Part shown: positions 1 through 64,000 of the stretch, one piece after another
Numbering within the stretch: the stretch's first letter is position 1
Layout: each line of letters starts with the position of its first letter
From: Minisyncoccota bacterium
GTDB taxonomy: Bacteria > Patescibacteriota > Minisyncoccia > Phycocordibacterales > JABAAK01
NCBI GenBank assembly: GCA_965216295.1
Contig: OZ244141.1
Span: 78,163-142,162, forward strand
DNA: 64,000 bases
Direction of reading: 5' to 3'
Notes under the pieces: generated by a model
What the model was told of the DNA's origin: nothing
Database searches by the model: none
Seen by the model: the letters and a program-made list of their open reading frames with translations, nothing else
Made by a program: the position numbers and the translations under genes

Positions 1-350
1 CACAACAGCAATCTCCTCTTTCTTTCCATCTATTTCGTAATATTCAACTGTCTCTCTAAACTCATCTGATGATGAATAGGAGTTATCATTCACATTCCTA
101 CTCTTTCCGCTATATTCTCTACTTTTTTCTATGTATTGTTTCTGCTTGACTGCTAGATGTCCTGCCAAACTTGCCTGTCCAAAAGAATACCCTTGTGTAC
201 TATCTGCCGGACGACCTTTAGAGTGGGGTTTTGCTTTTTTCGTTACATCAGGCGTGTAAAAATCATCATCATGATCACCACTCATAACATGCACAACCGC
301 AAAAATGATTACTATCAATACTGCTATTAAAATAATTAAAATCTTTTTCA
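1..350 (-). CDS. Partial CDS (N-terminal part only; continues past the window edge): hypothetical protein with an N-terminal hydrophobic signal/TM segment (MKKILIILIAVLIVIIF...)
   Basis: My translation of the minus strand from the ATG at 348-350 gives an open frame to position 1. It is absent from the ORF track because it is truncated by the window edge. Confidence 0.3.
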
Positions 351-506
351 TATACATACATTTAACCACAAATTTTCTTTTATGATTTAGTGTTTATATT
401 ACACAGGATTGTGTATAACGCGAGACAATACAACTTCACAACCCCATAATAGCCATCACATCCTTAACCCCTCTTACTACTAATATAGGGCTCGTATTCT
501 TCTCTA

Positions 507-1193
507 CTAACGAACGCAACCTCTAAATTTATCGGTTCCTTTAGTTCTTTGACAAATTCTTTCATCACAACGGTGCCAAGATTTTACCACTTTATTTGAA
601 ATATTATATTCAGAGTCAGTTGAACTAGCAACATCTCTACAAGAAGCTATGTCTTTTTGTTTTATGTGTTTTGACCTAAGATTTTTGGAAGAAGTACAAA
701 GACTGTCATCCCATCGTCCATTACTACAATATATTGACTTACATTTCCAATTTTTATCTCTTTTGTGATCATGAGGAATTAATACTCCCACTTGCGTTCT
801 GTTAGCACAGTTACTTACACGTACCTGATCAGAGGGACGCTTTGCTATGAAAGTACACCATTCTTGAGCAGTTTTTGTTGGAATGAAAAGATCTTGTTTG
901 AGATTTCTTTTTCCCTGAATGCCACGACATATGCCGTGCTCATCTATTTCAATCTTCTGACCAGAGATTGATAATTTGTAGCTAGGTTTAGTTGGACTTC
1001 TGTTTGTGTTTCGTGTCGGCACACCACTTTCACTACACCCACCTCGATTGTACGGGGCAGCTATAGTTTCCCTCCATTCGTGTCCATGAGCGTATGAACC
1101 AAGGGCAAGCAGCGTTATTAGAAACATTACTCCAACAACACTGATATTTTTACAACGTACTGTCATATTTCTTTTCATATTTAATAAACCCAA
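507..1193 (-). CDS. Secreted cysteine-rich hypothetical protein
   Basis: N-terminal hydrophobic signal-like segment (VVGVMFLITLLALGSYAHG); about 12 Cys in the mature part. No family recognised. Overlaps the next gene by 13 nt, suggesting an operon. Confidence 0.45.
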   Translation of the reverse strand: MGLLNMKRNMTVRCKNISVVGVMFLITLLALGSYAHGHEWRETIAAPYNRGGCSESGVPTRNTNRSPTKPSYKLSISGQKIEIDEHGICRGIQGKRNLKQDLFIPTKTAQEWCTFIAKRPSDQVRVSNCANRTQVGVLIPHDHKRDKNWKCKSIYCSNGRWDDSLCTSSKNLRSKHIKQKDIASCRDVASSTDSEYNISNKVVKSWHRCDERICQRTKGTDKFRGCVR

Positions 1194-2374
1194 TCAGAGA
1201 GCCAGGTTGCCAATTGCCAATAATCTGGCAATTCTTTTGTGTATACCTCCGCACCAGTTTCTACATCGTATATTCGCACAACAACAGGTGATGTTTGCGA
1301 TCCTTCTTCATCGTAAATAGAAGTATCAGTTAATTGAACCGCAACAAACCGGTTATCGGGTGAAAACGTAGACCAGAACCCAGCAATTGGATGTCTTGCC
1401 TTCAGAGTTGCAGTAAACGAACCTGGATTCCAGTCAGAAACGGTAAAGATGTAGAAATTAGTGTTGTAGTAATCGCTGAGTGCTATATACCTCCCGTTGG
1501 GAGATATAGAAATCTTTTGTAACTTTGATCCGGCTAATTGAACAAAATTTGAACCATCACCACCTATTGCTATAGTGATAAGGTTATTCTGTTCACCTGT
1601 TTCTATATTATACGTTGCAAGTCCACCTTCACCGACATAAACAACCGCTCTATCATTAAATGGGTGTGGCACAGGGTTTGCTCCCTTTATTTCATTCCAC
1701 ACAAGACTCTCACCCTCAAGCGTTACGATACTTGAATCAACTAACGGTTCAGCGGAATCGTCTTCCACTATTCTTGTTGCTGAAAAAACAATCCTGCCAT
1801 CACCAAGAGAAATCGGCACCGAAGTACTCAATGTTGCAATAGAGTCCGGTGAAAGAAATGTTAAATCAGTACCGTCTTGATTAACTAATGCAAGGCGAGT
1901 AAAGTTTGCCACCGCGTCAGGTTGATTTTCATCAGTAACAAGTGTGGAATAAAGCAGAGGAAGCTTGTTCGTTGTAGGAGAAACAACTCCAGCAATGGCA
2001 GCAAAATCATCACCTGTTTCTATCGTTATCGCATACACTTCACCAGTAACCACATCAAGTGTAAGTGGCTTCACTGACTCATCACCACCCTGTTTCGCAC
2101 TACTCAAGATAATCTTTCCTTTGAGTAAACTGCGAAGTTCTGCATTTTGAACAAATGGTGTTGGTGACAATTCATCAGCAACTACCAGTACACGCCCAAG
2201 TGATTGAACACTGTCATCTGTGGGAGTGATGGTGGTATCATCGGGGTTAAGAGAATAAACGCCAGTTCGTGTTACGTCTCTAAATAAACCGGAATACTCA
2301 AGAACAACAAACACGAACAGTAAAACGACGACAATGCCAACAAAAAATCCAATTAGTTTATTTTTCATATACAA
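1181..2374 (-). CDS. Membrane-anchored beta-propeller (PD40/TolB-like repeat) protein
   Basis: N-terminal TM (LIGFFVGIVVVLLFVFVVL). Repeated strand-turn motifs typical of WD40-like/PD40 propellers (ISISPNGRYIALSDYYNTNFYIF..., RIVFSATR). Confidence 0.45.
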   Translation of the reverse strand: MYMKNKLIGFFVGIVVVLLFVFVVLEYSGLFRDVTRTGVYSLNPDDTTITPTDDSVQSLGRVLVVADELSPTPFVQNAELRSLLKGKIILSSAKQGGDESVKPLTLDVVTGEVYAITIETGDDFAAIAGVVSPTTNKLPLLYSTLVTDENQPDAVANFTRLALVNQDGTDLTFLSPDSIATLSTSVPISLGDGRIVFSATRIVEDDSAEPLVDSSIVTLEGESLVWNEIKGANPVPHPFNDRAVVYVGEGGLATYNIETGEQNNLITIAIGGDGSNFVQLAGSKLQKISISPNGRYIALSDYYNTNFYIFTVSDWNPGSFTATLKARHPIAGFWSTFSPDNRFVAVQLTDTSIYDEEGSQTSPVVVRIYDVETGAEVYTKELPDYWQLATWLSDWVY

Positions 2375-2408
2375 CCTACACCCCCTGATTGATCCTCGTT
2401 ATCAACAA

Positions 2409-3113
2409 CTATCCACCAATGAGTGCGCGAAGAGCCTGTAGCTCTGCATCCTGCTTATCTACCTGCGTTTGTAACTCTTTGATGCTTTCAATTAACAAAC
2501 CAGTGAGTGCGGGATAATCAACCTGCTTCATGCCATCATTATCTGTCTGCACCAACTCAGGAAATACCCGCTCAACCTCTTGTGCCACAACACCAATTGA
2601 CTTCTCACCGCTTTCTTTGTAAGTAAAGGAATAACCATTGATATTCTGTAACTTTTCACTTGGGTTACCTATCTTTTGTATATTCTCTTTTGCATTTCTA
2701 TCAGATGTATAATAGAAACCAGTCCCAGAAAACTTCCCCCCCTTTACTGATTGAAGCGCCCCCGCATATTTAGAAATTATTGTGTCGTTCTCCCACTTCC
2801 AGAGCAACTCTTCACATTTAAAAAAATTCCCTTCAGCATACCCAACGGTATAACCTTTCGCACAAGTTCCTCCAGGCCTAGGCTGACCTGGCGACTCAGT
2901 CGGCGCAGGATCAAAAAGAGCACTAGAATTAATACATTTCAATCCACTATCTGTCAATGTGAGAAATTCACTATTCCCACAGGCTGCAATTTCAGAGTTT
3001 TGCGATTGAACTGTGTAGTGAGAAAAAGAAATAAGTGTCAGTAACCCAACTAATACTACAGCTAAAAACCAACTGAAGATTAATCTTATACTCATATAGA
3101 CGAAGTGTAACAT
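2409..3113 (-). CDS. Secreted protein with a C-terminal peptidase S74 / intramolecular chaperone auto-processing domain (tail-fibre/endosialidase chaperone type)
   Basis: N-terminal TM/signal. C-terminal about 100 aa match the S74 chaperone domain consensus: YYTSDRNAKENIQKI, GVVAQEVERVFPELV, VDYPALTGLLIESIKELQ. Confidence 0.6.
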   Translation of the reverse strand: MLHFVYMSIRLIFSWFLAVVLVGLLTLISFSHYTVQSQNSEIAACGNSEFLTLTDSGLKCINSSALFDPAPTESPGQPRPGGTCAKGYTVGYAEGNFFKCEELLWKWENDTIISKYAGALQSVKGGKFSGTGFYYTSDRNAKENIQKIGNPSEKLQNINGYSFTYKESGEKSIGVVAQEVERVFPELVQTDNDGMKQVDYPALTGLLIESIKELQTQVDKQDAELQALRALIGG

Positions 3114-3260
3114 GGAATAGAAAAATAAAATCGATGTTGTGGAAATTGGGTAATTATCCTGTGATTCAAGGGCAAGATCAGACTAAAAGAGTGTGGTATA
3201 ACAGGAACAGATCTTCGTTGGTAAGATTTGTTTTTTCACTACACAAAGGAGGAAGAAAAA

Positions 3261-4775
3261 ATGCGTTATACAAAAAACACGCTGTCGTTTGATTCTGTAC
3301 AATTACGAGAAGATATCGTAGAGTCAGATCCAAATGAAAAAAATTATGGCATCAAGTTACACGCTTTGTCGGGTAACCCAGAACTGCTTGCTGCGGTTGG
3401 TGCCTCTCTCTCGAGAAACCCATCTCCACTCAAGGCAAGGCTGAAAAGTTTGAGCCCTGAGGTAAAAAAAAGGATTATGGATAAGTACTTTAAAAGGTAT
3501 GGACATAATTCTATAGGAGATATTGGCCATTTCGCCATTTCTTTTGAGGGAGTTTCAATGCTTGCCGCGTATCTTATATTAAACAATAGATTGTTTGATG
3601 GGCAAGAAGCATCCACTCGATATATAGGGTTTGCAGGAAAATACTGTTTCCCAAAAATCTTTCAAACAGAAGTAGAAGAAGAGTTGTGTCGATCATGGTT
3701 TTCACTATATGAAAGAGTGTTTCACCATTCAATGGAACACTGTATCAAAAGTGGTTACTCAAACGATGCTGCGGAAGCGGCAAGTTTTGACATAGCAGGT
3801 GGTCTGCTCCCTATCGCAACGAGAACATCAGTTTTCTTTGTGGGGAGTATACGAACCTTCTTAAAACAACTCTATTATATAGAAAGTATGGAAGACGAGG
3901 TATGCGAGTTGAGAGAGCTTGGGGAGAAACTGAGAGCATTACTGCTGGAAGTTTGTCCAAATTCTGTCTCATTAAAAAAAAGTGGTTCAATTGAAGCACA
4001 AAGAGAGATGACATTAACGCCATCGTTTGATGCTGTTGATCGAATTTTAAGAGTTGGTCTTGATTCTTATCTTCACCACGGATGGTCTGTTAGCGTAACA
4101 CCTATTCAAAAAAATTACCTCATGAATAAGGTAAAAGAAGGTATGTCAAGCTTGTTTCGCAATACTGCTACGCTTGGTATTAAGGAGGTGCACACCAAAT
4201 TAATACTAGTAGCAATGAGTGATCAAGTGTTTCATTTGTTTCGCGAGAGTCATCGCTTTTCATCTTTAGAGGATATCGTGGATGCTGTAGCAAAAGATAC
4301 TGCAACAGCACTTCTTGGTAACATCTCGGTTTCTTTCAAAATGGATTTTAGAAGTTTGAGAGACCTGCATCGCCATAGGATATTTCCTATCAATCAAGTA
4401 CGTCGCTTTGGAGGGGCGATAGATTGTAATCCTTGGTATCAGGAAAAAGTGAGAGATGTAAAACTCAAACAAGAGATGATAGATTTGTTCTCAAAAACGC
4501 TCGAGACATATAGTGTTCAAAAAAAACAGGAAAAGGGATATATCTCTAGACCTGTTGGTATTTTGCCGATGATGTCTCAGTTCCCTGCCATTATTTCTGG
4601 CAGTTTACACGACTGGTATTCAATGCTCATGACCCGTAAATCGGGAAAGGTGCATCCTGTCGTACATACGTTTGTACAAGACGTGTCTCAGATTATTAAT
4701 CACGGGCTTCGCTTTGATTTAATACAAGACATTCCTCAAACGGTGAATTATGAGAAACGATCGTCAGATAAGTAA
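3261..4775 (+). CDS. ThyX-family (flavin-dependent thymidylate synthase-like) protein, long tandem-domain form
   Basis: GGAGG RBS precedes ATG 3261 (MRYTKNT). The N-terminal half aligns with the ThyX core (GHNSIGDIGHFAISFEGVSMLAAYLILNNRLFDGQEASTRY versus GHETPFEHIVFTFHV...FRHRIASYNELSGRY), with RHR replaced by NNR. The second half keeps SFKMDFRSLRDLHRHRI. Its 515-aa length resembles the long ThyX forms. Confidence 0.45.
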   Translation: MRYTKNTLSFDSVQLREDIVESDPNEKNYGIKLHALSGNPELLAAVGASLSRNPSPLKARLKSLSPEVKKRIMDKYFKRYGHNSIGDIGHFAISFEGVSMLAAYLILNNRLFDGQEASTRYIGFAGKYCFPKIFQTEVEEELCRSWFSLYERVFHHSMEHCIKSGYSNDAAEAASFDIAGGLLPIATRTSVFFVGSIRTFLKQLYYIESMEDEVCELRELGEKLRALLLEVCPNSVSLKKSGSIEAQREMTLTPSFDAVDRILRVGLDSYLHHGWSVSVTPIQKNYLMNKVKEGMSSLFRNTATLGIKEVHTKLILVAMSDQVFHLFRESHRFSSLEDIVDAVAKDTATALLGNISVSFKMDFRSLRDLHRHRIFPINQVRRFGGAIDCNPWYQEKVRDVKLKQEMIDLFSKTLETYSVQKKQEKGYISRPVGILPMMSQFPAIISGSLHDWYSMLMTRKSGKVHPVVHTFVQDVSQIINHGLRFDLIQDIPQTVNYEKRSSDK

Positions 4776-5285
4776 CTCATAACTGTGCGCACCCAAGTAA
4801 TTATTGCTTGGGTGCGTTTTTTTAATCTTATAAGTGCTCCTAGAAGATGCTGTTTTTATTTCACTTGTCTTTGACTTTCTCTTATACACACCGAGCCGTT
4901 TTTTTATTACATCTTTTACATATCGTGAACAGGAAATTTTTTTTAAAACTTCTTCAATAAAACAGACCGGCATTTGTCCTCTGCAAGGTACAGACTTTGG
5001 TAGTTTTTCATGAAAAACCCAATCACAATTAAACCTAGTCATTTTATAAAACACAGAACATTCTTCTGGTTTTATAATCAAAACATTTTCATTTTGAGGT
5101 CGATTTTCAATCTCTTGACTGGTAGCTATAATATAGTAATACTCTCTCCCGCTTGGGGATGTAAAATCACCAAGGACAAGATGGTAGTGTGAATTTGTAT
5201 TGCCAGATTTTTCTAATTGACCACTTACATAATATAAAACATCTCCTCTACTGACATCCATACAAACGATAATTTTCTCTAGCAA
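4764..5285 (-). CDS. MazF/PemK-like putative toxin (endoribonuclease fold) with a Lys-rich C-terminal tail
   Basis: The N-terminal about 100 aa follow the Kid/PemK/MazF pattern (RGDVLYYVSG...GNTNSHYHLVLGD...YYYIIATSQEIENRP..NVLIIKPEE versus MazF GDLIWVDF..G.E.AGHRPAVVLS...CLCVPCTTQ...P.EVVL). Overlaps the upstream Panacea-domain gene by about 38 nt. The likely start is the internal Met at about 5261. Confidence 0.4.
   Translation of the reverse strand: MLEKIIVCMDVSRGDVLYYVSGQLEKSGNTNSHYHLVLGDFTSPSGREYYYIIATSQEIENRPQNENVLIIKPEECSVFYKMTRFNCDWVFHEKLPKSVPCRGQMPVCFIEEVLKKISCSRYVKDVIKKRLGVYKRKSKTSEIKTASSRSTYKIKKTHPSNNYLGAHSYELLI
4787..4829 (+). terminator. Rho-independent terminator downstream of the ThyX-like gene
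   Basis: Hairpin gcgcacccaag-taattattg-cttgggtgcg followed by ttttttt. Confidence 0.6.
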
Positions 5286-5847
5286 CTTCTAGTGTGGATT
5301 CTTCTACTTGCACAGGCCCATCGTTCACAAAAAAATCTTCCTTATCTATTGAAGCACACTGTCCTTCACCAAAATCATGTATGCCATGTTTTTTCCACGC
5401 ATCAAATGCATGCACTCCTTCTGTTTCGTGATTAATGAGATAATTTATATCTTTATCTCCATATTTTTCTAAAACATAATCTAAACACTCAGCATCAACT
5501 TCTGATATATAATCCGTATCTATTTCCTTTTCTTTATTAACTTCTACCGTGCTGTTGTTGTTCTTTATGTACTGTTGGGCATACTCTATTTCCTCTGCGC
5601 TTGTATGCTCACTATCAAAACCAACGATATCTGCCAAGTTTGATGGCACTGGTCCATTTTTAAGTGCTACATAATAATCTCCAGAGATGGTTTCTCCATA
5701 CTTTCTAAGCTTATACACATCTGCCAAAACAGCCAATTTTATTAATTTTAGTGACTCACACCTTTGACCTGGTAATTTATCTAATAAATACCTTGTCATT
5801 TGAACTCTGACCGCCAAACTATCAGAAATTATTGTTTTTGCCTCCAT
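5248..5847 (-). CDS. Panacea-domain (DUF4065, SocA/GepA-like) protein, putative antitoxin
   Basis: LKLIKLAVLADVYKLRKYGETISGDYYVALKNGPVPSNLADIV matches the Panacea core (KL.KLlY.a........G.pi.....y.A...GPV...vyd). Confidence 0.55.
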   Translation of the reverse strand: MEAKTIISDSLAVRVQMTRYLLDKLPGQRCESLKLIKLAVLADVYKLRKYGETISGDYYVALKNGPVPSNLADIVGFDSEHTSAEEIEYAQQYIKNNNSTVEVNKEKEIDTDYISEVDAECLDYVLEKYGDKDINYLINHETEGVHAFDAWKKHGIHDFGEGQCASIDKEDFFVNDGPVQVEESTLEVARENYRLYGCQ

Positions 5848-5908
5848 AACTGCAGTATATAACAGAATCTGTATTAATGAAAAGAATACCTGCTATTTGC
5901 CTGTGAAT

Positions 5909-5947
5909 ATACAAAACACTCAGAATTTACTTGGGTGCGTTTTTTTT
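5909..5947 (-). terminator. Hairpin plus U-tract at the 3' end of the LTD gene pair, sharing the cttgggtgcgtttttttt half-site with the 4787 terminator
   Basis: cactcag-aatttac-ttgggtg stem. T-runs on both strands (tttttttt on plus, ttttgtat on minus). Overlaps the last codons of gene 5927..6847. Confidence 0.35.
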
Positions 5948-6847
5948 ATATAAATAACAAGACTTTCGTGCCAATTGAAGTGTGCTTCGCTGCACACACA
6001 ATACTTTCCGAAGAACAAACATTAGATAGAAAAGCTCAATGGTGATAACAACAAAGACAATATCCATCCATCGTAAAACAAAAGTGAGTGTTGAAATAGT
6101 ACCATCAACCACACCTACTCCTCCTCGTTCTTGCACTTTCTCAGCAGAAACGACAGTGGTGTACGACAAGGCCTCGCGTGCGCTTTCTTCTGTTTTGGTC
6201 AACGGAACACTCTGCTCTTGCATCACCCGCTCTTTCAAAGACTCCACTGTAGCGACACGCTCCAACGGGAGTGTGACATTCTTTTTTTTCTGCTGACTGC
6301 TCATCGTTGGTATGGGATTTGTTGCAATAATACCCGGCGTGGCAGGAGCAATGATTTGTTTTCCTCCTCCAACAATATGTTGCGTTGCTCCTGTACCAAT
6401 AATAGGTTCGGTAGGAAGAAAGGAAATGCTGTTTTCCAATTGTCCTGTTTCTGTGGCAGAAATTCCAATCGTTGTTTTTTCATTCGGAATTGTAAAGTCA
6501 GAGATAAAAAGTCTCTGTGTGCGATCTGGGTACAACATATGAAATGTATCTGCGTGCTGTACGATTACCGCAACCGCACCAGAAGGAATCGATGATCCTT
6601 TGTTGTGTTCAAAAATGACATGAGAACGATCTCCAACATGGAATTGCAATTCAGTAACATCAACCGCCACCTCACCATCATTAACCACCTCTATCCATTG
6701 ATACCCCTTCCTAGTTTCACTCGTTGGTTGGTACATCACTTCAGTGATAACAACTTGCGCATGAATAGAAACACTCATCGCAAGAAAAAAGAGTGTTGCG
6801 ACACAAAAACCAGTGAGTTGATGAATAGTACACATTTGCGTATACAA
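5927..6847 (-). CDS. Secreted/membrane-anchored lamin-tail-domain (LTD) protein
   Basis: N-terminal signal/TM. VVITEVMYQPTSETRKGYQWIEVVNDGEVAVDVTELQF is a typical LTD core. C-terminal hydrophobic segment. Confidence 0.55.
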   Translation of the reverse strand: MYTQMCTIHQLTGFCVATLFFLAMSVSIHAQVVITEVMYQPTSETRKGYQWIEVVNDGEVAVDVTELQFHVGDRSHVIFEHNKGSSIPSGAVAVIVQHADTFHMLYPDRTQRLFISDFTIPNEKTTIGISATETGQLENSISFLPTEPIIGTGATQHIVGGGKQIIAPATPGIIATNPIPTMSSQQKKKNVTLPLERVATVESLKERVMQEQSVPLTKTEESAREALSYTTVVSAEKVQERGGVGVVDGTISTLTFVLRWMDIVFVVITIELFYLMFVLRKVLCVQRSTLQLARKSCYLYKKNAPK

Positions 6848-6849
6848 AT

Positions 6850-9222
6850 CTAGAGACTGCTCGTCGTCACGAAAATGCGTGGCAATAATTGTGTATTGCT
6901 CTCATTGTGTGCTGAATCAACAGCAGTGAGAGTACAGTCAGCAAATGTCCCTTCTGATAATTTGTAGTGTATGCCGTGACTACCATTACGGACAAGGTAT
7001 GGCAGTGATCCAATATCACAAGAACCGTCGTAATTCAATTGCGCCCAGTCACCCATCGTTAGACTAGCAACAGACACAGGGATAATTACTTTATTTCCGT
7101 AGAAACCAAGTGTTTGTGCATTCGTACCAAGTGTCAATTGTGGTGCCTGCGTGTTACGAACAACAACAATGCTGTCTCGAACGCTACTAACATTACCATC
7201 TCCATCACTTACTTTTGGTCTTATGAACACACGATTATCACTTGCTACACCATTTTCTGGTGAGAAGTGAATGCGGTACTGTACAACAACAGCACCTCTT
7301 GCTGCATTACTCACCGACACCCTTTCAAATCGAGCAGATGCTTCTGTTTCTATCCTTGGCACATCTTCAAGATATGTAGTTATGGTGTCGCGTGAATAGT
7401 TGGTAGTGCTATCAGCAATAGTTACCTGAAAGGTCACTGTGTTTTCTGTTGTGAAAAAGAGATTTTTCCCAGAAGTAACTGGATTGCCGTTAAAGGTAGT
7501 GATAGTGACATGTGGAATATCAGAACGAACCTCCTTGGCAGTTCCACCGCCACCGCCCGATATTACCCCTTGATCTCCAGGGAGACTACCAGGAGTTGGT
7601 GTTGCTTCAAAGATGGTTCTTGTTGATGAGATGTGTAGTGTTTTGCCACTATCTTTTTTAGCACCATCATTACTTGTGTACGAGATAGAGTAGAGTTCTT
7701 CTCCGGTACTAATCTTTTGTATCACAATCGTATCACCTGGATCGTTGAGAGCAAAAGTGCTGGTATATAGAGGTCCTGTGTATGCACCAAACGCTAATCT
7801 GAATGCTTCTGCATTTCCTGTAATAATTGCGACTTCCCCGCTTGCGATAGTCTGATCACCAGAGACATGGGTGATGGCTCTTCGTTGCCCTCCCTCAACA
7901 ACCTTGAGGTCTGCAAGATTCACTACTGCACTACTGTCGTTAACAATCTCTATCCATTCATCTCCTTCTGAAGAGTTGTAAGAGATTTCTGTTATCCGCA
8001 CTGCCGTCTGTACGATTCCTGAAATCTGTGGTGACGTTGTGTAGTATTCATTACCACCCTTATCAACCGCTCGCACACAAACCTTCTTGCCGTTGTTTTC
8101 AGGGTCGGTAATGCTGAAACGCGCCTCTCCATTTACCAATGAAATAGTTGTCTCAACATTTCTTGATGCAACATATTCTGCTTTGGTAGCACAACTCACT
8201 GTTCCTGTTTTGTAAAAAACAGTATCTGTTAAGTACGTATCAGCAACTTGTAGAATAACTTCTTTGTATGATGATGTTCCTGTCGGCTCTATCGTCACTG
8301 ATACGGTTGGTGGTGTGCTATCAAAAATCACTTGTTTACCATCGTGTGCCACGGTACCGCTTTTTGTAAGAGCGGTGCCAGAGTCATCGGTGAGACCGTG
8401 TATGGTATAGGTAACAACACCTTCCATAGAGGTAGACGGTAGTGTGTATGACGCTTCTTTCCGCACACTGTCTTCTCCAGAAAAATTCACCGATCCAACG
8501 TCATCACTACCAATATGAAATGTCGCCGTAGGTGTCTGGGTATCTCTCTCATGTAATAATTCCAAGGTAATTGTATCGCCAACTCCAACAAAAATACCTT
8601 CATTCGTTTCCTCCCCACCAACAGCGCTGGTAATCACGGAAAATCCAATGGGTGATGGTAGTGTGTAGGCTGTGTCTGGTGGGTTAATCGCTACCTCTCC
8701 TGGTGTTGCGGGTGCGACGATAAGATCGTTTTCTGTTGTGAGGTGGAGTGACATGCCTGTGTCTTCTGCACGGTAATCTTGTGTGTAAGTAATGGTATCA
8801 ATGACTGTTTCGCCTTGATAGAGTTTGATGGTTGCACCCTCTGGTAGTGAAATATCAGCGGTATAGACACCTCCTACAGAACTCCCATACGTTGTGGAGA
8901 ACAAGGCTGCGTCTTGTACGATAACTGCACTTTTTCCTGCACTCAACGTTGCTTTTGTGCTGCCATGTGTGCTGATACTTTGCTTTGCATCATTATCCAC
9001 TTGAATGCTCAACTCCGTGATAGTAACTGTATCCGTTCCATCGGCAATAATCTCAAGCCAATCACCACTTTTCACACTGCTGTACATAATCTCCGTTATC
9101 TCAACGGTATTTTGGGATTGTGCCATTGCAGGCATGGCGCTACCAACCAAGGTGGCTATAAATAAAGTAAGGACAAGGGGGGTGTATAGGAAATAAGTTT
9201 TTATGGTGTGGGTGTGAGACAT
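6850..9222 (-). CDS. Large secreted protein with two lamin-tail domains and Ig-like repeats
   Basis: Signal peptide (LVLTLFIATLVGSAMPAMA). LTD motifs VEITEIMYSSVKSGDWLEII and VRITEISYNSSEGDEWIEIVNDSSAVVNLADLKV. Thr/Ser-rich beta-rich body. Confidence 0.55.
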   Translation of the reverse strand: MSHTHTIKTYFLYTPLVLTLFIATLVGSAMPAMAQSQNTVEITEIMYSSVKSGDWLEIIADGTDTVTITELSIQVDNDAKQSISTHGSTKATLSAGKSAVIVQDAALFSTTYGSSVGGVYTADISLPEGATIKLYQGETVIDTITYTQDYRAEDTGMSLHLTTENDLIVAPATPGEVAINPPDTAYTLPSPIGFSVITSAVGGEETNEGIFVGVGDTITLELLHERDTQTPTATFHIGSDDVGSVNFSGEDSVRKEASYTLPSTSMEGVVTYTIHGLTDDSGTALTKSGTVAHDGKQVIFDSTPPTVSVTIEPTGTSSYKEVILQVADTYLTDTVFYKTGTVSCATKAEYVASRNVETTISLVNGEARFSITDPENNGKKVCVRAVDKGGNEYYTTSPQISGIVQTAVRITEISYNSSEGDEWIEIVNDSSAVVNLADLKVVEGGQRRAITHVSGDQTIASGEVAIITGNAEAFRLAFGAYTGPLYTSTFALNDPGDTIVIQKISTGEELYSISYTSNDGAKKDSGKTLHISSTRTIFEATPTPGSLPGDQGVISGGGGGTAKEVRSDIPHVTITTFNGNPVTSGKNLFFTTENTVTFQVTIADSTTNYSRDTITTYLEDVPRIETEASARFERVSVSNAARGAVVVQYRIHFSPENGVASDNRVFIRPKVSDGDGNVSSVRDSIVVVRNTQAPQLTLGTNAQTLGFYGNKVIIPVSVASLTMGDWAQLNYDGSCDIGSLPYLVRNGSHGIHYKLSEGTFADCTLTAVDSAHNESNTQLLPRIFVTTSSL

Positions 9223-9411
9223 TTTGAATAGTTATTAGTATGTGTAATTATCAACAAAGAACAAAGAGAAAGGCACCCTGTGGGGTGTCTTGTTACATGG
9301 ACAATGATACTTTCCGAAAAGTATGCAGACATGTATAGGATTAATAATCTGTCACCATATATACCGCACTCAACTTATTTTTGCAAGTGTTGGTATGTGT
9401 TTACAAATGCA

Positions 9412-10185
9412 TCAATGTGTTGCCTGTATCACACCAACACTATCAAGAACATCAAGCACGGCTCCCTGAGCGTGCCACCCTACCAAAACAAGTGGCGCTA
9501 ACACCGATATGAGAAAAAGTGCCGAAAAGGTGGTAAGGAGGGTGCTATAGATACAAAAAATTGCCACTTTGCGTTTGTCATGGTGATACAGTGATGTAAA
9601 GAAACGGTATGAAAAGTACCCAAAAATAAAGAATAAAATGAGAAGAAGAATGATGGGGGTTGTTGTGGTACCACTAATGAGCCGCTCTATCGTCTGATTG
9701 AGAGAGGGTGATCCGAGATAGATAACCCAATACCATGACACGGGAAAGTTAAAGGCAATGAGTGCATAGAGAAAAGAAACCCACTTCTTTGTCTGATTGC
9801 CAGAAAAAAGATACGAGGCTACCAGGTACGCGAGCACCCCGAGAAAAATAAATACGAGAGTCGCAGAGGCAACAACAAGTTCAATCGCTGGTACAAGAGA
9901 TGATAGTGAAACCAGTGATGGTCCAACAACAAATGGTACAAGCCCTGATAGCCATAACAGCAAAAGTGGTGTGGTAAAGAGTGTGGCGTATAAGAGGCGA
10001 ACAAAAAAGACAATTTTCCTGTCCATACCCTTACCGATGTTTGGAAAAAGAAAAAAAATAACCCGATAGGTGACAACAACAGTCGGAACAATAATAGCGA
10101 AGACAAAGAGAGTGTTGGTGGGAATGGCACTGACGAGTGTTGGATCATACACTGGCTGGATTTGTGCATAGGCTGTCGTAATCAT
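9412..10185 (-). CDS. Polytopic integral membrane protein (hypothetical), last gene of the ABC-exporter cluster
   Basis: 6 to 8 predicted hydrophobic helices. No family recognised. Confidence 0.4.
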   Translation of the reverse strand: MITTAYAQIQPVYDPTLVSAIPTNTLFVFAIIVPTVVVTYRVIFFLFPNIGKGMDRKIVFFVRLLYATLFTTPLLLLWLSGLVPFVVGPSLVSLSSLVPAIELVVASATLVFIFLGVLAYLVASYLFSGNQTKKWVSFLYALIAFNFPVSWYWVIYLGSPSLNQTIERLISGTTTTPIILLLILFFIFGYFSYRFFTSLYHHDKRKVAIFCIYSTLLTTFSALFLISVLAPLVLVGWHAQGAVLDVLDSVGVIQATH

Positions 10186-10208
10186 ACATGTGTAGTATAT
10201 ACATTCCG

Positions 10209-10916
10209 CTACCGCAATTGTTTGTCTTCACGAATAACACCATCGTGCATGACCATAATGCGTTTTGCTTCATGAGCGTAATCAAGCTCGTGCGTCACCA
10301 TAATAATAGTTTGTCCATTATCGTTGAGCCTTTTAAATATAGCAATAATCTGAGAAGAGCGTTCAGTATCGAGGTTTGCTGTCGGTTCATCAGCAAACAG
10401 AACACGAGGTTCATGGACAATGGCACGGGCAATGGAAACACGTTGGTTCTCCCCACCAGAGAGTTGTCCAGGATAGAAATCAATACGATCTCGCATACCA
10501 AACGATGCGAGGGTGTCAGCGGCACGACGACGTGCCTCTGCTTTACTAGCGCCACGCATGAGCATTGGAATAGAAACATTCTCCCACGCTTTTAACTCTG
10601 GCATCATGGCATAATCTTGAAACACAAAACCAAAATGAAACAGACGATATTTCGTTTTCTCATGGGAAGACATGCGATGTGCATCATTACCAGAAACAAA
10701 AACACTACCCCCAGTTGGTTCATCAAGTAATCCGAGTTGGTACAAGAGAGTACTTTTACCAGTACCTGATTTACCGGTGATAGAGAGAAATTCTCCTTGG
10801 CGTACGGCAAAACTGATTCCTTTCAATACTTGTGTCTCCCGAGTACCATCAAGAAAAGTCCTCGTGATGTTCTCCACGCGTATAGCTTCTGTTTGATTGT
10901 CTATCATACTATTCAT
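10209..10916 (-). CDS. ABC transporter ATP-binding protein (MacB/LolD/FtsE-like)
   Basis: Walker A GKSGTGKST, ABC signature LSGGENQRVSIARA, Walker B VLFADEPT. Confidence 0.85.
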   Translation of the reverse strand: MNSMIDNQTEAIRVENITRTFLDGTRETQVLKGISFAVRQGEFLSITGKSGTGKSTLLYQLGLLDEPTGGSVFVSGNDAHRMSSHEKTKYRLFHFGFVFQDYAMMPELKAWENVSIPMLMRGASKAEARRRAADTLASFGMRDRIDFYPGQLSGGENQRVSIARAIVHEPRVLFADEPTANLDTERSSQIIAIFKRLNDNGQTIIMVTHELDYAHEAKRIMVMHDGVIREDKQLR

Positions 10917-10917
10917 A

Positions 10918-12171
10918 CTACCTACCCATTATCGCTTCAATCGCTGGTTTGCGAACAATATAGTATGCTGGCACAAACCCAGCAATCAGCGTTGCTATAA
11001 ATATTAGAAACATGCGAAAGGTGAGAGTTTCTGTTGTGAAATACAACACACCATCACTGAAAGGAAAATCAAGAGGGTTTGCCTGAAAGTACGGCACCAG
11101 GAGGAAAAAGAGTAATAGGAGTCCAAGAAATGTACCAATCACAGAGAAGAATAGTGCATAGAAAACATATGATAGACGAATCGCATTTGACGCAACGCCA
11201 ATGCCTTTCAAGATGCCAATGAAGCGTCGTCGAGATGTGGCGGTAACAAAAATAATAATAAAAATAGTAATGGACGCAACAATGAGACCAATCGCTCCGA
11301 CGACCGTACCGAGTGTTTTAAATGTTATGCGAATGTCATTTAAAAAAGGACCAATGGCTTCTTCAACGGTTTCAATATCTGCATATCGTTCATATCCTAA
11401 TGTTATGAGATGTTGTTTCACCACAGGAGCATCTGCCGAGGTGTGCAATCGAATGGCAATAAAGTTTGAGTCGTTTCCTGGGTTTTCACGAGAAAGGCGG
11501 ATATCGGCCTTGTTCATAATGATGGCAAGATCAAGCTCACCTGCCTTAGTACGAAAAACACCACGGACGGTGTACTGTTGATATTTGCTCCCTGAAAAAG
11601 CAATATAGACTGGATCTCCTGGATATACTTCACCAAACACACCCTCTCCAAACGGCGAATATCTCTCAAGCAGTGCTCTACCAATTAACACTCCGCCCCT
11701 ATCATTGCCCGCAAGGTACTGTCCTTCAATAATACTTGCATCAAGATGTGTTGTTCTCTTTTCATCCTCTGGATTAACTCCTAAAACGGTTGTTTGTATA
11801 AATTCTTGTTCGTTGTTCGCATCAGTAACGTTATAGTATTCACTTTTTTCAACAACTCTAACATCGCCTGCTGCATAGCGAGCAGAAAATGCTTTGATGC
11901 GAGAATCGGCGTCTAGATCGGAAATGAGGTACTGCGTTCTATCAATAAATGGCTTACCTTCTTTTGCCGTAATGAATATATCACCAAGTGCTTTAGTGCG
12001 CGTTCCCTCTAATGAGCCAACCACAATGCCTTCCAAAAGACCATTGATGACAACCAAGTTGAGAAAGGTGAGGAGCATGACGAACAAAATGAGTGATGTT
12101 GTCCATTTGTTTGATCCGCGAATGTAACGAACGAAAAGGAAAAAAGCTACTCGTATTTCTTGCAAATTCAT
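10918..12171 (-). CDS. ABC transporter permease, FtsX/MacB type, with a large extracytoplasmic domain
   Basis: N-terminal TM, about 250-aa periplasmic domain, then three C-terminal TMs (FtsX topology). Immediately upstream of the ATPase. Confidence 0.75.
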   Translation of the reverse strand: MNLQEIRVAFFLFVRYIRGSNKWTTSLILFVMLLTFLNLVVINGLLEGIVVGSLEGTRTKALGDIFITAKEGKPFIDRTQYLISDLDADSRIKAFSARYAAGDVRVVEKSEYYNVTDANNEQEFIQTTVLGVNPEDEKRTTHLDASIIEGQYLAGNDRGGVLIGRALLERYSPFGEGVFGEVYPGDPVYIAFSGSKYQQYTVRGVFRTKAGELDLAIIMNKADIRLSRENPGNDSNFIAIRLHTSADAPVVKQHLITLGYERYADIETVEEAIGPFLNDIRITFKTLGTVVGAIGLIVASITIFIIIFVTATSRRRFIGILKGIGVASNAIRLSYVFYALFFSVIGTFLGLLLLFFLLVPYFQANPLDFPFSDGVLYFTTETLTFRMFLIFIATLIAGFVPAYYIVRKPAIEAIMGR

Positions 12172-12183
12172 CGCACATTATTG

Positions 12184-13728
12184 TTAGTTACTAGAAACAT
12201 CAGTATCGTCGTAGAGTATGGTGTCGCCTTTGGTAAGAGAACCTTGTACGATAATCATATCTTCTTCTGTGTTTGATATAATGATAACAGGAATACTCTC
12301 ATTTCCTTCCGATCGCTCAACAAGAACAGTTGATACACCATCTTTAGTACGAACGGAACGGCGAGGAATGCTAATCGCTGCTGATGCTTCACCAGCAGGA
12401 ATAGAAACATCAATGGTGAGACCAGAACGTAGTGTGACAACCTCATCAGAGAGAACATCAAAAATCACCGTGTACACAGGGACCTGATTAATTCGCCCTT
12501 CAGTGACATTGATAGTTCTCACACGCATAGATACTTCATGATCAAGTGCTTCAACATATCCTTGCATCTTCTGCCCGATTGAAACATTTTGAATATCTAT
12601 CTCAGTAATATCGACAGACACCTCATACCCTCCTTGAGACGTCACTCGTACCGCTTGCGCTGTCGGAGCAACCTGTTCTCCAATTTTCACAAACACCTCA
12701 CCAATAAGTGCCGGAAATGGTGCCTTGATGGTCGTATCATTAACGCGCAATTGAAGCTGTCGCACTCGCTCACGTTGTGACTCAACATCTGCCCTTTTGG
12801 CAATGCGAGTCTTGGTGGTAGCACCAGCATATACTTCAGCCGCTTCTCGCACTGCTTGAGCATACTCTAATTTCTCTTGTTCTATTGTATTCAAATCTTG
12901 CACTGTTTGTGTAATACCCTCAAGAATTGTGAATCGTGTATTCGTGATTACTGCAAAAACCTCTTCATAGGTAGTATTCAATTCGCGCAGCGTGATAAAT
13001 TCATCAAATAACTGTAGCCATAACGTATCAACGCGATAGAGATCTTTTACAAACTGTTTCAATGTGGTAGACACTCTCTCCGCACTATCGCCCGACGCTC
13101 CTTCCCACCCTCTCCATGACCGTAAAACAGTTTCAATAGCAGCTCGTGCTTCCTGCAGTCTTCCTGCTTGGAGTGTAGAAATATCAATTCGTAATCGCGG
13201 CCTGGTGCTTGGGTTGTAATACCAAACATCAATGTCTCTGCGAATGGAACCTTCTATACTCCCCGCCGTCTGGTTGGCCCGTGCAAATGCAATTCGTGCA
13301 CTATTGATAAGTCTTTGCTGTGCCACATGCGTTGCCGCTTCTGTCTTTGCCCGCACCTCAGTACTTGGTCCTTCAATGAGACTATCAAGCTCTGCAAGAT
13401 CTTTTTTCAAAATTGCCTTTTGTTCTGAAAGTTCTGCAACTAACTGTTCCGAAGAGAGAAAGATGATAGGATCATTAACACCAACCCTATCCCCCGCCAC
13501 ATGTGCAATGCGGTTAACAGTACCGCTCTCTTCAAATGTAAGCACTACATCATTACGAGCAACGACACTACCTGTGACGACAATAAAAGCTTGATACGGC
13601 ACCTCAATGGCTACCGCACGAAGCAGATTGGCAGATGATGGCATGACAAACCGAGACCATATAATGGTGACAAGTATGAGAATGCTTGCGGTGATAACAA
13701 ATCGTTTAACAGTAACTATATTTCCCAT
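12184..13728 (-). CDS. HlyD-family periplasmic adaptor / membrane fusion protein
   Basis: N-terminal TM, long coiled-coil region, and beta-barrel/lipoyl-like segments typical of MFP adaptors. First gene of the tripartite ABC exporter. Confidence 0.7.
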   Translation of the reverse strand: MGNIVTVKRFVITASILILVTIIWSRFVMPSSANLLRAVAIEVPYQAFIVVTGSVVARNDVVLTFEESGTVNRIAHVAGDRVGVNDPIIFLSSEQLVAELSEQKAILKKDLAELDSLIEGPSTEVRAKTEAATHVAQQRLINSARIAFARANQTAGSIEGSIRRDIDVWYYNPSTRPRLRIDISTLQAGRLQEARAAIETVLRSWRGWEGASGDSAERVSTTLKQFVKDLYRVDTLWLQLFDEFITLRELNTTYEEVFAVITNTRFTILEGITQTVQDLNTIEQEKLEYAQAVREAAEVYAGATTKTRIAKRADVESQRERVRQLQLRVNDTTIKAPFPALIGEVFVKIGEQVAPTAQAVRVTSQGGYEVSVDITEIDIQNVSIGQKMQGYVEALDHEVSMRVRTINVTEGRINQVPVYTVIFDVLSDEVVTLRSGLTIDVSIPAGEASAAISIPRRSVRTKDGVSTVLVERSEGNESIPVIIISNTEEDMIIVQGSLTKGDTILYDDTDVSSN

Positions 13729-13797
13729 AAATAACTACTATATTGTAACAGTATTGCTTCGCTGTGGGAACCACACAAGCAAGACCGCACAAAGAAA

Positions 13798-13873
13798 TGG
13801 GGTGTCTAGAGGGATTCGAACCCTCTCTGCGAGCTCCACAAGCCCGCGTGCTAACCATTACACCATAGACACC
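13798..13873 (-). tRNA. tRNA-His (anticodon GTG)
   Basis: Cloverleaf identified by eye: 8-bp acceptor stem with the extra 5' G-1 typical of tRNA-His, anticodon loop ttGTGga, T-arm GGTTCGAATCC, CCA encoded. Confidence 0.8.
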
Positions 13874-13915
13874 ATAGAGAAATTGTAGCACCAGCAGTAG
13901 GGGAATTGCAAAAAA

Positions 13916-16300
13916 CTAACTACCGCACGAAGTACACACATTGGCATCATCACCATCTACCACACGCGCTTTTTCGATAGGGGTTGGCACTGTTTTCTGT
14001 TTCACATTCTCTGTTGTCACCTGTTTCTGTGACCTATCAACAGTAAATTGAGCAGTATCGTACGCTGGTGTGTTGCGAAGATAGTACATACCAGTCTTTA
14101 ATCCGCGCTGCCATGTGTAGAAGTGAAGTGCAGTTAACTTGTCCGCGGTTGCATCTGCCATATGAATATTGAGACTCTGGCTCTGACAGATAAAAGCACC
14201 GCGATCTGCTGCCATATCAATAATACTTCGCTGAGGAATCTCCCACACTGTTCGATATCGCAGTCGTACCTCTTCTGGTATTTCAGTAATTCGCTGTACT
14301 GAACCACGCTCTTCGATAAGGCGGTTGTGAAGATCTTTGTTCCAAATACCCAGCGCAATAAGTTCTCGAAGGAGGTGTTTGTTAATAACAATAAATTCTC
14401 CAGAGAGTACCCGTCGCACATAGAGGTTTGAGGTGAATGGTTCAAATGCTTCATTGTTGCCAAATATCTGCGCCGTGGTTGCTGTTGGCATGGGTGAGAT
14501 GAGTAGTGAGTTTCTCAAACCGTGTTTTTTAACTTCTTCACGAAGGTGTTCCCAATCAAACAATCCTGATTCAGGGTAGACTCCCCAGAGATCAAACTGG
14601 AGTTTTCCTTGCGACGTTGGTGACCCCTTGAAGGAGTCATATGGACCATCACGTTTAGCAAGAGCGACGGAAGCTTCAACGGCACCGTGGTAGATAGTTT
14701 CAAAAATATGCTTGTTGAGTGTCCGTGCAGCCGGCTCATCAAACGAGAGTTTCATGATAGCAAATGTGTCCGCAAGACCTTGGACGCCAATACCAATTGG
14801 GCGGTGGCGAAGGTTTGATCGCTGACATTCTGGCAAAATATATGCGTTGCGATCAATAACCTTATTTAGGTTTCGAGTCACCACTTTCGTTATATCGTGG
14901 AGCCCTTGAAAATCATATGTTCCATCTTTTTTCACGAACTGATTAACACAAATTGAGGCGAGGTTACACACAGCCGTCTCACGCTCATCGGAATATTCCA
15001 TAATCTCAGTACAAAGGTTACTAGAACGAATAACACCTACATTTTTCTGATTTGATTTTCTATTTGCAGCATCTTTGTAGAGCATGAAGGGTGTTCCTGT
15101 CTCAATCTGGCAATTGATAATCTTGAACCATAAATCCCGTGCTTTGATTGTTTTTCTCATTCTCCCCTCTTGTTCATAGGTGGTGTATAATTCTTCAAAC
15201 TTTTTGCCAAAACTTGTATATAAATCAGAACACTCTTTAGGACAGAAGAATGACCAATTACCATCTTCTTTAACACGATTCATAAATAAATCAGGAATCC
15301 AGAGTGCATAGAAAAGATCGCGTGCACGTAATTCTTCAGCACCGTGATTCTTTCGCAAATCAAGAAACTCAAGTGTGTCGGCATGCCACGGTTCAAGGTA
15401 TATACAGAAGGCACCCTTTCTCTTCCCCCCTTGATTAACATACCGAGCAGTTTCATTAAAATTTTTAATCATCGGAATAAGACCATCTGACACACCTCGT
15501 GAACCAGCGATGTACGATCCTTTTGCACGAATGTTGTGGACACTCAAACCAATGCCACCAGCAGACTGTGAGATGCGAGCACAATCGGTAAGTGTTTTGT
15601 AGATACCAGAGATGCTGTCATCAGACATGGCAAGGAGGAAACAGGAAGACATTTGTGGAAGTGGTGTACCAGCATTGAAGAGCGTTGGTGTTGCATGAGT
15701 AAATTGCTTTTTTGACAAGAGGTGATAGGTCTCAAATGCTGTTTCCAGGTCGTCACCATGAATACCAAGTGCAACACGCATAAACATGTGCTGTGGTCGC
15801 TCTACAATAGAATCATTCATAGACATCAAGTATCCCTTCTTGAGTGTTTCAACGGCAAAGTAATCGAAGAGTTCAAAGTCCCGGTCATGAACAATCTCGG
15901 CATCAATGCGTTCTCCATGACAATGCACAATCTGTAAGAGTTCATCAGAAACAAAAGGGGCGTGGCGACCTGTTTTGGGTTCAATGTAGGCATGGAGGCG
16001 TTTAATGTTGTCAGTAAATGAGCTTTCGGTTTCTTTGTGTAAATTAGAAATAGCGATACGAGCAGCAAGTATTGAAAAATCAGAGTGCATGGTTGCTAAA
16101 GAAGCACACACCTGTGCTGCCAAGGCGTCTAAATCAGTGGTTTTTATATTATCATGAAGACCATCTATTGTTCGCTTTGCTATCTCTGAGACATCCACAA
16201 ATCGCGTATCTAGACCATATGCTAGACCACGAATACGTTCTAGAACGGCATCAAAATTTACCTCTTCCCTTGTACCATTCCTTTTTTGTACGTACATCAT
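13916..16300 (-). CDS. nrdA: Ribonucleoside-diphosphate reductase, class I alpha subunit
   Basis: N-terminal ATP-cone; catalytic motifs including NLCTEI and the C-terminal Cys pair (CTSCGS). Confidence 0.9.
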   Translation of the reverse strand: MMYVQKRNGTREEVNFDAVLERIRGLAYGLDTRFVDVSEIAKRTIDGLHDNIKTTDLDALAAQVCASLATMHSDFSILAARIAISNLHKETESSFTDNIKRLHAYIEPKTGRHAPFVSDELLQIVHCHGERIDAEIVHDRDFELFDYFAVETLKKGYLMSMNDSIVERPQHMFMRVALGIHGDDLETAFETYHLLSKKQFTHATPTLFNAGTPLPQMSSCFLLAMSDDSISGIYKTLTDCARISQSAGGIGLSVHNIRAKGSYIAGSRGVSDGLIPMIKNFNETARYVNQGGKRKGAFCIYLEPWHADTLEFLDLRKNHGAEELRARDLFYALWIPDLFMNRVKEDGNWSFFCPKECSDLYTSFGKKFEELYTTYEQEGRMRKTIKARDLWFKIINCQIETGTPFMLYKDAANRKSNQKNVGVIRSSNLCTEIMEYSDERETAVCNLASICVNQFVKKDGTYDFQGLHDITKVVTRNLNKVIDRNAYILPECQRSNLRHRPIGIGVQGLADTFAIMKLSFDEPAARTLNKHIFETIYHGAVEASVALAKRDGPYDSFKGSPTSQGKLQFDLWGVYPESGLFDWEHLREEVKKHGLRNSLLISPMPTATTAQIFGNNEAFEPFTSNLYVRRVLSGEFIVINKHLLRELIALGIWNKDLHNRLIEERGSVQRITEIPEEVRLRYRTVWEIPQRSIIDMAADRGAFICQSQSLNIHMADATADKLTALHFYTWQRGLKTGMYYLRNTPAYDTAQFTVDRSQKQVTTENVKQKTVPTPIEKARVVDGDDANVCTSCGS

Positions 16301-16313
16301 ATAATTCTATCTA

Positions 16314-17414
16314 TTAAAAATCTCCGTCGAGTCGAAACGCTGGTCTCCCACCAGTATCCGCCTTACCTTTTGCTTTAACTCCTGCCTTCTGATACTCCGA
16401 CACACGACGTTCAAAAAAGTTTGTTTTGCCTTCAAGCGAAATCATAGTCATAAAATCAAATGGGTTCTCAGCCTGATATCGTTTCTCCTCTCCAAGCTCC
16501 ACCAACAAGTAATCAGCAACAAATTCAATGTATTGACACATCAAATCAGCATTCATACCAATGAGGCGTACTGGGATTGATTCACAGACAAATTCTTTTT
16601 CAATAGAAACGGCATCTTCAATAATAGCGAGTACCTGTTCTGACGTTAGTTTGTTCTTAATATGATTCCTGTAAAGTAGGCAGGCAAACCGAAAGTGCAT
16701 TGTTTCGTCGCGAGAGATTAATTCATTTGCTTGTGACAATCCTGGCATCAAACCACGCTTACGTAACCAAAAAATGGAACAAAAACTACCAGAGAAAAAA
16801 ATACCTTCTACGGCAGCAAATGCAATGAGTCGCTCAACAAAAGAACCATCTTGAATCCAACGCAATGACCACTGTGCTTTTTTCTCTACTGATGGAATGG
16901 TAGTCATTGCATTAAAAAGATGGTGTTGTTCAGCAACATCTTGTACGTACGTATCGATAAGAAGTGAATAGGTGTGTGAGTGTATGTTCTCAGCTGCAAT
17001 TTGGAAACCATAAAAAAATTTCGCCTCAGTGTATTGCACTTGTGAAAGAAACTTTTCAGCAAGATTTTCATTTACAATACCATCTGATGCGGCAAAGAAA
17101 GCGAGCACTTGTTTGATAAAAAAACGCTCATTGTCATTGAGCTTCTGTTGCCAGTGCACCAAGTCGTCAGCCAATGAAATTTCTTCTGGTGTCCAAAAGT
17201 TTGCAACTGATGATGTATAAAATTCCCAAATGTCGTGATGTTCAATGGGAAATAAAACGAAGCGGTTTGCATTAGTTTGTAATAGTGGCTCTGTTTCTTT
17301 TTCTTTCTGCCGAAGTGTCTGTAGTTGTTCTTTTGTTCGTCTAATAAGGTTCATATAAAGTGCAAAGGAAGTATAACAAAAAACGCAAAAAAATATGTTC
17401 AATGTTTTCAACAA
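16314..17414 (-). CDS. nrdB: Ribonucleoside-diphosphate reductase beta subunit (ferritin-like di-iron radical protein)
   Basis: Characteristic R2 motifs ([13 protein letters not shown], di-iron ligand spacing). Probable true start at the internal Met at about 17354. Confidence 0.9.
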
Positions 17415-17592
17415 GGCATTCGATACACCCCTCTAGGGGGTGGAAAATTGGTTTTTAATTTTAAAAAATCTCAGAAATGCATGACAATTAATTTTTATAG
17501 ATGTCAAATCATTCTTTTAGATGCATAAAAAATAAATTGCACTACCTTCGTGCACCATAAATAATTGCCACGAATGTTCCGTGGCATACATG

Positions 17593-17676
17593 TGCTCAGG
17601 AGAGGACTTGAACCTCCACAGGATTGCTCCTATACGCCCCTCAAGCGTACGCGTCTACCAATTCCGCCACCTGAGC
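17593..17676 (-). tRNA. tRNA-Leu (anticodon GAG) with a long variable arm
   Basis: Cloverleaf: acceptor gctcagg/cctgagc, anticodon stem tacgc/gcgta with loop ttGAGgg, long variable arm, T-arm GGTTCAAGTCC. Confidence 0.75.
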
Positions 17677-17895
17677 AACTCCCTACAACTATACCGTGCA
17701 CAACTGCACTGCGCAACAAAGCAAAAATTTACAATGTAGTATATATAGTATTGTATTTTTAACTTTATTTTATTGACTTTATTGAAAAACAATAAAGTAC
17801 CGTACTCTATCCGAATTCTATAAAAATAGAAAAGAAAGATGCTGTCTGTGTCCCTCACAAATAGTCACACATCTTTCACAAAAAATAATAATTAA

Positions 17896-18579
17896 TTATT
17901 TTTCAGAAGTATTGTTTGTTTTTTCAGGTGGTGTCGTCTCTTTTTGTTCTTCACCCTCTTTATTAGTATGCTCGTGTACTTCTTCTTGTTGTACAGACTC
18001 TGTGGTAGATGTTGCTTGTACTTCCACTTCACCTTTTTCATTTGATTGTTGTGTAGGCTCTGTGGTAGGTGTCACATCATCATGAGTGCTTTCTTTTTTC
18101 TGCATCTTTTTCTTTTCTTCAATTTCACTCACAGAACTCTCTGTTACTGTTTCTGATCGACGAAGTTTGTGGCGAATTTGTTTAGGAGTCTTGTCTCGCA
18201 AGAAGTAGAGTTTTGCTCGTCGCACCTTTGACCTTTTATTAATTTCAATTTTATCAATCATGGGAGAATAGAGAGGGAAAATTTTTTCAACACCAATACC
18301 GTCAGTACCAACCCTACGAACAGTAAATGTTGCTCCGGGTTCAAGGTTATGTTTTGTTGCAATAACAATACCGCCAAACGCCTGTAGTCGCACTTTTCCT
18401 TTGTCCTCTACAATTTTTTGCCAAACACGAATAGTGTCACCAGCACTAATTTTGAGTGCCTGGCGACTTTCAACATGAACTGGAGAAATGTCTTTATTTT
18501 CCAATGTTATTTGCATAAAGTGAGTATGTTCCGCCACTATACCACGCTCCCTGTTGCGTCGCAATTGATTGTCTGGCAT
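17896..18579 (-). CDS. rplS: 50S ribosomal protein L19 with a long Glu/Lys/Thr-rich C-terminal extension
   Basis: GDTIRVWQKIVEDKGKVRLQAFGGIVIA...TFTVRRV..GIGVEKIFPLYSP...RRAKLYFLR is the L19 signature. Likely start at MQITL (about 18516). Tail of about 90 extra aa. Confidence 0.8.
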   Translation of the reverse strand: MPDNQLRRNRERGIVAEHTHFMQITLENKDISPVHVESRQALKISAGDTIRVWQKIVEDKGKVRLQAFGGIVIATKHNLEPGATFTVRRVGTDGIGVEKIFPLYSPMIDKIEINKRSKVRRAKLYFLRDKTPKQIRHKLRRSETVTESSVSEIEEKKKMQKKESTHDDVTPTTEPTQQSNEKGEVEVQATSTTESVQQEEVHEHTNKEGEEQKETTPPEKTNNTSEK

Positions 18580-19319
18580 TGAGAAACGGCATAGAGAAAA
18601 TCTTTTGGGTATGGAGCAATAAAGGTATGCTGATCGTCCTCTATAGTAAACGTGATGCGGTACGCATGGAGTGCCATTCTTGTAAATGATAAAAATGGTC
18701 CTCGTCGTGGCGCATAGGTGCGATCACACAGTACTGGGTGCTGTATTGATTTTGCGTGAACACGAATTTGATGCGTTCGTCCTGTCTTTGGATAAAACCG
18801 AACAAGTGATACATCAATGCCACACTGCATTGCAACAGCATACTCTGTATATGCATCGCGTGTCTTCCCACGAGGGTTGTGTGTTGACTTCATACGAAAA
18901 TCTTTTCTACTGCGCCCGATAGGTAATTGAATAATACCGCGAAGTCGTTTTGGAGTTCCATAAACAAACGCATGGTATTCTTTTTTAATCTTTCCTTGTT
19001 GAAACTGTTTTTTCAATTTTTTAAACATTCTTTGTGTTTTTGCGATAACCATAACACCACTGGTCTCTTGATCAAGACGATGCACAATACCTGGACGAGG
19101 AAATGTCGTGCCTTCTTTGTCAGTGTACGGCTCTCCAACCTCTTGAAGTTCTGGATACTTCTCTGCAATCCAATCAGTTAGCGTGCGTGTTGTTTTGACA
19201 CCTCGGTGCACTATTAATCCCGATGGTTTATTAATCACAAGAATTGATTCGTTTTCAAAAAGAACAATAGGTGTCAACAACACTTCTTGATCTGGCTGTT
19301 GTTGTGTCTTTTCTATCAT
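18537..19319 (-). CDS. RluA-family pseudouridine synthase
   Basis: Catalytic motif HRLDQETSGVMVIAKT and the overall RluA/RluD pattern. Confidence 0.85.
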   Translation of the reverse strand: MIEKTQQQPDQEVLLTPIVLFENESILVINKPSGLIVHRGVKTTRTLTDWIAEKYPELQEVGEPYTDKEGTTFPRPGIVHRLDQETSGVMVIAKTQRMFKKLKKQFQQGKIKKEYHAFVYGTPKRLRGIIQLPIGRSRKDFRMKSTHNPRGKTRDAYTEYAVAMQCGIDVSLVRFYPKTGRTHQIRVHAKSIQHPVLCDRTYAPRRGPFLSFTRMALHAYRITFTIEDDQHTFIAPYPKDFLYAVSQCQTINCDATGSVV

Positions 19320-19322
19320 ACA

Positions 19323-20075
19323 CTACATTCCGTTATTCTTTGTCTTTGTATGAAACTGTTTCATTGCTAATTGAAAATCGTTGTGTGTAAATGCTGGCCA
19401 GAGAGTGTTGCTAAAAAGTAATTCGCTGTACTCACTCTCCCATAACAAAAAACCAGAGAGTCGTTGTGCACCTCCTGTACGAATGATGCACTGTGGATTG
19501 GGAAACGGATGTGTTGATAACCGCTTCGCCACACTCTCCTCGGTCAACACCTCGCCCGCAAAAACACACTGCTGTGCTGCACGAACAATATCCTTCCTCC
19601 CGTTATACGAAACTGCAATCCATATTGTGATACCGTCATAGTCTTTGGTTTTTTGCTCAACATCAGCAAACGCCTCTTGCACGTCTGGTGAAAAATGTTC
19701 CCGTTCACCAATAAAACGAATAGATGGGCGAGTGGCCATTGATTGAATGGTCGTATCAAGTTGTTTAACCTCTTCTAAAAATACATCAAAGAGTATGGCG
19801 TTTGCCACCTGATGTCGTTTCCAGTTATCACTGGAGAAAGCAAAAGCAATGATGTCAGTAAATCCTTCTTGGCGCGCCCACTCTGCACACTGCCGTAGCA
19901 CCAAAGCCCCTTGTTTGTATGCTTTCTTGAGTGGTATTTTTTGCTGTCGTGCAAAACGACGATTACCATCCATGATAAGACCAATACAACTGCGTAATGA
20001 TTTATGACCATCTTGATAGCAATGCTGATAAGGGTCAACCTCTTTGGTGATGATTTCTTGTTTCATATGATGCAT
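19323..20075 (-). CDS. uppS: Isoprenyl transferase (undecaprenyl-diphosphate synthase)
   Basis: IMDGNRRFA motif, plus the C-terminal RTGG..R(L)SGFLLW motif. Confidence 0.85.
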   Translation of the reverse strand: MHHMKQEIITKEVDPYQHCYQDGHKSLRSCIGLIMDGNRRFARQQKIPLKKAYKQGALVLRQCAEWARQEGFTDIIAFAFSSDNWKRHQVANAILFDVFLEEVKQLDTTIQSMATRPSIRFIGEREHFSPDVQEAFADVEQKTKDYDGITIWIAVSYNGRKDIVRAAQQCVFAGEVLTEESVAKRLSTHPFPNPQCIIRTGGAQRLSGFLLWESEYSELLFSNTLWPAFTHNDFQLAMKQFHTKTKNNGM

Positions 20076-20087
20076 ATGATCTACCTG

Positions 20088-20161
20088 TGAGCGATGCAGG
20101 GCTCGAACCTGCGACCTTCTGGGTGTAAACCAGACGCTCTAGCCAACTGAGCTAATCGCCC
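20088..20161 (-). tRNA. tRNA-Val (anticodon TAC)
   Basis: Cloverleaf: GGGCGATTAGCTCAGTTGG...anticodon loop ttTACac...GGTTCGAGCCC. Confidence 0.8.
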
Positions 20162-20203
20162 CTTACTATATAGTATATAGAATTATCAATTTGTATACCA
20201 CTA

Positions 20204-21265
20204 TTACCTTGCCCCACCAGCTCCTCGACGGTGTGCAGCGATGGGGTATCCCGTCTTTATCTTTCTTTTCTTGAATTCCTCAAGTATCAACGTCAGTATC
20301 TTTCCTTGCAGTGTTTTGTACACAGAATAATCCGGTGTTGTGATATAGAACGTCGCTTCAAACAAGATTGCGTACTCATCAAGCTTTTCTAGATAGACAC
20401 GACGTATGCGTGTGTGCTCACACTGCTTAACAATATCTGTCAGTATTGTAGGGATTTCTTTAAGTACCGCACTACTTGTTTCATATGAAACTGGAACGAC
20501 GATAGTGTTTCTGCGTTCTTGCAGACGATCTTCATTGATAACTTCTGTTGTTACCATATCCTGGTTAGGTATGATCAGCTCCTCACCAGTTGAGAGACGA
20601 ATGTGTGTTGTTTTTAATCCAATACGGCTAATGGTACCCGAATTTCCCTTGATGGTAATAAAATCACCAACAGAAAACGGTTTATCAAAAAAGATAACAA
20701 AGGCACTAAAAAGATCGGCGAGTATTTTTTGAAAAGCAAAGGCAAAGGCAAGACCACCAATACCAAGCCCTGCGATAAGAGGGGTAACTTCAACTTCCAG
20801 ATTTGCCAATAAGATAATAATGATAATGACCCACAAACATATCTTAACGAGTGTCCTGAGCACTGGTAGTGCCAATGCCAGTCCAGCACGCCTATCTTTC
20901 AACTTGGTAATCCACGAATCAATAAAAAAGTCAACAATGATTGAGAGTGCAATAACAATACGATAACCAACCCAAAGAATAAAGATGGTGGTGAATATAG
21001 AATCAACAGCGTTTGGAAGCGTTAGAATGAAATGTTGTGCCGAAAAGAATGCTATGAAAAGATAGAAACGGAGACCTAATGACTCAATGATTTGTAATAT
21101 TAATTCACCAATGTAGGTGTTCGTTTTTCTAATAATAATCGCACAACGTTTCAATAAAAAACGCTGAAAGATAAGAGCGGCAGCAAATAAAATGACTGTC
21201 GTGAGTAATGTGATGGCGTAGTCACCAAGTGTGTCGTTAAGAAATAACGTATCCCAAAATCCCAT
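20204..21265 (-). CDS. Small-conductance mechanosensitive channel (MscS family)
   Basis: Multiple N-terminal TMs followed by the MscS beta-domain (FSVGDFITIKGNSGTISRIGLKTTHIRLSTGEELIIPN). Confidence 0.8.
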   Translation of the reverse strand: MGFWDTLFLNDTLGDYAITLLTTVILFAAALIFQRFLLKRCAIIIRKTNTYIGELILQIIESLGLRFYLFIAFFSAQHFILTLPNAVDSIFTTIFILWVGYRIVIALSIIVDFFIDSWITKLKDRRAGLALALPVLRTLVKICLWVIIIIILLANLEVEVTPLIAGLGIGGLAFAFAFQKILADLFSAFVIFFDKPFSVGDFITIKGNSGTISRIGLKTTHIRLSTGEELIIPNQDMVTTEVINEDRLQERRNTIVVPVSYETSSAVLKEIPTILTDIVKQCEHTRIRRVYLEKLDEYAILFEATFYITTPDYSVYKTLQGKILTLILEEFKKRKIKTGYPIAAHRRGAGGAR

Positions 21266-21298
21266 ACGACCAGTATACCCACAAAGAAGAGGTGGGCA

Positions 21299-23488
21299 CT
21301 ATACCCACCGTGCAATAGCGAGGAGATCGGTTTGCTTGTTCGGCAATCGTTGCCAAATAGTTTCTGTAATAAAGGGAGCAAAGGGATGTAACAATTTCAA
21401 TATGTCCTGCAGTATCTCGTACAACATACGTGCTCGTGCCACTTGCTCTTCTTTGGTACCAGTAGCCAACACCATCTTACTCTCCTCTATAATCTGATCT
21501 GCAAACGTATGCCACACATACTCATACGCACTCTCTACCGCAAGATTATATTGAGATTTTTCTAAATAGCTCCCCACTTCCTTCTTTACTTTCTGTGCGT
21601 GTGCCACATACTCTTTTTCTTTTTTACTAAACGACACGTCTGAGCCAAAGACATCTCTCTCATCTACATGTTGCAATACAAACCGAGCTACGTTCCACAC
21701 CTTGTTCATAAAATGTTTCGCGTGCTTCACCTTATCCTCATAGAAACGAAAATCTGTCCCTGGTGTTACTGCGGTGAGCAAACTGAACCGTAGTGCATCG
21801 GCACCGTAGCGTTCAACAATCGTGACAGGATCTATGGTATTTCTCAAAGACTTAGAAAACTTCTTCCCTTCACCGTCTCGAACCAAACCATGTATATATA
21901 CCTCTCGAAAAGGAATCTCACCAAAACAGTACACACTCATAAGAATCATTCGTGCCATCCAGAGAAACAAAATTTCATACCCCATCTGTATCCAGCTGGT
22001 CGGATGATACTGTTTCATATCTTCAGTTTTTTCACCCATCACATCCGTCTGTCCAAGTGTTGAAAACGACCACGTTCCAGATGAAAACCAAGTATCAAGT
22101 GTATCTTCGTCCTGCACCCAACCGTCTCCATCTGGCGCAGAAACACCGCAATACACCTCCTCTTTTCGATACCACACAGGAATTCGATGACCCCACCAAA
22201 TCTGCCGAGAGATACACCAATCTCGCGGATTGTTTACCCACGCGGCATACACCTTCTTAAAATGATCTGGAAATATCTGTATGGTGTTGTCTTTTTGTAC
22301 GTTTGTCTGACTGATTGCTTCTCTCTGTAATTCATTTAATGACTTGTTGATGTGAGGAATTTTCTTAGTGACCGCCACGAACCACTGCTCTTTTATTTGT
22401 GGCTCTAATACTCCTCCCCCTCGCTCATTGGTTGCCAAGTTATTCTCATACTCCTCTTCAACACTTTCAAGTAATCCCTTTTTCTGTAGTTTTGCAACAA
22501 TTAGTGGTCGTGCTTTGGTGATGTGCATACCAGCAAACTCTCCGGCAATGTCGAGTAATTTTCCTTTCCAGTCAATAATCTGTGTCTTCTCCAATGTGTG
22601 TCGTTCTGCTATCTCAAAGTCGGTGACATCATGCCACGGTGTAATTGTCATGACACCAGTACCAAACTCAGGGTCCACCGCTTCGTCTTTGAGTATTGTT
22701 GCTTCCACCGGTCCATTAATCCACTCCACTGACAGTGTTTGTCCGTGTGTGTACATTGCATATCGTTTGTCGTCTGGATGCATCACGACATACTTGTCAG
22801 CAAATTTGGTCTCTGGTCGCACGGTACCGATAACAAAAGGACCATATTTGAGATAGTAGAATTTTGATTTCTCTGGTTTTCTTACAATCTCATCATCTGA
22901 TACTGTTGTTTGTAATGCAGGGTCCCAATTCACAATTCTATGCCCACGATAAATTAAACCATCGTCGTACATTTTCTTGAATACCGAACGAACTGTCTGT
23001 GAACGCTTTTCATCAAAGGTGTACGCTAATCGACTCCAGTCACAACTAACACCCATTGTTTGTATCTGTGTAATAATTGTTGCTTTCGCATTTTCTGCAT
23101 AAACACGTATTTTTTCAAGCAATGCTTCTCGTCCGTAATGTTCTCTTGGGTTTCGTATTTTCTCCTTCTCTGCGATATCTTTTTCCACCCGAACCTGTGT
23201 TGCCAATGCAGCATGATCTGTTCCTGGGATTAATAACACACGCTTGCCACACAAACGTTCATAGCGCGCCCGAGTATCTATTAATGCATGTTCTAAGGTA
23301 TGACCAAGGTGGAGTATCCCAGTCACGTTTGGTGGCGGCATAACAACAGTAAACACCTCCGCATCTTTTTTGATGTATCCTTTCTGTATACTAGTCTCTG
23401 GATGAAAGGCTCTTTCCTTTTCCCATAGTGTACACATGTCTTTTTCATGCTCACCTGGTTTGTATGGTGAGAGAAATACTGTATCCAT
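21299..23488 (-). CDS. valS: Valine--tRNA ligase (compact form)
   Basis: HIGH-type motif PPPNVTGILHLGH and KMSKS-type KFSKSLRN. ValS-like N-terminus (YKPGEHEKDM..W). The track ORF extends upstream to 23569; the likely start is Met at 23488. Confidence 0.85.
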   Translation of the reverse strand: MDTVFLSPYKPGEHEKDMCTLWEKERAFHPETSIQKGYIKKDAEVFTVVMPPPNVTGILHLGHTLEHALIDTRARYERLCGKRVLLIPGTDHAALATQVRVEKDIAEKEKIRNPREHYGREALLEKIRVYAENAKATIITQIQTMGVSCDWSRLAYTFDEKRSQTVRSVFKKMYDDGLIYRGHRIVNWDPALQTTVSDDEIVRKPEKSKFYYLKYGPFVIGTVRPETKFADKYVVMHPDDKRYAMYTHGQTLSVEWINGPVEATILKDEAVDPEFGTGVMTITPWHDVTDFEIAERHTLEKTQIIDWKGKLLDIAGEFAGMHITKARPLIVAKLQKKGLLESVEEEYENNLATNERGGGVLEPQIKEQWFVAVTKKIPHINKSLNELQREAISQTNVQKDNTIQIFPDHFKKVYAAWVNNPRDWCISRQIWWGHRIPVWYRKEEVYCGVSAPDGDGWVQDEDTLDTWFSSGTWSFSTLGQTDVMGEKTEDMKQYHPTSWIQMGYEILFLWMARMILMSVYCFGEIPFREVYIHGLVRDGEGKKFSKSLRNTIDPVTIVERYGADALRFSLLTAVTPGTDFRFYEDKVKHAKHFMNKVWNVARFVLQHVDERDVFGSDVSFSKKEKEYVAHAQKVKKEVGSYLEKSQYNLAVESAYEYVWHTFADQIIEESKMVLATGTKEEQVARARMLYEILQDILKLLHPFAPFITETIWQRLPNKQTDLLAIARWV

Positions 23489-23545
23489 AGAAACATAATA
23501 CAATAGGTGGTGATGTGCTTCAAATTGTGGTGATATGGGTATACT

Positions 23546-24037
23546 GTGTATGTGGAGAATAGTCAGCAAAAGAATGACGAGCGGGTATTACTTGCGTGGG
23601 ATTTTATAGAAGAGAAAAAACCTCGTTCACAAGATAAAGAAGTGCTCCTTGCGGTACTTGGTATTTCTGGTGTGATACTTGCCATTATTGCAAAAACATA
23701 CATCTTTGCGATGTTATTATTTATCGCTACAGGAACAGGACTCCTACTCAGTAGACAACTACCACGAAAAATGTCATTCTCCATTCGAGAACGTTCATTG
23801 ACCATTGGTGGTCGCGTACAATCGTTCTCAGAGATTTTTTCTTTCAATGTTATTGATGATCCTGGTGATAAAAGTCGTCTTATTCTCAAAGTAAAAAATA
23901 TACTTGATGGGACAATAGTTATACCGCTCTACGATCATGATTCAGATACGGTAAAAAGTCATCTGCGTTCTCGTGGTCTCCGAGAAGAATCAACATTACG
24001 ACCCTCATTGGTTGATATTATTGCTAGGCATTTTTAA
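23546..24037 (+). CDS. Hypothetical small membrane protein (2 TM)
   Basis: ORF with two hydrophobic helices then a soluble domain. Sits between valS and tRNA-Ser. Confidence 0.35.
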   Translation: MYVENSQQKNDERVLLAWDFIEEKKPRSQDKEVLLAVLGISGVILAIIAKTYIFAMLLFIATGTGLLLSRQLPRKMSFSIRERSLTIGGRVQSFSEIFSFNVIDDPGDKSRLILKVKNILDGTIVIPLYDHDSDTVKSHLRSRGLREESTLRPSLVDIIARHF

Positions 24038-24038
24038 A

Positions 24039-24132
24039 GGAAGGGTGGCAGAGTGGTTGAATGCACCGGTCTTGAAAACCGACAGGCGAGTTAAACCTCG
24101 TCTCGAGGGTTCGAATCCCTCCCCTTCCGCCA
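24039..24132 (+). tRNA. tRNA-Ser (anticodon TGA), long variable arm, CCA encoded
   Basis: GGAAGGGTGGCAGAGTGG...anticodon loop cuUGAaa...long variable arm...GGTTCGAATCC...GCCA. Confidence 0.8.
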
Positions 24133-24136
24133 AATA

Positions 24137-24799
24137 TTAATGATTGTACTTTATTCGTACTGTATTGTATATATACGAAATTATAAAAAATACAATCGCC
24201 GAAAGTGTCCAAAACAAAAACACTCTGGATAAATATTGTATTGAAGCATATTCGCCCAAATAAATCTGATCTTGAACTTCAGAAAAAGACACGTCACAGG
24301 GAAAAAGGACACAATTTATATTTAAAGAAGTTGGGGTAAAGAGATATGATAGTACTAATAAAAGGTGTCCGTATATCACTAGGGCAAACACAATACCCCG
24401 GTACAGTACAAATCCCAATTTGTACACAGCATAAAATAAAATTGGTATGAGTGTTGTATGGAGTACAACAGAAACTCCGAATACAAAGAAATTTTGGTCA
24501 GATTCAAAAAGCGCACCCGTTCTTCCGAGTCCTTCAACACCAACAAGTTGGTAGAAAAAATCAATAATCCAGAGTGCTTGAGCTGGTAATGCAGCAATAA
24601 GTGTTCCACTAACAATTATCTTATTGCGAAAAAGGATTCCGATTGCGCCTATAAATGAGGCAATGTTACAAAACCACAGCAATTCTACAAGACTATAGTC
24701 ATGGATGATGTGTAGTAGAATGTTGAGTAATGCAATACTCAACAAAAAAAGGGCTGCGATAGTAAGATATAAATATCTTCCGTGAAACAAACCGCTCAT
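24137..24799 (-). CDS. Polytopic membrane protein (hypothetical)
   Basis: About 6 predicted TM helices. No family recognised. Confidence 0.4.
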   Translation of the reverse strand: MSGLFHGRYLYLTIAALFLLSIALLNILLHIIHDYSLVELLWFCNIASFIGAIGILFRNKIIVSGTLIAALPAQALWIIDFFYQLVGVEGLGRTGALFESDQNFFVFGVSVVLHTTLIPILFYAVYKLGFVLYRGIVFALVIYGHLLLVLSYLFTPTSLNINCVLFPCDVSFSEVQDQIYLGEYASIQYLSRVFLFWTLSAIVFFIISYIYNTVRIKYNH

Positions 24800-24861
24800 A
24801 TAATAGGTTTATAAACAGATGTACTTAAAAGATTGTAGTTGTATTACTATTCATCGACCAC

Positions 24862-27306
24862 TTATTGTCTAACACATTTAATGCTGCTAGAGTTTTTTTC
24901 AAAAACCTCATTTGCCCAACACAATCTTTTACCAACAGGAGCTTCCAACCTCCCATCAACACCTCTTACCTGAACAGTGAGGAGGGGGTTTTTGTTATTA
25001 AAGTTGTCATCATCAGATTTTCCACAATTCCCCAATTCCCCCTTATTATTTTTTGTAATACTAATCTCATCAGAAGGGTTTAGATCAAGCTGGCAGCCGT
25101 CTATAAAGATTTTTTGAATCGGTTTATTTTTTGAATCTATCTTAATCACCCCATTCTTTAGAGTAATAGATATGGAAGACTGTCCGAGTCGTCGTTCAAG
25201 ATATACATCAGAAAGCACTTTGACAGAAACGCGTTTAGTTGCAAGTTCTTTAAACCCAGGATTTCCCTTCTTCACCTTTGTTTTTTTTACTCCCAAACTA
25301 CCATATTGTTGGCAAGAACCACTATCGACATCTATCAATTTTTTTTCTAGTGTTGGAGTGGATGCACTACACTTCCAGCAAGTGACTTTATATGTTTCAT
25401 CTTGAAGTGGTGTTGAAAAATGATATTCTTTTGTAATCTTGTTTTTTTCTGATGCTAGAGTATTTGAAGTAACAAAACGATCAAGCAGTCCGTTATCCTG
25501 CCCCCCTCTCTCTCTCGTAGTTTTGACTTCACAGAGTAATTCACCACCAACATAACACTCTTTTTTTTCTTCTCCAGAACTTGGTTTACACGGATGCGCT
25601 TCTGGTATTGTTGCGACGTCGATTATATCCGCTTTACGACGATAGTCACCATTAAACACTTCTACTGTAAAATCAAGATTATTGCTGCTATCTTCTATAT
25701 ACTCTTGGGTGAGCACGGTTGGTGATACTGAAAATTTGTGAATAGAAGCGGTTTGCACATTAATAGCACTTATAGGACCAACAAAGTCAGAACCAAATAA
25801 CTCATCATGACAAACAAGAGTTAGATATTCAATTGGACTATTAGCCACTGATATCTGAACATTCGTTTGCAGTTCTCCGCTTTTTTCTATAGCCTCTTTC
25901 GCTTTTATTAAATAACTTTTCTGTGCGTCCGTCAAGTCATCATTCTTGTTCCCCATTCCATCAGTTGCAATAACATCTCTGAAAACCCTACCATCTCCAC
26001 ACGTTGTGTTGGGTAGATTTACTCTTGTACCAACCCGTTTGGCTTCATAACTAAGAGCGCCAAAATTAGGGAGTTTTCTATCACCAATAGGAATAGCAAC
26101 CCCTCCAGGTTCTTCTTGTATTGATCTTGAATTATCACCGCATGTCGTTTGACCTCTTGAACCACATTGAATTTCTTGGCGATAATCTCTACAACCATAC
26201 CCTTTGTCTTCATTACCCCTACTATTATCAACCCCAAAACTCCAAAAACCAAGTGAGTCTTTTGTTTTTATAGAACGACCACAACCATACAATCCAAAAC
26301 TTATTTTCCCACCTTCAATAACAACCCTAGTACGAACACCAGCTCCCCCATTATCATCCTCTGATGGGTGATGGCCTGACCACCATTCAGAAGCATCAGC
26401 TCCACATGTACCACCCAATCTCCCACAGACTTTTGTTTGAAAATCATTTTTTGAAATTACCTTTTTCACACAATACTTATTATCTTTAAACCAAGAACCT
26501 TCTTCTTCATTACACTGACCACTATCATCTACTACGCTATATGGACTGAGTAGTATAATGTCAGCAAGTGTAGAAACATAAGCACAACCATACAATCTTA
26601 TGTTTTGCGTTTCCGCATGATCTTTCCCATCATCCTTATTGTCTGCTATACTATTTCCTCCTTCATTATAATAATTCTGACTGCTGTACAAATACGCCCC
26701 CTCATTCACAAGCAAGCGTGCATTTAATGGATGAAAATCAGCACTATTTTCACCCAAAAGGGTGGCACACCTCATCTTGATCTTATTAAACGCGTTTTCT
26801 ATTTTCCCCACTTCTCCTGGTGTTTTCACTTTTTCCTCTGCCCTTCTTTCTAACACTGCTGGTGCAAGGGAGGCGTCTGCCACTCTAAGGTCTCTCTTAA
26901 TCTCCCCTTTACGAGTTTCCCTAACAGCAGATTTGATTTCATCTTCTCCAAAAAAAATCGTATAAAATGGTAAAGATGTTTTTAAGTGACCCTCAATCCA
27001 CCTCTCCGCTGGAAGCCATTTATTTTTACCATCTACCTTTTTGTAACAATACCTCTGTTTGTATTTTAGATTACTCTTGTCAGGATTAGTGATGGCACCT
27101 GTGTTTGTATTAAAAAGTGTTCCTTGATGCACAGTACCACTCACCGTCCAAACATTACCAACATCACTTGTACATATTTTTCCACTCCCACTTTGTCCTT
27201 GTGCCTGCCCTGTTTGTATATAGGGGATGTAGTATACAGCCATCGCGAGCACAAAAATGACCATCAAACCAAAAATATAACGCACACTTATTAAATGTTT
27301 TCCCAT
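24862..27306 (-). CDS. Large (814 aa) secreted cysteine-rich protein, hypothetical
   Basis: N-terminal signal/TM (FGLMVIFVLAMAVYYIP). More than 40 Cys with many C..GxxxxC spacings. No catalytic motif recognised. Confidence 0.5.
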   Translation of the reverse strand: MGKHLISVRYIFGLMVIFVLAMAVYYIPYIQTGQAQGQSGSGKICTSDVGNVWTVSGTVHQGTLFNTNTGAITNPDKSNLKYKQRYCYKKVDGKNKWLPAERWIEGHLKTSLPFYTIFFGEDEIKSAVRETRKGEIKRDLRVADASLAPAVLERRAEEKVKTPGEVGKIENAFNKIKMRCATLLGENSADFHPLNARLLVNEGAYLYSSQNYYNEGGNSIADNKDDGKDHAETQNIRLYGCAYVSTLADIILLSPYSVVDDSGQCNEEEGSWFKDNKYCVKKVISKNDFQTKVCGRLGGTCGADASEWWSGHHPSEDDNGGAGVRTRVVIEGGKISFGLYGCGRSIKTKDSLGFWSFGVDNSRGNEDKGYGCRDYRQEIQCGSRGQTTCGDNSRSIQEEPGGVAIPIGDRKLPNFGALSYEAKRVGTRVNLPNTTCGDGRVFRDVIATDGMGNKNDDLTDAQKSYLIKAKEAIEKSGELQTNVQISVANSPIEYLTLVCHDELFGSDFVGPISAINVQTASIHKFSVSPTVLTQEYIEDSSNNLDFTVEVFNGDYRRKADIIDVATIPEAHPCKPSSGEEKKECYVGGELLCEVKTTRERGGQDNGLLDRFVTSNTLASEKNKITKEYHFSTPLQDETYKVTCWKCSASTPTLEKKLIDVDSGSCQQYGSLGVKKTKVKKGNPGFKELATKRVSVKVLSDVYLERRLGQSSISITLKNGVIKIDSKNKPIQKIFIDGCQLDLNPSDEISITKNNKGELGNCGKSDDDNFNNKNPLLTVQVRGVDGRLEAPVGKRLCWANEVFEKNSSSIKCVRQ

Positions 27307-27340
27307 TCTAATAGTAAGTGTAACACGATATTACAAATTG

Positions 27341-27412
27341 CCTCCCCAGTAGGAATCGAACCTACATTACGAGCTCCGCAAGCCCGCGTTCTATCCGTTA
27401 AACTATGGGGAG
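27341..27412 (-). tRNA. tRNA, anticodon apparently GCG (Arg) by my folding
   Basis: Acceptor ctcccca/tggggag, anticodon stem cgggc/gctcg with loop ttGCGga, T-arm GGTTCGATTCC. GCG is an unusual Arg anticodon for bacteria, so the assignment is uncertain. Confidence 0.55.
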
Positions 27413-27423
27413 TGTGGTGGTGT

Positions 27424-27687
27424 CTAGGATTGAATTGACTTGGCACCCTTCCGCATCAATTGAGCCTTTTTCCTCGACGCGGTATTCTTTTTAATAACAC
27501 CACTCTTTTCTGCCTTATCTATTGCTTTCTGAGCCGCTTTCACAGATTGCGACTTCCCACCAGCATCCATAGTACTATCATTTGTTGTCTTTATTGTCTG
27601 ACGCATTGTGCGTAGGCGACGCACGTTGTAGACATATCGACGCTTTGAAGCGCGAATTTCTTTCTTTGCAGAGCTAGTAATAGCCAT
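27424..27687 (-). CDS. rpsT: 30S ribosomal protein S20
   Basis: MAITSSAKKEIRASKRR...NVRR...RTMRQTIK is the S20 N-terminal signature. Confidence 0.8.
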   Translation of the reverse strand: MAITSSAKKEIRASKRRYVYNVRRLRTMRQTIKTTNDSTMDAGGKSQSVKAAQKAIDKAEKSGVIKKNTASRKKAQLMRKGAKSIQS

Positions 27688-27764
27688 ACACACACTGTAC
27701 ACACAACTGTCGTAATGAGCAATGATTCCCTATCCCACATAACCCTTTGACGGTATACTGGTGA

Positions 27765-28328
27765 GTGATGATTGGTCTTGTAACTGGTGTGCCAGAAGAT
27801 GCTGGAAAGGGTGTTCTCCTTATCCTCACCAAGGGAGGAGTGGGCTACCTAGTGAATGTTTCGAGGGGTGTGAAAGAAAAAACTCTCAAAGAAAAAGAGG
27901 TTGCGCTTCACACACACACCGTTTTGAACACTAGTGGTATATCGTTGTATGGATTTTGTGAAAAGATAGAGTACACAACCTTTCTTCTTCTGCTCTCTGT
28001 CTCTGGTATAGGACCAAAGGGTGCTTTAAATATTTTAGACACCACCACACCACAAAACCTACTTTCCAACATTGGTCGAGAAGATGTTACAGAGTTGGTT
28101 GCATTAGGGGTACCGAAACGACAAGCAGAACGAATGGTTGTTGAATTGAAAACAAAAATTAATGTGGAAGGTGGGGATGCAAGTGTTGCTGATGCGGTTG
28201 CTGCTTTGATTGCTTTAGGATATGATCGCCAAGAAATTGCTGAAACACTACGAACAACTTCTGTGAGTGATTTAGATACCAGCGAGCAGATAAAAAAAAT
28301 ACTGCGAGCGATGCAGACAAGCAGATAG
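27765..28328 (+). CDS. ruvA: Holliday junction branch-migration complex subunit RuvA
   Basis: MIGLVTG...; helix-hairpin-helix motif LLLSVSGIGPKGALNIL; C-terminal domain III. Confidence 0.85.
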   Translation: MMIGLVTGVPEDAGKGVLLILTKGGVGYLVNVSRGVKEKTLKEKEVALHTHTVLNTSGISLYGFCEKIEYTTFLLLLSVSGIGPKGALNILDTTTPQNLLSNIGREDVTELVALGVPKRQAERMVVELKTKINVEGGDASVADAVAALIALGYDRQEIAETLRTTSVSDLDTSEQIKKILRAMQTSR

Positions 28329-28358
28329 TGTGTTACAACTCACTCTTGCTATATACTG

Positions 28359-29444
28359 TTGGTAAGTATGAATAATGTCTACGGTCTCCTTCTCATCGCC
28401 GTTTTGGTTGGTGGTTCAGTCATTATATTCCAGGAGCAGATACGAGAATTTGAGATAGAGGTACGAACTCCCCCACCACTTATAGAACTTGGTAGTGGTG
28501 GAAAGCTCCGACCTGGTGCACCAAGGACTGCGAGTGTTGGTGGTGGTTCTACCTCATTAGGAAAAGGGGGCATAGGGTCAGGTTCTGGTTTTGACAGAAC
28601 TGACTTGTCGAGCAATTTACAATTCAGTGGGTCTGGTAGAATCGTCAGTGGGCCAACAGGAAATATTGATGGAGTCAAAATTGGTGAAGTATTGCACACC
28701 ATCAATCGTGGTATCAACACCGCTCAAGCTCGTGGTTTTGTCCAAAATATAACTGAACAATGGCCGACTTCTCCTTTTGCTGGTTATATAGCATTTCTTG
28801 ATTCAACAAGAGGATTGGGGGTGACAGATCCTTCTCGTGAGTACTTTGCTCTCATCGCCTCTTCCCTTCTCAAGCAACCACTAACCATTTCTGGTTGGCA
28901 GGTTTTTGACTATCGGAGTAGAACGATACACACCATCCCTGACGCAATATTCATCCCTGGTTCAAGAGATAATCCAGAGTTGTCACCAATAACACTGCGC
29001 CCAGGAGATACAGTAATTGTTTCCTCAGATCGATCACCGACCGGCACCTCATTTCTAGTAAATAAGTGTACTGGTTTTCTCTCACAATTCAAAACATTTA
29101 CCCCATCTATAAAAACAACATGTGTTGATCCCAAGGAGGAATTGATACGTTTTAACAAAGTACCGTTTTCTGATGATTTGTGTTATGAAACTGTCGAACG
29201 ACTCTCTGCTTGTCGGGTGGTGACTGATTTGAGTCCGAGTTTGTCAAAAAACTGCAGAGAGTTATTGGGAGATATTATTACCGAAAAAGGTTGTGTTGCA
29301 GAGCATAGAAATGATGCTGATTTCTATACAAATGAATGGCGTATCTTTTTAAATTCTCGCGATACACTTTGGAGAACCGATGAGACGAATGCTCTCTATT
29401 TAGTTGATGGAGAGAATAGATTGGTTGCCACCTTTGTCTATTAA
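28359..29444 (+). CDS. Membrane-anchored Gly/Ser-rich extracytoplasmic hypothetical protein
   Basis: N-terminal TM (LLLIAVLVGGSVIIF), then a low-complexity Gly-rich region and a Cys-containing C-terminal domain. Confidence 0.4.
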   Translation: MVSMNNVYGLLLIAVLVGGSVIIFQEQIREFEIEVRTPPPLIELGSGGKLRPGAPRTASVGGGSTSLGKGGIGSGSGFDRTDLSSNLQFSGSGRIVSGPTGNIDGVKIGEVLHTINRGINTAQARGFVQNITEQWPTSPFAGYIAFLDSTRGLGVTDPSREYFALIASSLLKQPLTISGWQVFDYRSRTIHTIPDAIFIPGSRDNPELSPITLRPGDTVIVSSDRSPTGTSFLVNKCTGFLSQFKTFTPSIKTTCVDPKEELIRFNKVPFSDDLCYETVERLSACRVVTDLSPSLSKNCRELLGDIITEKGCVAEHRNDADFYTNEWRIFLNSRDTLWRTDETNALYLVDGENRLVATFVY

Positions 29445-29473
29445 TACAACCCTGGTATGATGCCGATGGTGAC

Positions 29474-29547
29474 CCGCCCATAGCTCAGTTCGGTAGAGCG
29501 GCGGCCTTTTAAGCCGACGGTCCCAGGTTCAAATCCTGGTGGGCGGA
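29474..29547 (+). tRNA. tRNA-Lys (anticodon TTT)
   Basis: ...TAGCTCAGTTCGGTAGAGC...anticodon loop CTTTTAA...GGTTCAAATCC. Confidence 0.8.
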
Positions 29548-29568
29548 CAAGTAAAACTTTCTATCTAT

Positions 29569-30312
29569 CTAAGCATGAGATAGTTCCTTTTTGATATATT
29601 CCATATCTGGTGTGTATGAGAGTATAAGGTACTCAATAGTATTGAGCTCTGGCATACGGTTAAGCCTCCCTTGGCGGATTTTCTCATCCATATAGCGCAA
29701 AAGAAGAAGTGGTGTGGTGGGATTGAGTTTTGTAAGAACTGTTTGTGCTTTTTTGAAAGGGTATGCCTTGACACCAGAATCTCTCACAGTACCACCCATC
29801 TGTACCGCATTAATCACACGAACTTGCCACAATAAAATAGCGAGGAGAGGTTCAACAGATTCTCCTTCAGCGAGTAATGTATGAAGTGCACGCAATGTTT
29901 TGTTTGGGTTGCCTTGTAAAAACAATTCTGCAAACCCAAATGCTTTTGAAGAACCCTGTGTGGTGGTTTTTATTTTATACGTTTTAATAATCGCTCCTCC
30001 TTTTTTAAGAAGATTAATCTCTTTTGTTCCCATAGTGGGATTAAAAACAATAAACATGTGTTGTGAGTCTGAATACCCTTTTGGATTTTCATACAACCCA
30101 CTACCAGCACCCGCGTCAACCTCGTTTAAAAAAACAATGAGTTTCCTTTCAAAGAGGCTTTGACTGTGGAGCAATTCTTTTATCGTATAAACCTCCTCAT
30201 TATCGGTGATACATATGTATTCCGCATTCGGTTGTTTTTCCTTACAAATAGCAACGACCTTGCGTACTGCCTCGCGCGCAGCAATCCGATCTCCAGTAAA
30301 CACATAGAGCAT
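29569..30312 (-). CDS. DNA polymerase III delta subunit-like (HolA family), short form
   Basis: N-terminal MLYVFTGDR...LFERKLIVF pattern and C-terminal helical domain (LHTLLAEGESVEPLLAILLWQVRVI) consistent with HolA. Confidence 0.5.
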   Translation of the reverse strand: MLYVFTGDRIAAREAVRKVVAICKEKQPNAEYICITDNEEVYTIKELLHSQSLFERKLIVFLNEVDAGAGSGLYENPKGYSDSQHMFIVFNPTMGTKEINLLKKGGAIIKTYKIKTTTQGSSKAFGFAELFLQGNPNKTLRALHTLLAEGESVEPLLAILLWQVRVINAVQMGGTVRDSGVKAYPFKKAQTVLTKLNPTTPLLLLRYMDEKIRQGRLNRMPELNTIEYLILSYTPDMEYIKKELSHA

Positions 30313-30327
30313 TACTCTATTGTACCT

Positions 30328-32661
30328 CTATCCAACTTTTTTGACATGTTCTAGTAATCCCCACACACAACCAACCTTCACATCCACCAAAAGTGGTATG
30401 GGTTTTTTATCTTTTGGATAGACACTTTCCATCTTTTGAGTGATAAGAGATATTGATTCATCAAGTACCTCTGATTTTACTTCAAAGAAAAGTTCGTCAT
30501 GAATCTGTAAAAGCATTCGCACATTACCTTTCAGCTTTTTGTTTTCTGAGATTTCTTTATCAATTGCAATCATTGCCTGTTTGATAATGTCAGCTGCAGT
30601 TCCTTGTATTGGTGCATTCATTGCCATTCGCTCTGCTTGTGCGCGAACAAAAGAGAGTGAAGAGGTGGCGCCGTGTATGGGACGACTCCGACCAAACACT
30701 GTCTGCACACACCCATTTTCTCTCGCCTCTTTTTTTAAACTCTCCAAGTATGTGGTGAGTTGTGGAAATGTCAGTCGATATTCTTCTAAAAATTGTTTTG
30801 CCTCCTGCTGTGATACCGAACCGAGTGCGCGTCGCAGTGCAACAGCACCCATACCATATAAAATACCAAAATTAACAACCTTGGCTTGTCGCCGCTGCTC
30901 TGTTGTCACTTCACTCTGTGAGATGTGAAAGATGTGTGCTGCAACAGAGGTGTGGATATCCTCTCCTTGTTTGAAGCTGGTGAGTAAATTTTCCTCACCA
31001 GAGAGAATGGCTGAAATACGAAGCTCAAATTGTGAGTAATCAGCGGTGAGTAATTGCCACCCTGGTGTTGCGGTGAATAAATGCTTTATCTCCTGCCCTT
31101 CAGGGGTTGCTGTTGGAATGTTTTGCATATTCGGCTCACGAGAAGCAAGACGACCGGTGGTAGTTCCGCTCTGTATAAAATTGGTGTGTAAACGATTGTT
31201 GGCATCGATAAGCTTGATAAATACAGCAATGTATGAAGAGAGTAATTTTTTCAAGTGTCGATATTGAAGAATAAGTGGAATGACTGGATGTTCGTCGTAC
31301 ATATCAAGCAACACCGATTCTTTTGTTGATCGTTGTCCAGTAGAGGTTTTTACCTTTCGTCCTGATTGTAAAGAAAGCTCTTCAAAGAGAATCACGCCCA
31401 ACTGTTTGGGTGAATTAATATTAAACTCCTTTCCTGCGATAGTGTGTATGTTTTTTTCTATCGCAAGGAGTTTTTTTTCTAACATCTTCTTGAGTGGAAC
31501 CAATGCTTTTTTATCCATATGCACACCAACCTCTTCCATTTTTTGCAAGATTGGTATAAGTGGTTTTTCAATATCTTCCCACACTGAGAATCGGTTTGTT
31601 TTTTGTAACTCTGCAAGGATTTTTGCATTCGCCTGCGCCACCGTCTTTGTGTCTGTGTAGGAGAGTATTTCTTTGACACCAACATTCACTTTATCGGCAT
31701 CAAGTACCCACAACGCAATAGCGGTTTCAAGAGTAAGCGCGGGAGATGCTTCATTTCCATCTTCAACTACCATCTCTTCTATACCGAGTAATTTTTGGTA
31801 GCGCTTTATGGTTGATGTAAGGGCGTATGCTTGTAATCTCTCTTGTGCATCTTTCCAAGAAACTCGCTCCTGCCACTTTCCAGAAATCTGTCGCTCTAGA
31901 GGGAGTGGGAGGTCAACATGTATAGTTGCAAGTTCTCGTGATTGCAGCGCACTCTCTTTATGCTCTTCCAACAATCCCACCACTCGTTTTTTGAAACCTT
32001 GTTTTTCAAGATTTCCAGAATCAACCGCGTCATATATCGCGTCAAGGTTGCCGATGGTACTGATAAGCTTCTTTGCTGTCACAGCACCAATACCAAAAAC
32101 TCCAGGAATGTTATCAGAAGCATCTCCCGCAAGCCCTTTGTAATCAGGAAGATGGTGTGGTGGAAAGCCGTATTTTTGCTCAACCGCTTGTGCTCCCATT
32201 ACTGCAAATTCCTTGGTGCCACGAACAAGAAGGTGGACAGACACACGAGTATCATCAACAAGCTGAAGAAGATCATTGTCACATGTGATGATAACAATAT
32301 CGTCTTTGAGTTTCTTTACTAAAGATCCAATAATATCATCTGCCTCGTACCCCGCCTTCTCTAACACAACAACACCAAGTGATGGTAGCAACTCTTTTGC
32401 TCCATTAATTTGTTCAATCAGGTCGTCTTCGGGTACTTCTCGCGTTCCTTTATACGCGCTATACATCTCCGAGCGCACAGTTGGTTCTGGCCTATCAAAA
32501 CAAGCAATGACCGTGTCTGGTTTGAGTGTTTCAAGAAGGTGTGTTGTTGTTTGTAAAAATCCATACAAGGCACCCGTTGGTTTTCCCTCAGGGGTAGTGA
32601 GGTTTGGTATGGCGTAGTAAGAGCGATAGAGAAGTGCGAGTGAGTCTAAAAGTAGTGTCAT
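30328..32661 (-). CDS. polA: DNA polymerase I
   Basis: N-terminal 5'-3' exonuclease domain (LLLDSLALLYRSYYAIP...GALYGF) plus the family A polymerase motifs (DYSQFELRI; ...QIHDELFFEV). Confidence 0.9.
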   Translation of the reverse strand: MTLLLDSLALLYRSYYAIPNLTTPEGKPTGALYGFLQTTTHLLETLKPDTVIACFDRPEPTVRSEMYSAYKGTREVPEDDLIEQINGAKELLPSLGVVVLEKAGYEADDIIGSLVKKLKDDIVIITCDNDLLQLVDDTRVSVHLLVRGTKEFAVMGAQAVEQKYGFPPHHLPDYKGLAGDASDNIPGVFGIGAVTAKKLISTIGNLDAIYDAVDSGNLEKQGFKKRVVGLLEEHKESALQSRELATIHVDLPLPLERQISGKWQERVSWKDAQERLQAYALTSTIKRYQKLLGIEEMVVEDGNEASPALTLETAIALWVLDADKVNVGVKEILSYTDTKTVAQANAKILAELQKTNRFSVWEDIEKPLIPILQKMEEVGVHMDKKALVPLKKMLEKKLLAIEKNIHTIAGKEFNINSPKQLGVILFEELSLQSGRKVKTSTGQRSTKESVLLDMYDEHPVIPLILQYRHLKKLLSSYIAVFIKLIDANNRLHTNFIQSGTTTGRLASREPNMQNIPTATPEGQEIKHLFTATPGWQLLTADYSQFELRISAILSGEENLLTSFKQGEDIHTSVAAHIFHISQSEVTTEQRRQAKVVNFGILYGMGAVALRRALGSVSQQEAKQFLEEYRLTFPQLTTYLESLKKEARENGCVQTVFGRSRPIHGATSSLSFVRAQAERMAMNAPIQGTAADIIKQAMIAIDKEISENKKLKGNVRMLLQIHDELFFEVKSEVLDESISLITQKMESVYPKDKKPIPLLVDVKVGCVWGLLEHVKKVG

Positions 32662-33116
32662 GGTGTGGGGGTAAATGTGTGTGTTGCTCCGTTCACAGAT
32701 ATGGTAACACCATATGCATTTTTTGGTATGTATTTTGGAGCACGCTCAGGCCATTCAATAATAGTGAGATTCTTTGTTTTTGTCATAACAGCCTCCCAAC
32801 CAAGTGTCTCTATCTCCTTTTCATCCTCCAAACGATATAAATCAACGTGTGTCAAGTATTGAAAGGTCTCGTCGGTTGTTATATATTCTTTATGAAGTAC
32901 AAATGTTGCACTCGTAATGGTCTCAGAAACACCAAGAAGCCCCCCTATCTCTTTTACTAATGCTGTTTTACCAGACCCCAGTGGTCCAGATAGTAATAAC
33001 ACCACTTTTGTATCTTTATGAACACCATCTAAAACTTCTTTTTTAATATGTTCAAGGAGTGCTTTTGCAAACACCGCAACCTCTTGGATACTTGTTGTCT
33101 CTGTCTTTTGAAGCAT
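32658..33116 (-). CDS. tsaE: tRNA threonylcarbamoyladenosine biosynthesis protein TsaE
   Basis: P-loop LSGPLGSGKTALV and DLYRL motif. The track ORF extends upstream to 33206; the likely start is at MLQKTETT. Confidence 0.8.
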   Translation of the reverse strand: MLQKTETTSIQEVAVFAKALLEHIKKEVLDGVHKDTKVVLLLSGPLGSGKTALVKEIGGLLGVSETITSATFVLHKEYITTDETFQYLTHVDLYRLEDEKEIETLGWEAVMTKTKNLTIIEWPERAPKYIPKNAYGVTISVNGATHTFTPTP

Positions 33117-33158
33117 GTCTGTAGCATAGCATTGGTGGTAAGTGATACACTGTTGGTA

Positions 33159-34838
33159 ATGGGTGTATTTAAAAATGAGATCGTAGAAACAAAGCTGCGA
33201 GAACACTACAAAGAGGAGGAGGAGCGATTAATGCAGTACCTCTCTGAGAGATATAACCTACCCTATCTCATCTTGTCAGATGTTTCTTTAGAGCCAGATG
33301 CCCTCCAGATGATCAAAGAAGAGCGAGCAAAAGAGGGTGAATTTGTAGTTTTTAAAAGATTGAAAAAAAATCTTTTTGTGGCGACACGAAATCACAAAAA
33401 TCCCATATTACAAGAATCTCTTCAAGAATTTAAAAAGAGGGGGTTTTCTGTAAAACTCCATCTCATCTCTCGAACAACTCTCAATAGACTCTTATCCTAC
33501 TATCAGGACATTAAACCGACCATAGCGACCACCTCAGGAACTTTCACAATTACCGGAAAAGAGTTTTACGCAAAATCAAAAGAGATTCGATCAATCGAAC
33601 AAGCACGAGAATTTCTCAAATCACTTGCTGGTATGAGTAGTTCCCGTCGTATCTCAAAAAATGTTGAGTATATTCTTACATCAGCCATGAGCCTTGGTGC
33701 CTCTGATATACATATTGAACCAAACAGTGAGGGGGGTGCTGTGCGATATCGATTAGATGGTGTGTTGGTAACCATTGTTGAGTTTTCACCACAAGAAATG
33801 AAACAACTCATCACGCGAATAAAGCTGGTTGCTGGTATGAAAATTAATATTATCACTCAGGCACAAGATGGTAGTTTTGTTGTTCAACTTCCTGATCATG
33901 CAATTAGTGTTCGTGCGTCCACCGTACCACAAGAGGTTGGTGAGTCTTTTGTGCTTCGTCTACTAGACCCAAACACTGTTTTGCATGAAATTGAAAAGCT
34001 TGGTTTGCATAAAATTGTTTTAGAAACCTTTCAGGAAGAAATAAAAAAACCGCACGGTATGATTATCACAACAGGACCAACAGGATCTGGTAAAACAACA
34101 ACGCTCTATTCATTCCTTAACGCTGTTAAATCACCAGGAGTGAAAATAATTACTCTTGAGGATCCAGTAGAATACCGCCTTCCTGGTATCATTCAAACAC
34201 AAATAGAGAAGAAGTATACTTTTGCGTCTGGGTTGCGAGCTATTTTGCGACAAGATCCTGACATAATCCTTGTTGGTGAGATTCGTGATGAAGAAGTTGC
34301 TGGAGTTGCAATACAAGCATCACTCACAGGACACATGGTCTTTTCCACCCTACACACAAATGATGCAATTGGAACACTCCCCCGTCTTGTTGGGTTTGGT
34401 GTTGATCCTAAGTCACTTTCTCAAGCACTCAATCTTGTTATAGCCCAGCGCTTGGTGCGAAAATTGTGCCCACACTGTTCTGAAAAACAAGTATTAAACG
34501 ATGAACAAAAAAAGAAGGTGAATAATTTTATAGCAGCACTTCCTGATGGGTATAAAACAGAGAAATTATCCTTTGATACTATCCGAGAAGTTGGGCCGAG
34601 TAGTAAAACATGTGAACGTTGTGTTGGTGGTTATAAAGGTCGTGTTGGTGTATTTGAAACGTTCCGCGTTGGACCAGAAGAAGAGATGTCTGTTATACAA
34701 GGTGCAACCACAAAAGAATTGCAAGACGTTATTAAAAAACAAGGGTTGCCGTTTATGCATCAAGATGGTTTATATAAAGTACTCACTGGTGTCACTTCTT
34801 TTGCTGAATTAGGGCGTGTGTTAGGATTATATATATAA
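33159..34838 (+). CDS. Type II secretion / type IV pilus assembly ATPase (GspE/PilB family)
   Basis: Walker A TTGPTGSGKTTT, Asp box, His box, tetracysteine motif (CPHC...CERC). The track ORF starts at 33048; the likely start is MGVFKNE. Confidence 0.85.
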   Translation: MGVFKNEIVETKLREHYKEEEERLMQYLSERYNLPYLILSDVSLEPDALQMIKEERAKEGEFVVFKRLKKNLFVATRNHKNPILQESLQEFKKRGFSVKLHLISRTTLNRLLSYYQDIKPTIATTSGTFTITGKEFYAKSKEIRSIEQAREFLKSLAGMSSSRRISKNVEYILTSAMSLGASDIHIEPNSEGGAVRYRLDGVLVTIVEFSPQEMKQLITRIKLVAGMKINIITQAQDGSFVVQLPDHAISVRASTVPQEVGESFVLRLLDPNTVLHEIEKLGLHKIVLETFQEEIKKPHGMIITTGPTGSGKTTTLYSFLNAVKSPGVKIITLEDPVEYRLPGIIQTQIEKKYTFASGLRAILRQDPDIILVGEIRDEEVAGVAIQASLTGHMVFSTLHTNDAIGTLPRLVGFGVDPKSLSQALNLVIAQRLVRKLCPHCSEKQVLNDEQKKKVNNFIAALPDGYKTEKLSFDTIREVGPSSKTCERCVGGYKGRVGVFETFRVGPEEEMSVIQGATTKELQDVIKKQGLPFMHQDGLYKVLTGVTSFAELGRVLGLYI

Positions 34839-34841
34839 GTA

Positions 34842-35825
34842 TTGTTGTATATGGCATCAAAGGAATTATCACACTCACTGGACACCCTCCTGCGCCCGGG
34901 TGAGTGGGGTGAGTATGTTGGTCAAGAGGTGGTAAAGAAAAACTTGCAAACGTTAATACAAGCGGCGTGTGAGCGAAAGCAGGTGCCGGAACACATACTT
35001 CTTTACGGCTCCGCTGGACTTGGTAAAACAACACTCGCACACATCATTGGTGCTGAGTTGAAACTGCCAGTACAGGTAACATCAGGTGTTGTTGTTGAGC
35101 GGTCTGGAGATATTGTGTCGCTTCTTTCAACAATGGAGTTGGGTGGAGTTTTGTTTATTGATGAGATTCATCGCATGAGTCGTGTGTGTGAAGAAACACT
35201 CTACCCCATTATGGAATCTGGTGGTCTAGATATTGTCGTTGGTAAAGGTCCAACAGCTCGTTCAGTACATATAGATTTACCACCAACAACAATTATTGGA
35301 GCAACAACTCAAATTGGAAAAATTTCAGCACCACTGAGATCACGATTCTCTGGGGGTGTGCTTCGTTTAAGTAACTACAACACAGAAGAACTTGCTGAAA
35401 TCATTACTCGATCTGCAAAATTATTAGAAGTGGCAATATCACCAAAAGCAGCGGCTGCAATAGCGGAGCGGTCGAGAAGTACGCCTCGTATAGCAAACTA
35501 TCTTCTCAAAAGAGTTCGTGATTATGCGCAAATAAAAAATATTCAGATTGATCCTGATGTGGTTGAAGAAGCGCTCCAAGAAAGATCGATTGATGCGTAT
35601 GGTCTCACTGAAGAAGATAGAATGTTATTAACCACCATTCGAGATACTTTCTCTGGCGGACCAGTTGGCATTAAAACCCTCGCCACAGTTATGAATGAAG
35701 ATGTTAGCGCAATTGAAGAGGTTTATGAGCCATTTTTACTCCAAACAGGATTTTTGGAGAGAAAGCCACACGGTAGATGTATAACAAACAAAGGAATTGA
35801 ATATTTGAGTGGTGTTGGTTTGTAA
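34842..35825 (+). CDS. ruvB: Holliday junction ATP-dependent DNA helicase RuvB
   Basis: Walker A GSAGLGKTTLAHIIG, Walker B LFIDEIHR, sensor motifs. Confidence 0.9.
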   Translation: MLYMASKELSHSLDTLLRPGEWGEYVGQEVVKKNLQTLIQAACERKQVPEHILLYGSAGLGKTTLAHIIGAELKLPVQVTSGVVVERSGDIVSLLSTMELGGVLFIDEIHRMSRVCEETLYPIMESGGLDIVVGKGPTARSVHIDLPPTTIIGATTQIGKISAPLRSRFSGGVLRLSNYNTEELAEIITRSAKLLEVAISPKAAAAIAERSRSTPRIANYLLKRVRDYAQIKNIQIDPDVVEEALQERSIDAYGLTEEDRMLLTTIRDTFSGGPVGIKTLATVMNEDVSAIEEVYEPFLLQTGFLERKPHGRCITNKGIEYLSGVGL

Positions 35826-35864
35826 TATTGGTTTTTCTGATGAAATTGGTATAGTACTGATACT

Positions 35865-36416
35865 ATGTCTGGACATAACAAATGGTCAAAAATAAAGCAC
35901 AAAAAGGCTGCTAGTGATATAAAGAAGAGTAAGGCTTTTTCTCGACTGACCAAACTTATTACTGCAGAATCAAGACGATCGAGTGGTGATATAACATCAC
36001 CAGGACTTCGGGCGGCTATTGATCAAGCAAAACTTATCAACCTACCGTCTCAAAACATACAACGCGCCATTGATCGCGGCTCTGGTGCTGGTGATTTGGT
36101 ATTGAGTGAGGTTTGGTATGAAGTGTATGGTCCTGAAAACTCTGTTTTGCGCATACAAACCCTAACAGATAATAAAAACAGAACCGCAGCAGAGATTCGT
36201 TCCATTCTGTCTAAAAAAGGGTTTGTTATTGCAAAACAAAATTCTACCTCTTGGATGTTTGACATAACTCCCAACAGCACCAAACCCAAAGAGGTGGTAG
36301 CGCTTCCTACTGATAAGCTGATTGTTTTTGAGGAATTACTACAATCTATTACTAATGATTCTGATGATGTTCAGAAAATTGTTACAAATGTTGCTGGTAG
36401 TGAGGTTTTTGTATGA
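35865..36416 (+). CDS. yebC: YebC/PmpR-family transcriptional regulator (short form)
   Basis: MSGHNKWSKIKHKKAASDIKKSKAFSRL is the YebC N-terminal signature. Sits in the ruvB-ruvC context. Confidence 0.8.
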   Translation: MSGHNKWSKIKHKKAASDIKKSKAFSRLTKLITAESRRSSGDITSPGLRAAIDQAKLINLPSQNIQRAIDRGSGAGDLVLSEVWYEVYGPENSVLRIQTLTDNKNRTAAEIRSILSKKGFVIAKQNSTSWMFDITPNSTKPKEVVALPTDKLIVFEELLQSITNDSDDVQKIVTNVAGSEVFV

Positions 36417-36922
36417 AAGTTTTTGCAGTAGATCCTGGTTTTGGTAGGATTGGCTTTGCGTTGGTTGAAAAGGCAATACCAAAAAACAATGTTATTTTTT
36501 CTGAATGTTTTGTAACACCTACCAACAAATCTCAATCACAGAGAATTGCTATGGTTGGTGATCGTTTTGAGCAACTCCTTGATAGGTTTAAACCAAAGAT
36601 TGTTGTTTTAGAAAAATTGTTTTTTTCAAAAAACAAAAAAACTGCCATGCGTGTTGCAGAAGTTCGCGGCATGCTTATTGCACAAACAATACAGAGAGGG
36701 TTGGAACTACAAGAATACACACCGGCGCAAGTAAAACTTGCGGTTGCTGGTTCTGGTAATGCAGACAAGAAACAAATGATGAAAATGATTCCTCATATAG
36801 TTATCATAAATCCTGACAAAAAGATGTTGGACGATGAATATGATGCGATTGCCATTGGAGTGACTTGTATACAACACAATAGCTATAAAAAATTTCTGGG
36901 TGATAATGTGTTAAGTGCGTAA
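36413..36922 (+). CDS. ruvC: Crossover junction endodeoxyribonuclease RuvC
   Basis: MKVFAVDPGFGRIGFALVE (catalytic Asp); RNase H-like fold. Start overlaps the yebC stop. Confidence 0.85.
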   Translation: MKVFAVDPGFGRIGFALVEKAIPKNNVIFSECFVTPTNKSQSQRIAMVGDRFEQLLDRFKPKIVVLEKLFFSKNKKTAMRVAEVRGMLIAQTIQRGLELQEYTPAQVKLAVAGSGNADKKQMMKMIPHIVIINPDKKMLDDEYDAIAIGVTCIQHNSYKKFLGDNVLSA

Positions 36923-36933
36923 TAAAAATTTAT

Positions 36934-39444
36934 ATGAGTTGGTATACTATAATAAAAAAAAATAATTTGTTAAAAATACTGTTGATACTTTCCATCTCTG
37001 GTTTTCTAGTTGTGGCTGGCTTTATGATTCTTTTTTTCACCTTCACACCACTACCAGACATTGAACAAATCGGACTTGTTGGTGACACTGAATCAATTAA
37101 AATCACTGATCGCAACGACAATTTTTTATTTGATTTTTCAGAAAACAAGAGGCGTAAATATATCTCTTACGAAGATATATCAAAAAATATTATTAATGCA
37201 ACAATTGCCATAGAAGATAAAAACTTTTTTAATCATGGTGGTGTTGAATTTGGAGCTCTGTTGCGAGCAACATTAGTCAATCTGCGCAGTGGTGATTTTA
37301 CGCAAGGTGGTTCAACCATTACACAGCAGGTAGTGAAAAACCTGCTTCTAACAAATGAAAAAGATGTGGTGCGAAAATTAAAAGAATTTGTTTTGGCAAT
37401 AAAACTAGAGAGTGGTTATTCAAAGGAGGAAATTCTTAGTTTTTACTTCAACAACATTTCATATGGTGGTGTTATTTATGGTGTTGGTGAGGCGGCAAAT
37501 TCGTTTTTTGGAAAATCAGCAAAAGACATATCTGTTGCAGAAGCTGCCTATCTTGCAGCGATACCAAACGCACCAACACGACTTTCCCCATACAGATCAA
37601 ACAAAAAAGACCTGGAAAAAAGAAAAAATTACACATTAGAAAGGATGCTGAGTTTGGGATTTATTAACCAAGAACAATTTATCTCAGCAAGTAATGAAAA
37701 TGTATATTTTCAAAAACAAAATGTTTTTTCTGTAAAAGCACCTCATTTTGTTTTTTTTGTTAAAAATCATTTAGAGAATAAATATGGTGATACTTTGAGA
37801 AATCTACAAGGGAAAACAATTCGCACAACACTTGATTTAGAATTACAACAACACACAGAAGAGGTTGTTCGAGAGTTTGCACCAAAGCTTGAAGAAAGAT
37901 ATGGAGCAAAAAACACCGCCGTGGTGATACTTTCAACAAAAACAGGTGATATACTCACCATGCTTGGTTCAAAAGATTATTTTGATACAGAGGTTGATGG
38001 TGAGGTAAATGTCACCACATCATTAAGACAGCCGGGATCTACATTTAAACCATTTGTATACGCAACACTTCTTGAAAGGGGGTTTACACCCCAAACAACA
38101 CTTTTTGATGTACCAACACAGTTTAGTACAAGATGTTTAAAAACGGACATAACATACCCTGAAGAGGGGGATGATGAGTTTTTTGAGAAAAACAATGATT
38201 GTTATTTACCAAAAAACTATAATGAAAAATTTCACGGTCCAGTAAGTTTTAGAGATGCGCTCGCACAATCAATCAACATAGCTGCGGTAAAAGCAATGTA
38301 TATCGCCGGATTGCCAGACGTTATTAAGTTGGTAAAATCTGCTGGAATTACCAGCATATCAAGTGGTGGTAATTATGGATTAACATTAGTACTTGGTGGG
38401 GGTGAAGTAAGCCCTCTTGAGTTGGGTGATGCATACACTATATTTGCAAATGATGGTGAGTTTGTTGAATATCGATGGGATGTCTCATCTCCAATAATTA
38501 AAAGAAAAGTTCTGCCAACTGGAGTTGCTCAAGATATTAATGATATACTTTCAGACAACAAGGCGAGATCGCCAGCTTTTGGATTACACTCACCTCTTCG
38601 TTTTGACAAATACTCGGTTGCGGCAAAAACTGGTACTACCAACAACTCTCGTGATATTTGGGTAGTTGGTTACACTCCAGATGTGGTGGTTGTTGTTTGG
38701 GGTGGTAATCCTATTGGAGACCCTATTATTGATGGTGTTGGTGGTACTGGGTTGGCACTCTCCTCAATGTTTCATAAAATTATTGAAAAGGCTGCGGATT
38801 TGTATAGTTCACCACAAAGTAAATTTTCGAAAAATGTGCAACCAAAACCAACCCAACCACCAGCGCTTCGTGGTGTCTGGTGGGATACTAGAGATAAACC
38901 ACACTCAATACTTCACTATCTTAACAAGAAAGATCCTGTAAATGAAAAACCTTTGTATGAAAATGATTCTCAGTATGATTATTGGGAATACGCAATACAA
39001 GAATGGGAGAAAGATAATGGTGCTTTGTTATATCAAAGAATGAATGATGTGGAAAAAGTAAAAAATGGAAATTATTTAAAAATTGTATTACCTGTTTTAG
39101 GTACTATCATACAACCTGATGAGTATCAAACTGTGCAAATTATTAATACTAATGAAAACACATCTCGTTATGAATTTTATATACAAGATAAACTAATTGG
39201 ATCATCACATCTACCAAACATATATTTTTTACCATCCCTCTTTTTAGACGGTTCTGAAGAAGTGTTGTATATTAAGGTTGTTGTATATAGTAATAATGGT
39301 ACTAATATTATAGAACAAGAGTATAAAACAAATCTATATAGCGGTTTTGATAATACACCCCCATCAATAGAATCAGAAGAAGATCAGTTTTTTATATTCA
39401 GCAATCCAGTACCAATACCAAGACAATTCGATAGAGATTTTTAA
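36934..39444 (+). CDS. Bifunctional class A penicillin-binding protein (PBP1A-type) with a C-terminal extension of about 250 aa
   Basis: GT51 motifs (IAIEDKNFFNHGGVE; ...GGSTITQQ), transpeptidase STFKP, SxN, KTG(T). Confidence 0.85.
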   Translation: MSWYTIIKKNNLLKILLILSISGFLVVAGFMILFFTFTPLPDIEQIGLVGDTESIKITDRNDNFLFDFSENKRRKYISYEDISKNIINATIAIEDKNFFNHGGVEFGALLRATLVNLRSGDFTQGGSTITQQVVKNLLLTNEKDVVRKLKEFVLAIKLESGYSKEEILSFYFNNISYGGVIYGVGEAANSFFGKSAKDISVAEAAYLAAIPNAPTRLSPYRSNKKDLEKRKNYTLERMLSLGFINQEQFISASNENVYFQKQNVFSVKAPHFVFFVKNHLENKYGDTLRNLQGKTIRTTLDLELQQHTEEVVREFAPKLEERYGAKNTAVVILSTKTGDILTMLGSKDYFDTEVDGEVNVTTSLRQPGSTFKPFVYATLLERGFTPQTTLFDVPTQFSTRCLKTDITYPEEGDDEFFEKNNDCYLPKNYNEKFHGPVSFRDALAQSINIAAVKAMYIAGLPDVIKLVKSAGITSISSGGNYGLTLVLGGGEVSPLELGDAYTIFANDGEFVEYRWDVSSPIIKRKVLPTGVAQDINDILSDNKARSPAFGLHSPLRFDKYSVAAKTGTTNNSRDIWVVGYTPDVVVVVWGGNPIGDPIIDGVGGTGLALSSMFHKIIEKAADLYSSPQSKFSKNVQPKPTQPPALRGVWWDTRDKPHSILHYLNKKDPVNEKPLYENDSQYDYWEYAIQEWEKDNGALLYQRMNDVEKVKNGNYLKIVLPVLGTIIQPDEYQTVQIINTNENTSRYEFYIQDKLIGSSHLPNIYFLPSLFLDGSEEVLYIKVVVYSNNGTNIIEQEYKTNLYSGFDNTPPSIESEEDQFFIFSNPVPIPRQFDRDF

Positions 39445-40560
39445 TTACTTATTAAGTAGTGGTGAGATAAGTGCTGTAAATAGTTTATGTGAAGCTCCTT
39501 GTATTAAAATAGGTTTTACACCACCACTAACAAAACAAAATCGTATTTTTTCATCATTAATGACTTGTATAGCGTCATTAATAAATCGATAGTTAAAATT
39601 TGGTAATTCCCCGCCCCTTTGTAAATCAGCGATTGGTATTCTATCCTCTGTGGATCCAATAGTATCATTATCAAAATATAGAACAATATAATTACCATCA
39701 ATCTTCATTTTTATAGTATTTAGTGTGTTAGAAAAATATTTTGCTTTTTTGAAAAAATTAAGTACATCATACTTTAAAACAGTGAAACTAATATCAAAAT
39801 TGGTTGGTATTATTTTTTTATAATCTGGGAAAGTGCCAGATGTTGATCGTGTGAAAAAAGTACCCTCTTTCATACCAACACACACACCCTCATCACCTAT
39901 GGTAAGAGCAACTGATGGATTGATTGATGATTCTAATATTTTTAAAATTTTATTAACATTTTTTGCTGGTATAAGTACATCAAAATCTTTAACCATATCA
40001 TCAACAAGAAATCGTATTTCAGCTAATCTAAATGTGTCTGTTGCAACAAAATATATATTTTTTTCTTTAGTTTTAATAAGTACATTATTAAGCTCTTGTT
40101 TAATAACACTTGTAGCTGCGGCGTGTTGGGTTGCTCTCAGTCCACAAATAAACACTTCACGATCTATTGAGAATTTGTTTTTTATATCCTTTGTGTTGAT
40201 ATTTGGAAATTCATCAACAACTCCAGAAATTGTTTTAATTTTTGAAACACTACTCTCTGTTTTAATTTGTAAAACAGAATTATTTTCAACCAAATCTAAT
40301 TCAATAACTGAGTCAATAATTGGTGAAACAACACCGTCAAATATTTTAATTGAAACAATAAACTCTCCCTCACTCTCAACCTCAACATCTGTTTCATACA
40401 CCATAGAAATATCAAATTGAGTAAGATATAAAGATAATTTTTTATCTTTCACAATAATTTTTACAGGATCCTCAACCACCTCACCTAGTTGTGGTGTCAC
40501 TATCCTTGTTAATGTCCTTACACTATTTTTTAAAAAGCTGGTTAATACTTTTACTTTCAT
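39445..40560 (-). CDS. dnaN: DNA polymerase III beta sliding clamp
   Basis: Length of about 370 aa, three-domain clamp-like pattern, and position immediately downstream of dnaA. Confidence 0.7.
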   Translation of the reverse strand: MKVKVLTSFLKNSVRTLTRIVTPQLGEVVEDPVKIIVKDKKLSLYLTQFDISMVYETDVEVESEGEFIVSIKIFDGVVSPIIDSVIELDLVENNSVLQIKTESSVSKIKTISGVVDEFPNINTKDIKNKFSIDREVFICGLRATQHAAATSVIKQELNNVLIKTKEKNIYFVATDTFRLAEIRFLVDDMVKDFDVLIPAKNVNKILKILESSINPSVALTIGDEGVCVGMKEGTFFTRSTSGTFPDYKKIIPTNFDISFTVLKYDVLNFFKKAKYFSNTLNTIKMKIDGNYIVLYFDNDTIGSTEDRIPIADLQRGGELPNFNYRFINDAIQVINDEKIRFCFVSGGVKPILIQGASHKLFTALISPLLNK

Positions 40561-40805
40561 ATTATATATAGTTTATTATTATTGTTATAAGTGTTGAAAA
40601 GTGTAAAAAGAGAAAATAATGAATAATACAAACCTCTAATAGAATTATTATTGTTATTTTCTTGTATAACTTTTTGTGTATAACTTTTTAGAAAATAATT
40701 TAAATCAAATTGATTGTTAATAAGTATTGTTTTTTTAACCAAAACACAAACATGTTTTAAACAATTTATATTTTTATTATTATATACAACATTCAACATA
40801 ATAAT
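40561..40805. promoter_or_regulatory. AT-rich dnaA-dnaN intergenic region with DnaA-box-like motifs (candidate oriC/DUE)
   Basis: About 80% AT. TGTGTATAA (40675-40683) and TTGTATAAC, both one mismatch from the TTATCCACA/TGTGGATAA consensus. Confidence 0.4.
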
Positions 40806-42182
40806 TTATATTAAATTCAAACTTCTTTTAATATTATTAAAATCACTTATAATTTTTACATCATTTTCTAGCATATCAGATACTCTATCACAGGCATACA
40901 TAACTGTTGTATGGTCTCTGTTTCCTAAGTGCTTACCAATTGAAGAATATGGTGTGTTTAAGAACTCTCTTAGTATATACATTATTATCTGTCGTATCAA
41001 AACCATCTCCTTTTTTCTTGATTTTGTTGTTATTAATGAAGGATCAATGTCATAAAAAGAACAAACCTTTTGTATAACATCTTTATGAGTTATGTTTATT
41101 TTTGCCTTTAAATTACTCTTAATAAAGTTTTTAATATTTGACAACTTTATTTGTTTGTTGTGTATCTCATTATAGAGCATAATATTTTTTACAACACTAT
41201 CAAGCTCCCGGACATTCCCATTTATGTTCTTAACAACAAAATCAACAATTTCATCCTCAACAATAAGGTCTATGTTTTCAATCTTTTTCTTGAAAATGAT
41301 ACCTAATGACTCAGAATCCACAACCTGGATATCCACAATCATACCAGAGGCAAACCTTGATCGAATACGCTCTTCAATAGAGGGAATCTCACTCGGAGGT
41401 CTATCAGAGGAGAAAATAATCTGATTATTATTATTGTAAAAATGGTTAAATAAATGGAATAATTCTATGGTAGTACGCTCCTTTCCTGCGAAGAAATGAA
41501 CATCATCTATAATAAGGAGTTGATAACTTTGGTACCTCTTACGAAAATCACTAACTCTTTCATGACCAACACCAACCGCGTCTACATAATCCTGTGTAAA
41601 GTTTTCTGCGGTCGTGTAATACACTTTTAGGTTTGGTTGTAGTTGTAATACCCTATTCCCCAACGCTTGTGTGAGGTGAGTTTTACCAACACCAGTTGGC
41701 CCATAAATAAATAGTGGATTATATACAACACCCAGTCTTTTTATAACAGCTTGAGCCGCGCTGTGTGCAAAGTCAATATACGGAGCAATAACAAATGAAT
41801 CAAAATTAAACCGAGGGTTTAGTCCAGAATTTTTATCAACTTGTTCAAATTGAAACGGTATGGTTTTATTATCCTGCTTTTTTTTCGCAGACTGATTTGT
41901 ATTAATTCTTCTGTTTATAGTAAAACGAACAAGTTTTATGTTTGTGGTTTGTTTTTGTATCTCACTAATAATAATCCGCATATATTTCTGTTGAATCCAG
42001 TTTTTAACAAACTCATTAGGAACACCAATTGTGAGAGTTTTGTCTTTATCCACATGAAGAGCGTGTGTACTAACAAACCACGTCTTAAAATTTGTTTCAG
42101 GAATTGATTTTCTCAATGATTCTAAAACCCCTTCCCAAATTGTTTGAGCATCTAATGTTCTGACCGTTTCCATTGAACCCAT
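40806..42182 (-). CDS. dnaA: Chromosomal replication initiator protein DnaA
   Basis: AAA+ Walker A GPTGVGKTHL, Walker B LLIIDDVHF, and C-terminal DNA-binding domain. The track ORF runs to 42233; the likely start is MGSMETV. Confidence 0.9.
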   Translation of the reverse strand: MGSMETVRTLDAQTIWEGVLESLRKSIPETNFKTWFVSTHALHVDKDKTLTIGVPNEFVKNWIQQKYMRIIISEIQKQTTNIKLVRFTINRRINTNQSAKKKQDNKTIPFQFEQVDKNSGLNPRFNFDSFVIAPYIDFAHSAAQAVIKRLGVVYNPLFIYGPTGVGKTHLTQALGNRVLQLQPNLKVYYTTAENFTQDYVDAVGVGHERVSDFRKRYQSYQLLIIDDVHFFAGKERTTIELFHLFNHFYNNNNQIIFSSDRPPSEIPSIEERIRSRFASGMIVDIQVVDSESLGIIFKKKIENIDLIVEDEIVDFVVKNINGNVRELDSVVKNIMLYNEIHNKQIKLSNIKNFIKSNLKAKINITHKDVIQKVCSFYDIDPSLITTKSRKKEMVLIRQIIMYILREFLNTPYSSIGKHLGNRDHTTVMYACDRVSDMLENDVKIISDFNNIKRSLNLI

Positions 42183-42329
42183 TATGGGGTATGAAGTCAA
42201 AAAAGCAAAATAGATATATAGCAGTGCTCTCAATTAAGATGTGTATAACGTTGTGAATAACTAAATAAAAATAGTATTGTGTTGTTTTGATAGATAAGGT
42301 ATACTCAGCAAGTCACACTCTCAACTTTT
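42183..42329. promoter_or_regulatory. dnaA-rpmH intergenic region with two DnaA-box-like motifs (candidate oriC part / dnaA promoter)
   Basis: TGTGTATAA (42240-42248) and TGTGAATAA (42252-42260). Classic rpmH-dnaA origin context. Confidence 0.4.
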
Positions 42330-42449
42330 ATGCACAAAAGAAGTGTAAAAAAAACAAACAAAAAACACGGTTTTCTATCAAGGAGTAAAACAAGCTCAGG
42401 AAAGAAGGTTATTCAACGAAGAAGGCTTCGAGGAAGGAAAAGTATATAG
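42330..42449 (+). CDS. rpmH: 50S ribosomal protein L34 (not in the ORF track; found by manual translation)
   Basis: Translation gives MHKRSVKKTNKKHGFLSRSKTSSGKKVIQRRRLRGRKSI, matching the L34 pattern (K(R)T.Q....K...HGFR.R......G..VL..RR.KGRK.L). Its stop overlaps the rnpA ATG. Confidence 0.8.
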   Translation: MHKRSVKKTNKKHGFLSRSKTSSGKKVIQRRRLRGRKSI

Positions 42450-42766
42450 TGATGCAGAAGAAAATATCATCACAAGAGATTAAAAACTATCTTCGGGGGG
42501 GTGTTAGGGTTTCAAATAACAGTCTGGTGATTATTTATCATAAAAAACAAGAAAGAAAATCTGTTGCAGTTATTATATCAAAGAAAAAAATTAAAAATGC
42601 TGTAAAAAGAAATTATGTTCGTCGAGTAATACGATCTCTTGCGCAATCAGAAAAAGAATTAAAAGGAATTTTTATTTTTATCTATAAATCAAAAGAAACA
42701 AAAAATGAGCGTATACAAAAAGTAATACAAGACGCAATCAAAACACTAAAGGATAAGTTAGTATAA
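42449..42766 (+). CDS. rnpA: Ribonuclease P protein component
   Basis: Small basic protein with an RnpA-like N-terminus, immediately downstream of rpmH. Confidence 0.75.
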   Translation: MMQKKISSQEIKNYLRGGVRVSNNSLVIIYHKKQERKSVAVIISKKKIKNAVKRNYVRRVIRSLAQSEKELKGIFIFIYKSKETKNERIQKVIQDAIKTLKDKLV

Positions 42767-42835
42767 AAAGTGCTATTGTGGAAAACATACTAAACAAAAA
42801 CAAAAAAAAGAGTAATGGTATATACTGACTGAGTA

Positions 42836-43603
42836 ATGGAATCAATACTCACAACCGTTTTTTATCAACCGGCAATAAATATTTTATACCTCGGATCAAA
42901 TATTGTTGACCCGAGCGTATTTTGGTTGGGGATTTTTTTTCTTGTACTTATTATTAAAATTGCACTTTTCCCTGTAAGCGTTGGCGCCATACAAACGCAA
43001 CAGAAAATACAAGGAATTCAGGGAAAATTGCAGTCTTTAAAGGAGCGATATAAAAATGACAAGGAAAAACTAGCCTTAGAAAGTATGGCTCTTTATAGAA
43101 AAAACAACATTAATCCATTTAAATCAATATTTATACTCCTTATACAAATACCAATTATTATCACCATTTTCTTGGTCACAAGAGATGTGTCCCAAGGAGA
43201 TACTTCATTCGACCTACTCTACTCATTTATTAATCAACCAGAACCACTCTTAACAACCATGTTTGGCCTTGAACTCACAGCACCTCTAGGCAGTGGTTTA
43301 ATCTTCTCTTCCGCAACAGTAACGTTTGCCATACTTTCTGGCGCAACACTATTAATGCTTATGAGGCAGTCAGCAAGGCGTGTTTCTGGAGAACAGGCAA
43401 TGCGTATTCAAAAAATACTACAATTAGTATTCACACCACTTGTAATGTTTTCTGTTTTTTGGTTTGGCGCCGCCGTTGGTTTTTACTTTTTTATTAATAA
43501 TATTATTTCAATGATACAGGAAACATTTATCAGAAAAGGTATTGGGGTAGATGAGAAAAAACCCTCAAATAAGATAACCAATCAAGTTACTACAGCCCAA
43601 TAA
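42836..43603 (+). CDS. yidC: Membrane protein insertase YidC (short Oxa1-like form)
   Basis: rpmH-rnpA-yidC synteny; 5 TM; conserved YidC core (LALESMALYRKNNINPF...). Confidence 0.8.
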   Translation: MESILTTVFYQPAINILYLGSNIVDPSVFWLGIFFLVLIIKIALFPVSVGAIQTQQKIQGIQGKLQSLKERYKNDKEKLALESMALYRKNNINPFKSIFILLIQIPIIITIFLVTRDVSQGDTSFDLLYSFINQPEPLLTTMFGLELTAPLGSGLIFSSATVTFAILSGATLLMLMRQSARRVSGEQAMRIQKILQLVFTPLVMFSVFWFGAAVGFYFFINNIISMIQETFIRKGIGVDEKKPSNKITNQVTTAQ

Positions 43604-44873
43604 CCCACAACGAAAGATCTCTTTTATTAATAAAGAAAAACAAAGAACCATCATCATTTATCCACGGGTGTATAATATCAAATTTTGTACCAGATGTGAG
43701 TGCTAAAATATCCTCATCTTTTGGATTTAGTATAATCTCTTGTTCTTTGGTGACAGCATTAATATACACAACAACATCACTCAAAACAACATCTCCTTGA
43801 TACCAAGAGTCAGGATAAATTGCTTTATATCCAGAGAGTGTCCTGTTGGGGAGATTGACAGGAACACCACAGATGAATATGCCAGAGTGACCATCACATT
43901 TTTCAGTAAAAGTTTTATACAACGCGGCAAACTCACCACCACCATCAGCACTTGCGACCATTGCCCCACCAATGCTTTTATATTTATATAAAAAATTAGA
44001 CGACTCATCTAACAAAACAGAGCCACCCGAACGAGAATAGAATATTTTTTCTGGTAAGGGTGTGGGTGTCTGTGTATTAAGAGCAAAGATATGAGCAGGA
44101 ACTCCGGTTGCGGTCGGGGTTTTGATGGTAAGGTATTTCCCCCTTCTCCATTGGGGTAACCAAACATTACTATTAGATCTCCAAATAACTCTTGTATCCG
44201 CGCTGTTTTCTAAATTGACCAATGTTCCAACAGAACCTTTGTTTGTTTTTTTAATAAAAAACAACTTGTTTTCACCATCTGTTGCGACACGCACATTGTT
44301 CTCAAAAACAGTCTTTGTATTAGTTTTTGGAACAAAGTCATCAAAAAACGATTGAGAAATTAGATCATTTGCTTGGTTTTCAAATTGAAATAACACCCTA
44401 CCATTCTTAAACAAATAAGCTTTTTGTATATACAAACCATCACCTTGAAAAGTTTTCTTTATACTATACGGATTAATGGTTGCTTGGTGTCGATCTCCTC
44501 TACCCGCCTCTATAATACGAACAACCCATCCCAACCCTTCTTCCTTATCAACACGATATCCAGCAACCGGTCCTTGAAAAATTTTCAAAATACGAAACAC
44601 ACCACCCTCAAGGTCATCGGGTGTGGGTGAATCCGTCACTATAATTGGTGGCTCAATAAAGGTTATTGGAGAAACAGAGGGTTCGTTGATTGGTGTTGGG
44701 ACGGTGCCAAATGGGCTGGTTGATTTGGGTTTTTGATTGATTGTCGTTACAGTTTTTTTTGGCATATCATCAGTGTTGTATATATAGTACAAACCAAACA
44801 ATACCAATAAAATAATAATCGCAAGCGCGATAAGTAGTGATCGGAGTAGTTTTTTTAAAGAACCTGTTTCCAT
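43590..44873 (-). CDS. Secreted/membrane-anchored hypothetical protein (last gene of the T4SS-like cluster)
   Basis: N-terminal TM (LLIALAIIILLVLFGLYYIY), Pro/Thr linker, then a beta-rich extracytoplasmic domain. Confidence 0.4.
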   Translation of the reverse strand: METGSLKKLLRSLLIALAIIILLVLFGLYYIYNTDDMPKKTVTTINQKPKSTSPFGTVPTPINEPSVSPITFIEPPIIVTDSPTPDDLEGGVFRILKIFQGPVAGYRVDKEEGLGWVVRIIEAGRGDRHQATINPYSIKKTFQGDGLYIQKAYLFKNGRVLFQFENQANDLISQSFFDDFVPKTNTKTVFENNVRVATDGENKLFFIKKTNKGSVGTLVNLENSADTRVIWRSNSNVWLPQWRRGKYLTIKTPTATGVPAHIFALNTQTPTPLPEKIFYSRSGGSVLLDESSNFLYKYKSIGGAMVASADGGGEFAALYKTFTEKCDGHSGIFICGVPVNLPNRTLSGYKAIYPDSWYQGDVVLSDVVVYINAVTKEQEIILNPKDEDILALTSGTKFDIIHPWINDDGSLFFFINKRDLSLWVIGL

Positions 44874-44983
44874 ACTATTAAGTATACCGCACAAAGAAAA
44901 AGTGATAAAGAAAGAATCTCACACCACAAACCAGATCTTTTATGTTTTAAAAAAGACGTTATTATTTCAAACACAAGCAATAG

Positions 44984-45466
44984 CTATTGTATGATAAAAT
45001 TAAGGAATTTTAATGAAACCAAATCAGGGTTAACGGTATTTAATATTATATAGGATCCTATAAGGATAACCAAACTCAATAATCCATTTTTTAGCACTGT
45101 TAAAGCCTCCTCTCGCCCCTTCACATGACCACCCGCAGTTAGTGCTAATAGCCTTACCCCATAAAAGGCAATAACAACCGTAGTAAATATTGCGGCAAGA
45201 GAAAAGGCAATTTTAAAAAGTGCCGTCAATAATTTTCGAATTAACTTATTTATTTCTTCTTGATCCTTAATATTAACTCCAATCCCAGCTCCGGGTGCGG
45301 GAGGTTTAAATCCTGGTATGCCAACAGAAAAATAAATTGTTTGCATTTGGTTTTGAGAAACAGCGGTCATTTTTTGTATAGGGGTGGTGAAAAAAAACAG
45401 CGCTGTTGTAAAAAAAGCAACCACTATGGTAACGCAAATGTATTTATAGCTCGATAGTAAAATCAT
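44984..45466 (-). CDS. Small membrane protein, candidate VirB2/TrbC-like pilin
   Basis: Signal-like N-terminus plus two C-terminal hydrophobic helices. The size and topology fit T4SS pilins. There is no sequence-level family proof. Confidence 0.3.
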   Translation of the reverse strand: MILLSSYKYICVTIVVAFFTTALFFFTTPIQKMTAVSQNQMQTIYFSVGIPGFKPPAPGAGIGVNIKDQEEINKLIRKLLTALFKIAFSLAAIFTTVVIAFYGVRLLALTAGGHVKGREEALTVLKNGLLSLVILIGSYIILNTVNPDLVSLKFLNFIIQ

Positions 45467-46526
45467 ATTCTGCTTTTTGTTTTAACACATCACCCTTACG
45501 CTGTTCCGCGACAACTTTGAGGAAAAACGCACCCTCATCACCACTTAATAATAGATTCACCCTCCTTGAATCTTCTTCTAATTTTTCTTCACCATTCTTA
45601 AACCAGTTGTAGGTAATAGTCCCATTATTAAAAGCTTCAAGTGAAAAGAAGTATGGATATACTGATAGTGTTATTGGTTCACTGAACAAAACATTTTTAC
45701 CAAACGCTCTGTTGTGTAACACGCCACGAAGTGCTTCAAATTCATACACTAGTAATTTAGGGAAATTTCGAGGAATGGTAACACTCCTTTTTACCACAAA
45801 GGATTGATTGTTTAATTTTTTTGCCGTCACCGTCACCTTAATTTTTGGTAAATCATACCGAGGCTCGCTTGGTATGATAATCACTGATTTTCCAACCCCC
45901 TGTGCTCCCTGAAACACTCTTCCATTCACCTCCCACACAAAAGAAAAATCTCTTTCTGTAAACACAGAGGTGCCACTTTGATACAACAAATCTGCTGAAA
46001 CACGAATCGGAGCATCTCTTCCTGGCAACGGATATCCAAGATAGTGTGCGGGCGTTACCACCTCACCCTCCCAAATAATATCAAGTCGCACCGGGTATAT
46101 AATTATTTCTTGGGTGAGTTGTTGTCGCAAACCACCATAGTAAAAAGTTATATTACAAGTGATAGTGGTTGGTCGACTTAAATCCAACACCTTAAAATCA
46201 ATCTGTAACAAATCATTAAATTTTTCATCAATCTTTCCATTAATGAACCACTTAGTGGAATCAACAGCGCTTTTTGAAACCTGACCAGAGGTAACCTTTA
46301 TTGTTACAGTGTCACCAAGAGCTGGTGTTGTGGTGCTAGCAGAGATACCCAGAAGATCGCTGGCGGCAGGAATGTTTTGAGCAATCACTGGTATATAGCT
46401 GAGGTGTATAAGTAACACACATATTAAATAGTAGGGCGTATTTGAGTGTCTAAAAATCGACAACATAATATTCGCAGTATAACAGGGTGTTGCACGAACT
46501 CTATTTTTTATAGGAAAACACCACAC
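45444..46526 (-). CDS. Secreted hypothetical protein (beta-rich)
   Basis: Signal peptide (YYLICVLLIHLSYIPVIAQ). No family recognised. Confidence 0.4.
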   Translation of the reverse strand: MWCFPIKNRVRATPCYTANIMLSIFRHSNTPYYLICVLLIHLSYIPVIAQNIPAASDLLGISASTTTPALGDTVTIKVTSGQVSKSAVDSTKWFINGKIDEKFNDLLQIDFKVLDLSRPTTITCNITFYYGGLRQQLTQEIIIYPVRLDIIWEGEVVTPAHYLGYPLPGRDAPIRVSADLLYQSGTSVFTERDFSFVWEVNGRVFQGAQGVGKSVIIIPSEPRYDLPKIKVTVTAKKLNNQSFVVKRSVTIPRNFPKLLVYEFEALRGVLHNRAFGKNVLFSEPITLSVYPYFFSLEAFNNGTITYNWFKNGEEKLEEDSRRVNLLLSGDEGAFFLKVVAEQRKGDVLKQKAEYDFTIEL

Positions 46527-46965
46527 ATGTCAGGTATATCGACCACAAAGGAAATGTAGAGAGAATAGGGATGCTTTCAATAATGAATATAATTGGCAAA
46601 ACAACAATCAAACCAACCTTACCTTTTTTAGGAGGATTAACACCAAAGAGGACTAGGTAGAAAGACAGTATTATGATTGACAGAGTAAGGGGGAGTGCGA
46701 GGAGTGATGTGGAGAGTGCAATTGGATATCCTGCAAGACCTTGACCAATCTCCTCAAACCCAAAAAACGAGAGAGCAGATCCAACTACAGCAGCCACAGA
46801 TAAACCAGCAAGTGTTACTGGATTAAAAAATACCACAAGAAGAGGGAGATATATAAAATCAACAATCTCTTTGAAAACAAGGAGGGTTGTTGCAACAATC
46901 AAACCACCCCTCGGAAGCTCTGTAGATCCACTTCCGCCACGCTGTAAACGACGAATTTGTATCAT
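46501..46965 (-). CDS. Small polytopic membrane protein (about 4 TM), T4SS-like cluster component
   Basis: Four hydrophobic helices; overlaps neighbours on the same strand. Confidence 0.4.
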   Translation of the reverse strand: MIQIRRLQRGGSGSTELPRGGLIVATTLLVFKEIVDFIYLPLLVVFFNPVTLAGLSVAAVVGSALSFFGFEEIGQGLAGYPIALSTSLLALPLTLSIIILSFYLVLFGVNPPKKGKVGLIVVLPIIFIIESIPILSTFPLWSIYLTCVVFSYKK

Positions 46966-46969
46966 ACAA

Positions 46970-48790
46970 TCAACTTACCGAATCATCACCACCCTCCTTT
47001 TTAGATTTTATTCGGAGCAGTTGAGATGGATCAGAGGTAATAATCTGATCTTCTGTGTAAGAAGCGATAATTTTAATAGCAACTCTTTTAAGGCCGGCGA
47101 CAAACAAACCCTCCCCAACCGCTGATTCTAAGAGTAAAAACTTTTCATTATCTGTAAGGTTAAAAATTTCTTGTAACCTCTCTATTGATGTTGCAGATTG
47201 TCGTAGCAAAAGAACCAAAGAGGCGTTGTTTAAAATTGGTTTTCCGTAAGGAGAGTTTAAGAAATCACTAACATCTTGTGTGATTGTGGCAACTCCAAGA
47301 TAGTATTTTCTACCACGCTTTACCAATCCAAACAGAAAAATAGCACTCGCCTCATCACGCATCATTACCCACGCTTCATCGACAACCAGGAGTCGTTTGC
47401 GTAATACCTTACGCACATTGTTCCATATATAGTGTGTAATAATATACATTGCTGCAGGTTTCAACTCATCTTCCATATCTCTAATGGAAAAAACAACCAA
47501 ATCTTTATTCATATTGACATTAGTTGGTTGATTGATAAAACCAGACCATGACCCTCCTGTATATTTTCCAAGACGACCAACCAACCCCTCACTCCCATCC
47601 AAACCAGCAAGTACTAAGGCAAAATCAGAAAGCAGTGGCGCTTCCGCGTTTTCAAAGTTAGCATTTGGAGTTATGTCTTTCAAGGCGTATGTCTCTGTAA
47701 TAGCTTTATCAAGAAGAGATTCTTCTGCTGCGGTCAGATTGCCTAAAAGAACACGGAACAATCCAACAAGATCAATAATATTACTTCGCAAGACATCGGC
47801 TGGATTTTCATCCTCACGAATAGCAGGAAGATCAAATGGATTGATGTGATGTTCTGAATTAAGTGAAACATTGAAATGCCGACCATCAACCGCCTTAGAT
47901 AGAGGTTCAAACTCCATCTCAGGATCAATAACAATAACATTAATACCTGCCATCAATGATCGCAACACTTCCAATTTCATAGCGTATGATTTACCAGCAC
48001 CTGATGTTGCAAAGGTAACCGAGTTGTAGTTTGGTAATGAAAAACGGTCAAATAGTATGAGTGATGCGTTATGCTGATTAACACCATAGAGAATCCCTCG
48101 ATCTGCAGAAAGACCGAATGAGACAAATGGAAATATGCTTGAGAGTGGTTCTGAGTTGAGTTTGGTGTGTATAGAAAGCACATCATTTGCAAACGGGCTA
48201 GTGCTCTTAAATCCCTGCTCTTGTTGAAACAAACTTGGCTTTACGAATATAAGACGACCATCAAGGAGTGATCGCAAATCCTTTTCTGTATCTGCTAATG
48301 ATTCCAAAGAATCACCATAGATAGTAATGTATATACCAACATCAAACAACAATTCTGTTGCCTGTTGAATTCGATCACGCAAATGCTCCAAATCTCTCCT
48401 CGCAATATCAAGTTTTGGATCACGAACCATACCCTTACGTTCTCTTTCCAGAATCTGACTCTCCACCTGCGCAACCTTCTTTCTAAAATCACGCAAAACA
48501 TTTTTTGTCTCAATGGGGTGTATGTGTATAGCGATGTCAAATTCTCTGCTAATGTTGATGATTGGTGTAAACCAACCCTCATTTAAAAAGCGAGGATACG
48601 AGACTATTGCAAGTGTCCGTGCGTACTTACCACCAAGCTCAATGTGTTTGGGAGCAACTTTGATTGCTGCGGGGGCAATAACATCTCGCAACCCAATACT
48701 GCTACGCTCAAACATTTCTTGTGGCATAAAAGAGGTAACCCCTTTCCCCTCCACAGCGCTTTTCTTTTTAAAAATATCTAAAAGTCCCAT
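46970..48790 (-). CDS. VirB4/TraC/TrsE-family conjugation/type IV secretion ATPase
   Basis: Walker A FATSGAGKSYAM, Walker B LLVVDEAWVMM, and the VirB4 N-terminal domain pattern (IELGGKYARTLAIVSYP). Confidence 0.8.
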   Translation of the reverse strand: MGLLDIFKKKSAVEGKGVTSFMPQEMFERSSIGLRDVIAPAAIKVAPKHIELGGKYARTLAIVSYPRFLNEGWFTPIINISREFDIAIHIHPIETKNVLRDFRKKVAQVESQILERERKGMVRDPKLDIARRDLEHLRDRIQQATELLFDVGIYITIYGDSLESLADTEKDLRSLLDGRLIFVKPSLFQQEQGFKSTSPFANDVLSIHTKLNSEPLSSIFPFVSFGLSADRGILYGVNQHNASLILFDRFSLPNYNSVTFATSGAGKSYAMKLEVLRSLMAGINVIVIDPEMEFEPLSKAVDGRHFNVSLNSEHHINPFDLPAIREDENPADVLRSNIIDLVGLFRVLLGNLTAAEESLLDKAITETYALKDITPNANFENAEAPLLSDFALVLAGLDGSEGLVGRLGKYTGGSWSGFINQPTNVNMNKDLVVFSIRDMEDELKPAAMYIITHYIWNNVRKVLRKRLLVVDEAWVMMRDEASAIFLFGLVKRGRKYYLGVATITQDVSDFLNSPYGKPILNNASLVLLLRQSATSIERLQEIFNLTDNEKFLLLESAVGEGLFVAGLKRVAIKIIASYTEDQIITSDPSQLLRIKSKKEGGDDSVS

Positions 48791-48791
48791 A

Positions 48792-49397
48792 CTATAGTTT
48801 TGGTACCGGCGCAGTGTCGCCCGGATTAAATGTTTGATACAACAATTCGGTAACAGCTTCGGTGTCTAGGCGAACAGCGCGAAGGCCTAAAGAGCGTATG
48901 TTATTTTGCACAAAAGAAACGCGTTGTTGTAGTTGTGTTTGAGCCTCTTCAAAGAAATTTTGTTGCTCGTTTGTTTTAGATTTTTTAAATGATAACGTTA
49001 GTGATTTTATTTGCACTGGAGAATAACCAATAATAAGAAAAAACTGCTTCGTCATAATTTCATTTGATTCAGTAAATTCAGTAATAAATTTGATATATTC
49101 TTTGGTTTGCAATCTCAACAACTCTACCTCCTGTTTGTTGTAAAGATTTTCTAAATATTCTAGGTGCTTTTGTATATTGAGGCGACGAGATTGTATAAGA
49201 ATCTGTATATTCACCTCTAATGAATTAAGCATACTCTGGAACTGATTGAGTATCGCTTCACGCTCCAAGTCAGACTTTAGATCAAAGTTTAATGAAGAAA
49301 CCAGCACGATTGCACAGAATATACCGTCCTCTCGAATGATAGTGCCATCTCGTATTTCTTTCAAAGGAACAAATGACTGTGTTGTTTTCTGTTTCAT
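48792..49397 (-). CDS. Hypothetical cytoplasmic protein, possibly a VirB4 N-terminal-domain-like accessory
   Basis: VPLKEIRDGTIIREDGIFCAIVLVSSLNFDLKSDLERE resembles the start of the VirB4/TraC N-domain. Immediately upstream of the ATPase. Confidence 0.3.
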   Translation of the reverse strand: MKQKTTQSFVPLKEIRDGTIIREDGIFCAIVLVSSLNFDLKSDLEREAILNQFQSMLNSLEVNIQILIQSRRLNIQKHLEYLENLYNKQEVELLRLQTKEYIKFITEFTESNEIMTKQFFLIIGYSPVQIKSLTLSFKKSKTNEQQNFFEEAQTQLQQRVSFVQNNIRSLGLRAVRLDTEAVTELLYQTFNPGDTAPVPKL

Positions 49398-49400
49398 ACG

Positions 49401-49823
49401 CTATGATGTTTGCCGACTGTCTTGAGAAAATTGTATCTCAGTAAGTAATTCTTTAATACGATCTGATTCATTATGATCTTTTTGAGTTTCTGAAACTTCT
49501 TCATTTTTTTGAGCCACTCTTTTTCGTGTAACCGCAACAGATTCTTGTTGTTTGTTCCAGACATATAATTTATCATTCAAGAGATATGTCAGCATTGCTC
49601 GAAGCAGGTCTATAAATGATTGGCTGTTGTGTTTGTAAAACGCTAACAATCCTCCAAGAACTCCAACAGGAGCACCCACAAGCAACGCGGTCCCAAACCC
49701 AACAAAGAAGAATAAAAAAATAAAGAGTCCAAGAGCTCCTCCTATGTACACAGCCTGCACAAAACTGAGCCCAAACAAAATGGTATCTGGAATATCAAGG
49801 TTTTGTGGTACTTGAAACCGCAT
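49401..49823 (-). CDS. Small 2-TM membrane protein (VirB3/PrgI-like candidate)
   Basis: Two adjacent TM helices followed by a charged tail. Positioned before the VirB4-like gene. Confidence 0.35.
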   Translation of the reverse strand: MRFQVPQNLDIPDTILFGLSFVQAVYIGGALGLFIFLFFFVGFGTALLVGAPVGVLGGLLAFYKHNSQSFIDLLRAMLTYLLNDKLYVWNKQQESVAVTRKRVAQKNEEVSETQKDHNESDRIKELLTEIQFSQDSRQTS

Positions 49824-49864
49824 ACACCCCCAGTATACCGCTTCTTTGCCACCCCACCTTCCAA

Positions 49865-50176
49865 TTATTGAGGTCGAGTGAGTATGATGCTTTTAATCTT
49901 TTTAAAGATCCTTTCATCAACAGCTTGGACAATCATCTTTTTCTCTTCATTAGAGACTCCCATCCGTTTATCAATGCTTTGAGTAAAAGAATCAGACCGC
50001 TTAATACCTGTAATGACACCAATCACATCTTCCTCAAGCGTACTGATTTGTGGGATAGATAGCTGAAATTCTTCAGCCAATAGTGCCAACTCTTTTTCTA
50101 GTATGGTCTGTATCGCATCACGTTTTTTATCACCATACTTACTCAATATCGCCAAAAAATTCCTTTTATAGTTCAT
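49865..50176 (-). CDS. Small hypothetical cytoplasmic protein
   Basis: ORF only; helical and charged. Confidence 0.3.
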   Translation of the reverse strand: MNYKRNFLAILSKYGDKKRDAIQTILEKELALLAEEFQLSIPQISTLEEDVIGVITGIKRSDSFTQSIDKRMGVSNEEKKMIVQAVDERIFKKIKSIILTRPQ

Positions 50177-50179
50177 ACA

Positions 50180-52096
50180 TTATTTATTATCACCTTTCTT
50201 TTTGGTACCATAGTATTTGTGAGTAAATTCCCTTGATGCGTTCGTGATTTTCCTTGCTCTATCATTAAGGATTTTTTTAGCAAATGCAATTCTTGCATCA
50301 CTATTTGGAGGAGCTTCTTTTGCTCGACCACTTCCTGCAATAATCTGATCAGCCTTCTTTCCATCCACCTCTCCTATTCTATCTGGATGATGTTGATTCA
50401 TGAGAAGTTTGTACTGATCTCGCATTTTTTCAGGAGAAGTTTCGTTTGACGTACCAAGTATTGCGTGATAGTCATCACCACTCACTTCATCAAGCTGTTT
50501 TCCTGTTGGAGGGGTATATCCTTTTTCTGTGCCATCTGAAGGGTTGTATGGGAGTGCCAGTTTTGATTCTTGTAGGTGTTCTAAACGACGGTTTTTGGGT
50601 ATCGGTGATCCACCACCACCACCACCATCATCTCCTGCTACTGATGGACGAGGGTTAGTTGAAGTTTTTTTATCTTCTTGTGTTTTAGCATCTTTCTTGC
50701 CACCACGATGACGATTAAAGAAGCCAGAAGCAGCACTTGATTTGAATAATATATGTCGATCTTTTAGCGATCTCCCCCCTTTCTTCTTATCACCCTGATC
50801 AATTGATCGTACATCACCAACAAACTCCTTTGTTATTCTCTTTGTTGCTTTCCCTACAGATGTTTTTCCAAGCCAAGCAGCTCTCCTTTTCGTCCACCCA
50901 TGAAATTGACCTTTTCCAACACTATCCGAAAAATCCCTCCCCTGCCATCGCCAATAATTTCGCAAATTCTGCAAACGACCTGTCAAGTTCACCCCGCCCT
51001 TAAGGGCTTTTTGTATCTTGTTAAAGAGACTGATAACGTGGAGTATGAGGAATATCGTAAGGAAGGCGAGAAAGATACTTCCTATAAATTCCTCATAAGG
51101 ACTATTTCCCAAATTTTCATTAAGTATCTTATCCATCAATTCTGTTATTTTAAATACAAACCATAATAGAAAGAAAATAATAACCGGCATTAACGCGGTG
51201 CTCTGTAATTTACCAACCCACCAGATTTTAAACTTTCCAAAAACATTCTTACCATCACCTCCGACAAATAAGGCAATTACGGCAATTGGTGATGTGATGA
51301 GTACAAGAATGGCAACAAAGAATCGTTCAAAAAAGAGAATGATAAGGTAGAAAAATGATGCTGCGAGAGCAAACTTGGTAATCATTGAGAAAAGATGAAA
51401 AAGAATACTCGCTTTAGCGATTGCGGTAGAGCCAGCGGGTGCACTGGCGCCAGAAGATGCACCCGAAAGGGAAATTTTTTGGTGTAAATTGGGATTTATA
51501 AGGTTATCAGCATACAAAGAATACAAACCAGATTGCTGTTGGAACAGAAGTGCAAACAGATTTGATACATCATAAATAAACAATACAAAAAAACCACTAA
51601 AGTTTACCAACAACGCAGCAATAAGTAGTCGTACCAACGTTGCCTTGCTATACCATCCTGGCTTTTCTCGAAGATGACTAAAAACAATCCCAACAGCGAT
51701 AGTTATGAATAGTGCAACAATAATAAGATTGGCGACATCTCTAAAAAACACCCAAACATCCTGAATAATACCTGATTCAGTGGGTGCAACAATGGTGCTA
51801 AATTCCAAGACAGTGAGTGTGGTGGCATGACGAAGCGCATCAAGAGACAAGTCTAATACATTACTTCCGATGGTGTTGTTAAGAAAATCAAACATTAGCT
51901 CAACAACCTTATAAATGGTACCAATAATTGCTGATGCCACCGCCCCCGCCCCCCCCGCTACATCTATTGGTGTTTCTGGTTTCGGAAATCCTGGTCCTTG
52001 TGCGAAGACCCATTGCCAGTCAACAAGTAGTACAACAAGCAATGCAATACAACACCACCCAGCTGTTTTAAATATTGTAATATTCACTTTTTTCAT
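50180..52096 (-). CDS. VirB6/TrbL-like polytopic membrane protein with a C-terminal J-like domain (HPD motif)
   Basis: Signal plus about 6 TM and a cytoplasmic tail ending in DDYHAILGTSNETSPEKMRDQYKLLMNQHHPDR (J-domain-like helix II/III with HPD). Confidence 0.5.
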   Translation of the reverse strand: MKKVNITIFKTAGWCCIALLVVLLVDWQWVFAQGPGFPKPETPIDVAGGAGAVASAIIGTIYKVVELMFDFLNNTIGSNVLDLSLDALRHATTLTVLEFSTIVAPTESGIIQDVWVFFRDVANLIIVALFITIAVGIVFSHLREKPGWYSKATLVRLLIAALLVNFSGFFVLFIYDVSNLFALLFQQQSGLYSLYADNLINPNLHQKISLSGASSGASAPAGSTAIAKASILFHLFSMITKFALAASFFYLIILFFERFFVAILVLITSPIAVIALFVGGDGKNVFGKFKIWWVGKLQSTALMPVIIFFLLWFVFKITELMDKILNENLGNSPYEEFIGSIFLAFLTIFLILHVISLFNKIQKALKGGVNLTGRLQNLRNYWRWQGRDFSDSVGKGQFHGWTKRRAAWLGKTSVGKATKRITKEFVGDVRSIDQGDKKKGGRSLKDRHILFKSSAASGFFNRHRGGKKDAKTQEDKKTSTNPRPSVAGDDGGGGGGSPIPKNRRLEHLQESKLALPYNPSDGTEKGYTPPTGKQLDEVSGDDYHAILGTSNETSPEKMRDQYKLLMNQHHPDRIGEVDGKKADQIIAGSGRAKEAPPNSDARIAFAKKILNDRARKITNASREFTHKYYGTKKKGDNK

Positions 52097-52102
52097 ACAT
52101 TA

Positions 52103-55100
52103 TTAGAAAAAGGGGCGCGGCACATTAACATCAGGTATATTAACAAAATCATCCAATCCAGACGGCGGTGTAGTTATTTTCCGAATACTTTCATCCCTAA
52201 TCCCATAATCAGTTTTCAACGACCTATCTTTTGTTCTGGACGATCTATCACCACCAGGAACTGATTTCCAGAAATTGGAATAATCCCCCAAAATCTTTTG
52301 CTGAACTCGTCCTCGTAACGCAGCGTTATACTGTCTGCCAATTGTATTGCTACTGAATTTTGTTGCCCTAAAGGTCTGAATAGCATCATCATCTTTACTA
52401 AAAATTCTAGCAAAATTAACTGTTTTTGCTTGATCATATCCTGTTCCGTATGTTCCGTAAGATTGTGACTGTAGATTAAATGTAGGAGTGTTTTGTAATG
52501 TTATGTTGGGAATATCAATTATTCCATTTTCATAAAATAGGTAAATGACTCTGGACAACGCCCGAGCTATATTCTTGGTTTTTGTTTCACGAACTTCCTT
52601 TTTCAATGTATTAAGTGTACCTGATTCACAAAAACCTTGGCCCTCAACAGTAACATTAATTTTATCTGTACATTTTTTATAAGCAGGCGCTGCCCCGTTT
52701 TTAATTTTTTTCACAAGAGCTTTCTCAACATTTTGTGGCGTGACTTCATCACTTCCCACCAACTTACTCCTAATTTTCTTTACCCCCTCATTTCTCTCAT
52801 TTTTATACCCATCACTCAAAAAAACATCATCCTCTCCTCGAACACGGAGATATACTCCTAACGTAGATTTATAATCACCAACCAGCTTTTCAGCTACTAT
52901 CTCTTTCTGTTCTAGGTAGGATAAGTCATTGTGAAAATTTCTAAAAGAAAGATTGTTAACATCTTCGTAATAGAGGAATGTATCAGAAACATTCTTCTTC
53001 TCATCCACTATAGTGGTTTCAGTCACATCAATCTTTTTTGTTTTACGACTAATGATGACAATTTTATTCCGCCTCTCTAAAGTTTCTTTAATTTGCACTT
53101 TGGCTTTGAATCCAGAAGGTATCTCGCCGAGCACTTGCTTGCTTTCCAAACTCTTTTTCACATGATCTTTATATATCTCATAAGCTTTATAATCCTGGTC
53201 AAGTTTGGGGTTTGTAACAAGATAGTTGCCCTCATTACCAATGACACCACTCAATAAGTATCGAGCATCACCCGCTGCTTCGACATATTCTTCTGCTTCT
53301 GCGTAACCACTTTCGTCTATAAACGCTACAAAGACCGAATCACCTCCATTAGCAAGTGCATTCGCATTACGATCAAGTTGACCGGTGTCCACCGCATCTA
53401 TACCTCCTTCTAAGAGGTTTTGAAAAACATTACTGAATGTTTGCTCTATTACACTAGATAGAAGGCTACCAATTTCACTAAACTCATCAGCTTCAGACAC
53501 TTGTTCGAGTGGCAGTTGTGAAGCGAATGAAAAGCTTTCTGAGATTAAACTGTAATCCTGATATATAGTTGGTTGTGTTAAGCAGTTAATAAAAGCATCA
53601 ATATCAATCAATCCATCAGAGTTATAACTTCCATCACTACCACACCCATCAGCCTTGTCAGCATCATGACTAGACATAAGAGCTCCAGTTTCAGATGTTA
53701 CCTGCTCTCTCTTTGAAACCGTATCACCAGATATATTATTACGAATCTCTTGTGCATCAAAGAATGTTCCAATGTATAGTTCACTAAACGACTGTGCTAC
53801 ATTAAATGGTCTAAAAGTCACATCTTCTTCTATAATTTTCACATTAACATCTATATCCACATCCACGCCAAAATCAACAGTGCTTTTATTAATATTGTCA
53901 AATATATCACTCCCCTTACACGCCCTGGTTTTAATAATACCAATCCCCAATTCATCCTTTATAAGGCGTGTAAAATCAAGATTAAGGCTGTCATTACAAA
54001 AGAACCCCAAACCCTCTCCTGTCAAAAAACTTCCAACAGCCTCGTCAGCTAAATTTTTCCAGTACTCAGAAGGATTGTCTTGGAAAAAATTTGCTTCATT
54101 GCTCCAATTTACATATTTAGAAAGAAGACCTTGGGTTAGCGCGCTTGAAGCGATTCGTGCAATTCCATCGAGAAGACATTCCTTACCCACATTTGCCAGA
54201 TCGTTAGTTGGTACGCTGATTATAGAAGCGAGACCTCCTAGACCAGCAGCCAAGCAAGCAAGCAAGGTCGCCGCTGCCGCCACAACGCCCGATAAAAGAC
54301 TGCTGCCCGATCCACCACCACCACCACCTCCTTCACCTTCAAGAAGTGTTTCACCAAAATCTTCAAAATCTTCATCTGAGTTTGTTTGCACTTTTAAAAA
54401 TTCAGGTGCCACCACCTCTTCTTCATTCAACCCTTGATAAACAGCAGATATACCCCAATCTCCATCTGTTAGTTTTAAACGAACGCTACCATCACCCTTT
54501 CTTGTTTTTTCTACAACTTCCCCCGTATCTTGATTGAGCGCCACGATAGTTATTTCAATATTAGGAAATCCAGACACTTCAATTCTGTTGTCTATTTCTC
54601 CAGAAGGTGATTCAAAACCCAAAGTTTTGTTGGGCGTTTTTATCTCCAACAGGTCAGGAACATTTGTGGTTATTTCCTTACCTAAACTATCTTTATATGT
54701 AAAACTCAATGACCACTTACCATTTCCTAGAAGTAAGTCTATATAATCATTATCTTTTTGCCTTTCCTTTTTCAAAACCCGATTCCCTCTAGATGCTTTA
54801 ATAGTTATTGGGGTTTTTGGGTCTGCACTATTTATGTTATTTATTGTTATTTTATTTATTAAATTTTCACTAGGTGAAGTAAAGGAGAGAAATATGGGTT
54901 TGAGTGAAGAACCACCACCTTCTTCAGAACCAGATGGATCCCCACCACCATCTTTTTCAGAACCAGATGGATCCTCACCACCACCTTCTTCAGAACCAGA
55001 CGGATCCCCACCACCATCTTTTTCAGAACCAGACGGATCCCCACCACCATCTTTTTCAGAACCAGACGGATCCCCACCACCATCTTTTTCAGAACCAGAT

Positions 55101-55606
55101 GGATCCTCATTACCACCTCTGGGATTATTAGTTCTTCTAGTGATAAATTTTATAAAAGCAGCATTCACAGAACTTCCGGTGTATAAGGAATTATTCCTTC
55201 CAGCACCGTTAAGATTGGAACCATTACCACCATCAAAACCAGACGAACCATTACCACCATCAAAACCAGACGAACCATTACCACCACCACCATTACCACC
55301 ATCAAAACCAGACGAACCATTATCACCATCAAAACCAGACGAACCACCACCACCTCCAGGAGCAGTTGTGCTACTATCAAGGTCACCACCAGGAGGTTTT
55401 ATATTAAATATCCTAGCCAAATCTTTTGATGTTTTTGGTTCTAAAGAAGTTCCTCTTAAGGACGGGTCTACCAAAACCTCGCCATCTCCTAGTCGATCAA
55501 GCGTTCCTCGTTTTGCTTCGTCACCCTCTAAGATAAATAAATAGACACCGCTCGCTACCAAAACAACCACAGAAACAACACCAATAAGGATAAATCTAAA
55601 AGTCAT
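52103..55606 (-). CDS. Giant (1167 aa) Gly/Asp/Pro-rich repeat protein with an N-terminal TM and an internal hydrophobic segment
   Basis: Repeats (GNGSSGFDGG) x4 and (DPSGSEKDGGG) x6; poly-Gly stretches; mid-protein TM (VVAAAATLLACLAAGLGGLASII). Confidence 0.5.
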   Translation of the reverse strand: MTFRFILIGVVSVVVLVASGVYLFILEGDEAKRGTLDRLGDGEVLVDPSLRGTSLEPKTSKDLARIFNIKPPGGDLDSSTTAPGGGGGSSGFDGDNGSSGFDGGNGGGGNGSSGFDGGNGSSGFDGGNGSNLNGAGRNNSLYTGSSVNAAFIKFITRRTNNPRGGNEDPSGSEKDGGGDPSGSEKDGGGDPSGSEKDGGGDPSGSEEGGGEDPSGSEKDGGGDPSGSEEGGGSSLKPIFLSFTSPSENLINKITINNINSADPKTPITIKASRGNRVLKKERQKDNDYIDLLLGNGKWSLSFTYKDSLGKEITTNVPDLLEIKTPNKTLGFESPSGEIDNRIEVSGFPNIEITIVALNQDTGEVVEKTRKGDGSVRLKLTDGDWGISAVYQGLNEEEVVAPEFLKVQTNSDEDFEDFGETLLEGEGGGGGGGSGSSLLSGVVAAAATLLACLAAGLGGLASIISVPTNDLANVGKECLLDGIARIASSALTQGLLSKYVNWSNEANFFQDNPSEYWKNLADEAVGSFLTGEGLGFFCNDSLNLDFTRLIKDELGIGIIKTRACKGSDIFDNINKSTVDFGVDVDIDVNVKIIEEDVTFRPFNVAQSFSELYIGTFFDAQEIRNNISGDTVSKREQVTSETGALMSSHDADKADGCGSDGSYNSDGLIDIDAFINCLTQPTIYQDYSLISESFSFASQLPLEQVSEADEFSEIGSLLSSVIEQTFSNVFQNLLEGGIDAVDTGQLDRNANALANGGDSVFVAFIDESGYAEAEEYVEAAGDARYLLSGVIGNEGNYLVTNPKLDQDYKAYEIYKDHVKKSLESKQVLGEIPSGFKAKVQIKETLERRNKIVIISRKTKKIDVTETTIVDEKKNVSDTFLYYEDVNNLSFRNFHNDLSYLEQKEIVAEKLVGDYKSTLGVYLRVRGEDDVFLSDGYKNERNEGVKKIRSKLVGSDEVTPQNVEKALVKKIKNGAAPAYKKCTDKINVTVEGQGFCESGTLNTLKKEVRETKTKNIARALSRVIYLFYENGIIDIPNITLQNTPTFNLQSQSYGTYGTGYDQAKTVNFARIFSKDDDAIQTFRATKFSSNTIGRQYNAALRGRVQQKILGDYSNFWKSVPGGDRSSRTKDRSLKTDYGIRDESIRKITTPPSGLDDFVNIPDVNVPRPFF
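54910..55125. repeat. Tandem 33-bp repeats (about 6 copies) encoding DPSGSEKDGGG units
   Basis: ttcagaaccagatggatccccaccaccatcttt repeated with minor variants. Confidence 0.8.
55219..55355. repeat. Tandem 27-bp repeats (about 4-5 copies) encoding the GNGSSGFDG units
   Basis: accaccatcaaaaccagacgaaccatt repeated. Confidence 0.75.
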
Positions 55607-55625
55607 TATATTCAGTATAACTCAG

Positions 55626-56486
55626 TTATTTACTCAGTTCTTTTATAATATCTTGCAAACTCTGGAGAAAAACATCAAACTTTACCGTCGTCGTACCTCC
55701 TTCCGGAGCATTCGGGTCAGTTGGGGCTAATAAACGTATACCCAACACAACATTATCAGCTGTTGGAGGTAATAATGAAACATCTACCGCAGCACATGAG
55801 TCAGAAACCCTTTTGATAAATAGTGTGTATTGCGAATATATTGCGTGTGGTACTCGTCGTGGTAACTTTTGAAGTATCTCTTGACACAAAAGTTGTAATT
55901 GAAGCGCTTCTTCACGACGACCTTTCTCATTTGCAAATGCCCCAATAACAATTTTTTCTACAGGAGTTTTTATAGCGCCAAGTAACTGAATTGCAGAAAT
56001 GAATTCAGAGAGCACCGCGCCCCTATCAACCGAATCATCAACTTGCACAACCAAATCTGAATCCTCGCTTTTTGATAATTTTTTAGTAACATCTGCAACA
56101 GAATCTTTTACTATTTGATCAATCTCTTCTTCAGTTACATTTTTGTAACCATCTCGTGAATATAATATTTTGCGCAATACATCAGAGGTACGCTCACTCG
56201 GACCACCTTGTTCTTCTGTCGTTCGTGCCGTTGCCTCATCAATTTCTGCTTGGTAAGCAAGTGATGTTGGATTATCTGGATCTGTTCCTTTAAGAACTTC
56301 CAGCCAATTCGGCACGCCATCACCATCAATATCTTCATCTGTAACAGAATACTTGGTCAAAAAAATATTTCCTGGTTCCTTATCAATATTGTTGTATAAC
56401 CATATCATCAGTACGATAAACCAAAACACAAAAAAAACAATGAGTATAAATAATGTTTTTCTCTCTACTAGGGGCATTCGCCGCAT
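55626..56486 (-). CDS. Membrane-anchored extracytoplasmic protein (first gene of the T4SS-like cluster)
   Basis: N-terminal TM (LFILIVFFVFWFIVLMIWLY); DGDGVPNWLE calcium-binding-like motif. The track ORF extends to 56594. Confidence 0.4.
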   Translation of the reverse strand: MRRMPLVERKTLFILIVFFVFWFIVLMIWLYNNIDKEPGNIFLTKYSVTDEDIDGDGVPNWLEVLKGTDPDNPTSLAYQAEIDEATARTTEEQGGPSERTSDVLRKILYSRDGYKNVTEEEIDQIVKDSVADVTKKLSKSEDSDLVVQVDDSVDRGAVLSEFISAIQLLGAIKTPVEKIVIGAFANEKGRREEALQLQLLCQEILQKLPRRVPHAIYSQYTLFIKRVSDSCAAVDVSLLPPTADNVVLGIRLLAPTDPNAPEGGTTTVKFDVFLQSLQDIIKELSK

Positions 56487-56994
56487 TTGAGGAGGACGTT
56501 TTTCCAATCGCCCATTCTTACTATGCTTATTGTGAGGTGTTGGGTGAGGATGCATACACACAGTATATGGTAAAATGAAGTGTGGTGATATCAAACAGTA
56601 ATCAAACCTCTTTGGCGATAAGAGGAAAAATTGCCATTATTGTATGGAGTCTCTCTTTCTTCGCATTTTTTAGTCCTCAAGAAGTAGACGCGTTTTTCAT
56701 ACCCGAGGGAGGTCGTATATTAATTGCTCTCCCGCCCTGCCATCTTCCTATCCCCGGTTCAGTATGGACGCTCAGTATTAATTTAGCAACCAAATTACCT
56801 CACCCAGAACTGCGATTTCCCGTAGCACCAAGAGCACACTATATTCCACCACTACCTATAACAAATACTTTAGGACAAGCATTACCCATCAGGTTGCCGT
56901 GCTGTTGGTATATAGGGATAGCTATCATATGCAACCCTGTTCCAGGATTTCTTCCAGCACCACCCTCTCTTTACGGTGCCTCTTTTTAGAAAGA

Positions 56995-57750
56995 TTAGAG
57001 TAATGCTGCGCATTGTTTCCAAGAATCAAAAGAAACATCTTCCGCTCGTGTTGTTTCTGTAACACCACAATTCATTAAACGGGTTTGTATGTCACTGTTG
57101 TGTGCAAACTTTTTTAACACCGCTTTTCGTTTATGTCTGAAAGCTGTGTGGATTAGTGAAAAAAAGTTTTGCTGTAATTGCTCTTCAACAGGAGAAATAT
57201 TTTCTATACTCAATATTGCGGAAGACACTTGAGGTTTTGGATGAAATGCTTGAGGCGGTACTGTTGTGATAATTTTTGGTGTACCAAAAAGACGAACAGA
57301 AAGTGAGAGGAGTGAGTGTTTGGTACGATGGGTAATTCTTTGAGCAACTTCCTTTTGCAACAAAAGAGCCATGCGAGTTGGTGGTACAGACGACGTTAGT
57401 AATAATCGCAACAGTGAGCTGGTGAGATAGTATGGTATGTTTGCCACAACCACAAATGGGGTTTTGGATATATGACTTTTCCATGATTCGTTTCGCGCAT
57501 CATCTTGTATGAGAACCAACTGCTCTTTCTCCAATGCCTCAGCAAATCGTTTCTGTAGACACTCTACTAAAACAGGATCTTTTTCTACGGCGTAGAGTTT
57601 TTTTGTATGTAAAAGGAGGAGTTCTGTTAAGACACCCTTACCAGGCCCGATTTCTAAAACCACTTCATTGTGCTGTATATGTGCCGCCTTTATTAACATC
57701 CCAGCAAATCGTTTGCTTTTTAAAAAATGTTGTCCTAATCGTGCTCGCAT
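56995..57750 (-). CDS. rsmA: 16S rRNA (adenine1518/1519-N6)-dimethyltransferase
   Basis: KsgA motifs GQHFL and SAM-binding VLEIGPGKGVLT; NIPY motif (VANIPYYLTS). Confidence 0.85.
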   Translation of the reverse strand: MRARLGQHFLKSKRFAGMLIKAAHIQHNEVVLEIGPGKGVLTELLLLHTKKLYAVEKDPVLVECLQKRFAEALEKEQLVLIQDDARNESWKSHISKTPFVVVANIPYYLTSSLLRLLLTSSVPPTRMALLLQKEVAQRITHRTKHSLLSLSVRLFGTPKIITTVPPQAFHPKPQVSSAILSIENISPVEEQLQQNFFSLIHTAFRHKRKAVLKKFAHNSDIQTRLMNCGVTETTRAEDVSFDSWKQCAALL

Positions 57751-57875
57751 ATAGTTATCATATTATTACCACACCAAATGCTTTGCTGATTCTACCCTGA
57801 AGGTCATAAATCAATTTTGTTCCAAGGTGTGTTGTAATAAACACATAATAAACTATTGTGTTACTATTTGTTTAA

Positions 57876-57911
57876 TATAAAAATAAAGATGCGCTCATTG
57901 CTGAGCGCATC
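57876..57911 (-). terminator. Intrinsic terminator after paralog A
   Basis: GATGCGCTCA-gcaa-TGAGCGCATC hairpin (10-bp GC-rich stem) followed on the minus strand by TTTATTTTTAT. Confidence 0.7.
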
Positions 57912-57938
57912 TAAAGACTAAAACCTAGCCGTGAACTC

Positions 57939-58526
57939 TTATTTCAGAGCCGTTTGATCCATTACCCCTCTCAATTCATCAAGTCTCTCATCCAACGCGA
58001 CAGTTATCCGAGTTCTATAAGCAGAAATGACATCAACAGGTAACCTTAAAGTCTTACTATCAGCAAAATACTCTTTGCTCGAGTTCATAATGCTTTCCAC
58101 ATATGCAGGATTATCAGCCTGAGCATTGCAGTCGCGAACATAGATAGTAGTAATAGCATCAACCATCATGAGGTCTTCTCCGTTTACATGGAGAAGTAAA
58201 CGGCAGTATTCACCACCATCAACTCCCAAAGCATCATCAATACGACTAAAAACCGAATCACAATAACCCAATTTTTCAACCGCAACAACACCATCTTCAA
58301 GAGCGTGAACTATTCCAATGCATGTCTCCGATTTTCCGGATTCGGGTGAATGACGCTCACGCCACACAGACGCAACATAAGGATATGTTTTTTCGGTCAC
58401 ATTTTCCGGAGTTGTGGAAGTTACATCAGGGTACCCTCCAGTTCCAAAAGACGGACTCGCAGCAAACGCCACGGGAAAACTAAGCAGGGTGGCAAGAGTT
58501 CCACCAAACAAAAATTTTATATTCAT
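57939..58526 (-). CDS. Secreted small Cys-containing protein, paralog family member A
   Basis: Signal peptide MNIKFLFGGTLATLLSFPVAFA|ASPSFGTGGYPDV. GGAGAAG RBS. Four conserved Cys. The track ORF 57939..58568 uses an upstream TTG. Confidence 0.6.
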   Translation of the reverse strand: MNIKFLFGGTLATLLSFPVAFAASPSFGTGGYPDVTSTTPENVTEKTYPYVASVWRERHSPESGKSETCIGIVHALEDGVVAVEKLGYCDSVFSRIDDALGVDGGEYCRLLLHVNGEDLMMVDAITTIYVRDCNAQADNPAYVESIMNSSKEYFADSKTLRLPVDVISAYRTRITVALDERLDELRGVMDQTALK

Positions 58527-58609
58527 AATACTTCTCCAAAGCAATGAAAAACAAAAAACCCGCACCAAAGATACAGGCAGACTAAAGAACGATAATCTAA
58601 TCCAAAAGA

Positions 58610-58638
58610 ATTGTACTATATAAACATGTGGTTGTCAA
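58610..58638 (-). promoter_or_regulatory. Sigma70-type promoter of paralog A
   Basis: Minus strand reads TTGACA-17 nt-TACAAT, about 85 nt upstream of the ATG. Confidence 0.6.
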
Positions 58639-58650
58639 ATAGCTGTTTAG

Positions 58651-58686
58651 TATAAAAACAAAGATGCGCTCATTGCTGAGCGCATC
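58651..58686 (-). terminator. Intrinsic terminator after paralog B
   Basis: Identical hairpin plus U-tract. Confidence 0.7.
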
Positions 58687-58713
58687 TAAAGACTAAAACC
58701 TAATCGCGAACTC

Positions 58714-59298
58714 TTATTTCAGAGCCGTTTGATCCATTACCCCTCTCAATTCATCAAGTCTCTTATCCAACGCGGTAGTTATCCGAGTTCTATAAGCAGA
58801 AATGACATCAACAGGTATCCTTACTTTACTATTAGCAAAATAATCTTTATATTTTTCCTTCAAATTCATCATGTCTTCTATATATGCAGGATTACCAAGC
58901 TGAGTATTACAATTGCGAACATGGATATTAGTAATAGCATCAATTGGCATAAGATTAAGATCCACCACTTTTTTGTTGAAATAGCAGTATTCACCAACAC
59001 CAACTCCCAAAGCATCATCAATACGACTAAAAATCGAGCCACAATAACCCAACTTTTCAACTGCAAAAACATCATCTTCAAGAGCATGAACTATTCCAAT
59101 ACATTCCGGTTCATCAGGCGACCAGGACTCATACCACACATCCAGAATATAAGGATATGTTTTTTCGGTCACATTTTCCGGAGTTGTGGAAGTTACATCA
59201 GGGTACCCTCCAGTTCCAAAAGACGGACTCGCAGCAAACGCCACGGGAAAACTAAGCAGGGTGGCAAGAGTTCCACCAAACAAAAATTTTATATTCAT
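58714..59298 (-). CDS. Secreted small Cys-containing protein, paralog B
   Basis: Same signal peptide and N-terminus as A; diverged middle; C-terminus conserved with A (VISAYRTRIT.ALD.RLDELRGVMDQTALK). Confidence 0.6.
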   Translation of the reverse strand: MNIKFLFGGTLATLLSFPVAFAASPSFGTGGYPDVTSTTPENVTEKTYPYILDVWYESWSPDEPECIGIVHALEDDVFAVEKLGYCGSIFSRIDDALGVGVGEYCYFNKKVVDLNLMPIDAITNIHVRNCNTQLGNPAYIEDMMNLKEKYKDYFANSKVRIPVDVISAYRTRITTALDKRLDELRGVMDQTALK

Positions 59299-59381
59299 AA
59301 TACTTCTCCAAAGCAATGAAAAACAAAAAACCCGCACCAAAGATACAGGCAGACTAAAGAACGATAATCTAATCCAAAAGA

Positions 59382-59410
59382 ATTGTACTATATAAACATG
59401 TGGTTGTCAA
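59382..59410 (-). promoter_or_regulatory. Sigma70-type promoter of paralog B
   Basis: TTGACA accacatgtttatatag TACAAT on the minus strand. Confidence 0.6.
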
Positions 59411-59422
59411 ATAGCTGTTTAG

Positions 59423-59456
59423 TATAAAAAAGGTGCGCTCATTGCTGAGCGCACCT
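59423..59456 (-). terminator. Intrinsic terminator after paralog C
   Basis: GGTGCGCTCA-gcaa-TGAGCGCACC variant with compensatory stem change, plus TTTTTTAT. Confidence 0.7.
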
Positions 59457-59543
59457 AAGGGCTAAAACCTAATCGCGAACTCTTATTTCAGAGTTGTTTA
59501 ATTCACACCGCCTATTTTAACCTAGCAATCTTCCTCTCAGTCA

Positions 59544-60023
59544 TCAGGACTTAGATTCAGAAATAAGATTAGCAGGTGATAGTTGTGCTCTGTTAGCAAG
59601 AAACTCTTTATATTTTTCTTTCAGGTTATCAAGACATCCTTGAGAGATGTCAGCAGAACCATTACAGCTCAACTGAGCACCAGTTCGAACATAGATGGTT
59701 GTAAAAGTATCAATTTTTCCAAGCAGAGAATAATTCTTCGAATCTTTCAAACTCAACAAATAATTACAATTCGGATCATCATCACCCACTTTTTCAATCA
59801 TGAGAACACCGTCTTCAAGAGCATGAACTATTACAATGCATCTATAATCTAGTGATCTATAATTCCACACAGACATGAGACGAGGATACGGAGCCGCTTT
59901 TTCCGGAGTTATGGAAGTTACACCGGGGTACCCTCCAGTTCCAAAAGACGGACTCGCAGCAAACGCCACGGAAGAGCTAAGCAGGGCGACAAAAACCGCA
60001 CCAAACAAAAATTTTACATTCAT
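59544..60023 (-). CDS. Secreted small Cys-containing protein, paralog C
   Basis: MNVKFLFGAVFVALLSSSVAFA|ASPSFGTGGYPGV; C-terminus of type GCLDNLKEKYKEFLANRAQLSPANLISESKS. Confidence 0.6.
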   Translation of the reverse strand: MNVKFLFGAVFVALLSSSVAFAASPSFGTGGYPGVTSITPEKAAPYPRLMSVWNYRSLDYRCIVIVHALEDGVLMIEKVGDDDPNCNYLLSLKDSKNYSLLGKIDTFTTIYVRTGAQLSCNGSADISQGCLDNLKEKYKEFLANRAQLSPANLISESKS

Positions 60024-60104
60024 AATACTTCTCCTAAGTAATTTAAAATGAGTCCTGCGCCAAAGATACAGGCAGACCAAAGAACGATAATCTAATCCAA
60101 AAGA

Positions 60105-60133
60105 ATTGTAATACATAATAGTGTATTTGTCAA
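60105..60133 (-). promoter_or_regulatory. Sigma70-type promoter of paralog C
   Basis: TTGACA aatacactattatgtat TACAAT. Confidence 0.6.
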
Positions 60134-60145
60134 ATAGCTGTTTAG

Positions 60146-60179
60146 TATAAAAAAGGTGCGCTCATTGCTGAGCGCACCT
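60146..60179 (-). terminator. Intrinsic terminator after paralog D
   Basis: Same GGTGCGC variant. Confidence 0.7.
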
Positions 60180-60266
60180 AAGGGCTAAAACCTAATCGCG
60201 AACTCTTATTTCAGAGTTGTTTAATTCACACCGCCTATTTTAACCTAGCAATCTTCCTCTCAGTCA

Positions 60267-60752
60267 TCAGGACTTAGATTCAGAAATAAGATTAGCAGGT
60301 GATAGTTGTGCTCTGTTAGCAAGAAACTCTTTATATTTTTCTTTCAGGTTATCAAGACATCCTTGAGAGATGTCAGCAGAACCATTACAGCTCAACTGAG
60401 CACCAGTTCGAACATAGATGGTTGTAAAAGTATCAATTTTTCCAAGCAGAGAATAATTATCCATAGAATAATTTTCTATCGTAAAATTCCACAAAGAATC
60501 ACAATTCGAACTCACTTTTTTAATCATGAGAACATCCTCTTCAAGCAAATAAGCTACACCAGCACAACCAGAATCCGGCGAGTATCTCTGTTTCCACACA
60601 GACATGAGACGAGGATACGGAGCCACTTTTTCCGGAGTTATGGAAGTTACACCGGGGTACCCTCCAGTTCCAAAAGACGGACTCGCAGCAAACGCCACGG
60701 AAGAGCTAAGCAGGGCGACAAAAACCGCACCAAACAAAAATTTTACATTCAT
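60267..60752 (-). CDS. Secreted small Cys-containing protein, paralog D
   Basis: Near-identical N- and C-termini to C; diverged centre. Confidence 0.6.
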   Translation of the reverse strand: MNVKFLFGAVFVALLSSSVAFAASPSFGTGGYPGVTSITPEKVAPYPRLMSVWKQRYSPDSGCAGVAYLLEEDVLMIKKVSSNCDSLWNFTIENYSMDNYSLLGKIDTFTTIYVRTGAQLSCNGSADISQGCLDNLKEKYKEFLANRAQLSPANLISESKS

Positions 60753-60841
60753 AATACTTCTCCTAAGTAATTTAAAAATGAGTCCTGCACCAAAGGAAAG
60801 GTACAGGTAGACTATAAAAAACTATAATCTAATCCAAAAGA

Positions 60842-60870
60842 ATTGTAATACATAATAGTGTATTTGTCAA
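60842..60870 (-). promoter_or_regulatory. Sigma70-type promoter of paralog D
   Basis: TTGACA-17 nt-TACAAT. Confidence 0.6.
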
Positions 60871-60882
60871 AGAGCTGTTTGG

Positions 60883-60916
60883 TATAAAAAAGATGCGCTC
60901 ATTGCTGAGCGCATCT
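60883..60916 (-). terminator. Intrinsic terminator after paralog E
   Basis: GATGCGC variant plus U-tract. Confidence 0.7.
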
Positions 60917-60971
60917 AAGGGCTAAAACATAATCGCGAACTTTCGTTTCAGAGTTGTTTAATTCACACCAC

Positions 60972-61493
60972 CTATTTTAACCTAGCAATCTTCCTTCCAG
61001 ACATCACGATAAAGCTAGATCCAGAAATAAAATTAATAGTTCGTTCCCTGTTGGCAAGAAACTCTTCGTGTTTTTCTTTCAGGTTATCAAGAGAACATCC
61101 TTGAGGGGTGTCAGCAGAACCATTACAGCTCAACTGAACATCATTTCGAACATGGATAGTTGTAAAGGCATCAATTTTTCCAAGCAGAAAATAATTCTCC
61201 GAATCTCCCACCGATTTCCACGAATAATCACAATTCGTCGGACCAATATCCACTTCTTCAATCATGAGAACACCATCTTCAAGCAGATAAACTATTCCAC
61301 TACAGCCAGAATTCGGTGCGTATCTCTGATTCCACACAGATATGAAACGAGGATACGGATCCACTTTCTCTGAAATTGTGGAAGTTACACCAGAGGATCC
61401 TCCAGCTCCAAAAGATGGACTCGCAGCAAACGCCACGGAAGAGCTAAGTATGGTGATGACAAGAGTCGCACCAAACAAAAACTTTATATTCAT
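60972..61493 (-). CDS. Secreted small Cys-containing protein, paralog E
   Basis: MNIKFLFGATLVITILSSSVAFA|ASPSFGAGG; conserved Cys pattern; distinct C-terminus. Confidence 0.55.
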   Translation of the reverse strand: MNIKFLFGATLVITILSSSVAFAASPSFGAGGSSGVTSTISEKVDPYPRFISVWNQRYAPNSGCSGIVYLLEDGVLMIEEVDIGPTNCDYSWKSVGDSENYFLLGKIDAFTTIHVRNDVQLSCNGSADTPQGCSLDNLKEKHEEFLANRERTINFISGSSFIVMSGRKIARLK

Positions 61494-61586
61494 AATACTT
61501 CTCCTAAATAATTTAAAATGAGCCCTGCACCAAAGGTACGGGTAGACTATAAAAAACCATAATCTAATCCAATAACACAGTAATAC

Positions 61587-61615
61587 ACAATAACATTTTT
61601 GTCAAATAATTGTTT
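61587..61615 (-). promoter_or_regulatory. Sigma70-type promoter of paralog E (weaker -10)
   Basis: TTGACA-17 nt-TACTGT. Confidence 0.45.
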
Positions 61616-61650
61616 AGTATAAAAAAGATGCGCTCGTAATGAGCGCATCC
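61615..61650 (-). terminator. Intrinsic terminator region downstream of MLMQQP paralog 2 (loop variant gtaat)
   Basis: GATGCGCTC-attac-GAGCGCATC plus TTTTTTAT. Confidence 0.65.
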
Positions 61651-61800
61651 CAATTCCTCCAGGTTAAAAGTACAAGCTTGATGGAGTAAAGAAAAAACTT
61701 AATAGAGTTGTTGCTCCGTCACCCTCTTCTCATAATTCTCCTCAATCTCCTTCCGAATCTTCCACATCCCCATCATTTTCGGTGATTTTGAAGTAAAAGC

Positions 61801-62298
61801 TCATCCCCAACCAGGGAGCAACAAGGAGTAATTCACAATTATAGAAAGGTCAGTACATTGCTCAAACCCTACAGTGCGACTCCTAATAAATTCAGGAGAA
61901 CCAACCAAAACGATAAAAGCATCATCTTGATTAGTAAAACACTGCACGAATGTATCCACAATCACCGTTTCTGAAATACACAGAAGTCCAGCAATGTTTC
62001 GCACCGTATAAGTACCATCGTAAGCACCATAGTTTTTATATGAAACAAGCTTGATAAAGCGCGGATCAGACAACGAAGTTTCAATAGAACTGTTAAAATC
62101 TATAAGATCAGGTACTTCCTCCTTGAGGGGAAGAAGATGAATAAGAGGGTGAGGTCTTCTTTCATCATTAAGAACGTTGGGAGCACCCATTACCGCCTTT
62201 CGCTCTTCATTTTGACCAATGTACTCTAGAGCAATATAATCTTTGGTTTCGGCAAGACATAATACTTGCCGATTTGGTTTTGGTTGTTGCATAAGCAA
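61801..62298 (-). CDS. Cytoplasmic hypothetical protein, MLMQQP family paralog 2 (C-terminus diverged/truncated)
   Basis: Paralog of 62519..63097 through ...SPEFIRSRTV, then diverges. GGAGG RBS. Confidence 0.5.
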   Translation of the reverse strand: MLMQQPKPNRQVLCLAETKDYIALEYIGQNEERKAVMGAPNVLNDERRPHPLIHLLPLKEEVPDLIDFNSSIETSLSDPRFIKLVSYKNYGAYDGTYTVRNIAGLLCISETVIVDTFVQCFTNQDDAFIVLVGSPEFIRSRTVGFEQCTDLSIIVNYSLLLPGWG

Positions 62299-62389
62299 AC
62301 CTCCATAATTGATTCAAAGAAACCTGCACACAACATAAAAAGTCGCGTTGCAGTAGAAAGTAGATGAATCAAATCAACTACCTAAATGT

Positions 62390-62418
62390 ATTGTAATGTA
62401 TAACAGTGTGTTTGCCAA
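62390..62418 (-). promoter_or_regulatory. Sigma70-type promoter of MLMQQP paralog 2
   Basis: TTGGCA aacacactgttatacat TACAAT. Confidence 0.55.
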
Positions 62419-62430
62419 TAGTTGTTTAGT

Positions 62431-62466
62431 ATAAAAACAAAGATGCGCTCATTGCTGAGCGCATCT
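62431..62466 (-). terminator. Intrinsic terminator after MLMQQP paralog 1
   Basis: GATGCGC hairpin plus U-tract. Confidence 0.7.
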
Positions 62467-62518
62467 TGAAAATTTCCTCCAGGTTAAAAGTACAAACTTA
62501 ATGAAGTAAAGAAAAAAC

Positions 62519-63097
62519 TTAATAGAGTTGTTGCTCCATCTGATTCATTTCCTTCTCCCTCTGAATCCCAATCTTTCCCATCAGAGAGTCTATCAACTGA
62601 TTAACAAGTGTGGGATAATGCACAACCTTAAAAGGGTCAGCGCGTTGCTCTTCATTTGTTTTCTCAAACCTTACAGTGCGACTCCTAATAAATTCAGGAG
62701 AACCAACCAAAACGATAAAAGCACCATCTTGACTAGTAAAACACTGCACGAATGTATCCACAATCACCGTTTCTGGTATACACAGAACCCCAGCAATGTC
62801 TCGCACGGTACAAGTACTACCATTTCTGTAAGTATAATCAGTTCTGGAAGATACAAATCTGATAAAGCGCGAATCAAACAACGAAATTTCAATGGATTTT
62901 TTAAAATCTATAAGATCAGGTACTTCCTCCTTGGGGGGAAGAAGATGAAGAGGACAACGAACCCCTCCTTCATCATTAAAAGGGCTGTCGTGACATGTCG
63001 CCCCCCATTCTTTATACTGATCAGAGTACTCCAGAGCAATATAATCTTTGGTTTCTACAAGATATAACACCTGCCGTTCTGGTTGTTGCATAAGCAA
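62519..63097 (-). CDS. Cytoplasmic hypothetical protein, MLMQQP family paralog 1
   Basis: No signal peptide. Conserved core ETVIVDTFVQCFT.QD.AFIVLVGSPEFIRSRTV. Confidence 0.5.
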   Translation of the reverse strand: MLMQQPERQVLYLVETKDYIALEYSDQYKEWGATCHDSPFNDEGGVRCPLHLLPPKEEVPDLIDFKKSIEISLFDSRFIRFVSSRTDYTYRNGSTCTVRDIAGVLCIPETVIVDTFVQCFTSQDGAFIVLVGSPEFIRSRTVRFEKTNEEQRADPFKVVHYPTLVNQLIDSLMGKIGIQREKEMNQMEQQLY

Positions 63098-63188
63098 ACC
63101 TCCATAATTGATTCAAAGAACCTGCACACAACACCAAAAGGTCGCATCACAGTAGAAAGTAGATGAATCAAATCAACTATCTAAATGT

Positions 63189-63217
63189 ATTGTAATATAT
63201 AACAGTGTGTTTGCCAA
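63189..63217 (-). promoter_or_regulatory. Sigma70-type promoter of MLMQQP paralog 1
   Basis: TTGGCA-17 nt-TACAAT, directly after the stop of the helicase gene. Confidence 0.55.
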
Positions 63218-63233
63218 TAGTTGTTTACTATAC

Positions 63234-64000
63234 CTACCATTTTATAATCACACCAGGTGTTGTTTCATTTCTATCCTGAAAATCATCATAGAGAGCAAGG
63301 AGTGCTTGATCGTCAAATATGTCATACAAGAACGATGATGCTTGCACAGTTCTATGTTTACCCAAAAAACTACGCCGTCTTGCATACGAGCAGTACAGCA
63401 ACTTTTGCGCTCGTGTAATTGCTACATAACAGAGTCGTCGTTCCTCTTCAGCATCCCCTCTATCATCTGTTGTGAGGAATGGAAACAAACCTTCTTCCAG
63501 GCCACTTAAAAACACAACAGGAAATTCTAATCCTTTAGCCGCATGTACGGTCATTAATCGAACACCATCTCGGTGGTGACGAAGTGTGTCTTGATCAGAG
63601 CTCAATGCAGCTTCAGTGAGTATGGCATCAACACCTTTGGTTCCTTGCAGATGTGAAAATTTCTCAGCAAATGCAATTAATTCATACACCTCTTGTTTTC
63701 TTTCTTCAGGATTACCAAACGTTTCATTGAGATACGTATCATAGTCAATGGTTTTGATAAGTTTCTGTAATGTGTGTGCCACCGTCTGTGTTTCAAGAGA
63801 TTTCCGCACGTCATCAACAACCTCTTCAAACCGCTGTACCTTTTTCTGTATACGCGGAGTAATTGCATTTCGTTGCCCAGAAAAAAGTTTTTCAATTGTT
63901 TTTGCACCAATACCACGAGAAGGAATGCCGACAGCGCGAATGAAAGCATCGCGAGCGTTTCTATTCCGTGCGAGCGTTAGATATGCTAACAACCCACTTA
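63234..64000 (-). CDS. UvrD/PcrA/Rep-family helicase, C-terminal part (gene continues beyond the window end)
   Basis: Helicase motifs V/VI region: LMTVHAAKGLEFPVVFLSGLEEGLFP, VAITRAQKLLY. Confidence 0.7.
   Translation of the reverse strand, partial: SGLLAYLTLARNRNARDAFIRAVGIPSRGIGAKTIEKLFSGQRNAITPRIQKKVQRFEEVVDDVRKSLETQTVAHTLQKLIKTIDYDTYLNETFGNPEERKQEVYELIAFAEKFSHLQGTKGVDAILTEAALSSDQDTLRHHRDGVRLMTVHAAKGLEFPVVFLSGLEEGLFPFLTTDDRGDAEEERRLCYVAITRAQKLLYCSYARRRSFLGKHRTVQASSFLYDIFDDQALLALYDDFQDRNETTPGVIIKW

What the first reader, a model, noticed from the sequence alone, without database searches (positions are those of the whole stretch)
2409..3113. Phage-tail-fibre-type intramolecular chaperone (peptidase S74) domain on a short cellular secreted protein
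The C-terminal about 100 aa (YYTSDRNAKENIQKI...GVVAQEVERVFPELV...VDYPALTGLLIESIKELQ) match the auto-cleaving trimerisation chaperone of endosialidase tail spikes. That domain cleaves at the Ser of SDRxxKENI after assisting fold of a trimeric beta-helix or fibre. Here the mature N-terminal part is only about 110 aa and Cys-containing. The gene sits in a run of co-directional secreted-protein genes (507..3113), with no phage structural genes nearby. This suggests a host-encoded trimeric surface fibre or adhesin that uses a phage-derived maturation module.
Basis: partly seen in the sequence, partly recalled or inferred. Interest (0 to 1): 0.55.

Follow-up and report, generated by a model that had tools for sequence, protein, structure and literature searches.

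The report
Secreted self-cleaving fibre stub with partner gene
A small-genome bacterium encodes a short exported protein ending in the self-cleaving trimerisation chaperone known from phage tail fibres. It belongs to a widespread, apparently undescribed two-gene cellular cassette in which a second exported protein is encoded just downstream.

Summary
ORF 2409..3113 (-), 234 aa, has a complete C-terminal Peptidase_S74 / intramolecular-chaperone domain (PF13884 E=3e-15, Ser137/Lys142 in SDxxxK, fold matches MyRF and endosialidase chaperones). It also has an N-terminal hydrophobic signal or anchor and four Cys in a roughly 100-aa mature part. That mature part has no detectable homologue among 1.84 billion representative proteins.

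The window is cellular (DnaA, PolA, RNR, aaRS, tRNAs), most likely a CPR/Patescibacteria-type organism. No phage genes were found in the window. The DNA left of the window could not be retrieved.

The idea itself is not new. Bdellovibrio MAT fibres are cellular S74-terminated adhesins. I also found exported S74 proteins of 174-290 aa in many CPR genomes.

The new result concerns gene 3 of the same operon (507..1178). It carries a roughly 60-aa N-terminal domain (FIPTKT..EW) that is absent from Pfam, the PDB and the phage collections searched. Genes with this domain lie directly downstream of S74 genes in 23 of 77 genome loci. Conversely, about three-quarters of loci picked by this domain alone have an S74 gene just upstream. 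Partner-linked S74 proteins share an aromatic-x-Tyr-x signature just before the cleavage Ser, and this protein has it too.

Best model: a cleaved trimeric stub that docks a modular partner, analogous to phage gp37-gp38.

The parts
2409..3113 (-). Whole ORF of the S74 protein (234 aa from the first ATG). The likely start is Met7 at 3093..3095, as in database copy P0001 (228 aa). The stop codon is 2409..2411.
3024..3092 (-). N-terminal hydrophobic segment, aa 8-30 (SIRLIFSWFLAVVLVGLLTLISF). It is a signal peptide or a signal-anchor. A possible signal-peptidase site is V-Q-S|Q after aa 36; this site is my reading of the sequence.
   Evidence: The Kyte-Doolittle 19-residue maximum is 2.54, centred on aa 20. 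AF2 predicts a helix at aa 2-30.
2763..3023 (-). Orphan mature region, aa 31-117. It has four Cys arranged as two C-x14/15-C pairs (C45/C60 and C84/C100), separated by a Pro-rich linker.
   Evidence: No homologue was found in 1.84e9 representative proteins apart from a spurious HYR-repeat hit. No Pfam family matches at E<=10. No similarity to the mature parts of 80 other S74 proteins. A profile of typical short family members aligns only from aa 125 onward. AF2 pLDDT is below 50.
2706..2762 (-). Conserved pre-cleavage stretch, aa 118-136 (GALQSVKGGKFSGTGFYYT). It corresponds to the usual 'KLxVxGxIxAxxF.Y.' run before the cleavage Ser, and ends in the partner-associated signature F133-x-Y135-x.
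   Evidence: alignments
2703..2705 (-). Codon of Ser137, the predicted nucleophile and cleavage site. The Lys142 codon is 2688..2690.
   Evidence: SDxxxK motif as described in PMC10769870
2412..2705 (-). S74 / intramolecular-chaperone (ICA) domain, aa 137-234, including the long C-terminal helix at aa 200-233.
1181..2368 (-). Gene 2 of the operon: 395 aa with an N-terminal transmembrane anchor. Its start lies 40 nt after the S74 stop. There is only a faint beta-propeller hint and no detectable homologues. Unrelated single-pass membrane proteins sit at the same position in L047, L090 and L008.
507..1178 (-). Gene 3 of the operon: 223 aa with a signal peptide and a Cys-rich C-terminal part. Its ATG lies 2 nt after the gene 2 stop. 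It carries the conserved partner domain.
783..1010 (-). Partner domain of about 60-75 aa (...SYKLSISGQKIEIDEHGICRGIQGKRNLKQDLFIPTKTAQEWCTFIAKRPSDQVRVSNC). It has an invariant Phe and Trp and a near-invariant P-T.
   Evidence: An HMM built from locus copies scores the window copy at E=1.1e-23, and it is the only copy in the 64 kb window. Conservation is shown.

Best explanation
The ORF encodes an exported protein of a small-genome, CPR-like bacterium, either secreted or N-terminally membrane-anchored. Its C-terminal 98 residues are a genuine S74 intramolecular-chaperone domain.

Inferred mechanism:
1. After Sec-dependent export, three chains associate through the S74 domains.
2. The S74 domains template folding of the short upstream region into a trimer.
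3. The Ser137/Lys142 dyad cuts the chain just before Ser137 and the chaperone trimer is shed.
4. What remains is a stub of about 100 aa per chain, probably stapled by two disulfides, whose new C-terminus ends ...G-F-Y-Y-T.

The gene is the first of a three-gene operon. It is a divergent member of a two-gene cassette, frequent in CPR genomes, made of an exported S74 protein followed by an exported partner protein. The partner has a conserved N-terminal domain of about 60 aa and a variable C-terminal part that is adhesin-like in the members scanned.

My favoured model is that the partner's conserved domain docks onto the tip exposed by S74 cleavage. The stub would then be the stalk or anchor and the partner the functional head. 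This parallels T-even phage gp37, whose trimer tip is capped by the product of the next gene, gp38.

Shown here: domain identity, catalytic motif, export signal, cellular context, genetic linkage, and covariation of the tip signature with the partner. Inferred: trimerisation, cleavage, docking, and a role in adhesion.

The confidence of 0.6 is for the whole statement. By component it is roughly 0.97 for the S74 domain identity, 0.8 for membership of a cellular two-gene cassette, and 0.35 for the docking step.
For: S74 identity.

Export signal.

Cellular chromosome.

Operon packing: intergenic gaps of 40 nt and 2 nt, and no terminator-like site on the minus strand.

The family is cellular and exported:
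- 29 of the best 80 genome loci are CPR.
- 46 of 58 complete ORFs have a hydrophobic N-terminus.
- Lengths run from 174 to 1850 aa, with 174-290-aa members in Falkowbacteria, Saccharibacteria, Taylorbacteria and Woesearchaeota.
- Further 235-259-aa members occur in metagenomes.

Linkage of the partner domain to S74 genes:
- 23 of 77 loci have the domain on the same strand within 2 kb downstream of the S74 stop, 20 of them within 200 nt. For CPR loci the figure is 17 of 28.
- Of 30 domain copies in 769 kb, 23 fall in that zone against about 3 expected (binomial p about 1e-17).
- In the reciprocal test, 24 metagenome loci were chosen by the partner domain alone. Of the 22 with at least 200 nt upstream, 18 have an S74 domain just upstream. 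Counting distinct new loci, this is 9 of 12.

The partner is not seen in phages: IMG/VR gave no confirmed hit, and two tblastn searches of 50,697 phage genomes gave no match at E<=1.

Partner C-termini carry TSP1, Gly_rich_2, InlB B-repeat and FN3 modules.

Covariation: Tyr at position -2 from the cleavage Ser occurs in 23 of 24 partner-linked S74 proteins and 15 of 56 others. Within non-CPR taxa it is 7 of 7 against 8 of 44 (Fisher p=5.6e-5). The window protein has F(-4) and Y(-2).

Precedent: one gp38 caps the gp37 trimer through conserved Trp residues (PMC6851490). Cellular S74 fibres with proven cleavage are described in PMC10769870.
Against: - The roughly 87-aa mature region has no homologue and no confident structure, so nothing shows it is trimeric or fibre-like.
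- It lacks the W-x-x-P-x-x-x-P-P-x-G-N start typical of the CPR members.
- In the window the partner is separated from the S74 gene by gene 2. An intervening membrane-protein gene is also seen in L047, L090 and L008.
- The partner domain could not be modelled (pLDDT below 50), and it has no sequence similarity to gp38, so docking rests on analogy and covariation only.
- The covariation may partly reflect shared ancestry of an S74 subfamily.
- Two of the reciprocal loci are the same contigs as loci in the first set (L092=L058; L101/L102=L037).
- The organism has no close relative (best ThyX match 32-48% identity), so conservation of this exact gene cannot be tested.
- The left flank is unknown.
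Confidence: 0.6

Rival explanations
1. It is a prophage or phage-remnant tail fibre fragment. A C-terminal piece of a phage fibre gene was left in the chromosome and fused by chance to a hydrophobic N-terminus, with no cellular role.
For: The S74 relatives from the protein search whose contigs could be read (P0004, P0006, P0010) sit on phage-like contigs with endolysin, NinG, ERF and very large co-directional ORFs. More than 1000 phage genomes carry the domain. A toxin-antitoxin pair lies 2 kb away. The N-terminal part is an orphan. The DNA left of the window is unseen.
Against: No phage structural, integrase or terminase family was hit among the ORFs scanned with Pfam across the window, or with PHROGs for the first six ORFs. 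The domain is intact, with both catalytic residues. The export signal is shared by 46 of 58 complete cellular S74 ORFs. The operon contains the partner domain, which is linked to S74 genes in cellular genomes and absent from the phage collections searched. GC content is unremarkable.
Confidence: 0.08
2. It is a stand-alone small trimeric surface adhesin or lectin. The downstream partner is co-regulated but does not bind it. For example, both could be independent surface proteins, or the partner could interact with the released chaperone trimer or control cleavage.
For: S74 proteins without a partner nearby are the majority (54 of 77 loci). Bdellovibrio MAT fibres work with their own tips (PMC10769870). 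Gene 2 separates the two genes in the window.
Against: The partner gene starts within 200 nt of the S74 stop in phyla as distant as CPR, Hyphomicrobium, Bdellovibrio and an archaeon. The partner domain is found away from an S74 gene in only a minority of loci picked by it. The residues that best separate partner-linked from other S74 proteins lie at the mature C-terminus rather than being spread over the chaperone.
Confidence: 0.22
3. The S74 domain here is not a shed chaperone but stays attached as a permanent trimerisation module. Alternatively, the gene is decaying and the roughly 100-aa region is a non-functional linker.
For: The mature part is very short, unmodellable and without homologues. 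No orthologue is available to test for purifying selection.
Against: Ser137 and Lys142 and all other invariant positions of the domain are kept. The reading frame is intact. Even shorter exported members (174 and 180 aa) are conserved between a Falkowbacteria genome and another Patescibacteria genome.
Confidence: 0.08

Closest known systems
Bdellovibrio bacteriovorus MAT (mosaic adhesive trimer) fibres, S74 subgroup, e.g. Bd3182 (PMC10769870)
   Same: These are chromosomally encoded, non-phage, signal-peptide-bearing surface proteins. They end in an S74 domain with SDxxxK, and for Bd3182 the domain was shown to self-cleave at the Ser and leave a trimeric tip. They are used by a bacterium that attaches to other bacteria.
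   Different: MATs are about 1000 aa with long beta-helical shafts and a conserved domain of about 130 aa after the signal peptide. The window protein has 234 aa and an orphan mature part of about 100 aa. The paper mentions no conserved downstream partner. The window organism is CPR-like, not a Bdellovibrio.
T-even phage long tail fibre tip: gp37 trimer capped by the gp38 adhesin (Salmonella phage S16, PDB 6F45; PMC6851490)
   Same: The S16 gp37 chain is the only PDB sequence hit of the S74 domain. The next gene encodes a separate protein whose conserved N-terminal domain, with conserved Trp residues, attaches to the trimer tip, and whose variable C-terminal part binds the receptor. The gene order, a conserved N-terminal module followed by a variable adhesin-like C-terminus, is the same as in the cassette found here.
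   Different: It is a virion component without export signals. No sequence similarity between the partner domain and anything in 50,697 phage genomes was found. The gp38 attachment domain is a three-helix bundle. The partner domain here looks mostly beta with one helix, but the model is unreliable. This is an analogy, not shown homology.
Endosialidase / K1F tailspike and T5 pb1 C-terminal intramolecular chaperone domains (PDB 3GW6, 3GUD, 4UW8), the Pfam PF13884 archetypes
   Same: Same domain family, same Ser-Lys motif, same C-terminal position, and a fold match.
   Different: Those chaperones fold large triple-beta-helix or fibre proteins of virions. Here the client is a stub of about 100 aa on an exported cellular protein.
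Eukaryotic MYRF ICA domain (PDB 7DC3; PMC3742443)
   Same: It is the best structural match of the model. It is another case of the phage-type domain being used by a cellular membrane protein, with trimerisation-dependent self-cleavage.
   Different: In MYRF, cleavage frees the N-terminal transcription factor from the membrane anchor, which lies C-terminal to the ICA domain. Here the hydrophobic segment is N-terminal, so cleavage would free the chaperone rather than the N-terminal part.

Membership tests
[quoted passage not shown] | Profile match above the curated threshold | tested here: met
   56.6 bits against a cutoff of 22, E=3.1e-15. Matching PHROG profile C-termini (mostly tail-fibre families) reach E=1.9e-30.
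[quoted passage not shown] | Catalytic Ser and Lys in an S-D-x-x-x-K motif at the start of the domain | tested here: met
   S137-D-R-N-A-K142. Both residues are invariant in alignment A1 and across about 90 aligned S74 domains.
[quoted passage not shown] | Fold of the chaperone domain, including the long C-terminal helix | tested here: met
   In the AF2 model, aa 145-234 have pLDDT 75-86 and there is a helix at aa 200-233. Foldseek top hits are 7dc3 (E=6e-5), 3gw6 and 3gud. The monomer model has only moderate TM scores.
[quoted passage not shown] | Trimerisation-dependent autoproteolysis releasing the domain | not testable with these tools
   Needs expression of wild type and S137A, plus mass spectrometry. 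No multimer prediction was available.
Phage tail fibre / tailspike with a C-terminal chaperone | Encoded within a phage structural gene cluster | tested here: not met
   No phage structural, packaging or integrase families were found in the window. The neighbours are cellular. The left flank beyond the window could not be obtained.
Phage tail fibre / tailspike with a C-terminal chaperone | Cytoplasmic virion protein without an export signal | tested here: not met
   There is a strong N-terminal hydrophobic segment at aa 8-30.
Bdellovibrio MAT fibre family (S74 subgroup) | Conserved beta-rich domain of about 130 aa directly after the signal peptide | tested here: not met
   An exhaustive phmmer search with aa 33-136 against 1.84e9 representatives found no relative of any kind. 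The test is indirect, because no MAT sequence was compared one to one.
Bdellovibrio MAT fibre family (S74 subgroup) | Long (about 1000 aa) trimeric beta-helical shaft | tested here: not met
   The whole protein has 234 aa and the mature part about 100 aa.
Bdellovibrio MAT fibre family (S74 subgroup) | Signal peptide plus a C-terminal S74 domain with SDxxxK on a chromosomal, non-phage gene | tested here: met
   cellular context
S74 protein + 'FIPTKT..EW' partner cassette (defined here) | Gene for an exported protein with the partner domain downstream on the same strand | tested here: met
   The window domain at 783..1010 scores E=1.1e-23. It lies about 1.4 kb after the S74 stop, with gene 2 in between. 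L008, L047 and L050 show spacings of 1.2-1.6 kb.
S74 protein + 'FIPTKT..EW' partner cassette (defined here) | Aromatic residue at -4 and Tyr at -2 before the cleavage Ser | tested here: met
   G-F133-Y-Y135-T-S137. Tyr at -2 occurs in 23 of 24 partner-linked proteins and 15 of 56 others.
S74 protein + 'FIPTKT..EW' partner cassette (defined here) | Mature N-terminus starting W-x-x-P-[ST]-x-x-P-P-x-G-N, typical of CPR members | tested here: not met
   The motif is absent. A profile of nine typical members aligns only to aa 125-229.

The most novel reading that the evidence does not exclude
The S74 stub and its downstream partner form a two-component surface appendage that is widespread in CPR/Patescibacteria and present in some DPANN archaea, Bdellovibrionota and other bacteria. 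Self-cleavage of the S74 chaperone would expose an aromatic C-terminal tip on a membrane-proximal trimer. That tip would capture the conserved N-terminal domain of a modular adhesin carrying TSP1, Gly-rich, InlB-repeat or Cys-rich heads. This would be a cellular counterpart of the phage gp37-gp38 fibre tip, used by ultra-small episymbionts to attach to host cells.
Probability: 0.3. Interest if true: 0.8.

Novelty: new variant of a known kind. Interest (0 to 1): 0.55.

Why it matters
How ultra-small CPR bacteria recognise and hold on to their host cells is largely open. The work I found in the searched literature concerns type IV pili (PMC12206443). An abundant, exported, self-processing trimer module with a conserved and exchangeable partner would be a concrete adhesion candidate that can be tested.

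The partner domain of about 60 aa has no Pfam family, no PDB sequence match and no paper I could find. Its strict placement after S74 genes gives a simple rule for annotating hundreds of 'hypothetical' surface proteins.

The result also extends the theme of phage chaperones borrowed by cells (MYRF, Bdellovibrio MATs) to very small client domains. It suggests a testable role for the residues left at the cleavage site.

For the single gene taken alone the result is more ordinary: it is a divergent member of a known kind of protein.

Tried and rejected
Retrieving the organism's own contig to inspect the left flank failed.
- Exact-product look-ups for four window proteins were not on record.
- Genome and metagenome scans with the full protein found nothing.

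Searching for orthologues by synteny failed.
- The closest ThyX relatives are only 32-48% identical.
- Their loci have no S74 gene.

Searching for relatives of the mature region (aa 33-136) found nothing.
- Exhaustive phmmer gave only self plus a repeat-driven HYR-protein hit (P0012), which I judged spurious.
- Pfam at E<=10 gave nothing.
- blastp against the mature parts of 80 S74 proteins gave nothing significant.

I considered that the two C-x14/15-C segments might be disulfide-stapled versions of the 'GQVL...W' hairpin seen in some fibre proteins. No statistical support was found, so I make no such claim.

Structure prediction was of limited use.
- The monomer AF2 model of the S74 protein gave nothing usable for aa 31-144.
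- The AF2 model of gene 3 was poor throughout the partner domain, so I did not run a fold search on it.

Other negative results:
- The profile search of the partner domain in the word-indexed protein database returned only five short hits, and the PDB returned none.
- Gene 2 has no PDB hit and only a sub-threshold beta-propeller hint.
- Literature searches for S74 or PF13884 together with CPR terms found nothing relevant.
Full report
**1. The observation**

The ORF lies on the minus strand at 2409..3113 and encodes 234 aa. The public database holds the same protein starting at Met7 (P0001, 228 aa). It is a single-member cluster from one 511,782-bp NCBI/ENA contig.

The C-terminal domain is well supported.
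- Pfam PF13884 (Peptidase_S74, 'chaperone of endosialidase') matches aa 137-188 at 56.6 bits, against a cutoff of 22 (E=3.1e-15).
- 41 PHROG families match at E<=0.01. In the 25 listed, mostly tail-fibre and other tail families, aa ~105-233 align to the C-terminal ends of the profiles, with E down to 1.9e-30.
- The only PDB sequence hit is the distal long-tail-fibre subunit of a phage, 6f45_A (E=2.5e-9).
- The motif is T-S137-D-R-N-A-K142-E-N-I, and the Cys residues are at 45, 60, 84 and 100.
- Ser137 and Lys142 are invariant in an alignment with nine relatives and across about 90 S74 domains aligned later.

An AF2 model was built with that shallow alignment. It gives an N-terminal helix at aa 2-30, nothing reliable for aa 31-144 (pLDDT below 50), and a moderately confident C-terminal domain with a long terminal helix (pLDDT 75-86). 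Foldseek against the PDB returns the MyRF ICA domain (7dc3), the endosialidase chaperone (3gw6) and the GA-1 chaperone (3gud) as the top matches.

**2. The surroundings**

The window is a cellular chromosome. It contains:
- six scattered tRNAs;
- an ABC transporter with FtsX and HlyD components, class I ribonucleotide reductase, L19, a pseudouridine synthase, UppS and MscS;
- a class I aaRS, PolA, a type IV pilus ATPase, PBP1, DnaA and a VirB4/TraG-like ATPase;
- RuvABC, DnaN, YidC, TsaE, KsgA and UvrD, plus PrgI-like and T4SS-pilin-like proteins.

Several features fit a CPR/Patescibacteria-type organism: about 40% GC, a roughly 0.5-Mb contig, lamin-tail-domain surface proteins and a monoderm-type T4SS. 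This assignment is an inference, because no marker-based classification was possible.

The organism has no close relative in the databases. The best ThyX homologues are 32-48% identical, and their loci show no S74 gene.

Upstream of the S74 gene, on the opposite strand, is a long ThyX gene. Beyond it are a Panacea-domain antitoxin with a putative toxin.

Downstream on the same strand:
- gene 2 (1181..2368, 395 aa, N-terminal TM anchor) starts 40 nt after the S74 stop;
- gene 3 (507..1178, 223 aa, signal peptide, Cys-rich) starts 2 nt after the gene 2 stop.

No terminator-like site lies between them on that strand, so the three genes look like one operon.

No phage structural family was found among the window ORFs scanned. 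I could not obtain the DNA to the left of the window. A prophage further left is therefore not formally excluded.

**3. The mature part is an orphan**

The word-indexed search found only S74-domain matches, covering at most 46% of the query. An exhaustive phmmer search with aa 33-136 against 1.84 billion representative proteins returned only the protein itself and a weak, repeat-driven hit to a hyalin-repeat protein, which I regard as spurious. Pfam finds nothing even at E<=10.

Homology with other S74 proteins begins around aa 118-125. This is the conserved stretch that precedes the cleavage Ser.

The protein therefore consists of:
- a hydrophobic signal or anchor, aa 8-30;
- about 87 orphan residues with two C-x14/15-C pairs and a Pro-rich linker;
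- a conserved pre-cleavage stretch of about 19 aa;
- the S74 domain.

Whether the N-terminal segment is cleaved cannot be decided here. V-Q-S|Q after aa 36 is a plausible signal-peptidase site by my reading.

**4. Is a short, exported, cellular S74 protein unusual?**

It is not. The concept is published. Bdellovibrio bacteriovorus has 13 chromosomal 'MAT' fibres that end in an S74 domain with SDxxxK. Cleavage at the Ser was shown for Bd3182 (PMC10769870).

A scan of one genome per species with an alignment of the S74 domain found 512 relatives. Of the best 80 loci, 29 come from CPR lineages (Saccharibacteria, Gracilibacteria, Paceibacterota, Falkowbacteria, Peribacteria and others). The rest come from DPANN archaea, Omnitrophota, Bdellovibrionota, Bacteroidota and others.

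Of 58 complete ORFs, 46 begin with a hydrophobic segment (19 of 20 in CPR). Lengths range from 174 to 1850 aa. Short members include:
- 174 aa on a complete Falkowbacteria chromosome;
- 180 aa in another Patescibacteria genome;
- 190 aa in a Woesearchaeote;
- 250 aa in a Saccharibacterium;
- 284 aa in a Taylorbacterium.

The neighbours of the two shortest are large unannotated proteins and a cupredoxin, not phage genes. Short phage S74 proteins also exist, for example Lu11 gp197 at 268 aa. The S74 relatives from the protein search whose contigs could be read lie on phage-like contigs, which fits exchange of the module between phages and cells. No paper in the searchable library links S74 or PF13884 with CPR.

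**5. An unexpected conserved partner**

I searched the operon partners against the 80 loci. Gene 2 matched nothing. A stretch of about 60 aa in gene 3 (aa ~66-130) hit many loci, nearly always just after the S74 gene.

The ORFs hit are exported proteins. Directly after the signal peptide, their N-terminus carries the same domain. Its consensus is roughly GYRv..g..i.V.EHG.C..V.N.s....yFIPTKT..EW..F....P..V.l..C, with invariant Phe and Trp.

An HMM of this domain finds 30 copies in the 769 kb of loci and one in the window, at 783..1010 (E=1.1e-23). Eight of the positive loci had not been used to build the model.

Among the 77 loci with at least 400 nt after the S74 stop:
- 23 have the domain on the same strand within 2 kb;
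- 20 of those have it within 200 nt;
- the split is 17 of 28 CPR loci and 6 of 49 other loci.

Random placement would put about 3 of the 30 copies there (binomial p about 1e-17). In two Bdellovibrionales loci the partner gene is adjacent but on the other strand.

The reciprocal test used 24 metagenome loci selected only by the partner-domain pattern. Of the 22 with at least 200 nt upstream, 18 carry an S74 domain on the same strand just before the partner domain. After removing near-duplicates, and two contigs already present in the first set, this is 9 of 12 distinct new loci. Several of these S74 proteins have only 235-259 aa.

The partner domain is not in Pfam and has no PDB sequence relative. 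It was not found in IMG/VR, where 11 pattern matches were all unconfirmed, nor in 50,697 phage genomes by tblastn at E<=1 with two different copies.

Behind the conserved domain the partners differ widely, from about 105 to 1235 aa. They include thrombospondin type 1 repeats, a Gly-rich domain, InlB B-repeats and FN3. That pattern is typical of adhesins or other binding proteins.

In the window, and in L047, L090 and L008, a gene for a single-pass membrane protein lies between the S74 gene and the partner gene. These intervening proteins are not detectably related to each other.

**6. A link between the cleavage-site residues and the partner**

I aligned all S74 domains and compared partner-linked proteins with the rest. 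Several columns differ between the two groups, but the two residues just before the cleavage Ser stand out most clearly (the others lie in the body of the chaperone domain, around the G-x-K and Y-x-N-L-V positions):
- Tyr at -2 occurs in 97% of partner-linked proteins and 28% of the rest;
- Phe at -4 occurs in 78% and 34%.

Split by taxon, Tyr(-2) is present in 16 of 17 CPR loci with a partner and 7 of 12 CPR loci without. It is present in 7 of 7 non-CPR loci with a partner and 8 of 44 non-CPR loci without (Fisher p=5.6e-5). Two of those eight are the Bdellovibrionales loci with the partner on the other strand.

The window protein reads G-F133-Y-Y135-T|S137, so it has the signature. Shared ancestry of an S74 subfamily could contribute to this association, and a phylogeny-aware test is needed.

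**7. How it most likely works**

Established for the domain family (PMC10769870, PMC3742443): S74 domains trimerise, assist folding of the preceding trimeric region, and then cut themselves off at the Ser of SDxxxK.

Applied here by inference, the exported chains trimerise outside the membrane and the roughly 100-aa region folds, probably with two disulfides per chain. The chaperone is then released, leaving a stub whose C-terminus ends F-Y-Y-T. The stub is either held by its N-terminal helix or is free.

The S74 proteins of the cassette share little with one another except the pre-cleavage stretch and the chaperone domain. The partners share only their N-terminal domain. The simplest reading of the linkage and of the tip signature is therefore that the partner's N-terminal domain binds the tip created by cleavage.

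The phage precedent is the T-even fibre tip. One gp38 adhesin, encoded by the next gene, caps the gp37 trimer through conserved Trp residues of its N-terminal domain (PMC6851490). The deposited gp37 chain of that structure is the PDB sequence that matches our S74 domain. This is analogy only: no sequence similarity to gp38 was found, and the partner domain could not be modelled.

Gene 2 may be a membrane anchor or an assembly factor, but nothing tests this.

**8. Rivals**

- A prophage remnant is unlikely. The export signal, the intact catalytic residues, the cellular neighbours and the phage-absent partner all argue against it.
- The partner may be merely co-regulated, or may act on the released chaperone. 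This cannot be excluded.
- A decaying gene or a non-cleaving trimerisation module is possible but not favoured, because all invariant positions are kept.

**9. Verdict**

Taken alone, the gene is a divergent, very short member of a known kind, the cellular S74-terminated surface proteins.

What raises its interest is the conserved and apparently undescribed S74-plus-partner cassette that it led to. The cassette is concentrated in CPR genomes, where host-attachment mechanisms are still largely unknown.

Noticed in passing
window 783..1010 (-), within gene 507..1178; loci L008-L111: A domain of about 60 aa (FIPTKT..EW, invariant Phe and Trp) sits at the N-terminus of exported proteins. It is encoded directly after S74 genes in many CPR genomes and some other genomes. 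It is absent from Pfam, the PDB and the phage collections searched.
   Followed up: yes
loci L008, L016, L020, L037, L039, L047, L050, L051, L058, L063, L079, L088-L090, L097, L098, L106: Many CPR S74 proteins begin their mature part with a conserved motif, W-x-x-P-[ST]-x-x-P-P-x-G-N-x-x-x-P-[LI]-N, right after the signal peptide. The window protein lacks it. Its role, possibly anchoring, is unknown.
   Followed up: partly
window 1181..2368 (-); L047 4911..5750; L090 4346..4888; L008 2145..2831: In four cassettes a gene for a single-pass, N-terminally anchored membrane protein lies between the S74 gene and the partner gene. The four proteins show no detectable similarity to each other.
   Followed up: partly
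L008 1403..2130: Two small ORFs sit between the S74 gene and the partner gene of a Saccharibacterium. One looks like a nucleotidyltransferase (GS..G..SDIDVL motif) and its neighbour is helical. Together they may form a HEPN/MNT-type toxin-antitoxin pair.
   Followed up: no
L089 2693..5054; L090 4896..10169; L035; L063: Some loci carry two partner-domain genes in tandem or at a distance, with different C-terminal parts. This suggests exchangeable heads.
   Followed up: no
window 4764..5847 (-): A SocA/Panacea-domain protein (199 aa, E=9e-16) overlaps a 173-aa ORF with no family match. This is probably a Panacea-type toxin-antitoxin pair, located 2 kb from the S74 gene.
   Followed up: no
window 3228..4775 (+): An unusually long ThyX gene (515 aa; the Thy1 domain covers only aa 48-245). 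Relatives of 427-471 aa occur in other small genomes in housekeeping contexts. The extra C-terminal half has no assigned function.
   Followed up: partly
window 5927..9222 (-): Two adjacent exported proteins (306 and 790 aa) contain lamin-tail domains. They are typical large surface proteins of ultra-small bacteria.
   Followed up: no
window 44984..56594 (-): A cluster contains a T4SS-pilin-like protein, a VirB4/TraG P-loop ATPase, a PrgI-like protein and very large unannotated ORFs (638 and 1167 aa). It resembles the monoderm-type type IV secretion system reported for Patescibacteria (bioRxiv 10.1101/2025.01.22.634366).
   Followed up: no
window 57939..63097 (-): A tandem array of five paralogous small exported proteins (signal MN[IV]KFLFG...AFAASPSFGTGGYP) with 40-80% identity, followed by two further paralogues of a different family (64% identity). 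No family match was found for the two members scanned with Pfam.
   Followed up: partly
window 38000..44000: GC content drops to 0.29-0.34 around dnaN (39445..40560) and dnaA (40806..42233), with yidC at 42836..43603. This is probably the replication origin region.
   Followed up: no

Follow-up and report, generated by a model that had tools for sequence, protein, structure and literature searches.

A candidate PanAT toxin-antitoxin cassette with a highly divergent toxin of predicted MazF/Kid fold

PemK-domain toxins have already been reported as partners of Panacea antitoxins (Kurata et al., 2022, PNAS; PMC8832971). In that paper, the PanT clusters T5 and T6 have no match in CDD but are recognised as EndoA/PemK/MazF by HHpred, and the PanAT pairs of Pseudomonas moraviensis and Bifidobacterium ruminantium were validated, with inhibition of translation that was neutralised by PanA. 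Stable PanA:PanT complexes are described for diverse PanTs (Kurata et al., PMC8832971), and neutralisation by PanA is described as either direct or via C-terminal helices (PMC10440598). Since PemK-type, MazF-like PanTs are thus on record, two of the pairs being validated (Kurata et al., 2022; PMC8832971), a Panacea protein paired with a MazF-like toxin has precedents, contrary to what a preliminary description of the present locus had proposed, and the cassette described here is a divergent PanAT module. Panacea is at present seen as a hyperpromiscuous antitoxin domain, and our finding fits this view and does not alter it.

The cassette lies on the minus strand of the window, by which we mean the whole 64,000-nucleotide stretch of DNA that was analysed. 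Its first gene, panA (5248..5847), encodes a 199-aa Panacea/DUF4065 protein, the candidate antitoxin. The Panacea core that had been pointed out in this ORF is indeed a clear match to Pfam PF13274, SocA_Panacea (residues 35-140; E 8.9e-16; 59.3 bits, the cut-off being 25.7), a family also matched by the relatives P0003, P0004 and P0005. The longest ORF downstream of panA, 4764..5285 (minus strand, 173 aa), begins at TTG 5285, and both ORFs were found exactly where the preliminary description had placed them. All homologues of the toxin, PanT, however, align from ATG 5261 (MDVSRGD...), and the 165-aa PanT made from this ATG is also what a public gene call, P0001, gives; judged from these sequence comparisons, panT likely starts at ATG 5261 and not at TTG 5285. 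The overlap of 38 nt noted earlier holds for the longest ORF, but with the likely start the panA stop and the panT start overlap by 14 nt (5248..5261, minus strand), as they also do in L003 (at its second ATG), L004, L005, L007 and L009, the overlap in L001 being 11 nt. The conserved core of panT (4887..5261, minus strand) encodes residues 1-125, with the predicted MazF/Kid fold, and among the invariant or near-invariant residues of the family the window protein keeps Y11, G20, H25, H27, T47, S48, F71, K73, T75, R76, F77, D80, G95, S112 and K120. PanA is acidic (pI 4.6, net charge -17) and PanT is basic (pI 9.3). With a Panacea gene in first position, overlapping genes, an acidic antitoxin and a basic toxin, the locus has the make-up of the toxin-antitoxin-like pair that had been suspected. 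Taken as a whole, it is quite probably a chromosomal type II PanAT cassette of a probably patescibacterial (CPR, Kaiserbacteria-like) genome, composed of an acidic Panacea antitoxin and a basic, very divergent toxin of the MazF/Kid fold.

The features by which PanAT pairs are recognised in Kurata et al. (2022; PMC8832971) are present: the 14-nt overlap, the same pair at 8 loci, and differing neighbours. The toxin gene lies directly 3' of, and overlaps, a PanA gene of the same subfamily at eight of nine loci (the window, L001, L003, L004, L005, L006, L007 and L009; the toxin without PanA is that of L008). The neighbours differ at every locus (rpsB/tsf, pyruvate kinase/truB, pheT/thyA, gltX, aspS/trpS, thyX), and the pairing suggested for the window is thus found conserved in related genomes in unrelated contexts. 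In one relative, P0005, the two proteins form a single 316-aa PanA::toxin fusion ORF. Solo PanA genes are intact in L002 and L010, and the conserved C-terminus is no longer present in the toxin homologue of L008, the sole one to lack its PanA; an intact solo PanA and a damaged orphan toxin fit toxin-antitoxin logic. In relatives, dN/dS ratios of 0.07-0.13 for PanA and of approximately 0.08-0.10 for the less distant toxin pairs demonstrate, at the level of sequence, purifying selection on both genes; for the window copy, saturation of dS leaves the ratio without information.

The toxin family is very small, with about 12 proteins among billions searched, and when 1.84 billion representatives were scanned in full with HMMER, only 5 real relatives came out. 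Wherever the source of a relative is named, it is a Candidatus Kaiserbacteria genome, among them one MAG that carries the pair, and Candidatus Kaiserbacteria is absent from the examined part of the dataset of Kurata et al. The proteins encoded downstream of distant PanA genes in the Bacteroidota loci L011 and L012 are homologous to the toxin family (hhalign 94.5%, E 8e-8); cluster T5 of Kurata et al. is rich in Bacteroidetes. PanATs with a MazF-like PanT have a Panacea-only ('noNTD') antitoxin gene first, which abuts a small toxin gene or overlaps it by a few nt, and the window cassette has the same layout. Like those PanTs, the window toxin is without a domain-database match yet MazF/EndoA/PemK-like in predicted structure; unlike the known ones, it appears to belong to a toxin subfamily that is separate by sequence, which may still be a distant branch of an existing PanT cluster such as T5, T6 or T8. 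The PanAT repertoire thereby gains a lineage-restricted, highly divergent toxin subfamily of predicted MazF fold, the named sources of which are CPR/Patescibacteria.

By sequence, a relationship of PanT to MazF is not detectable. The downstream ORF has no match in Pfam, NCBIfam, PADLOC or PHROGs. Pfam PF02452 does not match the window PanT, the best value (E 0.088) coming from a fragment of one relative, and searches of PDB sequences by phmmer and by profile gave no significant PanT match and no MazF. When PanT was compared by hhalign with a MazF/Kid/ChpBK profile, the alignment behind which was verified against the PDB, the probability was 4.6-10%, though the register was topologically as expected. 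Weak matches of PanT to WW-domain proteins (2l5f, P0007) involve a YYY/GR.YYY segment, and we rejected these proteins as kin because the matches are spurious. The MazF/Kid pattern first read into the ORF is thus not borne out by profile libraries or hhalign and stands as a predicted fold. The AF2 model of PanT (8-sequence alignment) has a mean pLDDT of 80, and of approximately 90 over residues 1-130; the top 50 Foldseek matches in the PDB are all MazF (target-normalised TM 0.59-0.71), and the best BFVD matches are PemK-like or endoribonuclease. According to this model, PanT is expected to fold like MazF/Kid/CcdB, as an SH3-like beta-barrel with an alpha-helix C-terminal to it. A MazF/CcdB-like SH3 barrel had been set beforehand as the check on this ORF, and structure prediction indeed gave the barrel.

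In MazF toxins, catalysis relies on an Arg where strand 2 begins and on a Thr or Ser where strand 3 ends, the catalytic pair being R25/T48 in B. subtilis MazF and R29/T52 in E. coli MazF. In a forced global hhalign alignment, which is of low confidence, the invariant T47 of PanT falls on T48 of the B. subtilis protein; our residue mapping combines this alignment with the order of secondary structures and is not a superposition. The canonical Arg has no conserved counterpart: the window reads GNTNS where many relatives read GRRE, and besides the R of some relatives this position holds N/T in the window, K in P0010 and I in P0009. Just past it, H25 and H27 are invariant among close relatives, and the two Bacteroidota proteins both have H25, H27 being missing in L011. 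In our proposal, the invariant T47/S48 would occupy the position that the catalytic Thr has in MazF, the place of the non-conserved Arg may be filled by the invariant H25 (and H27), and free PanT would, like the MazF-like PanTs that were validated, halt translation, acting as a sequence-specific endoribonuclease. This set of invariant His and Thr/Ser residues offers a simple mutational test of a non-Arg active site in MazF-fold toxins.

Compared with MazEF and Kis-Kid (PemIK), the window toxin differs not only in lacking the PF02452 signature and in having invariant His25/His27 instead of a conserved catalytic Arg, but also in an extra conserved basic C-terminal helix (S112..K120-K-R) and in the connection between beta2 and beta3, which is a tight hairpin in the model. 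The partner differs as well, being a Panacea and not an AbrB/RHH-type MazE/Kis protein, and no MazE-like ORF was found within 4300-6400. A more far-reaching reading would be a new catalytic or functional variant of the MazF fold in Patescibacteria/CPR, with distant relatives in Bacteroidota, in which the invariant His (H25 with or without H27) works with T47/S48 in place of Arg/Thr, or the target is not RNA; this variant would be neutralised through an acidic extension at the C-terminus of PanA that has not been described before, and the 1.1-kb cassette would be self-mobile, duplicating the 3' terminus of the host gene that lies upstream, over 17-23 nt in the window and over 90 nt in L006. We regard this combination as rather doubtful. 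It is unlikely, too, that the module is a PanAT as proposed but with a toxin other than an RNase, such as a CcdB-like gyrase poison or a protein with another target. CcdB gyrase poisons have a C-terminal gyrase-binding W99-G100-I101 and CcdA as their partner; in comparison with CcdAB, the antitoxin here is a different one, and the structural similarity of PanT to CcdB is lower than that to MazF/Kid.

With regard to expression of the PanAT cassette, a promoter scan gave a -10-like hexamer, TATACT (5854..5859, minus strand), which ends 6 nt before the panA ATG, and a weak -35-like TTTTCA (5878-5883, minus strand). The sequence TATACT, TATAAT or TATAGT stands 6-7 nt ahead of the ATG in all ten of ten close PanA subfamily loci, and we infer that the panAT operon would be expressed as a leaderless mRNA from this conserved box, with translation of panT coupled to that of panA through the 14-nt overlap.

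The GC content of the cassette is 0.344 as compared with 0.407 in the flanks, and lies below that of the flanks by 0.06-0.10 at six of eight loci. Flanking direct repeats are present at two loci. In the window, the repeat (D2) is 23 nt long and 91% identical, its copies lie 1123 nt apart, and its exact 17-nt core occurs twice in the 64 kb against 0.02 occurrences expected. The proximal copy (4804..4826) makes up the right arm, with the T-run, of the hairpin that terminates thyX (3228..4775, plus strand); the distal copy (5927..5949) covers the final codons and stop of an LTD-domain gene (5927..6847, minus strand). The intrinsic thyX terminator (4787..4817, plus strand) has a 14-bp stem followed by a T-run, with a folding energy of -22.8 kcal/mol (z -6.8). 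Over 13 nt the distal repeat copy is perfectly complementary to the left arm of the hairpin (4788-4800), and it is without a hairpin partner of its own. The hairpin was probably once a bidirectional terminator common to thyX and the LTD gene, into which the cassette would have been inserted. An empty site, i.e., an uninterrupted thyX-LTD intergenic terminator (GCGCACCCAAGTAA..TTACTTGGGTGCGTTTTTTTT), was not found, and an Rfam scan gave no RNA family near the locus.

The Lys-rich tail of approximately 60 residues that had drawn attention to PanT is present, residues 111-165 having a net charge of +11, but as a feature of the family it comes down to about 15 conserved residues with the basic motif S..VK...KKRLGV. 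The last 40 codons (residues 126-165) and the stop (4764..4886, minus strand) are specific to the window; these residues are missing from every homologue and are predicted to be disordered (AF2 pLDDT <50). Immediately after ...KKRLGV the window has a TAT codon, and homologues stop 0-5 residues from the equivalent point, with P0009 and the L009 copy as exceptions that have longer tails past the conserved motif. The extension spans the 3' UTR, the repeat copy, the terminator hairpin and the final 12 nt of thyX, and this 40-aa Lys-rich end is probably a stop-loss read-through that lies outside the family, which would make the tail a clear case of an odd C-terminus gained when a stop codon is lost at an insertion junction. 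The lost stop and the disordered tail could also mean that the window cassette is a decaying remnant, and that the pair is non-functional as a toxin-antitoxin system, in line with a tail that is unique to the window and extends beyond the insertion junction, into host DNA and the terminal part of thyX, and with decay among the relatives, where PanA is frameshifted in L006, the orphan toxin of L008 is scrambled at its C-terminus, and PanA is solo in L002 and L010. However, the window PanT keeps every invariant residue of the family and has lost only Q43 among the near-invariant ones, both ORFs are intact, the 14-nt overlap and the -10 box are kept, and activity need not be lost through a disordered C-terminal tail; decay is an unlikely account of the locus.

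C-terminal to its Panacea domain, PanA of the window subfamily differs from that of the PanATs with MazF-like PanTs in a conserved acidic extension of about 60 aa (VHAFxAWKKH ... DFFxNDGPVQV); the subfamily alignment (n=9 sequences) has a mean column identity of 64%. The AF2 model of PanA (3-sequence alignment) is unusable at a pLDDT of 44.6, and the role of the extension therefore stays inferential. Within the PanAT reading, and purely as conjecture, PanA would bind PanT directly and block its action, either via the Panacea fold or via the acidic extension, which might play a part like that of the MazE tail, or of Phd-C in another PanA. SocAB of Caulobacter has an antitoxin with the same Pfam domain; there, SocB binds DnaN and SocA is a ClpXP adaptor. 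SocB is an unrelated toxin, whereas for the window toxin, with its predicted MazF fold, direct binding is expected. That PanA, as a SocA-like proteolytic adaptor (type VI), delivers the toxin to ClpXP and does not sequester it would agree with a Pfam family named after SocA and with the long disordered basic tail of the window toxin, which could be a degron, but it is very unlikely: the stable complexes reported for diverse PanTs (PMC8832971) point to direct neutralisation, a natural PanA::PanT fusion ORF exists, and a tail that is missing from every homologue cannot belong to a conserved mechanism. Hardly credible is the idea that there is no toxin-antitoxin system at all, the genes being chance neighbours or the downstream ORF non-coding, since the lack of a curated family or defence-system match to this ORF is set against adjacency and overlap kept at 8 loci with differing flanks, dN far below dS in relatives, a confident fold prediction and a gene fusion, and the conserved pairing effectively refutes it.

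Lastly, the type III toxins ToxN/CptN are neutralised by repetitive RNA antitoxins; in contrast, the partner here is a protein, and no tandem repeats were seen adjoining panT. The PanA alignment gave no relatives in IMG/VR viral contigs, and in JGI metagenomes it gave a single close locus, which resembles the same solo PanA as L010.

The gene panA at 5248..5847 (−) encodes a 199-aa protein, PanA, whose residues 35–140 match the SocA_Panacea family (Pfam PF13274; E 8.9e-16, 59.3 bits, cut-off 25.7). The preliminary description had seen a Panacea core in this gene and a MazF-like ORF overlapping its end, and we find both reading frames at the positions it gave. The second frame is panT, and a homologue of its product directly follows and overlaps a PanA of the same subfamily in the window and in seven related loci (L001, L003, L004, L005, L006, L007 and L009). 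The flanking genes, of housekeeping or defence type, differ in every paired locus (rpsB-tsf/transketolase; pyruvate kinase/truB; pheT-thyA; gltX/M23 peptidase; aspS/trpS; Fic/KAP NTPase; and, in the window, thyX/LTD protein), so that panA and panT form a unit that travels as a whole. This overlapping order in eight loci with different flanks, together with the predicted MazF fold of the partner, supports the proposal of a toxin–antitoxin pair.

Several other observations fit toxin–antitoxin logic. With a pI of 4.6 and a net charge of −17 PanA is acidic, and PanT, at pI 9.3, is basic. dN/dS is approximately 0.08–0.10 for the closer toxin pairs and 0.07–0.13 for PanA, at saturated dS. The database protein P0005 (316 aa, representatives library) joins a PanA of this subfamily (Pfam Panacea, residues 34–137) to a toxin (residues ~197–314) in a single ORF, and could be either a genuine fused system or the product of a frameshift inside the 14 nt that the two genes share. 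L002 (263–853) and L010 (4001–4594; also L014) each carry a PanA gene of this subfamily alone, with no toxin gene downstream; these genes look intact, are 49–50% identical to the window PanA and have the C-terminal extension in full. The sole toxin homologue without its own PanA in front of it (P0014, at 5001–5384 in L008) has a scrambled C-terminus, the conserved one having been lost.

The fold of PanT was examined by structure prediction. An AlphaFold2 model built from an 8-sequence alignment has a pLDDT of ~90 over residues 1–130, counted from ATG 5261, and is disordered from 131 on. In a Foldseek comparison with the PDB, MazF accounted for all of the top 50 matches, with target-normalised TM-scores of 0.59–0.71 and modest E-values (3e-3 and weaker), and the best structural matches among viral proteins are annotated as PemK-like or endoribonuclease. 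A MazF-like fold is thus supported by the model, and the hypothesis survived the refutation that the preliminary description had itself proposed, namely a predicted structure lacking a MazF/CcdB-like barrel. By sequence, the link to MazF is undetectable: hhalign against a MazF/Kid/ChpBK profile, itself checked against the PDB, gave 4.6–10% probability, though in the expected register.

In MazF of B. subtilis T48 is catalytic, as is the canonical Arg of MazF/Kid. In a forced global alignment the family-invariant T47 of PanT (ATSQ) falls on T48 (ITAQ) of this protein, and from this sequence alignment we infer that T47 may correspond to the catalytic residue. The Arg has no conserved counterpart in the PanT family, the window protein reading GNTNS where many relatives have GRRE. 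Just after the Arg position, H25 and H27 are invariant among close PanT relatives; two Bacteroidota proteins (from L011 and L012) both keep H25, and that of L011 is without H27. The putative active site would then be non-canonical, with His instead of Arg.

PanT has few relatives. No significant match was found in Pfam, NCBIfam, PADLOC, PHROGs or PDB sequences, and among 5.8 billion proteins a word-indexed search returned only PanT itself. When 1.84 billion cluster representatives were scanned in full with HMMER, five true relatives emerged, and a sixth match, to a WW-repeat protein, was discarded as spurious; a profile search added four more. Those with a named host come only from metagenome-assembled genomes of Candidatus Kaiserbacteria (Patescibacteria). 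The relatives are 127–152 aa long and end 0–5 residues from a conserved ...S..VK...KKRMGI motif; the exceptions are P0009 and the L009 copy, with 7–11 extra C-terminal residues of their own, and the truncated P0008 and P0014.

This comparison bears on the unusual Lys-rich tail of about 60 aa that had been ascribed to PanT. Its first part holds up, in that residues ~111–125 (CSRYVKDVIKKRLGV) belong to the conserved basic C-terminal motif of the family, in which S112 and K120 are invariant. Residues 126–165, by contrast, occur in no homologue and are predicted to be disordered. A TAT codon lies right after ...KKRLGV, the point close to which the homologues other than P0009 and the L009 copy stop, and one base change from TAA or TAG would be enough to create it. 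Residues 146–165 are encoded by a flanking repeat copy, the hairpin of the thyX terminator (4787–4817; −22.8 kcal/mol, z −6.8) and the final 12 nt of thyX itself. As judged from these sequences, residues 126–165 are a read-through over an insertion junction and not a feature of the protein. The thyX-like neighbour (3228–4775, +) converges on panT, with its final 12 nt lying inside the extended ORF, and is itself unusually long (515 aa, with two matched Thy1 stretches).

The overlap of panA and panT proved shorter than the ~38 nt first described. That length requires the longest ORF, from TTG 5285 to 4764 (−), whereas all homologue alignments begin at ATG 5261 (MDVSRGD...), as does the public gene call P0001 for the same 165-aa product. 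The overlap is then 14 nt, a geometry also seen in five related loci, which suggests that translation of panT is coupled to that of panA. A −10-like hexamer, TATACT (5854–5859, −), ends 6–7 nt before the panA ATG, and TATACT, TATAAT or TATAGT stands at this distance in 10 of 10 loci of the close PanA subfamily (the window, L001–L007, L009 and L010). No Shine–Dalgarno sequence was found before panA or panT. A hexamer so near the ATG without a Shine–Dalgarno sequence suggests a leaderless panAT mRNA, the geometry being conserved across the ten loci. Between −35-like and −10-like elements upstream of panA lies a short perfect palindrome (ACAGATTCTGT, 5862–5872, −), which could be an operator; a comparison of upstream regions showed that the other loci do not share it.

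The validated PanAT systems suggest by analogy that PanA would sequester PanT directly. Such antitoxins neutralise via the Panacea fold itself or via appended elements, for instance C-terminal Phd-C helices (Ernits et al., 2023, PMC10440598). PanA has a conserved acidic extension of ~60 aa past the Pfam domain (VHAFxAWKKH ... DFFxNDGPVQV), a candidate neutralising element that may be likened to the MazE tail. The subfamily as a whole is well conserved (45–72% pairwise identity; mean column identity 64% in a nine-sequence alignment). Between the window and the other loci PanA is 45–55% and PanT 32–39% identical; the antitoxin is thus the more conserved, which fits the idea that the Panacea domain is under constraints beyond toxin binding. 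Free PanT is most likely an endoribonuclease that arrests translation, as the MazF-like toxins of the P. moraviensis and B. ruminantium pairs do; a CcdB-like or other activity is less probable.

The pairing of a Panacea protein with a MazF-like toxin had been put forward as non-canonical. This claim is unsupported, since the kind is known and validated. In Kurata et al. (2022, PMC8832971), PemK is one of the PanT domains that CDD recognises, clusters T5 and T6 lack a CDD hit and match EndoA/PemK/MazF in HHpred (T5 with up to 99.5% probability), a Chryseobacterium T5 toxin is toxic, and the MazF-like pairs of P. moraviensis and B. ruminantium are validated, with translation arrest demonstrated. 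MazF/PemK is also among the commonest folds of the toxin–antitoxin network (Ernits et al., 2023, PMC10440598). The partners downstream of the more distant Bacteroidota PanAs (L011, L012) are homologous to the window PanT family (hhalign 94.5%, E 8e-8), which therefore may belong, as a distant branch, to one of the Kurata clusters that are rich in Bacteroidetes; Ca. Kaiserbacteria are absent from the portion of Kurata's table compared. The window panAT is accordingly a new, very divergent and lineage-restricted PanAT system of an already known pairing type, and its remaining, modest interest lies in the putative His-for-Arg active site, the PanA C-terminal extension, the leaderless promoter geometry and the repeat-flanked insertion.

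As to the insertion, the GC content of the cassette is 0.344 against 0.407 in the flanks, and in six of eight loci it is 0.06–0.10 below the flanks. A direct repeat of 23 nt (17 nt exact) flanks the cassette at 4804–4826 and 5927–5949, the exact core occurring twice in the 64 kb against 0.02 expected. The distal copy includes the stop codon of the LTD-domain gene and is perfectly complementary to the left arm of the terminator hairpin, now 1.1 kb away; the copy has lost any hairpin of its own. The simplest reading of these sequences is that a 1123-nt cassette inserted into a shared bidirectional terminator. L006 has a comparable repeat of 90 nt (3092–3180 and 4350–4439, ~90% identity), a duplicate of the 3′ end of the M23-peptidase gene upstream, so in both loci the repeats duplicate the 3′ end of a co-oriented upstream host gene (in the window, the LTD gene end plus the terminator arm). 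Six other loci examined have no such flanking repeats. Around the window cassette are a Peptidase_S74 (endosialidase chaperone) domain protein and two Lamin-tail-domain proteins (2409–3113, 5927–6847 and 6850–9222, all −), with an ABC/FtsX transporter pair beyond them (10209–12171); the gene content suggests cell-surface functions, with no obvious defence island.

Some related loci have peculiarities of their own. L001 contains a head-to-head inverted duplication (3031–4106 versus 4285–5561), in which a second, identical toxin copy (3308–3718, −) and a partial PanA (3711–4106, −) face the complete pair; it takes in the end of the adjoining KAP-NTPase gene and may be either genuine, as a palindromic duplication, or an artefact of assembly. 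The L006 PanA (3370–3961) is frameshifted close to the C-terminus, through a sequencing error or because decay has begun, its last part being readable in another frame (3779–3961), and the L006 toxin was extended N-terminally to 152 aa by the gene caller. The solo panA of L002 ends in a terminator-like hairpin, and type IV pilin-like genes follow that of L010. In L008 (3930–5384), a Panacea gene of another kind (155 aa) and its partner, an unrelated protein of 129 aa, lie ~200 nt ahead of P0014, in surroundings rich in defence and toxin–antitoxin genes (RadC, M78 peptidase and DUF4411, DUF3800, PIN_12). Lastly, the pair in L007 is directly adjoined, in convergent orientation, by a further Panacea gene of a different kind, which encodes 186 aa and is overlapped by a downstream ORF of 89 aa (5598–6414, −).

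Follow-up and report, generated by a model that had tools for sequence, protein, structure and literature searches.

Most ultra-small CPR/Patescibacteria carry a chromosomal type IV secretion system (T4SS) beside the replication origin. VirB4 is present in 2417 of 3035 Patescibacteria genomes and relaxases in only 103, most genomes of the group have their VirD4-like genes at a distance from virB4, and the gene set, the absence of a relaxase and the neighbourhood of dnaA, dnaN and KsgA have all been described for Paceibacteria (Quinonero-Coronel et al. 2025, PMC12102498). In Saccharimonadia, Southlakia cannot grow as an epibiont without the homologous system and its pilins (Wang et al. 2023, PMC10633639). 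A 2026 preprint describes tubular structures that may be T4SS pili at a parasite-host interface (10.64898/2026.06.21.733656). The locus presented here is thus already known, having been described between 2023 and 2025, and conclusions matching ours have been published for Patescibacteria (PMC12102498, PMC10633639, PMC12857230). It is a correct re-discovery and not a new system. All functional data stem from another class, Saccharimonadia.

The window, by which we mean the whole 64-kb stretch of DNA that was analysed, belongs to the core chromosome of a Kaiserbacteria-like member of the Paceibacteria. According to the ORF listing, eleven ORFs, all on the minus strand, fill the whole interval 43590-56594 (Table 1), with spacings from g01 to g11 of 19, 6, 3, 41, 3, 1, 4, -26, -23 and 89 nt. 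These coordinates and distances bear out the preliminary description of eleven co-directional, tightly packed or overlapping genes. Its list nevertheless held twelve items, and it named two small proteins where only one small ORF (103 aa) lies between the VirB6-like gene and PrgI. A hydropathy scan found one transmembrane (TM) segment each in g01, g09 and g11, two in g02, about seven in g03, four in g08 and, in g10, two hydrophobic helices besides a signal/anchor, in agreement with the topologies described earlier. The longest-ORF starts of g01 and g09 are probably set too far upstream, since alignments with relatives start at residue 14 or 37 in g01 and at residue 21 in g09. The true start of g01 is probably M14 (56555) or M37 (56486) and that of g09 likely M21 (46466), so that the true cluster would begin near 56555 or 56486 and the overlap between g08 and g09 would vanish.

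Table 1. Genes of the T4SS-like cluster and the adjacent divergent ORF (window positions; g01 and g09 as longest ORFs).
Feature	Position	Strand	Length (aa)	Description
g01	55626..56594	-	322 (longest ORF)	Bitopic membrane protein; first gene of the operon
g02	52103..55606	-	1167	Giant repeat protein
g03	50180..52096	-	638	VirB6-like polytopic channel subunit
g04	49865..50176	-	103	Small soluble protein
g05	49401..49823	-	140	PrgI/VirB3-like membrane hairpin protein
g06	48792..49397	-	201	TrsD/TraC-like, separate VirB4 N-terminal domain
g07	46970..48790	-	606	VirB4 ATPase, middle and C-terminal ATPase domains
g08	46501..46965	-	154	Small four-TM protein
g09	45444..46526	-	360	Signal/anchor-bearing surface protein
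g10	44984..45466	-	160	VirB2-like T4SS pilin
g11	43590..44894	-	434	N-terminally anchored extracytoplasmic protein; last gene of the operon
orf135	56582..56989	+		Divergent small Pro/Cys-rich ORF between rsmA and the operon; signal-peptide-like N-terminus

By sequence and predicted fold, five of these genes (g05, g06, g07, g03 and g10) are assigned to a T4SS. The ATPase g07 scored 346 bits against the NCBIfam conju_CD1110 VirB4 model (profile positions 179-733 aligned; curated cut-off 325 bits), with lower-scoring NCBIfam matches to the Mycoplasma ICE VirB4 (259 bits), F-type TraC and VirB4_CagE models. It also matched Pfam P-loop_TraG (E = 2e-22), the Thermoanaerobacter VirB4 structure (PDB 4AG5, E = 7e-40) and R388 TrwK (E = 3e-5), and it carries the Walker A and B motifs SGAGKS and LLVVDEAW. 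More than 8000 homologues were found, and the best source-named matches are almost all from Patescibacteria. The NCBIfam, 4AG5 and TrwK matches place the ATPase with VirB4 and not with other AAA or HerA ATPases, as had been proposed. Immediately upstream, g06 matched the N-terminal 170-230 positions of NCBIfam VirB4 models (2.4e-11, 4e-6 and 1e-5) and the full length of the TrsD model (E = 1.4e-4), and its homologues are annotated as PF26593 TraC-like. In each of 80 loci this TrsD-like domain has an ORF to itself, which as a rule lies 1-6 nt upstream of virB4.

The match of g05 to Pfam PrgI (PF12666, E = 2e-7) exceeds the gathering score (31.9 versus 27 bits), and PrgI adjoins VirB4 in 79 of 81 related loci. 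The best natural fold match of g03 is R388 TrwI/VirB6; past its TM helices the protein continues as a long hydrophilic tail at the C-terminus, in the manner of an "extended VirB6." The candidate pilin, g10, combines a leader with two hydrophobic helices bearing a terminal ..NP.L.. motif and is the sole such pilin gene in the window. It scored 24.7 bits against Pfam T4SS_pilin (PF18895, E = 2.4e-5), 1.9 bits under the gathering score of 26.6, and E = 0.003 against the NCBIfam Mbov_0395 pilin-like model; 22 of its 25 positional homologues match PF18895 and the other three match TrbC/VirB2. The earlier statement that VirB4 was the only confidently assigned component was too pessimistic, as the VirB3-, VirB4-N-, VirB6- and pilin-like calls are backed by profile or fold evidence.

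The remaining six genes (g01, g02, g04, g08, g09 and g11) have no family assignment and encode membrane-anchored or small proteins, with predicted membrane segments in five. In g01, a TM segment (residues 48-66) is followed by a predicted TSP3-like DxDxDG calcium-binding repeat (Pfam TSP3_bac, matched weakly over residues 88-106) and a helical ectodomain; the motif D87 D89 D91 W96 E98 D104 is invariant in 15 same-position homologues, and a PDB search returned no sequence match. The repeats ascribed to the giant protein g02 are confirmed in its DNA (33 bp x 5.9 at 54911-55106; 27-bp units at 55218-55358). It has an N-terminal TM segment, tandem repeats rich in Gly, Ser and Asp, and two beta-rich repeats; a second hydrophobic stretch covers residues 441-459, and the C-terminal 550 aa are lineage-specific. 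Beyond the nearest relative, conservation is limited to an all-alpha domain that contains Cys (residues ~430-600). A search of 1.84 billion proteins gave 46 representatives of this domain at E <= 1e-3, and it has the signature VPVxD..KECxLD..VNWINSGFxGxPxF..LGFLCSPF..CTLSD. Searches of Pfam and PDB with g02 gave no match, and its AF2 model is of low confidence (pLDDT 52.7).

No TM segment was found in g04 by the hydropathy scan and no match in Pfam or NCBIfam; weak homologues of ~190-240 aa occupy its position in 11 loci. The 25 positional homologues of g08 share D35 and a last-helix E..P motif (E129, P132). No Pfam family matched g08, its own family HMM found only g08 in the window, and it belongs to an uncharacterised family commonly located directly 3' of virB4. 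Present in 66 of 81 loci, g09 appears to carry three Ig-like repeats, with a W-x-x-N-G motif in every one; its family profile matched phage T4 Hoc in the Ig-like domains (PDB 3SHS, E = 3.9e-5), and W, G and P columns are conserved. The last gene, g11, is present in 55-58 of 81 loci and has invariant columns that include K331, C332, C341, W363 and G366, with a conserved Cys pair. No Pfam family matched it, and the only PDB match, to TolB, was weak (E = 0.083), so that g11 may be a TolB-like beta-propeller. VirB8-like and VirB1-like components were not identified in the cluster by Pfam, NCBIfam or fold searches.

Compared with the close relative L083, the flanks share 88-98% DNA identity and VirB4 is 92% identical in protein with a dN/dS of 0.05, i.e. 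under purifying selection, whereas the membrane and exposed components share only 40-70% protein identity (g01, 60%; g02, 40%). The small soluble protein g04 is 67% identical. Outside the gene set noted originally, orf135 has a positional counterpart in L082 and L083, called as a 132-aa gene (65% identical). With a dN/dS of 0.28 and a dS of 0.85 it resembles the T4SS genes and not rsmA (0.047), and it is possibly associated with the T4SS locus.

The neighbouring secreted-protein array, once suggested as a substrate set, is not credible in that role, because it is lineage-specific, its proteins bear Sec-type signal peptides, and none of the 81 T4SS loci of relatives, in which uvrD and rsmA are immediate neighbours, contains a homologue. 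In the window, rsmA and a strong terminator hairpin stand between array and cluster. Four of the seven array ORFs (all except sec5, cy1 and cy2) were scanned against Pfam and gave no match.

We consider it probable that the locus is a vertically inherited, chromosomal "Patescibacteria-clade" T4SS beside dnaA/dnaN, derived from monoderm MPF-FATA (Gram-positive-type) machinery. It could instead be an integrative conjugative element, or what is left of an integrated plasmid, with its relaxase, coupling protein and integrase encoded beyond the ends of the window: its VirB4, TrsD, PrgI and pilin-like proteins are closest to Gram-positive and Mycoplasma conjugative elements, and the search for those three genes covered 64 kb of a 511,782-bp source contig. 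This is very improbable and largely refuted by synteny. One flank of the cluster holds yidC, dnaA and dnaN, the other rsmA and uvrD, and all related Paceibacteria loci that were examined one gene at a time show this order, uvrD-rsmA-[cluster]-yidC-dnaA-dnaN. By tblastn, yidC was found in 63, dnaA in 55 and rsmA in 52 of the 81 loci, many of which lie on truncated contigs. G+C content is like that of the flanks, with no compositional shift, and relaxases are rare relative to VirB4 across the phylum, as cited above. Bearing out what had been said of the window, Pfam found no relaxase, VirD4 or integrase, only housekeeping genes, among 31 larger ORFs elsewhere in it (the truncated UvrD C-terminus and 30 ORFs of 160 aa or more from outside cluster and array, not counting a 169-aa ORF at 36413-36922). 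Arguing non-conjugative function from the absence of VirD4 is weaker than arguing from synteny, since VirD4-like genes lie far from virB4 elsewhere (PMC12102498). Profiles, folds, synteny and literature all agree with the preliminary view of a chromosomal, non-conjugative T4SS-like envelope apparatus of a CPR episymbiont.

Two further readings concern its use. A DNA-uptake machine like H. pylori ComB or archaeal Ced, with host DNA as nucleotide source or for transformation, would suit CPR bacteria, which lack nucleotide synthesis, and T4SS genes co-localise with competence genes in the ABY1 class (PMC12102498). We judge this unlikely: in NCBIfam the ATPase matches the archaeal DNA importer CedB locally (E = 5e-9), but far more weakly than VirB4 (35 versus 346 bits), no competence genes adjoin this cluster, and in Southlakia comEC deletion abolished competence with viability unaffected while the T4SS is essential (PMC10633639, summarised in PMC12857230). 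Marginally less doubtful is a primarily adhesive surface fibre attaching to the host without translocation, given a VirB2-like pilin, several exposed proteins (Ig-like, repeat-bearing or propeller-like) that evolve fast in the manner of adhesins, and no coupling protein nearby. Yet the VirB6-like channel and VirB3/VirB4 platform are under strong purifying selection, VirB4 and VirB6 of known systems act in both pilus biogenesis and substrate passage, and type IV pili already give CPR bacteria adhesion (a gene for a PilB-like ATPase occupies 33048-34838). Under the T4SS reading, TrsD, VirB4 and PrgI would form an energising platform at the cytoplasmic membrane and VirB6 the membrane conduit; the pilin would polymerise into a short tube across the thin wall, and the fast-evolving exposed proteins would contact the host cell. 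The machine might then serve to move macromolecules between epibiont and host, exporting effectors or taking in host material, and not to conjugate DNA.

Among known systems, the diderm type IVA machines (R388 Trw, Agrobacterium VirB) differ in their VirB7, VirB9 and VirB10 outer-membrane core, which, like VirB11, VirB5, VirB8, VirB1 and VirD4, was not detected here by Pfam or NCBIfam. Clostridioides CTn2 (CD1110-type) and the Mycoplasma ICE (Mbov_0397 VirB4) supply the two best-scoring curated VirB4 models, and the latter also the pilin-like Mbov_0395 weakly matched by g10. Both are mobile, with integrases or DDE recombinases and relaxases, whereas the present locus has a fixed place in the chromosome and a VirB4 divided into two polypeptides. 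Staphylococcal pGO1/pSK41 Trs (TrsC-TrsD-TrsE) shares the order of a VirB3-like protein, a separate ~200-aa TrsD and VirB4, but is plasmid-borne and conjugative, has a relaxase, T4CP and VirB1-like hydrolase, and lacks a pilin; the pGO1 subclass has no recognisable VirB6 (PMC12102498), unlike this locus. The Southlakia epibionticum ML1 T4SS (SEML1_0006-0019; PMC10633639) shares Gram-positive-like subunits, predicted pilins, a chromosomal site and the lack of a recognisable relaxase or coupling protein. It belongs to the class Saccharimonadia, has a six-pilin array and peptidase and lysozyme genes adjoining virB4, where Pfam and NCBIfam detected no hydrolase in our cluster, and its essentiality has been shown. 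Closest is the Paceibacteria arrangement of the Patescibacteria-clade T4SS (PMC12102498), which shares the MPF-FATA VirB4, adjacent separate TrsD, PrgI/VirB3, VirB6 and PF18895 pilin, the absence of a nearby relaxase or T4CP, and the position beside dnaA, dnaN and ksgA (rsmA). There is no essential difference from it, apart from one pilin gene here in place of an array. The unannotated genes on its locus maps correspond to g01, g02, g04, g08, g09 and g11, for which we add partial descriptions, and the contrast between conserved flanks and VirB4 and divergent exposed components is a further addition to the known picture.

Eleven minus-strand ORFs fill the cluster, with spacings of 19, 6, 3, 41, 3, 1, 4, −26, −23, and 89 nt; we number them g01 to g11 from the rsmA side. 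The preliminary description had counted eleven genes, which stands, but its list ran to twelve entries, and the two small proteins that it named are a single one of 103 aa. The topologies that it gave were reproduced by a simple hydropathy scan of the cluster proteins. For the first and ninth genes, the longest ORF probably starts too early, since alignments to relatives begin at residue 14 or 37 in the first and at residue 21 in the ninth. A search of the cluster for promoters and terminators returned sites no more numerous than in shuffled sequence.

Coordinates of the T4SS cluster and of other features in the window
Feature	Coordinates	Strand	Remarks
Cluster, g01 to g11	43590–56594	−	
Giant gene (g02)	52103–55606	−	
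J-domain-like segment of g03	50180–50560	−	residues ~540–630
orf135	56582–56989	+	135 aa
Terminator-like hairpin	57887–57912	−	11-bp stem, 6 G-C pairs, T-rich tail; strongest of the region
Five tandem small secreted paralogues	57939–61493		Sec-type signal peptides, several Cys
Two paralogues	61801–63097		no signal peptide
Peptidase_S74 (endosialidase-chaperone) domain protein	2409–3113	−	
SocA/Panacea antitoxin-domain protein	5248–5847	−	
Two lamin-tail-domain proteins	5927–6847, 6850–9222	−	
Large ORF, 814 aa	24862–27306	−	no Pfam match at E ≤ 0.001
Large ORF, 361 aa	28359–29444	+	no Pfam match at E ≤ 0.001
PilB/GspE-type ATPase gene	33048–34838	+	9 kb from the T4SS
169-aa ORF	36413–36922		
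Class A PBP gene	36934–39444		4 kb from the cluster

The 606-aa protein (g07) scored 346 bits against the NCBIfam model conju_CD1110, whose curated cut-off is 325, and the NCBIfam models ranked in the order CD1110, Mycoplasma ICE VirB4, F-type TraC, VirB4_CagE, and TrbE. It also matched Pfam P-loop_TraG, PDB 4AG5 (Thermoanaerobacter VirB4, E 7e-40), and R388 TrwK, and it retains intact Walker A and Walker B motifs. From these matches, we identify it as a VirB4 of the MPF-FATA type. A grouping with non-secretion AAA ATPases, which would have spoken against a secretion system, was not observed, as VirB4 models and PDB 4AG5 scored best. The best 120 database matches were 65 to 100% identical, and the names of those with a named source (Kaiserbacteria, Paceibacterota, Patescibacteria, unclassified bacterium, and one MAG labelled Alphaproteobacteria) are consistent with membership of the Patescibacteria clade, a placement by source names. 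Proteins identical to this VirB4 and its TrsD have been recorded on a 511,782-bp contig.

The alignment of g07 to the CD1110 profile begins at profile position 179. Directly before it, the 201-aa protein g06 covers positions ~2 to 170 of VirB4 models and also matches the NCBIfam TrsD model, by which we assign it as the missing N-terminal part of VirB4. A split gene of this kind might reflect a frameshift, a pseudogene, or a sequencing error; we ruled this out because each of the 80 related loci (80 of 80) encodes TrsD and VirB4 in distinct ORFs, with a typical spacing of 1 to 6 nt.

Three further components were assigned near virB4. The 140-aa protein g05 is PrgI/VirB3-like, scoring 31.9 bits against PF12666, above the gathering score of 27. 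The 160-aa protein g10 fell slightly below the gathering score of PF18895 T4SS_pilin (24.7 bits against 26.6), and its positional homologues carry PF18895 in 22 of 25 cases and TrbC/VirB2 in the other three; g10 and these homologues are therefore, by their domain matches, predicted VirB2-like pilins (PF18895 or PF04956). For g03, a polytopic protein of 638 aa, there was no direct Pfam match to the window protein itself, and a PDB profile search with its family gave noise only. TrbL/VirB6-type domains (PF04610 or PF19590) were found in 3 of 30 positional and 6 of 22 database homologues. In a Foldseek search of the PDB with its AlphaFold model, whose transmembrane core has a pLDDT of 75 to 85, R388 TrwI/VirB6 chains took the top three places and were the best natural structural match. 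We conclude that g03 is the VirB6-like polytopic protein of the cluster. The type-IV-secretion-like reading originally given to these genes is thus borne out by the VirB4, TrsD-like, PrgI, VirB6-like, and pilin assignments.

Toward its C-terminus, g03 has a J-domain-like segment that carries an HPD motif, matches Pfam DnaJ below the gathering score (E 2.4e-4), and is modeled with a pLDDT of up to 88. It is not a conserved feature of the protein, because just 1 of 30 homologues shows it and HPD is replaced by HSLKF in the closest relative.

No VirB8-, VirB1-, VirB5-, VirB7/9/10-, or VirB11-like protein was detected in the cluster. The outer-membrane core proteins VirB7, VirB9, and VirB10 and the VirB11 of diderm type IVA systems gave no Pfam or NCBIfam match to any cluster protein, a VirB8-like (NTF2-fold) bitopic protein gave no sequence match in the cluster, and none of the eleven proteins carries an SLT, CHAP, M23, or lysozyme domain of a VirB1-like cell-wall hydrolase. 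The class A PBP gene located nearby is a housekeeping gene. Among the scanned ORFs of the 64-kb window (the eleven of the cluster, four of the seven in the small-gene array, and 31 of the larger ones elsewhere, the 169-aa ORF not among them), there was no relaxase or VirD4 domain, in agreement with the preliminary description, and no TcpA-type coupling protein, integrase, or transposase domain.

The cluster is flanked by yidC, dnaA, and dnaN on one side and by rsmA (ksgA), the small-gene array, and uvrD on the other, and its G+C of 0.37 to 0.41 is like that of the rest of the window. The remaining 40 kb encodes ribonucleotide reductase, a class I tRNA synthetase, PolA, RuvAB, the class A PBP, six tRNAs, and similar functions; the window is ordinary chromosome. 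In a genome scan using one genome per species, 578 of 600 matches were confirmed relatives, bearing names such as Kaiserbacteria, Paceibacterota, and Patescibacteria. Across 81 related loci, tblastn matched TrsD in 80 and PrgI in 79, and the flanking genes yidC, dnaA, and rsmA in 63, 55, and 52, counts that are to be read with the many loci on truncated contigs in mind. Loci inspected gene by gene share a recurring order: uvrD, rsmA, a one-TM protein of ~290 aa, a large one-TM protein, the VirB6-like protein, a small protein, PrgI, TrsD, and VirB4, followed by a variable mix of small multi-TM, Ig-like, pilin, and ~430-aa proteins and finally by yidC, dnaA, and dnaN. That the cluster is an integrative conjugative element is ruled out because this gene order, with its housekeeping flanks, recurs in related loci, with the cluster at one and the same chromosomal position in the 81 related genomes examined, and no integrase was detected among the scanned ORFs. 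A chromosomal, non-conjugative apparatus, as first proposed, accords with the dnaA/dnaN/ksgA neighborhood, the conserved synteny, and the lack of a relaxase or coupling protein adjoining the cluster.

The adjacent array had been put forward as a candidate set of T4SS substrates, for which we find no basis. Its five secreted paralogues share the leader MNIKFLFG...AFAASPSFGTGGYP with Sec-type signals, a terminator-like hairpin lies between the last array gene and rsmA, and no array homologue occurs in the 81 related loci, where uvrD directly adjoins rsmA. Outside the window, the array was seen in the nearest relative alone, as seven genes, and dN/dS for these genes is 0.6 to 1.0. We also rejected the array proteins as pilins or conserved T4SS partners: a Pfam scan of four of them found no family, the pilin-family HMM matched nowhere in the array, and they are absent from the 81 loci.

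Type IV pilus machinery is indicated by the PilB/GspE-type ATPase, which has an MshEN domain and matches Pfam T2SSE at E 4e-110; the gene is not in a pilus operon here, because its neighbors are ruvB and tsaE. An unusual surface or phage-like gene group (2409–9222, minus strand) lies upstream of the housekeeping block, and the 814-aa and 361-aa ORFs lie amid tRNA genes in an otherwise housekeeping region.

Among the remaining cluster genes, the 360-aa g09 was found in 66 of 81 loci, and its family profile matched Ig-like domains of phage T4 Hoc in the PDB (E 3.9e-5). The 434-aa g11, found in 55 to 58 of the 81 loci, has a conserved Cys pair and a weak match only, to a TolB propeller. In g01, a conserved TSP3-like DxDxDG repeat lies downstream of the TM helix; PDB profile searches with g01 and g02 gave noise only. 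With its four TM helices, g08 belongs to an unannotated family that commonly directly follows virB4 and shares D35 and an E..P motif (E129, P132).

The giant 1167-aa protein g02 contains near-perfect tandem DNA repeats (33 bp × 5.9, plus 27-bp units). When 1.84 billion representatives were searched exhaustively with HMMER, just 46 relatives came up, each aligning to residues ~430 to 600. This stretch is a domain that contains Cys and has the signature KECxLD..VNWINSGF..LGFLCSPF..CTLSD. Elsewhere in Paceibacteria, the domain comes right after an N-terminal TM helix in proteins of 450 to 800 aa, whose genes lie immediately upstream of the VirB6-like gene. Neither Pfam nor the PDB gave a match to the domain. 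Its AF2 model is all-alpha but of too low confidence (pLDDT 52.7) for interpretation. The domain was the sole candidate examined for VirB8; when it was considered as a VirB8-like NTF2 or VirB5-like domain, a Foldseek search with this model found no match (best E 0.76). The giant gene is a single ORF in the window and in L083 (1377 aa), one of two loci from a single strain of a close relative (ENA ERZ25071281). In the other, L082 (8197–12331), it is two ORFs, probably through a long-read frameshift, and in the more distant locus L001 (2259–6391), it is two genes encoding 833 and 559 aa. Since it is one ORF or two across relatives, the N-terminal repeat region seems to be a variable extension of a conserved core made up of the TM helix and the domain.

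Divergent to the operon, orf135 encodes a Pro/Cys-rich protein with a signal-like N-terminus. It is probably a real gene, because in the close relative it is also called as a gene, with 65% identity and a dN/dS of 0.28. In several other relatives, too, a gene on the opposite strand separates rsmA from the cluster.

Pairwise comparison with the close relative (L082 and L083) separated the cluster from its surroundings. Protein identity is 98% for dnaA, 97% for rsmA, 93% for dnaN, 92.5% for VirB4, and 86% for TrsD, and falls through PrgI (70%), g11 (69%), g04 (67%), g01 (60%), and g09 (56%) to the pilin g10 (47%), the VirB6-like g03 (43%), g08 (42%), and g02 (40%). In 400-column bins, DNA identity is 96 to 98% in rsmA, 81 to 94% on the yidC/dnaA/dnaN side, 82 to 88% in virB4, and 53 to 75% in most of the cluster; it drops abruptly where rsmA gives way to orf135, near 56990. 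Nei-Gojobori dS is 0.02 to 0.07 for rsmA (0.05) and three of four compared array genes, 0.17 for sec1, 0.35 to 0.45 for dnaA and dnaN, and 0.76 to 1.26 for all T4SS genes. The dN/dS ratio is 0.05 for VirB4 and 0.38 to 0.50 for the VirB6-like protein, g08, the pilin, and g02. The T4SS locus (43590–56989) is an island of hyper-divergence relative to this relative, set between flanks with 88 to 98% DNA identity; VirB4 and TrsD stay conserved within it. The two-speed pattern recurs in other Paceibacteria: three of the closest other pairs have DnaA at 98 to 99% and VirB4 at 94 to 98% identity, yet VirB6-like proteins only 50 to 53% identical; two further close pairs are uniformly similar. The pattern comes from pairwise comparisons with dS near saturation, and either allelic replacement or rapid divergence could produce it.

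As in published work, the mechanism is inferred: VirB3, VirB4, and VirB6 would form a translocon of monoderm type, joined by a VirB2-like pilus and by exposed subunits that evolve fast, and this machinery would serve host interaction rather than conjugation. A more tentative proposal, which we consider possible but somewhat doubtful, is that the locus is a two-speed machine and a hyper-divergent chromosomal island: the cytoplasmic engine (VirB4, TrsD) would be nearly frozen, and the membrane and exposed parts would be exchanged or replaced much faster than the genome around them. These parts would act as a host-range determinant, several of them being unrecognized CPR-specific structural subunits in place of the missing VirB8, VirB1, and VirB5 functions. 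The fast parts would be the VirB6-like, pilin, four-TM, giant, Ig-like, and propeller-like proteins and orf135. Candidate replacement subunits are the four-TM family (D35, E..P) and the 'KEC..VNWINSGF..LGFLC' domain upstream of VirB6. Patescibacteria T4SSs are the current leading candidate for a physical conduit between ultra-small epibionts and their hosts, and they are essential in the sole genetically tractable species. The window provides a clean, complete Paceibacteria example, along with two leads: a set of subunits that are conserved and have defined motifs but lack annotation, and exposed subunits that diverge several-fold faster than the ATPase and flanking chromosome, as a host-specificity module would.

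This architecture has close published counterparts. In a survey of 3035 Patescibacteria genomes, VirB4 was found in 2417, nearly all in one monophyletic clade nested in MPF-FATA; TrsD, PrgI/VirB3, VirB6, and PF18895/VirB2-like pilins adjoin it, VirB8 and VirB1 can seldom be detected, only 103 genomes have relaxases, VirD4-like genes are mostly distant from virB4, and the Paceibacteria locus lies near dnaA, dnaN, and KsgA (Quinonero-Coronel et al. 2025, PMC12102498). In Southlakia, a homologous cluster without relaxase or coupling protein is, together with pilins, essential for epibiotic growth by Tn-seq (Wang et al. 2023, PMC10633639). A 2025 review offers the speculation that exchange with the host runs through a conduit made up of the pilus and T4SS (PMC12857230), and a 2026 preprint describes tubular structures, possibly T4SS pili, at a parasite–host contact (10.64898/2026.06.21.733656). 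Because the Patescibacteria T4SS architecture was already published (PMC12102498, PMC10633639), the cluster is an independent re-identification of that known system rather than a new kind of system.
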